Source: Hormoscilla sp.
GTDB lineage: Bacteria; Cyanobacteriota; Cyanobacteriia; Cyanobacteriales; Desertifilaceae
Direction of reading: 5' to 3'
Length of the DNA: 27,150 nt
Assembly (NCBI GenBank): GCA_051439505.1
Contig: JBFRWI010000032.1
Span: forward strand, 1 to 27,150
The notes under the pieces are model-generated. The model made no database searches. It worked only from the letters and a program-made list of their open reading frames with translations, and was not told the DNA's origin. Position numbers and translations under genes: made by a program. This document shows, in pieces, positions 1 to 27,150 of the stretch (within the stretch, counting starts at the first letter, position 1; each line of letters opens with the position of its first letter).

Positions 1-598
1 TGCGCCAAATTACATAGTCAAATTTATCGGACATCTGCTTGACTAGCTGCACCGCGATCGCGGTTTTGCCGATACCAGTCATGCCCAGAACAGCCACCAG
101 GCGACAGCGTTCCTGCAAGATCCATTGTTTGAGGGTAGTCAGTTCTGCGGTGCGTCCGTAGAAAGGGGAGACATCAGGCGCATCAGCTAAATCTAGACGT
201 ACATTCGGTCTAGGGTTGTCTTGGTTAGGAGTTTGCTCATTTGAGGGAGGGTGCGGGACTTCTTTTGATGGCAAACTGTCTCCACAAATGCCAAAGTTAC
301 CAATCTGTACAGAGTCTTTTGTAAAGTTTAAGACATTGGAAACTTGCAATCTATCTAAAACCGATTTCAAATTCTTTTTCCCGACTTTTCCCCCCAACTC
401 TGGAGAGAGGGTATCCAACAATTTGGAGCCAACATGTCTAGCGTAGCCCTCACTACATGGGAAGTCCCGAGCGATTTTAGAGTATGTGTGACGTTGGAAA
501 GTACCGCGCAGGATGGCCTGTTGCAGGTCGGAGAGCGGTTTGCCGGTCTTAGCGAAAAAGATGTCGGAGGCGAGGCTGAGGAAATCTTCAAGTTCCAT
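1..598 (-). CDS. N-terminal part of a cyanobacterial STAND NTPase (N-terminal winged HTH + NB-ARC); continues beyond the window
   Basis: Not in the ORF track because it is truncated. Manual translation from ATG at 598 gives MELEDFLSLASDIFFAKTGKPLSDLQQAILRG...TYSKIA...SEGYARHVGSKL, then APDVSPFYGRTAELTTLKQWILQERCRLVAVLGMTGIGKT (Walker A) ...FDYVIWR. The frame is open to position 2. Confidence 0.9.
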   Translation of the reverse strand, partial: MELEDFLSLASDIFFAKTGKPLSDLQQAILRGTFQRHTYSKIARDFPCSEGYARHVGSKLLDTLSPELGGKVGKKNLKSVLDRLQVSNVLNFTKDSVQIGNFGICGDSLPSKEVPHPPSNEQTPNQDNPRPNVRLDLADAPDVSPFYGRTAELTTLKQWILQERCRLVAVLGMTGIGKTAIAVQLVKQMSDKFDYVIWR

Positions 599-650
599 AG
601 GTCGATCGCCGGTGGATAGGTCCGGTAGATACTGGGATTTGCTCTATTGT

Positions 651-764
651 AATCTAACATAATCTAACATAATCTAACATAATCTGACATTTGCGGCAAA
701 ATCTAACATTTTCTGACATAGTGCGATCGCCGATGATTGTGAAATTGCATACAAAATCTGACAT
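651..764. repeat. Phased 10-bp direct repeats AATCT(A/G)ACAT in a divergent promoter region
   Basis: AATCTAACAT x3 then AATCTGACAT at 651-690; further copies at ~700, ~711 and ~755. Confidence 0.85.
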
Positions 765-955
765 TTTCCGATGGGAAAAGACTTAAATATTGCCATAAGA
801 TTTTAAATGACGCAATTACAGCCCATGTCAGTTTGATATATGCTAGCGAGTGCGGTTAGAACGACTGCCACGACATACCATGAGACAAGTAACTAGACAT
901 TGTATAAGTTAGCATTTTTTCAGTCCATCAGTAAAAATACTCAAGTGAAATTGTC

Positions 956-2602
956 ATGGAACCCCAACAAAAAGAACAATCACCTAACATAGATAGCAAC
1001 AATCATCGTGTGAATTCAGAACCAAATTCTGAAGATCCACAAAATTCTCCGCAAGATTCATCCAATCAGCCTAGCCAAGATTCAGGTAAGAATATTGCTA
1101 AAGGATGGGGTAAATTTGGAATAAATTTTAAGTTTTTCACCAAAGACCCAATTGCGGTTGTACTCTTTGTATTTCAATTAATTAGTTGGACCACAACAGT
1201 TAAAGGCGCACATATTATCTTTCCCAAAGCTAATCAAATTTCTCTATCTCTATTAAGAAATTCAATTACATTTAAGTTAATGCCTTTTGTGCTAGGTAGT
1301 GCAGTCCAGTTAGCTTTAATTATGCTCTTAATCGCCAAAAAGAAAAAAAATGAATCTATTGTCAGAAGATGGTTCATGATTATTGTCTTAACCGCAGCCA
1401 GCAGTTATACTAGCTTTTTTTGCTTTTATGATGCATTACTTGGAGGCGAATTAACTGAAAATTCTCCGAAAAAAATCCAAGCACATGAAAGTCTTAAAAA
1501 TCAAGTATATACTCCTTTGCAAGCTGAATATGAAAATTTACAAAACCAGTTGTCTACAATAGAAAAACGCATAGAAGACGAAATCAACGGTACAAGAAGT
1601 GGAGTCCCGGGGATCGGACCTATAGCGCGGAGTCTTATTCAGGAGAGAGAAAATATTCAAAATAAAGTGGATCGAATTGAAGGAATTATTGCTAATTCAA
1701 ATCTTGACGCAGCATTTAAACTGTCCCATGAAGATATTGATAAACTTTCAACTAAAGAGCTTTACGATCTAGGATTAGTTGCTTGGAGTTCAATTCCAGC
1801 AGCTCACAAAAATAATTCACTGAAACCACAATTTTCTGATTATGAAAACCCGGAAGCATTTTTGCTGCCGCTGGAACGATTAAAGGCTGGAGATAAAAAC
1901 GCGCTTGCAGCTTTAGTAATCGCATCTTTTATAGATAGTTCATCATTTATTTTAGGAAGTATTGGCGATAATTTCTCCTTGTCCACAATATTTGCTCTGA
2001 GCGTTTCAGGGTTAATTCGTAATATAAAAAGAGCTAAGGCGACTATAAGAAGAGCGATCAATGGAGAAGCAGTGCCCTTTGAAATTGAAGATCGTCAAAT
2101 CTCGGAGATGACTGAAAGCATCAAGCTCGATACTGGTATAACGGGCACTGATTTTTTAGGAGAATTGCAGGACAACATTGAGAAAATTGACGATAATACA
2201 TACATTATAGACTATGATAATTTAGCGAAGGATGAAGAAGGTGATGATGACAGCACGAAGAAAAAGAAGCGAGCTTATAAAAGTTTATTACTAACCCTTG
2301 AACATCATCCGTTTAAATGGATTGAAGATTACAAAGGAAAATCAAATATTATGTATTTATTAAATCCTTTCAGGAGTGATATACAAACTGGGGATACTTC
2401 GCAAGCCAATCAAGATAAATCCAAAAAACTGAAAATTAAAACAGAATGTCAAGATGCTTTTTTCAACTGGTTAAAAGACGAAAGAAAGAGGCAAAGTGAT
2501 GAGGAACAGTCTCCAACTAACGCTGAAGCAACAGCAGTAGCTGAAATAAATTTTTTCGCTAATTCTACTGTGAAGACATCGCCAAACTCTGAAGAAACAT
2601 AG
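956..2602 (+). CDS. Membrane-anchored coiled-coil protein, DUF4407-like
   Basis: 548-aa ORF with three N-terminal hydrophobic segments, a coiled coil interrupted by EINGTRSGVPGIGP (resembles the DUF4407 G-x-x-G-x-G-P motif) and a fourth hydrophobic segment. Visibly AT-rich, no perfect HIP1. Confidence 0.7.
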   Translation: MEPQQKEQSPNIDSNNHRVNSEPNSEDPQNSPQDSSNQPSQDSGKNIAKGWGKFGINFKFFTKDPIAVVLFVFQLISWTTTVKGAHIIFPKANQISLSLLRNSITFKLMPFVLGSAVQLALIMLLIAKKKKNESIVRRWFMIIVLTAASSYTSFFCFYDALLGGELTENSPKKIQAHESLKNQVYTPLQAEYENLQNQLSTIEKRIEDEINGTRSGVPGIGPIARSLIQERENIQNKVDRIEGIIANSNLDAAFKLSHEDIDKLSTKELYDLGLVAWSSIPAAHKNNSLKPQFSDYENPEAFLLPLERLKAGDKNALAALVIASFIDSSSFILGSIGDNFSLSTIFALSVSGLIRNIKRAKATIRRAINGEAVPFEIEDRQISEMTESIKLDTGITGTDFLGELQDNIEKIDDNTYIIDYDNLAKDEEGDDDSTKKKKRAYKSLLLTLEHHPFKWIEDYKGKSNIMYLLNPFRSDIQTGDTSQANQDKSKKLKIKTECQDAFFNWLKDERKRQSDEEQSPTNAEATAVAEINFFANSTVKTSPNSEET

Positions 2603-2757
2603 ATTTCCCTTATTCCTCTGGTTTCAGAGGAAAGTGCGATCGCCCCCTGGTCTCAGACGAAAGTGCGATCGCCCCCCGGCCTCAGAAGAAAGTGCGATCG
2701 CCCCCTGGTTTCAGACAAAAGTGCGATCGCATTTATCTGGTCAAAGCAAATTTATAT

Positions 2758-2828
2758 GTAGGGGCGAAGCATTCTGGCAGACAATTGATAGGTATTGTCG
2801 AAAGATTTACTTCCAGAATGCTTCGCCC
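2758..2828 (+). repeat. GTAG-type REP-like long hairpin
   Basis: GTAG-GGGCGAAGCATTCTGG ... CCAGAATGCTTCGCCC. Confidence 0.85.
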
Positions 2829-2905
2829 TGGCCACCTTGGGAGAAGAGATTCGATCGCCCCTGGTTCCAGAATAAAGTGCGATCGGGGTCCATCTCATGG
2901 GCGCC

Positions 2906-2976
2906 GGGCGAAGCATTCCGGGCGTAATTTTTTGGTTTTAAGGCATAATTGGCTCGCCGGAATGCTTCGCCCCTAC
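2906..2976 (-). repeat. GTAG-type REP-like long hairpin, opposite orientation
   Basis: GGGCGAAGCATTCCGG ... CCGGAATGCTTCGCCC-CTAC. Confidence 0.85.
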
Positions 2977-3151
2977 AGGTATATTTGTGTGCGTTGGGAT
3001 ACTTGATATCGCCCCCCAGTCTCGGAAGAACGTGCGATCGCCCCCCAGTCTCGAACGAAAGTGCGATCGCCCCCCAGTCTCAGAACAAAGTGCGATCGCC
3101 CCCTGGTCCCAGAAGAAAGTGCGATTGGGTGCAACGAAGATGCATGTAATT

Positions 3152-3202
3152 AAGCCCGCGCAGGCGGGCTTTGTTCTTGTAGCCGGACCCTTTAGGGTTC
3201 GG
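3152..3202 (+). repeat. Double-hairpin REP-like element; uninterrupted relative of the element at ~3697-3876
   Basis: AAGCCCGC-GCAG-GCGGGCTT, then TGTTCTTGTAG, then CCGGACCC-TTTA-GGGTTCGG. Confidence 0.75.
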
Positions 3203-3286
3203 ATCGCTTCGGGTCTCAGCGTGCGATCGCCCCCCGGTCTCAGACAAAAGTGCGATCGCCTTTATCTGGCCAAAGCAAATTTATAT

Positions 3287-3358
3287 GTAGGGGCTCAGCA
3301 TTCTGGCAGACAATTGGTAAATATTGTCGCTCATATTTACTTCCAGAATGCTGAGCCC
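3287..3358 (+). repeat. GTAG-type REP-like long hairpin, part of a ~170-bp duplication of ~2690-2860
   Basis: GTAG-GGGCTCAGCATTCTGG ... CCAGAATGCTGAGCCC; the flanks match the 2758 copy. Confidence 0.85.
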
Positions 3359-3446
3359 TGGCCACCTTGGGAGAAGACATCCGATCGCCACATTTTTTCA
3401 TACCGTTTTATATAAAAAATGCTACAATTATTGACAATATGCTATT

Positions 3447-3499
3447 AGTCGGTTTTAACCGACTTTAGCTATTAGCCGGGGGTTTGAACCCCCGGCGGG
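3447..3499 (+). repeat. Double-hairpin REP-like element (inverted copy at 6996-7049)
   Basis: AGTCGGTT-TT-AACCGACT, TTAGCTATTAG, CCGGGGG-TTTGAA-CCCCCGG. Confidence 0.85.
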
Positions 3500-3548
3500 C
3501 TGACAGCGAAGTCCGATCGCCTTTATCTAGTCAAAGCAAATTTAGAGA

Positions 3549-3644
3549 TCGTAGTTAATTATCCGAACTTGACTACGAACAGCGGGGAAACACTAAAGTG
3601 TTTACTACGAACGGCGGGTAAACACTAAAGTGTTTACTACGAAC
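3549..3644 (-). repeat. Cluster of short GTAG-type REP hairpins
   Basis: AAACAC-TAAA-GTGTTT-ACTACGAAC at 3588 and 3620, plus a TCGTAGT...ACTACGA inverted pair at 3549-3578. Confidence 0.85.
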
Positions 3645-3751
3645 CAGGGCTATTTCATTTGAAAAACAACTCATCCCTTATCCAGCCAATAATATAGCCC
3701 CTGCGCAGGGTCGGGGGCCCGGAGCGTCCCGGAGCGTGGGCTTGGTTCTTG

Positions 3752-3854
3752 TAAGCTGTCGCGCATTTAAATTGCATGGATCCAAATGCTGAAACCATTG
3801 CTATCAATGACTTTCCCCATTTTTAATTTTTAATTTTTAATTTTGAATTGTTTA
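3752..3854 (+). mobile_element. TA-flanked 99-bp non-autonomous element, copy 1, inserted in a REP-like element
   Basis: TA|AGCTGTCGCGCATTTAAATTGCAT...TTTTGAATTGTT|TA. Removing it gives GTTCTTGTAGCCG, which matches the intact element around 3173-3185. Confidence 0.85.
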
Positions 3855-3940
3855 GCCGCACCCTTTAGGGTGACGGAATCAAATTGCTCCTTTTTGCAGT
3901 CACGTGACTTGCAGACTGATACAATCGGAGATGCCCCCTC

Positions 3941-5305
3941 ATGAGAGAAACCCTATTGCTCGATCGCTATCGGATCCTCGGTGACTTGGGGACTGGCGGG
4001 TTTGGCGACACTTTCCTCGCTGAAGATACCTACATGCCTTCCAAACGCCGCTGCGTCATTAAGCGCCTGAAATCGATCGCTGGTAGCCCTCAAATTCAAC
4101 AGATGGTGCAACAACGGTTTCAACGAGAAGCCGCTATCTTGGAAGAACTTGGCCAGCAAAGCCCTCAAATTCCCGAATTATATGCCTATTTTCAGTTAGC
4201 AGACCAATTCTATCTCGTTCAGGAATGGATAGATGGCCTTACCCTTACTGAGTTGGTCTCCGACCAAGGGCCCCTCGGGGAAACTGCCGTGGGGGAAATC
4301 TTAGTCTCTCTCCTCCCTGTCTTGACTACCGTCCACAGTCAGGGTATCGTTCACAGAGATATTAAACCCGATAACATTATCCTCCGCAACCGCGATCGCC
4401 AACCTGTTTTGATTGACTTCGGTGCAGTTAAGGAAACTATGGCAACGGCGGTCAATGTCACCGGAGAGTCCCGAAACTCAATGATAGTTGGTACCCCTGG
4501 GTTCATGGCCTCGGAACAAGCTGCTGGCCGACCCCTTTACTCTAGCGATCTGTATAGCTTGGCACTCACCGCAATTTATCTGCTCACGGGAAAGATGCCT
4601 CAAGAGTTGGATATAGACGAGAACAGCTGTGAGATTATTTGGGATCCTCGTTCTTTGGGTCTGGACCCCACTCTGGCCTCGGTCCTGAAAATAGCCATCG
4701 AGTCCCGTCCCCACTCCCGCTTTTCCACTGCTGGAGAAATGCTAGCAGCTTTGCAGGGTGCCGATGCTGCAGTTTCTCAGGTTCAGTCTACTGTCACGAT
4801 ATCCTCCTCGCGGAAATCTCCCGCACTCGGAAAAATTCCAGGAATTGCTCTTTGGGGTACTCCCATCTTGGCCGCTATGGGCGCGATCGCCCTTTGGCAG
4901 ACCCCATACCTGCAACCCGCACCGGGTCCGAAACCCCTGCCACCTTCAGCACTGACTCCGATCGAGCAGAATGTCAGCGAGACACCAGTCTTGCCCCCCA
5001 GATCCGTACAAACTCAGCGAGTCAATTTTGCGGCGGGGGCGACGGGGGATGTTTTGCAGGGTACTGTCGCCCCCCATCAACTGCAACGCTACCTACTTGA
5101 ATGCGGCCAAGGACAGCAGTTTATCCTTCAGGTAGGCCACGGAAATGTCAATATCGCCATCAGAGACCCAGAAGGGCAGATCCTGGGTGCGGCCATGCCC
5201 GGTCAGACCGGGTGGCAAGGGATCCTTCCCAGTACGGGAGATTACATTGTCGAAATTTCTTCGCCTGATGGCTCGGATTATGCTGTGGAAGTTGCAGTCC
5301 TATAG
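3941..5305 (+). CDS. Hanks-type Ser/Thr protein kinase with one TM helix and a C-terminal beta-rich domain
   Basis: LGTGGFG, CVIK, HRDIKPDN, DFG and GTPGFMASEQ motifs; hydrophobic IALWGTPILAAMGAIALW; C-terminal QRVNFAAGATG...WQGILPSTGDYIVEI. Confidence 0.95.
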   Translation: MRETLLLDRYRILGDLGTGGFGDTFLAEDTYMPSKRRCVIKRLKSIAGSPQIQQMVQQRFQREAAILEELGQQSPQIPELYAYFQLADQFYLVQEWIDGLTLTELVSDQGPLGETAVGEILVSLLPVLTTVHSQGIVHRDIKPDNIILRNRDRQPVLIDFGAVKETMATAVNVTGESRNSMIVGTPGFMASEQAAGRPLYSSDLYSLALTAIYLLTGKMPQELDIDENSCEIIWDPRSLGLDPTLASVLKIAIESRPHSRFSTAGEMLAALQGADAAVSQVQSTVTISSSRKSPALGKIPGIALWGTPILAAMGAIALWQTPYLQPAPGPKPLPPSALTPIEQNVSETPVLPPRSVQTQRVNFAAGATGDVLQGTVAPHQLQRYLLECGQGQQFILQVGHGNVNIAIRDPEGQILGAAMPGQTGWQGILPSTGDYIVEISSPDGSDYAVEVAVL

Positions 5306-5360
5306 TATTTGATTCATATCCGATACCCTGCACTATAATATCCCTAAGGGGGAAAGTGAT

Positions 5361-6968
5361 ATGAAGTCACAGTTGGAAACTCGCTATCGTCCGATCCGCG
5401 AATTGGCTGCCGGAGGCTTTGGCAAAACCTTCCTGGTAGAAGATACCCAGATGCCTTCTCAACGCCTCTGCGTGATGAAGCAGCTCAAACCAGTTACGGG
5501 CAACCCGCAAATACTTCAGTTACTGCAAGAACGCTTTGCTAGGGAAGCCGCTATCCTGGAAGCCCTGGGTGACCCGATCGATCGAATTCCTAAATTATAT
5601 GCTTATTTTGAGGTGGGTGGTCAATTCTATCTGGTGCAAGAATGGATAGAGGGGGCGACCTTGACGGAAAAGGTGGAAGGATCAGGCCCACTCACGGAGA
5701 CGGAAGTCCGCTCTATCTTACTCTCTCTGCTGTCCGTACTGGAACTCGTCCACGGCCAGGGAATCGTTCACAGAGATATTAAACCCGATAATGTTATCCT
5801 CCGCCAAGCCGATGGCCAGCCAGTTTTGATAGATTTCGGTGCCGTTAAGGAAATTATGGGCACCCAGGTAACTTCCCAGGGACATTCTGCCCCTAGGACG
5901 ATCGCCATTGGGACTCCCGGATACATGCCTCCAGAACAAGCGGCAGGTCGTCCGGTCTATGCTAGTGATTTGTATAGTTTGGCACTAACTGCGGTCTATC
6001 TGCTGACTGGCAAGACTCCCGCAGAATTAGAGACAAACCTATTTACGGGTAAGATTGGGTGGCGTGACTATGCTCTTAATGTCAGTGATGATTTGGCCTC
6101 GGTCCTAGACCGGGCGATCCAACCTACAGCAGGCGATCGCTTCTGTACTGCTACGGAAATGCTAGCAGCTCTAACCGCTTCTGTCAAGCCTCTCGGAACA
6201 ATATCCGCGACTCAACTATCCCCCGCACCGAGGCAGACTAAAAAGAAATCTTCTCTCTGGCAAAAAGGGGCGATCGTCAGTAGTCTGATTAGCACTTTTG
6301 TCATCTGTATTTCCTTAATTAAACCGGAAGCTTTTGCTTTCCGTTCTGCTGCTAAATTATCTCTACAACCTCCCCAGTCAGAACAAATATTCTCGCCCAT
6401 GGCAGACACCGAACCAGAAGTGATTCCCGAAAAGGCCCGATCGCCCATTCCCGAGGGGACAGCACTCAAGCAATTGCAGAAACAAGCACCGAAGCCAATT
6501 GTATCAGATCCTACTCCCGCAATTGTCCCCGATCCTACTCCCGTTCCTCAGTATACGCCCAATTCGCTCCATCTGTCCTTGTCCGGAGAAAATAGTAAAG
6601 AGCAATTGGACGAACTAGCAGACCGCTTATATTATGCCCGATATCCGGAGTTGCAAGGCACAAAAATCCAGGATGCAGAAACTAAATTGGCCCGAGAATG
6701 GACGACGATCAGAAAGGATATAGAACGGGAAGTCGATCGCCTGACAGAAAAACTGTTTCGCGAACGGCATCCGGAACTAGCAGGGCGAAAAAATCGGCCA
6801 TCTGAGTTGCGAGCAACTCGGGAAAAAATCAAGCAATGCGATGCTGTAGTAGACTACATTTTCTATTTATATCATCCCGAGTTAGCAGGCAGAAAGATCC
6901 AGTCGGAGGAAATGGAATTGGCCCGAGAATGGTCGGAAATTAAGCAGCAGGTTAGCAGTTGTCATTAA
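5361..6968 (+). CDS. Hanks-type Ser/Thr protein kinase with TM helix and C-terminal (Y/H)PEL-x-G-(R/T)K helical repeats
   Basis: LAAGGFG, HRDIKPDN, DFG and GTPGYMPPEQ motifs; hydrophobic AIVSSLISTFVICISLI; repeats YPELQGTK, HPELAGRK, HPELAGRK. Confidence 0.95.
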   Translation: MKSQLETRYRPIRELAAGGFGKTFLVEDTQMPSQRLCVMKQLKPVTGNPQILQLLQERFAREAAILEALGDPIDRIPKLYAYFEVGGQFYLVQEWIEGATLTEKVEGSGPLTETEVRSILLSLLSVLELVHGQGIVHRDIKPDNVILRQADGQPVLIDFGAVKEIMGTQVTSQGHSAPRTIAIGTPGYMPPEQAAGRPVYASDLYSLALTAVYLLTGKTPAELETNLFTGKIGWRDYALNVSDDLASVLDRAIQPTAGDRFCTATEMLAALTASVKPLGTISATQLSPAPRQTKKKSSLWQKGAIVSSLISTFVICISLIKPEAFAFRSAAKLSLQPPQSEQIFSPMADTEPEVIPEKARSPIPEGTALKQLQKQAPKPIVSDPTPAIVPDPTPVPQYTPNSLHLSLSGENSKEQLDELADRLYYARYPELQGTKIQDAETKLAREWTTIRKDIEREVDRLTEKLFRERHPELAGRKNRPSELRATREKIKQCDAVVDYIFYLYHPELAGRKIQSEEMELAREWSEIKQQVSSCH

Positions 6969-6995
6969 CAGTCAATTAGTAAATTAGCCTCCTGG

Positions 6996-7049
6996 CCCGC
7001 CGTGGGTTCAAACCCACGGCTAATAGCTAAAGTCGGTTGAAAACCGACT
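6996..7049 (-). repeat. Double-hairpin REP-like element, inverted copy of 3447-3499; could also terminate the kinase transcript
   Basis: Reverse complement AGTCGGTTTTCAACCGACT-TTAGCTATTAG-CCGTGGG-TTTGAA-CCCACGG. Confidence 0.85.
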
Positions 7050-7084
7050 CTCTATCTTGTAAAAAAAGTAATTGAAAGTTGATC

Positions 7085-7240
7085 GTAGGTTGGGTTTCCG
7101 CACGAAACCCAACCAGGCGATCGCCGAAGAACTAAAGTTCTTACTACGAACGCGGGAAGAACTAAAGTTCTTACTACGAACGGCGGCAAAAACTAAAGTT
7201 TTTACTACGAACAGGTTTGTAGTAAGGACTTTAGTCCTTC
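7085..7240. repeat. REP cluster: one GTAGGTTGGGTT...AACCCAAC hairpin plus four short TAAA-loop hairpins
   Basis: Hairpin at 7085-7114; AAGAAC-TAAA-GTTCTT at 7127 and 7157; AAAAAC-TAAA-GTTTTT at 7188; inverted AAGGAC-TTTA-GTCCTT unit at ~7215-7240. Confidence 0.85.
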
Positions 7241-7478
7241 TCTGCCCGATCGGGCCAACAATGCTATTATATTCTCTGTTGGGCGATGGGGTCGGAAATT
7301 CCACCCCTCGGCCTGGCATTTCGGACCGGACCGGACTTCTCGCTCCTGGCCAGTTACGGTCATAGATAGTTATATATGCATAAGTTGTAAATTATAAATT
7401 CCCTATTGCAATCGGTAATTGTATAATACTAGGGAAATGTTCGGTCCTGAAGGTCGGCGTTATCCCCCTAGCAATGTT

Positions 7479-8978
7479 ATGCAACAAGGTCAAATTATAG
7501 CAGGACATTACAAAATTATCCAGCCCCTGCAAGCAGGACAGCTTTGCCGGACTTATCTGGCGGAAGATACCCAACTCAAAGATAGTCGTTGTATTATTAA
7601 AAAACTTCATCCCGATTCTCAGGAAACTTTCGTCATAGAGACGGCTCAACGTCTTTTCGATCGGGAAGTGGATGTTCTCTACAAGTTGGGAAATCACGAT
7701 CGCATTCCCCGACTGCTTGCGGACATTCGGGAAAATCCGGATTTTTATCTGGTGCAGGAATGTATCGACGGCGACTCCCTCGACAAGCAGGAAATTGTTC
7801 CCGGAAAACGCTATACCGAACCCCAGGCGATCGACCTCTTGCAGCAGGTTCTGGAAATTTTGACATTTGTTCATGAAGAAGGGGTCATCCACCGGGATAT
7901 TAAACCTTCTAATTTAATGCGCCGGAAGTCGGATGGCAAGCTATTCTTGATCGATTTTGGGGCGGTTAAGGAAATTAATAAGATGGGGGGCAACTCTAGC
8001 GGACAAAATACAATCGTCGGCACTCCTGGCTATGCTCCTAGTGAACAATTAGAGGGTAACCCCTGCAAAGCTAGCGATATCTATGCTTTGGGTATGACGG
8101 TCATTTATGCTTTAACTGGTGTCCCTCCTCATCAGTTGCGCTCCGCTAATGCTCGGAAATTCAACTGGCGTCATCTGGCTCAGGTTAGCCCAGATATGGT
8201 TAAAATATTAGACAAGATGGTTTCCGCTAATCTTAAGGGGCGCTATCAAACTGTCGAGGAGGTGCTCCGGGATCTACAACCTCTGCTAGCTTCTGGCCCC
8301 ACAATTATGTCTACTAGAAAAAATTCGCTCAAACCAATCCTTTTATCAGTCGCTGTCCTGCTCGGACTCGGTGCTCTCTTCGTTGTCCCCAGAGTTTGGT
8401 CCGCTTTTCAGGCTCTCCAATTTTACAATCAGAGTAAGGAGCTGATCGATGCAGGATCCTATGAGGAGGCGATCGCGACTTTAGAGCAGGCCCTGGACAT
8501 CAAGCCTGATTTCCCGGAAGCTCTCACTGACCTTGGTTATGCTCTGGGTAAGCTAGATCGTCAAGAGGAAAAGTTCTCTGCCTGCCATCGGGCGGTAGAT
8601 GTGGACCCCTATTACGCGGAAGCCTGGAATTGTCGGGGTCTGGCTCGGTTTGCTCTCCGCGAATATGAAGATGCGATCTTGGATTACGATCGCGCTTTCG
8701 CTATCGATCGTAACCAGCTTAGAGCTTTGTATAACAAAGGCGACGCTCTCTTGGAGTTGAAACGTTACGAACAGGCGCTATTTGTTTCAGACAAGATCCT
8801 GAAGCTCGACTCCGACTATTTCATGGCTTGGTATCTCAAATGCAAGATTTTTAATCGCCAGCAGGACTTTCAAAAGGCTCTCGAATCATGCGATCGGGCT
8901 TTGGAGATGGAACCGGACCATCAAGAGACCATTAAGTTGCGCAAATGGATCCTGCAACAACAGTCGCAACAACAGTAG
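7479..8978 (+). CDS. Ser/Thr protein kinase with TM helix and C-terminal TPR repeats
   Basis: HRDIKPSN, DFG and GTPGYAPSEQ motifs; TM ILLSVAVLLGLGALFVV; TPR-like YEEAIATLEQALDIKPD and AWNCRGLA. ATG 7479 is preferred to the longer ORF-track start at 7419. Confidence 0.93.
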   Translation: MQQGQIIAGHYKIIQPLQAGQLCRTYLAEDTQLKDSRCIIKKLHPDSQETFVIETAQRLFDREVDVLYKLGNHDRIPRLLADIRENPDFYLVQECIDGDSLDKQEIVPGKRYTEPQAIDLLQQVLEILTFVHEEGVIHRDIKPSNLMRRKSDGKLFLIDFGAVKEINKMGGNSSGQNTIVGTPGYAPSEQLEGNPCKASDIYALGMTVIYALTGVPPHQLRSANARKFNWRHLAQVSPDMVKILDKMVSANLKGRYQTVEEVLRDLQPLLASGPTIMSTRKNSLKPILLSVAVLLGLGALFVVPRVWSAFQALQFYNQSKELIDAGSYEEAIATLEQALDIKPDFPEALTDLGYALGKLDRQEEKFSACHRAVDVDPYYAEAWNCRGLARFALREYEDAILDYDRAFAIDRNQLRALYNKGDALLELKRYEQALFVSDKILKLDSDYFMAWYLKCKIFNRQQDFQKALESCDRALEMEPDHQETIKLRKWILQQQSQQQ

Positions 8979-9039
8979 AATGGGCACCCATTCGATTTGG
9001 CTCAGGACCCGGGGTTCAAGCCCCGCGTTCCCTGGATCC

Positions 9040-9179
9040 CGCCGCTGTTGACCTTCTGCTAGTTCTCTAACTACTGCTTTGGGAACCCAGATACTATCAA
9101 ATAAAGTTCTCAGCCAGTCTATAGATTCTATTTTGTGCAGGTATAGTAGGGGAGATGTATTACTGATGGCTACTGGCAC
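9040..9179 (-). pseudogene. Truncated DUF3368-family PIN-domain gene
   Basis: MPVAISNTSPLLYLHKIESIDWLRTLFDSIWVPKAVVRELAEG is a typical DUF3368 N-terminus. After about 47 codons it runs into a hairpin and then antisense kinase sequence. Confidence 0.75.
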
Positions 9180-9423
9180 GTTCTACTTCCAATTCTTGTA
9201 ATTCTTTGGCAAAGGGAAAGACTTTATAGTTTCCCAAGTTGAGTAGGAACTCTACACGCGACATTCCTGCTAGTTGGGCGGCTTTGCTGGAGGATAAACT
9301 CTCCATTTCATAGAGTTTAACCGCTGCTAATATCCGCAATTGGACTGCAAAAGTCGCTGCATCTGCATTGGTTACTTCTAGCACCGATTTGGGAATCTCG
9401 ATCGATATCTGACTGCCTGTCAT
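9160..9423 (-). CDS. UPF0175-family putative antitoxin
   Basis: From ATG 9423: MTGSQISIEIP...LAAVKLYEMESLSSSKAAQLAGMSRVEFL. It overlaps the DUF3368 start, the usual pairing. Confidence 0.88.
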   Translation of the reverse strand: MTGSQISIEIPKSVLEVTNADAATFAVQLRILAAVKLYEMESLSSSKAAQLAGMSRVEFLLNLGNYKVFPFAKELQELEVERASSHQ

Positions 9424-9655
9424 TTGGGTAAGATTATTGGGGATTTTAATAACGATTAATGCTAACTTATTTTTTGCGATCGCCTTGTCAGCTTTGGGGA
9501 CCTGGCGGTATTCTAGCATAAAAGAAGTTGACGATCCGATCGCTCCTCCCTGGCCACTGTGAGGTGGGGTAACTGGCATCAACCCAACCGGCAGTCTGGT
9601 CCTGGGTTGCGCCAGTTGGTTCTGCCAAAACAGTAGGGCACCTATAGGAAGTATC

Positions 9656-9685
9656 GGTTGGGTTTTGTGAGACAACCCAACCTAC
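9656..9685 (-). repeat. GTAGGTTGGGTT-type REP hairpin, possible terminator downstream of the COP23 gene
   Basis: GGTTGGGTT-TTGTGAGAC-AACCCAACC-TAC. Confidence 0.75.
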
Positions 9686-9701
9686 AGAAGCTCATATCTC
9701 A

Positions 9702-10235
9702 TTATTGATTCGGAGAAACCAGGTTTCTTGACCTCTGCCCTTGGCTCTGCCGACGACTTAAGCCCAACAATTCCCATAAGGTTACTGGCTGACCGTACTC
9801 TTGTACTCCCCGAGAGCCTTGGTTTTGCGGATAAATTCGATTTAGGTTCCTGGTGGAACTGGCGCTAAACAGGATCTCGCCGCATCCTGCTCGATCCTTC
9901 TCCTTCAGGCACACCACCGGCAATCCCCCGACTTTTTCTACCTGGATGGATAAATCATCCCCACCGGTTGCTAAAGCGGCTTGCAGCTTGTCAGATACTG
10001 GCTGACATTTTTTCTGAGGATCCTCGGACTGGCGTAAGGCGTCATCATGCCAGTAGAATAGAGAATTTCTTTCGCCCGTCTGAGTTTCAGTAGCGACTGT
10101 GGTCACCACGCCGTCGATGTCCTCGCAGCCAAACCTTAGTTCTGTGGCGGAGGCTGGTTCGCCGATCGCTGTGACGGCACTGACGGTCACTGCCGCTGCT
10201 GCTAAAATTGTTTGTGACAAAAATTTACATTTCAT
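9702..10235 (-). CDS. COP23-domain secreted protein
   Basis: Signal peptide (ILAAAAVTVSAVTAIGEPASA) followed by RFGC...TTVA...FYW...PQKKCQPVS...GLPVVC...CGEILF, the four-Cys COP23 pattern. Confidence 0.8.
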   Translation of the reverse strand: MKCKFLSQTILAAAAVTVSAVTAIGEPASATELRFGCEDIDGVVTTVATETQTGERNSLFYWHDDALRQSEDPQKKCQPVSDKLQAALATGGDDLSIQVEKVGGLPVVCLKEKDRAGCGEILFSASSTRNLNRIYPQNQGSRGVQEYGQPVTLWELLGLSRRQSQGQRSRNLVSPNQ

Positions 10236-10426
10236 TTGACTTCACTCCTAGCATTTAGTGCTACATTGGTTTATTATATTCGGAAGCCTAACTCAATTAA
10301 TACTTGCTGCTGTTGTTGGAGCCAATACAAATGCTAAGTTTTGATAAGTTTTATGAAGCCCTGGGTTGCCCATTGCAGCCAAGTATGAATAATACCACAG
10401 AAGAGTTGAGAAGTCAAGAGGTGGAA

Positions 10427-13400
10427 GTGAAAAAAACGAGATTTCCTTTCTGGGTCTGGGCCCTGGTGCCAACGGCCCTGTCGGGACAGATGTTGCTGCC
10501 ACTCACGGCCTGGGGGCAGGCAATTACCCCGGACGGCACCCTGCCGACTCAGGTGATGCAGGATGGTGACAATTATACCATTGAAGGCGGGGGGAGAGCG
10601 GGGGGTAATCTATTTCACAGTTTTGACAAGTTCTCGGTACCCGCCGGCGGGCGGGCATTCTTTAATAATGCTGCGGATGTGGAAAATATCCTCAGTCGGG
10701 TGACGGGAGGCAATGTCTCTAATATTGATGGGTGGATTAGAGCTAATGGCAATGCTAATCTGTTCCTGATTAACCCGGCGGGAATTGTCTTTGGCCCCAA
10801 TGCGCATCTGGTTGTTGGGGGGTCGTTTCTGGGTAGTACGGCCAGTAGTCTGCTGTTCCCCGATGGTACGGAGTTTAGCGCGACAAACCAAGAGACGCCG
10901 CTGTTGACTATCAATGCTCCTATAGGTTTGCAGTTTCGGGGTAATGAGGGTAATATTGAACTTCGATCTAATATTAGTGTAGATATAAGCCCATTACCAG
11001 ACGTCCCTACACCTACACCTGCGCCTGAAATTGACCCACTTATCCCACCCCCACCAGGAACTGATATTAGAGTCCCATCACCATCTATACCCGGCTTTCC
11101 CGGAACGCAATCTAATACCCAACTTACAATAACACTGGTGGGTGGGAATGTCAGATTGGATGGGGGAAGAATGACAGCTATAGACGGAAGAATTAATTTG
11201 GGAGGTTTGGCAGCAGCGGGAACGGTGGGGCTGAATGATGATGGTAGTTTAAGTTTCCCTGATGGGGTAGCCCGAGGGAATGTATCGTTAGTTGATGTTA
11301 GATTGTGGGGGGCTATTACAGTCAATTCTGATAATTTAGAAATTTTGGAGACCAGTTTAGGGTTCGGGGAAAATATTATGGTTGATGCAACAGGAGTGAT
11401 AGTGATAGAAAAATCACGTCTACAAGTGAACGGAGATATAACAATAGAAGCAGATTCATTGTCTTTGACTGATACCCAAATAGATAGCAATTCTGTCAGT
11501 AATGCTCAAATAAGAATTATTACTCAGGGAAAAACTAAGCTTCAAGGGGGCTCGATCGTAAGTGACGTGGCGGCTATAGGTGAATCAAGCAGAGATATAA
11601 TAATAGAAAGCGGAGATATAACAATAGAAGCAGATTCATTGTCTTTGACTGATACTAAGATAGATGCTCAAGTTTCCGCCAGAGGTGGTTTCGGTAATGG
11701 GGGTCAAATCAGAATTACCACTCAGGGAGAAACTAGGCTTCAAGGGGGCTCGATCGCAAGTAATTTAGGAGAATTTGCAACGGGTAGCGGCGGAGATATA
11801 ACAATAGAAGCAGGTTCATTATATTTGACTGATACTGAAATAGATTCCAATATTTTTAGTGGAAGAGGTACGCCAGGTCAAATCAGAATTATCACTCAGG
11901 GAGAAACTAGGCTTCAAGGTGGCTCGATCAGAAGTGCTCTAGATGAAGTAGTAGCAACGAGTAGCGGCGGAGATATAACAATAGAAGCAGATTCATTATA
12001 TTTGACTGATACAGAAATAAACAGTAGTAGCAGCTTTGATATTTTCAGGGTAGGCGGTGTTGGTGGAAGCAGTAATGCTAGTCAAATCAGAATTGCCACT
12101 CAGGGAGAAACTAGACTTCAAGGTGGCTCCATCAGAAGTGATATATCAGGAGATTCTTCAATAGGTAGCGGTGGAGATATAACAATAGAAGCAGCATCAT
12201 TGTCTGTGAAAGGGACTGAAATTAATGCAAACACTTCAGGACAAGCTGAGGCAGGTAACATTGTAATAATGTCAGATGTTCTTTCTCTCGCTGAAAATGC
12301 CGCTATAACAGTTAGCAGTATTGATATCCCAGGAGGTTCATCTGGCAATATTGATATCCAAGTAGGCGGCCTTCATATAGACAACGGCACGATCGGGGCA
12401 GAAAATATAGCCAGTCAACAAGGAAACATCGATCTGTTTAGCAATAATTCCATCGTATTGCAAAATAATTCCACAGTGTCAGCTACCACAGTTGATGGAA
12501 GAGCAGGTACGGTGACGGTAAATGCTCCCAATTCTGTGACGATCTCTGGTGAGAGTGAGATAACATCTTCAGCAACAGGTAATGGCAGGGCAGGAGATGT
12601 GAGTGTAACCAGCAATCAATTTATCGTTCAGGATGCGTCAGAGGTAGCAGTCAGCAGTGCAGGGACAGGAGACGCTGGAAACCTCAACATCAATGCTGGA
12701 AACATCTCACTAAATAGCGGCAGTCTCAGTGCGACCACAAACTTCGGCGGACAAGGAAACATCCAGCTCACAAGCAGGGACTCAGTCGCCTTGCGAAACA
12801 ACTCCACAGTTTCAGCCTCCACATCTAATGGACAAGCAGGTTCCGTGACGGTAAATGCTCCCAACAATTCTGTAATCCTGGAGGAGAACAGTCAGATCAG
12901 TTCTTCTGCCACAGGTAATGGGACCGCAGGAAATGTGGGCATAACTACCACTGCCCAATTTATCCTTCGCAACGGTTCAGAAGTAACCGTCAGCAGTCAA
13001 AAGGTGGAAGATTCTGAGAACCCCACAATAAATATGGATGCTCCTAACGGTCAAAACCCAGCAGTGGGCAACCTCAGAGTGGATGCTAGTGAAATTTTCT
13101 TAGACAATGGCACCCTCAGCGCCGATACTGGTTCTCAAGAAGAGGGAAACATTACCCTTAACGCCGAGGGCAGGATCGAACTACGCAATGACAGCACGAT
13201 CAGCACAGACGCCGTCGGCACTGCCACAGGGGGCAACATCACCATCAGCACCGAAGAATTCTTAATCGCCTTTCCCGAAGGAAATAACGACATCAGAGCC
13301 AACGCCCAAGATGGCCCAGGCGGGAAAATCGAGATTACAGCAGACGGCCTCCTCGGCATCGACATCCGCGAAAGACCAAAATCAAGCAGCAACGACATCA

Positions 13401-13855
13401 CAGCCCGTTCTGAAACCGGTCCTCAAGGGGACGTGACATTCAACACCCCCAATGCCGACATCATACAGGGATTGGTAGAACTATCAGAGAACGTAGTAGA
13501 CCCCAATGAAATAGTCGCCCAAACATGTCGCCCAAATCGCACCGGAGGCAGTAGTTTAATCGAGACGGGGCGAGGGGGCTTACCACCGACACCCTACGAC
13601 CCCCTCACGGACGATACCATACGGGTAGGAGGAGAAGTGACCCCGCCGCGCCTGGCGGACCTGCCGGACCCAGAGGAAATTGTCACCAAAGTAGAGCGCA
13701 CCGAAGAAATCACATCAGACGATATCCAACCAGCCCGAGGGTGGTTTGTCAACGAAAAAGGGAACATCGTCCTGACGCCCTATCCCACCCCGAATGCAAC
13801 CGGGCGTCATCCGGGGGCCCGCCCAGGTTGTGGGCCCCTCCGCAGCCAAAAGTGA
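10427..13855 (+). CDS. Filamentous haemagglutinin-family two-partner-secretion exoprotein (TpsA)
   Basis: Signal peptide, then TPS domain NLFHSFDKFSV...ILSRVTGG...NLFLINPAGIVFGPNA, beta-helix repeats, and a C-terminal C...TGRGGLPP...ARGW motif. GTG 10427 is chosen for its upstream GAGGTG; alternatives are 10385 and 10304. Confidence 0.92.
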   Translation: MKKTRFPFWVWALVPTALSGQMLLPLTAWGQAITPDGTLPTQVMQDGDNYTIEGGGRAGGNLFHSFDKFSVPAGGRAFFNNAADVENILSRVTGGNVSNIDGWIRANGNANLFLINPAGIVFGPNAHLVVGGSFLGSTASSLLFPDGTEFSATNQETPLLTINAPIGLQFRGNEGNIELRSNISVDISPLPDVPTPTPAPEIDPLIPPPPGTDIRVPSPSIPGFPGTQSNTQLTITLVGGNVRLDGGRMTAIDGRINLGGLAAAGTVGLNDDGSLSFPDGVARGNVSLVDVRLWGAITVNSDNLEILETSLGFGENIMVDATGVIVIEKSRLQVNGDITIEADSLSLTDTQIDSNSVSNAQIRIITQGKTKLQGGSIVSDVAAIGESSRDIIIESGDITIEADSLSLTDTKIDAQVSARGGFGNGGQIRITTQGETRLQGGSIASNLGEFATGSGGDITIEAGSLYLTDTEIDSNIFSGRGTPGQIRIITQGETRLQGGSIRSALDEVVATSSGGDITIEADSLYLTDTEINSSSSFDIFRVGGVGGSSNASQIRIATQGETRLQGGSIRSDISGDSSIGSGGDITIEAASLSVKGTEINANTSGQAEAGNIVIMSDVLSLAENAAITVSSIDIPGGSSGNIDIQVGGLHIDNGTIGAENIASQQGNIDLFSNNSIVLQNNSTVSATTVDGRAGTVTVNAPNSVTISGESEITSSATGNGRAGDVSVTSNQFIVQDASEVAVSSAGTGDAGNLNINAGNISLNSGSLSATTNFGGQGNIQLTSRDSVALRNNSTVSASTSNGQAGSVTVNAPNNSVILEENSQISSSATGNGTAGNVGITTTAQFILRNGSEVTVSSQKVEDSENPTINMDAPNGQNPAVGNLRVDASEIFLDNGTLSADTGSQEEGNITLNAEGRIELRNDSTISTDAVGTATGGNITISTEEFLIAFPEGNNDIRANAQDGPGGKIEITADGLLGIDIRERPKSSSNDITARSETGPQGDVTFNTPNADIIQGLVELSENVVDPNEIVAQTCRPNRTGGSSLIETGRGGLPPTPYDPLTDDTIRVGGEVTPPRLADLPDPEEIVTKVERTEEITSDDIQPARGWFVNEKGNIVLTPYPTPNATGRHPGARPGCGPLRSQK
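11431..12230 (+). repeat. Near-identical internal coding repeats in tpsA
   Basis: GGAGATATAACAATAGAAGCAG occurs five times (GDITIEA); the QIRIxTQGxTxLQGGSI unit occurs four times. Confidence 0.9.
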
Positions 13856-13882
13856 AATCGATGGCGTGAAGACCCCCTTCCT

Positions 13883-14089
13883 CTCATTCCCAGGTTCTAC
13901 CTGGGAATGATTATCTGGAGGCTCTGCCTCCTATCTAAACATTCTGCGGAGTGCCTCGGAAAGTCGGGAAGATCTTTGATAAAATCGATAAGATATCAGT
14001 GCGCTTAAATAAATTGTCAGCAATTGTCATAGCTAGAGACAGGAGGCAGAGCCTCAGTCGCGCGTTCCCAGGTTCTACCTGGGAACGAG
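13883..14089. repeat. REPIN/MITE-like inverted doublet downstream of tpsA
   Basis: Left arm CTCATTCCCAGGTTCTACCTGGGAATG...GAGGCTCTGCCTCCT; right arm AGGAGGCAGAGCCTC...CGTTCCCAGGTTCTACCTGGGAACGAG. Confidence 0.8.
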
Positions 14090-14195
14090 TTGAACGCTCG
14101 TTGAACCCGGTTTATCCAGCACCGGCGGTCATGCGGAGCGGGCGGATCCCCTGGCTGGGAGAAAGTCTACAATTGTCTATAGGGTTAGCATAGAG

Positions 14196-14408
14196 ATGAG
14201 TAATTCTGTATCTTTACAAAAGGCGATCGAGTATGTGGAAGCTTTATCTCCAGAAGACCAAGATGTGTTGTTGGAACTAATTCAACAAAGGCGGAGGCGC
14301 AGGGAAATAGCCAATAACGCCGCCCAGACCCTAGCAGCAATGCAAGCAGGTACGGCAAAGCGAGGTACCCTAGAGGAATTAAAAGCTGATTTACTGGATC
14401 GAGAATGA
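14196..14408 (+). CDS. Putative type II antitoxin
   Basis: 70 aa (LQKAIEYVEALSPEDQDVLLELI...RREIA...GTLEELKADL) with an ATGA overlap with the downstream toxin. Confidence 0.8.
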   Translation: MSNSVSLQKAIEYVEALSPEDQDVLLELIQQRRRRREIANNAAQTLAAMQAGTAKRGTLEELKADLLDRE

Positions 14409-14689
14409 GAACTTTAGTTTGGGACAACAGTTTTCGGCGGGGGTTTAAGAGATTTGTTCGTAAAAACCCCCAGCTTGAGCTGAAAATATTTGCTGTTTTG
14501 GAATTATTGGCTAACGATCCATTTGCTCCCTCCTTAAAAGCCCACAAGCTGCGCGGTCAATTAGAGGGATTATGGGCTTGTTGGGTTGAGTACGATTGTC
14601 GAATTATTTATGCTATGGAACAAGACGATGACTCGGAGGAGGAGATGATTATATTAATTGACATTGGCACTCATGATGAAGTATACTAA
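14405..14689 (+). CDS. RelE/StbE (YafQ-like) type II toxin
   Basis: 94 aa: SFRRGFKR...LLANDPF...LKAHKLRGQLEGLWAC...DCRIIY...IDIGTHDEVY. Confidence 0.92.
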   Translation: MRTLVWDNSFRRGFKRFVRKNPQLELKIFAVLELLANDPFAPSLKAHKLRGQLEGLWACWVEYDCRIIYAMEQDDDSEEEMIILIDIGTHDEVY

Positions 14690-14732
14690 TCAATAATACT
14701 TCTGTGATTTTCGCAGACCAAGCTCGTCAAAG

Positions 14733-14917
14733 AAAGCCGCGATCGAGGGGCATCAGGAAAAATACGGGAAGTGGTAGCTGGCAATGGAATAAACTTTGGA
14801 GGCGATCGATGGCAGTGCCAAAAGGGATAATTTTGACTGCGGGGTTACGGATTTAAATGACTACCTGAAGGAATTAAAAGCTGATTTACTCGATCGAGAA
14901 TGAGAACTTTAGTATGG
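14733..14917 (+). pseudogene. Remnant of a DUF1778-like antitoxin / GNAT toxin pair joined to a duplicated fragment of the upstream TA junction
   Basis: KAAIEGHQEKYGKW* ends at 14777. ATG 14784 gives ME*TLEAIDGSAKRDNFDCGVTDLNDYLK (GNAT-toxin FDCG...LNDYL motif). 14869-14917 repeats 14374-14422. Confidence 0.7.
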
Positions 14918-14938
14918 AGGTAAAAGCAGTATCTTACC

Positions 14939-15829
14939 ATGACGAGAACAGCCCATGACAGCTTTGCGAAAGATTTGCTGTCAGAAATGTTGGATAAATT
15001 AGGGCAATTTCAGGCTCCCCTAGAGGTGAGAGATTCCGCCCGTCAAATAGACGCTTGGTTCGTGCCAGCAGAATCATCCGTCGAGGAACGGTCAAAACTG
15101 GGCTTATTAGGGGCGATCGTAGAAAAAGAATGCTTGCTAGAACCAGTCCATGCCCAACTAAACAATTCAAAATTCAAAATTCAGAATTCAAAATGGGAAA
15201 ACCCTTTGAGGGAAAGGGTTTCATAAAATATACCTATGCAATTTAAATGCGCGACAGCTTATCTTCCATAAGTTACAGAGGAGTTATTAGCCAAGAAAGG
15301 TTGGCCCGTTGGCGTATATTTTTCACCGGGGATATTTAAGGTGGCGATCGTGGCCATCAATCAACTCCCAGCAAACGCAGAAACCCTATGGTTGAGAATG
15401 CTGGGGAAAGGAGGGGTACAGAAGCGGGCCTTTAATGAAGTGAAGGAATTGCCGCAAGAGTCTCCATTCAGTAACAATGTATTGGATGTAGTGCAGAAAT
15501 GGTATTCGGCACTCCACGGAAAAGATGAAAAAACCCCAGAGGAACAGGAGTTAATTATGGAATTAGCAACAAGCTTTGCGGAATGGGAACAAGCGACCTT
15601 ACAAAAAGGGATCGAACGCGGTATCGAACGCGGCCAAGTTCAGAATCAGCGCCAGTTTATTGAAAACTTCCTGAAGGCTCGATTTGGCGCGATCGATGAA
15701 GCGTTGGCAGAGGCGATCGAGTCATTGGTGAAGATGTCAATGCCAGAAGTGACCGGCCTGATGCTAGAGTTATCTTCATTGGAAAAAGAGGAGTTTTTGG
15801 CGCGGTTGTCAAATCACCCAGAACAGTAA
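14939..15829 (+). pseudogene. Disrupted Rpn-like PD-(D/E)XK nuclease gene
   Basis: 5' part MTRTAHDSFAK...QIDAWFVP...LGLLG...LLEP; 3' part WPVGVYF...AIVAINQLP...ETLWLRMLG...RFG. It is interrupted by the TA-flanked element. Even after removing that element the frames do not join and the middle segment is missing. Confidence 0.85.
15159..15261 (-). mobile_element. TA-flanked 99-bp non-autonomous element, copy 2, inserted in the Rpn-like gene
   Basis: On + strand: TA|AACAATTCAAAATTCAAAA...ATGCAATTTAAATGCGCGACAGCT|TA, the reverse complement of the ends of copies 1 and 3. Confidence 0.85.
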
Positions 15830-15953
15830 GCGTCTAGGTACGAGTCGATCGCATTTGCAGATGAACTGAAAAAGATATCTGATGCCCGGTGGTCGTGGGG
15901 GCGATCGGGCATCACGGGTGGGCCATAGGTGGGCGGATGCCCACCCGAGGTAA

Positions 15954-16925
15954 CTATTGTGAAAGATCTGGAAAACGGGCCAAGAGATCTCCACGAGACA
16001 ACTGAGATAATTGCATAATCAAGCTAGTCAAATCGGCTGGAGGCAAAGCCAACATTTGTTCAACAATAGCAGTCAGTTCTGAATCTAAATCACCAAACCG
16101 AAATACCAGCAAATTTTGGAGCATAGCGCGACGTTCCTGCAGGGCCCCTTGCTGGATACCTCGCTGTTCGCCTTGCTGAATGCCTTGCTGAATGCCTTGC
16201 TGAATGCCTTGCTGTTCGCCTTCTTGAAATTTATTTTTCAGTTTCTTGTCCAACAGTGGTTCTAATTGCATAACCAAATCCCTCTCAACTTCATCCAATT
16301 TACGGTCCGACAAATGCTCGTAAAAGTTTAACAGCAGCTCAAGGGTCATCTCCCGGTTGGGGTGCTCTGGTGGCAGTGCCTTGAGTTCTTCTATTGCCCG
16401 ACTTTGTGTACTTCCATTACCCATGAGCCTCAACCAGAGTGTTTCTGGGGTTTCCGGTAACTTGTGGAGGACAACAATAGCCGTTCTCAATCTTTTCGGC
16501 AGGAAATAGACTCCAGGCATCCACTTATTATCTAGCTTAGCACTAAATTCAGATAACAGTCCTTTTGATGCTGTGGGCGTCAGCACCCACAATCTCGGGT
16601 ATTCTTCCCAAGTAACTTTCTTGCCCGTGCGATTAGCCTCTCTCTTGTCCTGACTGCATACATATCGCAATTTTACCATACAGTCGCAGATTTCATCTGG
16701 GGTTGCCGCACTGTGAAATGGTTCAAAAATTGCTCTGGTGGCTGCCATCCTGCCTAGCAGTCCCAAGGTTTCACGATGTTTTGATAACTCCGGGTTAGGA
16801 ACGAACCAAACATCTATTTGCATCACCTCTGATGCGACTCTCTTGTCTATCTCTACTGAGCCGCATTTGTTCAGGAACCCGTCCAGGCAATCCTTATAAA
16901 ACTGGTCGTAAATAAATCTGGTCAT
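15954..16925 (-). CDS. Rpn-like PD-(D/E)XK nuclease family protein
   Basis: MTRFIYDQFYK...QIDVWFVP...IFEPF...ETLWLRLMG, then GIQQ tandem repeats (12-bp unit) and a DUF4351-like RFGDL C-terminus. Confidence 0.88.
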   Translation of the reverse strand: MTRFIYDQFYKDCLDGFLNKCGSVEIDKRVASEVMQIDVWFVPNPELSKHRETLGLLGRMAATRAIFEPFHSAATPDEICDCMVKLRYVCSQDKREANRTGKKVTWEEYPRLWVLTPTASKGLLSEFSAKLDNKWMPGVYFLPKRLRTAIVVLHKLPETPETLWLRLMGNGSTQSRAIEELKALPPEHPNREMTLELLLNFYEHLSDRKLDEVERDLVMQLEPLLDKKLKNKFQEGEQQGIQQGIQQGIQQGEQRGIQQGALQERRAMLQNLLVFRFGDLDSELTAIVEQMLALPPADLTSLIMQLSQLSRGDLLARFPDLSQ

Positions 16926-17002
16926 CTTTCTCCAACATGTAAATTTACATCTGTTTCACTACTGGCGATCGCTCTTAAAATTAGCTCTCTTTACTTCTTT
17001 AT

Positions 17003-17033
17003 ATTCTAACATATATAGACCAGGTATTGTCAA
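17003..17033 (-). promoter_or_regulatory. Putative extended -10 promoter of the Rpn-like gene 15954-16925
   Basis: Minus strand TTGACA-N19-TAGAAT with a TGn extension; the same layout occurs upstream of the paralogue. Confidence 0.5.
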
Positions 17034-17182
17034 GGTTTTGTCTAATTAATTTACTTTGGGTGAACTCCGCTAATAAGGGCGATCTGTCCATCTGAGATAA
17101 TTGAGTAATCAAAGGTATTAATTTGCAAATTTATGTTCTATTTTTATGTCCAACTGTGGTTTGAATTCCCTAATTTTTATTT

Positions 17183-17553
17183 CAATGATACAGCAGTAGG
17201 TGGGCGGTGCCCACCCTACAGCTAATGTTTTTCAGCAGGTTCTGAGAACCGCGCCAATAGAAAAGTTTCTCCCAATGATACAGCAGTAAGCTGTCGTGCA
17301 TTTAAATTGCATAGGCAGTTCCACCGAGATCCTTGTTCTGAGGGACTTTCCCAATAAAGAATTAAAGAATTGCTGAATTTTTAATTTTGAATTGTTTAGG
17401 TGGGCGGTGCCCACCCTACAACTAATCTTTTTCAGCAGGTTCTGAGAACCGCGCCAAGAGAAAAGTTTCTCCCAATGATACAGCAGTAGGTGGGCGGTGC
17501 CCACCCTACGTAACTAATCTTCTTCAGCAGGTTTTGAGAACCGCGCCAAGAGA
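17183..17553 (-). repeat. Three tandem ~90-bp units, each made of the Rpn-like gene 3' end plus a GTAGGGTGGGCACCGCCCACC REP hairpin
   Basis: CAGCAGTA starts at 17191, 17281 and 17481, giving spacings of 90 and 90+110; the extra 110 bp is the inserted element plus one TA. Confidence 0.92.
17287..17398 (+). mobile_element. TA-flanked 108-bp non-autonomous element, copy 3, inserted in a REP hairpin
   Basis: CAGCAG-TA|AGCTGTCGTGCATTTAAATTGCAT...TTTTGAATTGTT|TA-GGTGGG. The two neighbouring units show the empty site CAGCAG-TA-GGTGGG. Confidence 0.92.
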
Positions 17554-18467
17554 TCCGATCGGGACAACTGAGGTAGTTGCATAATCAAGCGAATCGAATC
17601 TTCTGGTGGCAAAGCCAATATTTGCTCGGCGACAGATGCGAGTTCTGCATCTAACTCCCCAAAGCTAACTTGCAGCCCACTCTCGATCATAATGCGACGT
17701 CCCCGCTGTTCGCCTCGCTGAATGCCTTGCTGAATGCCTTGCTGAATGCCTTGCTGTTCGCCTTCTTGAAATTTCTTTTCCAGTTTTTTGTCCAACAGTG
17801 GTTCTAATTGCATAACCAAATTACTCTCCACTTCATCCAATTCACGCTCTGACAAATGCTCGTAAAAGTTTAACAGCAATTCGAGGGTCATCTCCCGGTT
17901 GGGGTGCTCTGGTGGCAATGCCTTGAGTTCTTCTATTGCCCGACTTTGCGTACTTCCATTACCCATGAGCCTCAACCAGAGTGTTTCTGAGTTCTCCGGC
18001 AACTGGTGAATCACAACAATAGCCGTTCTCAAGGTTTTCCCCAGGGAATAGACTCCAGACTCCCAACTTTTATCTAGTTTAGCATTTAATCCAGATAAAA
18101 GTGCTGTGGATGCTGTCGGCGTCAGTACCCATAATCTGGGAAAGTCTTCCCAAGCAACCTGACGGCGCGAGCGATTAGCTTCTCGCTGTTCCTGGTTGCA
18201 TACATATCGCAATTTTACCATGCAATCACAGATTTCGCCTGGGGTGGCCGGACTGTGAAACGGTTCAAAAATGGATCTGGTGGCCGCCATCCTGCCTAGG
18301 AATCCCAAGGTGGAGCGATGTGCTGATAAATCTGGGTTAGGAACAAACCAAACATCTATTTGCTTCACCTCTGAGGAAACTCTCTTGTCTATCTCTACTG
18401 AGCCGCATTTGTTCAGAAACCCATCCAGGCAATCCTTATAAAACTGGTCGTAAACAAATCTCGTCAT
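17514..18467 (-). CDS. Rpn-like PD-(D/E)XK nuclease family protein, tandem paralogue of 15954-16925
   Basis: MTRFVYDQFYK...QIDVWFVP...IFEPF...ETLWLRLMG...GIQQ repeats. Confidence 0.88.
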   Translation of the reverse strand: MTRFVYDQFYKDCLDGFLNKCGSVEIDKRVSSEVKQIDVWFVPNPDLSAHRSTLGFLGRMAATRSIFEPFHSPATPGEICDCMVKLRYVCNQEQREANRSRRQVAWEDFPRLWVLTPTASTALLSGLNAKLDKSWESGVYSLGKTLRTAIVVIHQLPENSETLWLRLMGNGSTQSRAIEELKALPPEHPNREMTLELLLNFYEHLSERELDEVESNLVMQLEPLLDKKLEKKFQEGEQQGIQQGIQQGIQRGEQRGRRIMIESGLQVSFGELDAELASVAEQILALPPEDSIRLIMQLPQLSRSDLLARFSKPAEED

Positions 18468-18540
18468 TTTTCTCCAACATTTTAATTTCTGGGCATCGCT
18501 TTGACTGGCGATCGCAAATCATCTTTCTTTACCTAGTTAT

Positions 18541-18571
18541 ATCATAACATATACTTCCCCATAGTTGTCAG
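18541..18571 (-). promoter_or_regulatory. Putative extended -10 promoter of the Rpn-like gene 17514-18467
   Basis: Minus strand CTGACA-N19-TATGAT with a TGn extension. Confidence 0.45.
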
Positions 18572-18936
18572 TTTTTTTGAACATTTTTTTGCTAAAATTT
18601 TCCATCGCCCCGAGCTACAGTTCCCCGATCGTCCCACGAGCGTGAGTTGAAGATTCTCCCTGTTTGCTGATTCACCAGCAGCACCATCAACCAGAGTTTT
18701 CCGAAAAACAGGGGAGAATAAGCGATCGGGCGATCGGAAACCAAAAAATATTCAGCCCGCCTTTCGACCCGGCCCCTGATGGCGATCGGCAGTTGTGGGA
18801 GGCCAGACCGGAGGAACAACCGGTATGCCTAAGTGATGAAAAAAAGATTGACAGAATTGAAGCGCGATATAGTAAGATATGATAATTAAGCAATCAAAGC
18901 CCCGGATGGGGACAAAGCTAACTTACTAGAGAAAGA

Positions 18937-20637
18937 GTGGTGCGAAATTATACATTGAGACACAAATGGGCGATCGTGCCAGCGATCGTAATGCTGGGCC
19001 TGGCAGATGGGGTAGGAACGGGGGCGATCGCCCAGGTGACGGATCGGGAACAGCAGCAGCCCCTACCGACAGAACCATTACCTCCACTGGATGATATTCT
19101 CGAAGATATTCCCACTCCCAGGCCAGACTTGCCACAGCTTCCGGCTTTTACTGGCACTATTCCCGTAAAAGGTTTTCAGGTAGTGGGAAGTACAGTGTTC
19201 AAAGCCGAAAATTTAAAAAAAGTATTGGAAGAATTTACTAACCAAAACCTGAGTTTTAATCAACTTCTGGCAGCGGAAGAGAAGATAGACCAACTATACC
19301 TGAAAGAAGGATATATTAATTCCGGTGCGGTCATCCCGGCCCAAGAGATCGCTGACGGCATCGTGACGATCCAGGTAATCGAAGGTAGCCTAGAAGATAT
19401 AGAAGTGAGAGTAATAAGCGGGCGAATAAACCCGAATTACGTGCGCAGTCGCCTAGCAAAGGCCAGCAAACCTCTGAACAGAGATCGTCTGCAAGAGGCC
19501 CTGCAACTGCTACAATTAGACCCGTCGATCGAAAACATAAATGCGGAATTATCAGTAGGTTCGCGTCGGGAACGCTGGATTTTATCAGTCAGGGTAACTG
19601 CTGCCCCGGCCTTTAAGCCACAAATATTTGCCGATAACGCCCGCAACCCCAGCGTGGGGAGTTTCCAGCGGGGGACGCAACTTAACTACCACCTGTTAGG
19701 ACTGGGAGACTCCATCGGGTTTAATTATACTAATACTGATGGTAGTAATGAATTTCAAGGCAGTTATAGCTTGCCGGTGAATCCTAGTGATGGCACAATT
19801 AGTTTCCGCTATCGGACCATCGACAGTGACATTATAGAACCGCCTTTTGATGACCTGGATCTGAAATCAAACTCTCGCACCTATGAATTAACCTACCGAC
19901 AACCGATCGTGCGCAATGCGACTACCAACTTTACAGAAGAACTGGCCCTGGGGTTGACAGCTTCTCGCCAAGAAAGCGATACTACCTTATTGGGCGAGAA
20001 ATTTCCCCTTTCCCCCGGGGCCGATGATGACGGTGCCACCCGGATCTCCGCCCTGCGGTTTTTCCAAGAATGGAGTAAGCGCGATCGCCGCCAAGTCATT
20101 GCCGCCCGATCGCAGTTCAGTTTGGGAGTGGGGGCGTTCGATGCTACAATTAACGAGGTCGAACCAGACAGTCGGTTTTTCGTCTGGCGGGGACAAGTGC
20201 AATATCTGCGCCAACTGGGCCGAGATACGACCTTGCTGCTGCGATCGGACGTGCAACTTTCCACCACCAGTTTACTGTCCCTAGAACAATTTGGTTTAGG
20301 GGGGATCCAAAGTGTGCGTGGTTATCGCCAGGACGCCCTGCTGGCAGATAATGGCTTCTTTGCTTCTGCTGAACTGCGACTGCCCATTTTGCGCTGGCGT
20401 CAAGCTGATGCGGTATTGTCTTTTACTCCTTTTGTAGATTTCGGTGCAGTGGGGAATAAAGACCGCGATAACCCCGATGATAATACCCTGGTATCAGTGG
20501 GCTTTGGTCTACTATGGCAAATGGGCGATCGCCTGCGGGCCCGGGTTGACTGGGGCATTCCTTTAGTAGATATTGATAGGAGGTATAGAACATGGCAAGA
20601 AAACGGCGTCTATTTTTCCATCGAATTCAATCCTTAA
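18937..20637 (+). CDS. ShlB/FhaC/HecB-family TpsB outer-membrane transporter
   Basis: Signal peptide, POTRA region (IDQLYLKEGYINSGAVIPAQEIADGIVTIQVIEG), VRGY motif (SVRGYRQD) and a beta-barrel C-terminus (WQENGVYFSIEF). Confidence 0.95.
   Translation: MVRNYTLRHKWAIVPAIVMLGLADGVGTGAIAQVTDREQQQPLPTEPLPPLDDILEDIPTPRPDLPQLPAFTGTIPVKGFQVVGSTVFKAENLKKVLEEFTNQNLSFNQLLAAEEKIDQLYLKEGYINSGAVIPAQEIADGIVTIQVIEGSLEDIEVRVISGRINPNYVRSRLAKASKPLNRDRLQEALQLLQLDPSIENINAELSVGSRRERWILSVRVTAAPAFKPQIFADNARNPSVGSFQRGTQLNYHLLGLGDSIGFNYTNTDGSNEFQGSYSLPVNPSDGTISFRYRTIDSDIIEPPFDDLDLKSNSRTYELTYRQPIVRNATTNFTEELALGLTASRQESDTTLLGEKFPLSPGADDDGATRISALRFFQEWSKRDRRQVIAARSQFSLGVGAFDATINEVEPDSRFFVWRGQVQYLRQLGRDTTLLLRSDVQLSTTSLLSLEQFGLGGIQSVRGYRQDALLADNGFFASAELRLPILRWRQADAVLSFTPFVDFGAVGNKDRDNPDDNTLVSVGFGLLWQMGDRLRARVDWGIPLVDIDRRYRTWQENGVYFSIEFNP
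20578..20584 (+). promoter_or_regulatory. Shine-Dalgarno AGGAGGT for the CHAT gene, located inside tpsB
   Basis: AGGAGGT-ATAGAAC-ATG, with ATG at 20592. Confidence 0.7.
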
Positions 20638-23300
20638 ATAGGATATTATCTCCCCGGAGGCGATCGCGAATTTTCATCATCCTCGCCTTAGTGGGATTAA
20701 TTGCCAGCATCAGCATATCGATGTTCCAGCCAGCAGTAGCGAGACAGACAAACTACCGAGTATCTCAAAACGCAGAACCTGAAGAAAAATCTCGCAATGC
20801 CGGAGAATTTTATAGTGAGGGTAAGTACGATCGGGCCATAGAACTGTGGAAAGAAGCAGCCCAGATATATCGGGAACGGGAAGATCGATATGAAGAGATG
20901 GAGAGTTTGATAAATATAGCAACAGCCCAGTATTTTCTAGGGAACTATCCTCAATCATGCAACGGTTTATTGCAAGCATTTGGGGGCGAACAGTTCGAGC
21001 ATTTAGACTGCAAGGTATTAACTGAGAATACCATAACTCTGCAAGGAGAACTAGATGGGATAAAGTCAGAAGAGGACGAGGACTCAACCGTAGGGTTGCG
21101 GGAAAAGCTAGAAGCCCTCACCGCAGAACAAATAGAAGGTTTAACTCCCGAGAGCCAAAAGTTCCAAGAGGAGCTAAACTTGTTAATCAAGACCGTAAAA
21201 GCCGAACCAGACTCTCTCAATAAAGCCACGGGTTTGCGCAGGTTTGGGGACGTATTGAGGCAGTTAGGGAACTACCAGGTATCCCACAAAGTTTTAACCG
21301 AAAGCTTAGATGTAGCCAGGAGATTAAATTCGGTCCAAGAAGAAAGCGCTACCCTAATCAGTTTAGGCAATGTGGAGCAGGATTGGGGCAAAAGTTTTCA
21401 GGAACTGCAAGATCTGAAGAAAGCAGCAAGAGACCTCAAGCTTCTGCAAAAGGCAGGGAAATTAGAAGAAGCCCCATTAGGAAAAGCTTTGGCTCATTTG
21501 AAAGAGGCGAAAAAATATTATCAACAAGCTAGCCAGCGATCGGAGTCGGACACGACCAGGGTGCAAGCAGAAATTAACTATCTGAGTTTATTGATATACT
21601 CAAACCAAATTTTTCAAGCTGACATCAGCCAAAAGGTGACTGACTTAGAGAGGCAAATTAAAGGGATGCTAGTTAACCTACCGGTCAGTCGTGCAGCAAT
21701 ATATGCTCGGATCAACCTGGTGGAAACTCTCACAGAAAGCAGAGACCCCATTGCTAGTGACGTGCAGCTATTAAAGGACGCGGTCAAGGAAGCCCGCCAG
21801 TTGCAAGACCGACAAGCAGAAGCCTACGCTTTGGGGAGTTTGGGGAAATTCTACGAAGCAGCAGGGCAGTTAGCAGAAGCGCAAAAGCTGACAGCAGCAG
21901 CCCTGAAGCTGATTTCACCTTTTGAAAAGCCAGAGGTGGCCTATCTGTGGCATTGGCAGCAAGGACGCATTTTCAAGCAAGAGGGGCAGACAAAATTAGC
22001 TACAGACTATTACCGCCAAGCATATAATGACCTGCAAACCTTGCGCAAAGATCTGGCCAGCATTAATCCTAACGTGCAATTTTCTTTTCGGGATACCATC
22101 GAACCAGTCTATCGAAATTATGTCAGCTTACTGCTGCGATCGGATGACCCCAGTCAAGAGGATCTCAAAAAAGCCCAGGAAGTAATAGACTTTCTGCAAA
22201 TAGCAGAACTGGAGAACTTCTTTGGCGATCCATGTTTGCAAGTAAAAGCTCCTGTTGATATTAACGAGGTTATTGACAAGGAAGGTTCGGAGGCCGCAGT
22301 CATCTATCCGATCGTCTTAGCGGACCACTTAGAAATCATCCTCACCTTGCCCGGGCAAAACCTGGCTCGTCACAGAGTTGAGGTCAGTCGAGAAGAACTA
22401 GAAAGGACGATCGATGAACTACTCCGGCTAGTTTTAGATCGGAACACTACGGATATTTTTTCCCCAGCGGAACAACTCTATGATTGGTTAATCAGACCTA
22501 TAGACGCGGACCTGAAGCAAAGTGGAGTGCAAACCTTAGTCTTCGTGCTGGATGGGGAACTGCGGAGGATCCCGATGCCTTTGCTTTACGATCGGAAAAC
22601 CAACCAATATCTCTTGGAACAGGACTATAACATCGCCCTGACCTCAAGTTTGCAACTGCTAGACGCTCCCCAAAAATTGAGAAATATCAAGGTTTTAGCC
22701 GCAGGCATCAGCGAAGAAAAGAAAGTAGAAGGAAAGTCTTTTACCGCCCTGCCCTACGTAAAGGTAGAATTAGAGGAGAACATTAAACCTATAGTTTCCT
22801 CTGAAGTATTGCTCGACGATGAGTTTACCAAAGACCGCTTCCAAGCCCTTCTGTCAGCATCTAACTATAACATCGTTCACTTGGCAACTCACGGGGAGTT
22901 CAGTTCCGACCTGAAAGAGACCTTTATACTTATATGGGACGAACTGATAGACATCAACGAGTTGAATAGCTTCCTGCAACAGCAAAATCCAGATGGATCG
23001 GGTAAAATTGAGCTGTTAGTATTAAGTGCGTGCCAGACAGCAGAAGGGGACGATCGGGCGGTATTAGGATTAGCAGGAGTAGCAGTGAGGGGAGGCGCGG
23101 GCAGTACCCTAGGTACATTATGGAAAGCCAATGATAAAGCCACTGCCGAGCTGATGGGAGAATTTTACCGCAATTTAACTGCTGAGGGAACAGAAGTAAG
23201 TAAGGCATTGCGCGAGGCCCAACTAGCATTATTGAAGAAAGAAGAGTACCAACATCCCTATTACTGGGCCCCCTTCGTACTCGTAGGAAATTGGCTATAA
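20592..23300 (+). CDS. TPR + CHAT (caspase HetF-associated) domain protein with an N-terminal signal/TM segment
   Basis: IFIILALVGLIASISISMFQPAVA, TPR-like helices, intact catalytic motifs HLATHG and LSACQT, C-terminal HPYYWAPFVLVGNWL. Confidence 0.95.
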   Translation: MARKRRLFFHRIQSLNRILSPRRRSRIFIILALVGLIASISISMFQPAVARQTNYRVSQNAEPEEKSRNAGEFYSEGKYDRAIELWKEAAQIYREREDRYEEMESLINIATAQYFLGNYPQSCNGLLQAFGGEQFEHLDCKVLTENTITLQGELDGIKSEEDEDSTVGLREKLEALTAEQIEGLTPESQKFQEELNLLIKTVKAEPDSLNKATGLRRFGDVLRQLGNYQVSHKVLTESLDVARRLNSVQEESATLISLGNVEQDWGKSFQELQDLKKAARDLKLLQKAGKLEEAPLGKALAHLKEAKKYYQQASQRSESDTTRVQAEINYLSLLIYSNQIFQADISQKVTDLERQIKGMLVNLPVSRAAIYARINLVETLTESRDPIASDVQLLKDAVKEARQLQDRQAEAYALGSLGKFYEAAGQLAEAQKLTAAALKLISPFEKPEVAYLWHWQQGRIFKQEGQTKLATDYYRQAYNDLQTLRKDLASINPNVQFSFRDTIEPVYRNYVSLLLRSDDPSQEDLKKAQEVIDFLQIAELENFFGDPCLQVKAPVDINEVIDKEGSEAAVIYPIVLADHLEIILTLPGQNLARHRVEVSREELERTIDELLRLVLDRNTTDIFSPAEQLYDWLIRPIDADLKQSGVQTLVFVLDGELRRIPMPLLYDRKTNQYLLEQDYNIALTSSLQLLDAPQKLRNIKVLAAGISEEKKVEGKSFTALPYVKVELEENIKPIVSSEVLLDDEFTKDRFQALLSASNYNIVHLATHGEFSSDLKETFILIWDELIDINELNSFLQQQNPDGSGKIELLVLSACQTAEGDDRAVLGLAGVAVRGGAGSTLGTLWKANDKATAELMGEFYRNLTAEGTEVSKALREAQLALLKKEEYQHPYYWAPFVLVGNWL

Positions 23301-23318
23301 TTGCCAATTGCGAATGCC

Positions 23319-23347
23319 GTAGGTTGGGTTGACCCACGTTACCCAAC
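23319..23347 (+). repeat. GTAGGTTGGGTT-type REP hairpin between convergent genes
   Basis: GTAG-GTTGGGT-TGACCCACGTT-ACCCAAC. Confidence 0.7.
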
Positions 23348-23405
23348 ACGCTACGCTACCTACCAAGTGCATCAGGGTTGTGCAAGGGCGATCGCCCCAG
23401 AAGTT

Positions 23406-24833
23406 TCAAGAGGGCGATCGCCAATCTAACTTAGACCGCAATTCATCTTTAATCCGATTCAAAATGGAAGTTTCATCCAAGGAAGTGAGAATGCGGTTCA
23501 CAACTGCTTTGGGGCCTTCGGGACCCCAAGCGGCGCCATTAGCTAAATAAACTTTGGTCACCTGTCCGATGCCATAGGAGGAAACCCCCGCTACCCCCGC
23601 TTGGGCGATCGCCACTGACAGATAGGGAGCCAAAGATGCCCCACCCGTGGCCGGTGCAGCTATTCCCAATAATCCTTTCAGGCCGCTTAGTCCTAAATTA
23701 GCTAACAGTTCGCTGGCACTAATTCCTCCCATGGCCAAGGCAATCTTTTGCAGAAGATTGAGAGCGCCATTTTGGGTCATGTTAATACCATAAAGTTTCG
23801 ATAAAGTGAGAATCATGACAATGTCAATGGTGGCGGAACTGAGGATGTCGAGAACTGTGACCGGGTTGAGGGCGATCGCGAGTGCCTTGACCATCACTCC
23901 ATTCCAGATAATCCGATCGGCATTGGCCTCTCGAATAGTCATCTTTCGCTGCACCAACTGCTCCTGTACTTCATCAGCATAGAGCATGCTATTCAGGGCC
24001 ACCAGAGACTTACCCTCTCGGTCTAAAATCTCCAGAATTTTCAGCTTCAAATCATCTACCTGGGGTTGACCGCGAGTCAACTGCACCCCCATACTGCCAT
24101 CCGGGCGCGGCACCGCCTGGGCCACCAAGGGCGACGCCGCTGCCATCACAATTTCATCGGGGGATAGCAACTCCCGCACCCGTTCGTCCCGAATCTTGTG
24201 ATAAATTGCCATGCGATCGGCATCGGGATATTGGTCGATCTTATTAAACACCAGTACGATCGGTTTGCTGGCCGATCGCAATTGAGAGAGGGCCTCGTAC
24301 TCTATCTTGGTAATATCCCCCGCCACAATAAACAGAATCAGATCCGCCTGTTTCGCCACCCGACGTGCCAAGGCCGCCCGTTCCTCCCCCTTGACCTCAT
24401 CTATTCCGGGAGTATCGATCAACTGCACCTGAGATTGTCCTTGACTTTGTAGCGTGATGCGGACAATATCATCTCTGTCTCCTGGCATTGGATCTCGGTT
24501 AACCTGCCAATCTGCCCGGTGAATGGTGCGAGTGACACCGTGAGTGGGACCGGTTGTAAACAAACTTTCACCCAGCAGAGCATTCAGGACTGAAGATTTA
24601 CCCCGTCCCACCATGCCAAAGACCGCAATATACACGCAGCTGCGCTCTAACTTGTCGAGCATGGTTTCCAGACTTTCGATTTGCGACTCCAGTCCCGATC
24701 GCTCTCGCTGAGTCAAATCCACAGAGGCCACTAGAGAACGCAAAGCATCTTGGGCCTGAAAATAGTTCAGCTCTGCCTGCATTTGTGCAAAGCTAGAAAT
24801 GGTGCTGTCTAGTTCTCGATCGAGATCCGTCAT
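23406..24833 (-). CDS. Era-like GTP-binding protein with a C-terminal DUF697/YcjF-type region
   Basis: G1 GMVGRGKSS, G2 GVT, G3 DTPG, G4 NKID; hydrophobic C-terminal helices. Start ATG 24833 (MTDLD) is preferred; 24887 is possible. Confidence 0.9.
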   Translation of the reverse strand: MTDLDRELDSTISSFAQMQAELNYFQAQDALRSLVASVDLTQRERSGLESQIESLETMLDKLERSCVYIAVFGMVGRGKSSVLNALLGESLFTTGPTHGVTRTIHRADWQVNRDPMPGDRDDIVRITLQSQGQSQVQLIDTPGIDEVKGEERAALARRVAKQADLILFIVAGDITKIEYEALSQLRSASKPIVLVFNKIDQYPDADRMAIYHKIRDERVRELLSPDEIVMAAASPLVAQAVPRPDGSMGVQLTRGQPQVDDLKLKILEILDREGKSLVALNSMLYADEVQEQLVQRKMTIREANADRIIWNGVMVKALAIALNPVTVLDILSSATIDIVMILTLSKLYGINMTQNGALNLLQKIALAMGGISASELLANLGLSGLKGLLGIAAPATGGASLAPYLSVAIAQAGVAGVSSYGIGQVTKVYLANGAAWGPEGPKAVVNRILTSLDETSILNRIKDELRSKLDWRSPS

Positions 24834-24895
24834 GTGCTGGAGGGCGGTCCTTACCCAGAAGATATACCATCTCCATGCTAGCCGCAACGGCTGAT

Positions 24896-26164
24896 TTAGG
24901 TAATCAGAGACAGATCGACAGCACCAAAGTTGGTGATCAAAGCCAGATTCACGTGTTCAAAGGCTTCGATTAACCACTGCACTGCATCTCGGGTACAGGA
25001 CTCGTAGTGATTGTACAAAATCGCCAGTCGCTTTTCCAGGTATGGCTTCACCTTCCGACAGATGAGCACGATCTTCAGCAATAAGCCCACCGTCCGGGCC
25101 GGTCCGTTGTTGGCAATCAGGTCAACAAAGACAAAGTGATTCGGGTTCGCGCCGTTTTCCACCACCAGGAAGTTCAGCAGCTGAGAGCAAGTGCGGACCA
25201 CCAAGAAGTCGCTCAACTTCTGATCTTCGCTAGTCGGGAGCGCTTTTTTCAGGCGATCGCACAGTTGCCGATTAAATTTCCGCTGACCGTACCCCGGATC
25301 TATCGATGCTGTCAGGTATTCGTAGAGGTCGCGTTTGTAAGTTTTGTAGGATTGGGGTTGGGTGGTGTTGTTCACGAATTTCTGGGCCAATTCCCGATGG
25401 GTGTAGGAACCTTCCACTTTCCCCACGAATTGCTTCAGGGCCACTACCAGTTCCCGATCGCTCATGAGGGTCGGATTTGGGTGACGTTTGAGCATCTTCG
25501 CCACCTTTTCGGGGGGATATTTGCGGGCCAATTGAGAACGCCGCACCTGGTAAGTTACGTATTGAGACAGGCCCACTTCAAATTTCCGCTGTCTTTCCGT
25601 TTGTAGCTGTCTGACCGTTTGCTGTTGTTCGTAATTGCTTTCTTCTCCCAACATGCAATGGGAGTACAGGTATGGGTAGCGGCTAATCAATCCCCCTAAA
25701 GGTTTATCTCCCTTCTTTTCATTCACCTCTGCCGTTTCGCTAAATACCTGGGCCAAGCGAGACAGAGTCAGATACTGCTCGCTATTGACAAAATCCTGTA
25801 CCAGAGGTCGCAACCGCCTCACTGATATCCTATGAGTATAACTACCCAGGCCATTTCCTTTACCATAATTTTCAAACAGCCCCACTAACTGCGGTATCGC
25901 CCCTTGCATTTGGGGCTGCCTGCGCCAGTAGTTGATCGGGATGTAGCAGCATCTATTGAGGATAAACTTGAACTCTTGGCCTGCCTTTTTCTCTGCTGTC
26001 AGGCGATCTAATGCCGCTTTGATTTCATGTTCTGGGTAATTTCCCTCGATAAACAAAGCCTGAAAGCGATTTATCATCTCCTCTGGTGATGACTCTCGCA
26101 CGTAGGAGAGCAGATGGTCGTAGGTCAGCTGCTCCTGGTTTTTATTTTGATTTTCACCGGTCAC
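24896..26164 (-). CDS. Conserved cyanobacterial hypothetical protein
   Basis: About 422 aa with motifs YDHLL, ILNRCC and RYPYLY. SD AAGGAGG lies 8 nt before GTG 26164; the ORF-track start 26173 overlaps that SD. Confidence 0.85.
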   Translation of the reverse strand: MTGENQNKNQEQLTYDHLLSYVRESSPEEMINRFQALFIEGNYPEHEIKAALDRLTAEKKAGQEFKFILNRCCYIPINYWRRQPQMQGAIPQLVGLFENYGKGNGLGSYTHRISVRRLRPLVQDFVNSEQYLTLSRLAQVFSETAEVNEKKGDKPLGGLISRYPYLYSHCMLGEESNYEQQQTVRQLQTERQRKFEVGLSQYVTYQVRRSQLARKYPPEKVAKMLKRHPNPTLMSDRELVVALKQFVGKVEGSYTHRELAQKFVNNTTQPQSYKTYKRDLYEYLTASIDPGYGQRKFNRQLCDRLKKALPTSEDQKLSDFLVVRTCSQLLNFLVVENGANPNHFVFVDLIANNGPARTVGLLLKIVLICRKVKPYLEKRLAILYNHYESCTRDAVQWLIEAFEHVNLALITNFGAVDLSLIT

Positions 26165-26996
26165 AGTATGCACCTCCTTTTGCTCTCCTATACGTTGATT
26201 TTCGGGTCACCGGATAACTGCCCGATCGGGTGGTCCCATTTTTCTCTCGATTTCTGGCATTTTTCTACTGCGGTGTCTTTGCTGCTTTTCTTTTGATCAC
26301 CCTGCGGGGTCATTTTCCTCTCTCTCCATTCTATTGTATCTGGACTTTTTTTCTACTACTGTGATTTTAGATGTAACCACATGTTACCTAAATCACCTTC
26401 TACATCGATCCTCGCACAAACCACTTACTTGCTTTTTAAATATTTGGTAAAGTTCTGTTTTCTCATCCGTATTTTTGATGAAGATTCTGTAAAGCTCTCC
26501 GGGTGAATTTACATAATCAATGATTTTTTTCACCCTCGACCTGGAAGTCTAACCCTATATTATAGCAGCATGTCGAAAATATAAATGTATATTCTGTCAC
26601 ATATATTCTGACTACCATGCTCCAGATGACTGACATAACGACATTTATAGAAAAATCTACAAGTATTAATACTGGTAGGAGAAGCTAAAAATAGCGATGG
26701 CGAGGCAGGACGGCCCCGGGGAAAAAGGAGAGGGGTGGGGGGCGATCGTCCGTGTTCTTGCCGGTACCACTGGTGGCAGGGTACTGGCCCCAAGGGGCTG
26801 GGCCCTGGCCATCTGGGGGCGATCGCCCTCATGAGAGCGACCGGCTGCAGGGGGATGTGAGAACAGTCGGGGGTGGTATAATTAATGATGAGGAGAAATT
26901 GTTGTTCCTGCGATCGATTATGAGAGAGTTTCCTAGCAGGTAGGAGAAGATGCGATCGCCTCTCAGCAAAGGGCGATCGCACTTTCTAAAATAAGA

Positions 26997-27150
26997 ACGC
27001 GATCGCCCGTTGTGGATGCATCCAGTAGGGGCACGGCATCCATAAATTATCGGGTAATATCAGAAATTTAATCGTGCCGTGCCCCGGTTTCTGTGCGCAC
27101 CAGGATGTTGCAGTCGGGCACGCGATCGCCCGTTGTGGATGCATCCAGTA
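26997..27150 (+). repeat. Start of a ~123-bp tandem unit containing HIP1 and a GTAG-type long REP hairpin; truncated by the window end
   Basis: ACGCGATCGCCCGTTGTGGATGCATCCAGTA at 26997 and 27120; GTAG-GGGCACGGCA...TGCCGTGCCC at 27025-27085. Confidence 0.85.

Follow-up and report, generated by a model that had tools for sequence, protein, structure and literature searches.

The tiny TA-flanked element that occurs in three diverged copies in the DNA analysed here, a 27,150-nucleotide stretch of a Hormoscilla sp. contig (JBFRWI010000032.1; hereafter the window), is probably a miniature element of the IS630/Tc1-mariner kind that carries one true terminal inverted repeat (TIR) and, as a surrogate for the second, an array of heptamers, and that is moved in trans by a DDE transposase of the ISNpu2 clade. 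Alignment with an autonomous element identifies the left end as a complete IS630 TIR and the right end as something other than a TIR, the inner part of the repeat being replaced by (CAAAATT)x4, while filled and empty sites show that the element moves as a unit with duplication of a TA dinucleotide. The window is contig C32 of an assembly (G000) of 6.47 Mb in 232 contigs, 48% GC and 93% complete; other contigs of this genome are cited below in the same manner.

Three copies in the window and their family in the genome

Copy 1 lies at 3754..3852 (+ strand, 99 bp), copy 2 at 15161..15259 (- strand, 99 bp) and copy 3 at 17289..17396 (+ strand, 108 bp), and on re-check the coordinates, lengths, strands and TA flanks that a first-pass annotation of the window had given for all three proved exact. 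The TIRs of copies 1 (3754..3777, +) and 2 (15236..15259, -) match, at 24/24 positions, the 3' TIR of an IS630 element carried by a Stanieria plasmid (L183, described below), and that of copy 3 (17289..17312, +), likewise of the ISNpu2-clade type, differs from the same Stanieria repeat by one mismatch. At the other end, copies 1 (3818..3852, +) and 2 (15161..15195, -) have a four-heptamer array plus a terminal 7-mer, and copy 3 has a degenerate six-unit heptamer tail with the terminus AATTGTT (17353..17396, +) as its putative surrogate second end. The TA duplication around copy 3 occupies 17287..17288 on the TIR side and 17397..17398 on the heptamer side, the latter being the start of a REP-like hairpin. 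Copy 3 sits between two 90-bp tandem units (17197..17486, +) that are identical at 87/90 positions and carry the hairpin; the spacing of these units, 200 = 90 + 108 + 2, implies that TA was doubled. The look-alike empty sites previously proposed at 17191 and 17481, which are the empty junctions of the tandem units, and near 3173 were all confirmed, the last being a paralogue of the copy-1 target in a REP-like repeat with a single TA (3173..3186, +). Copy 2 interrupts a gene at 14939..15829 (+) that is now split into two ORF pieces and belongs to no Pfam family; coding sequence adjacent to the copy has been lost relative to the homologue in locus L253, and the gene is not restored.

The broken gene is one of three paralogues of about 300 aa at 14939-18467 that contain 12-bp repeat units towards the C-terminus and match no Pfam family. 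Elsewhere in the window, positions 2592-3283 hold at least 12 copies of a 29-bp tandem repeat centred on a GCGATCGC palindrome, which is presumably HIP1-like, and positions 3585-3654 and 7124-7222 hold tandem repeats of 30-32 bp with TACTACGAAC cores; a copy of the element in locus L290 lies inside a tandem repeat similar to these. The segments 10304-13855, 18937-23300 and 14405-14689 contain genes for a TPS-domain protein, an ShlB-type transporter, a CHAT/TPR protein and a YafQ-like type II toxin, and 3941-8978 contains three ORFs that resemble Ser/Thr kinases, judged from sequence only. Rfam returned 0 matches in the window at the gathering score.

Across the genome, the 24-nt left end has 121 matches at up to 4 mismatches, where a single mononucleotide-shuffled genome gave 0, and TA stands directly before 111 of the 116 left ends found at up to 3 mismatches. 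Ninety-one left ends are paired with a heptamer end, which bears out the expectation that the two ends co-occur genome-wide, and all 91 copies differ in sequence. The length is narrowly set, 48 of the 91 being 99 bp and 18 being 100 bp (66/91 at 99-100 bp). Because the pairing search demanded TA on the heptamer side, its independent yield is the TA on the TIR side, present in 85/91. A hidden Markov model (HMM) built from 99-bp copies recovered 104 full-length copies, with TA kept at 92/104 TIR ends and 88/104 heptamer ends by automatic end calling that misplaces a few. Conservation per position is about 90% or more at both ends, and mean identity among copies is 68% in the middle (47 copies). 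The terminus TTGTT, taken from the window as general, occurs in 19 of the 91 paired copies as against 56 with TTGCT. Lengths peak near 87, 99, 108-110 and 120, in copies that are not independent of one another. Small palindromic inserts occur at the same position (about 65) of copies on C31, C48, C53, C111, C131, C220 and C225, and in a same-genus genome (G002, locus L178) one copy has been triplicated within a 2,483-bp tandem amplification.

The two ends and the candidate helper

When plasmids were searched with copy 1, 12 records were returned, one of which matched its first 26 bases exactly. This record, Stanieria sp. NIES-3757 plasmid AP017376 (L183), contains a complete, TA-flanked IS630 element of 1,236 bp with imperfect TIRs and a 386-aa ORF whose stop codon falls inside the 3' TIR, the repeat with which copies 1 and 2 agree over their first 24 bases; the miniature element thus has one end in common with an autonomous IS630 element. 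HTH and DDE_3 domains are present in the encoded transposase (Pfam DDE_3, E 3.8e-30; NCBIfam IS630, NF033545, 252.9 bits against a cut-off of 100), and residues D186, D297 and E334, which we take to be the catalytic triad, are invariant or nearly so in five aligned members. An in-frame insertion of 16 residues in the Stanieria protein contains a small palindromic repeat (L183:3036-3075). Relatives occur in 18 plasmid records, one of which (L211, 58% identity) is labelled 'IS630-like element ISNpu2 family transposase' in RefSeq, and in 11 of 41 related genomes. Nine complete elements of the clade were measured, that of the RefSeq-labelled gene among them, all TA-flanked and with AGCT-type TIRs, and 26 TIRs of the clade gave the consensus AGCTGTTACGCATCTAAATTGCAT.

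The same TIR also bounds symmetric miniature inverted-repeat elements (MITEs), which occur at 3 loci of 119-120 bp in this genome and as at least 75 distinct elements in records of Microcoleus, Coleofasciculus, Tychonema, Hormoscilla, Nostoc, Halothece and Pleurocapsa; among those listed, 29/75 are 99 bp long. Among viral contigs, one locus has an inverted pair about 100 bp apart. Homology between the middle of the element and the 3' end of the insertion sequence was not supported, 1 of 14 comparisons reaching P < 0.05.

The first-pass annotation had regarded the element as non-autonomous with no helper encoded nearby, a view that extends from the window to the whole assembly: in this genome, at 93% completeness, Pfam DDE_3, tblastn and NF033545 detected no IS630 DDE domain and no clade member, apart from one N-terminal-only fragment. 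Within the genus, only broken helper remnants were found (G001, G003 and G004), with no TIR seen beside those in G001 and G004. Another genome, G026, has an open 370-aa helper gene (in L187) together with the asymmetric form of the element. The first 30 DDE_3 loci from five genomes belong to other IS630 clades, none with this TIR. One candidate for the autonomous partner, a young multicopy hit in G001 and G004, was rejected, as it proved to be what is left of a MITE, lacking TA and lodged within the end of another transposase element; at the loci concerned (L170-L174, L179 and L180), the young multicopy element has a 522-aa ORF and the remnant in its end is of the symmetric kind.

Read inward, the right end consists of TA, AGCAATT and then (CAAAATT)x4, with exactly four units in 71 of 91 copies. 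Tandem repetition of a 7-nt unit in about four copies is the form of an STRR heptamer array, and we take the (CAAAATT)x4 array to be a repeat of the STRR type. The outer bases kept next to TA are AGC, often AAC or AAA. Against the TIR profile this end scores 1.5 bits, as compared with 14-32 bits for the 26 true TIRs; of 14 possible registers of the heptamer, the one used fits the profile best, and it beats shuffled versions (P 0.0097). The earlier statement that the element has no TIRs therefore stands for the pair, whose consensus ends match in inverted orientation at 13/24 positions, and falls for the single left end. In short, the element shares with IS630/Tc1-type MITEs a short, non-coding, multicopy character, and lacks the inverted repeats at both ends.

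The layout is neither confined to one TIR type nor to this genome. G000 contains 125 such arrays; 109 consist of four units, and for 81 this TIR lies upstream. The same 99-100 bp layout occurs in four same-genus genomes and in Hormoscilla records L090 and L113, and a 99-bp asymmetric layout is present in a further family, f14 (4/4 loci from G556 and 2/2 from G026). The end motif alone was found in 17 of 301 genomes searched across the phylum (15 of 35 in family f6); of 27 such ends, four are accompanied by a TA-flanked, TIR-like sequence that exceeds the 99th percentile of the null, and most are without a recognisable partner. Period-7 tandem arrays number 746 in this genome, versus 16-153 for periods 5, 6 and 8-11. 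Visual inspection of up to 14 examples of each of the commonest arrays (AATTAGC, AATGGCT and AACTGAC) revealed no fixed terminus at TA.

Four-heptamer blocks also form the second end of elements with three other TIR types in this genome. Elements with an AGTAGTT-type TIR and (CGTAGTT)x4, read as (AACTACG)x4 on the element strand, are present in seven copies, mostly 126 bp and TA-flanked (C41:+3218, C51, C86, C111, C194, C219 and C2), their TIR being that of another IS630 element (L128), and symmetric MITEs with the AGTAGTT-type TIR coexist with them. In a GTGC-type MITE, the inner part of the second TIR has given way to (CAAAATT)x4, also written (TTTTGAA)x4 as a tail, in 10 copies of 99-103 bp (on C26, C70, C79, C112, C174, C183, C208 and C219), and a similar TIR bounds an IS630 element in L132. 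A CGTGAG-type element with (CGTAGTT)x4, again an (AACTACG)x4 tail, has five copies of about 121 bp (C2, C37, C119, C126 and C131). Seven hybrids in this genome join the TIR of one family to the tail of another, and what every family retains of its own TIR at the weak end is the outer 3-18 bases. As a separate observation, at 17 of 19 TIRs of an IS630 type (C9, C14, C37, C72, C91, C185, C189 and others), a REP hairpin lies 59-95 bp on and is apparently the other end.

Filled and empty sites and the choice of target

The site of copy 1 is empty, with a single TA, in two of the four same-genus genomes (G002 and G003), the difference being precisely 101 bp; the filled/empty polymorphism on which the earlier proposal of mobility depended thus exists. 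The copy-1 region is rearranged in G001 and G004, with no alignment across the site, and the copy-3 site could be aligned across in none of the four relatives. Within this genome, paralogous empty junctions appear only when the element plus 2 bp is removed (6 of 81 sites, two of the six being the tandem pair's own junctions), and never for removal of +0, +1, +3 or +4; together, orthologous and paralogous empty sites establish the TA target duplication. Restoration of reading frames on removal had no discriminating power (5, 6 and 5 of 81 for +0, +1 and +2). Of 16 copies from relatives checked in this genome, 8 are without paired orthologous flanks and 6 are rearranged or ambiguous; one (L278) is common to both, with flank-like divergence, and one (L271), whose TIR junction is damaged, is clearly empty here. 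This combination of a shared and an empty site implies that insertions span the divergence of these species.

No joint that skips a copy was present among the 15 joints listed, of 28, from contigs of four public runs of one study, a source that drops rare variants and is silent on rare events. A circle junction had been proposed as a check. It is not diagnostic, because tandem copies with one shared TA (C143) already produce the same junction in the chromosome; copies in this arrangement, which mimic a circle junction, also occur on C29 and in locus L120.

At 85 reconstructed targets only TA is conserved, no outside position exceeding 0.25 bits. The RTAG consensus proposed from the window was an accident of its three sites, and we rejected it: RTAG is found at 19/85 sites and CTAN at 38/85. 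What survives of the proposed REP preference is a weak bias, with no extended target motif: a GGTGGGC-N3-GCCCACC hairpin lies within 25 nt of 7/85 targets, as against 0.34% of all TA sites, a baseline that includes coding TAs and so overstates the enrichment. All seven hairpins stand on the heptamer side. Next to the heptamer end, the first 10 bp of the flank are rich in GC and poor in A (GC 0.64 versus 0.48 on the TIR side, p 1.3e-8), a bias that persists without the REP sites (0.63 versus 0.47); A-poverty recurs beside 27 heptamer ends from other families (A 0.14), and a similar but weaker flank bias is present in symmetric MITEs (86 copies, p 2.9e-4). Start or stop codons are weakly favoured at the heptamer end (10/85 versus 5/85 on the TIR side). 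On C100, C167, C174, C176 and C192, the heptamer-side TA supplies the base before the ATG of a long ORF, an arrangement seen at 5/85 targets on the heptamer side, 2/85 on the TIR side and 0.5% of random TA sites.

Mechanism, alternatives and relation to known systems

In the reading that we favour, an ISNpu2-clade DDE transposase would act in trans, moving the element by cut-and-paste into TA with duplication of the dinucleotide. A transposase dimer may load on the true TIR and capture the weak end at close range, 99 bp away, where the retained outer bases would serve the catalytic domain and the A-tract array would substitute, with low specificity, for the DNA-binding site; the constant length of 99 bp may hold the two ends in helical phase. 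As the helper is absent from the assembly, it would be unassembled, lost or supplied by a passing plasmid. Related transposases offer points of comparison. In the portions of the ISY100 report available, the transposase alone excises the element and inserts it at TA with duplication, and protects the 24-bp TIR (PMC2170065). For Mos1, the inner part of the inverted repeat is bound in cis and the outer part by the catalytic domain belonging to the partner subunit (PMC4505599, in part), and for Hsmar1 synapsis by capture of a naked end has been proposed (PMC3687335, in part). In favour of this reading are the identity of the TIR with that of the Stanieria insertion sequence, its presence on symmetric MITEs, the empty sites of copy 1, the junctions found only at +2, and a TA retention close to the 34/39 normal TA duplications obtained with ISY100 in vitro (PMC2170065, in part). 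Set against it are the score of the heptamer end, 1.5 bits versus 14-32, and, since ISY100 transposase protects its whole 24-bp TIR, the fact that binding to the array is an assumption. The lack of a helper in this genome, with only broken remnants in the genus, also weighs against it, as do copy 2, which does not restore its gene, and the joints listed, none of which skips a copy. Furthermore, a symmetric transpososome does not predict the polar flank bias or an excess of right pieces without a TIR.

These last two features are what a polar mode of insertion would explain. Here the heptamer end would be joined first, by one-ended strand transfer and repair or by target-primed copying from RNA with a reverse transcriptase (RT), and the TIR end second, sometimes through microhomology. 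Once split pieces are joined, the HMM yields 52 right pieces without a TIR versus 14 left pieces without a tail, and true truncations into unique DNA number about 15 versus about 5 (by eye; binomial p 0.04 on hand counts). Longer duplications replace outer TIR bases in C167, C148, C221 and L293, duplications scoring at least 8 occur at 6/125 ends against a null near 1%, the GC-rich flank lies beside the heptamer end, single-end insertions are the commonest ISY100 product in vitro (PMC2170065, in part), and the genome has three RT genes. We nonetheless consider polar insertion unlikely. The 104 full-length copies have a tight mode at 99-100 bp, and TA is lost no more often on the TIR side (12/104) than on the heptamer side (16/104), counts that leave a less faithful joining of the TIR end unsupported. 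The six long duplications include one tandem copy and several that fall within REP or tandem repeats; most TIR-less pieces are members of other MITE families or adjoin another repeat, and detection favours an array over a left fragment; and the symmetric MITEs have a flank bias of the same kind, if weaker. With long duplications at 6/125 ends and 104 full-length copies, the pattern is not that of a target-primed retroelement, although a minority excess of TIR-less pieces remains.

A division of labour between an IS630 transposase at the TIR and either a host protein that binds heptamers or bends DNA, or a second transposase at the array would account for the fixed number of units (four in 109/125 arrays and in 71/91 element ends), for the use of two heptamer units by four unrelated TIR types with exchange of ends, and for the presence of the end motif in 17/301 genomes searched, often without a recognisable upstream TIR. 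Such a scheme strikes us as improbable, in that no such protein has been identified and no transposase lies between two heptamer ends: of six outward-facing pairs in this genome, five are back-to-back copies or remnants and one is 223 bp of mixed repeats, and the fetched loci contain none. Four units are moreover the mode in Xanthomonas heptamer arrays, which the consulted portion of PMC4692102 leaves unlinked to mobile elements. That symmetric MITEs inserted first and a heptamer-generating process then overwrote the second TIR of each copy in place is very hard to credit. Among tandem arrays here heptamers indeed predominate (746 of period 7), the unit of family B resembles the first 7 bases of its own TIR, and the end variants GCT, GTT and TTT do not follow the lineages of the middle (20/47 nearest neighbours have the same end, about chance). 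But length and junction are constant, no remnant of a second TIR is found in 91 copies, the same 99-bp layout exists in family f14, and the middle differs from that of the symmetric MITEs. The first-pass annotation had preferred a recombinase-type element of the IS110 or IS607 kind, with TA as the crossover core and REP or RTAG as the target, a proposal now barely tenable. It draws on the asymmetric ends, on the 7/85 targets at REP with the hairpin on the heptamer side in all seven, and on the fact that a filled/empty pair alone cannot separate a core from a duplication. One end, however, is the TIR of an IS630 element that encodes a DDE transposase, so that the ends are not unrelated to DDE TIRs; the 85 targets have no motif beyond TA; and TA duplication is a demonstrated product of an IS630 transposase (PMC2170065, in part). 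A match of the ends to IS630 TIRs had been named beforehand as grounds for abandoning the proposal, and such a match was found for one end, the other being a heptamer array.

The IS630 reading may tentatively be taken further, in that the four-heptamer block could be a portable adaptor end that replaces the transposase-binding site just inside the last 3-18 bases of a TIR. Single-TIR elements might thus be movable by several IS630 transposases, perhaps with a host heptamer-binding protein, and with a polar choice of target; one-TIR transposition and subsequent decay of the TIR half could then disperse at least two STRR types (CAAAATT and CGTAGTT) in filamentous cyanobacteria.

Among known systems, the ISNpu2 clade shares with the element a 24-bp TIR and TA on both sides, and the element differs in having no transposase gene and only one TIR. 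Correia, RUP and ERIC elements duplicate TA. With these MITEs, and with MaeMITEa-h of Microcystis, the MITEs of Anabaena and Nezha, the element has in common a length of about 100 bp, the lack of coding sequence, high copy number and, presumably, mobilisation in trans (PMC3184786, PMC2779907, both in part); they are defined by inverted repeats at both ends, as cyanobacterial MITEs generally are in the extracts available (PMC3542288, PMC3184786, PMC2779907), and the element has no second repeat. ISY100 of Synechocystis is alike in its 24-bp TIR, its TA duplication and a similar share of imperfect junctions, and unlike in having two near-identical TIRs, both bound by the transposase (PMC2170065, in part). 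With IS110 and IS607 elements and REPINs there is a likeness in asymmetric ends and occasional REP targets, and a difference in the DDE-type TIR at one end, the lack of an extended target motif and the lack of a GTAG hairpin within the element. The STRR and other small dispersed repeats of cyanobacteria resemble the right end, in that the unit is a rotation of AAAATTC, present about four times and with palindromic inserts in some copies, and differ in that the array here comes with a fixed terminus, with TA and, at a distance of 99 bp, with a TIR (this TIR upstream in 81/125). Meeks in 2001 reportedly listed 'STRR7 AAAATTC', and Mazel in 1990 and Elhai in 2008 are said to have treated STRR heptamers and small dispersed repeats. 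Heptamer arrays, mostly of four units in Xanthomonas, generally have no mobile-element link in the part of one survey available (PMC4692102), and a second leaves their transmission by mobile elements open (PMC4679880, in part). Our literature search yielded no description of this layout, which may nonetheless have been described before, and no match for 'ISNpu2'; the one supplement searched had no matching sequence text.

The element works like an IS630 MITE but lacks one of the two TIRs by which such elements are defined, and it is filed as a variant and not as a standard MITE. With a single recognisable TIR, a DDE-type element has apparently reached about 100 copies, which is relevant to how little a transpososome requires of its second end. 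MITE catalogues and searches based on TIRs would miss such elements. One class of cyanobacterial heptamer repeats is now linked to a named clade of enzymes amenable to expression and assay, and the claim that such elements spread heptamer repeats is limited to two types, CAAAATT and CGTAGTT.
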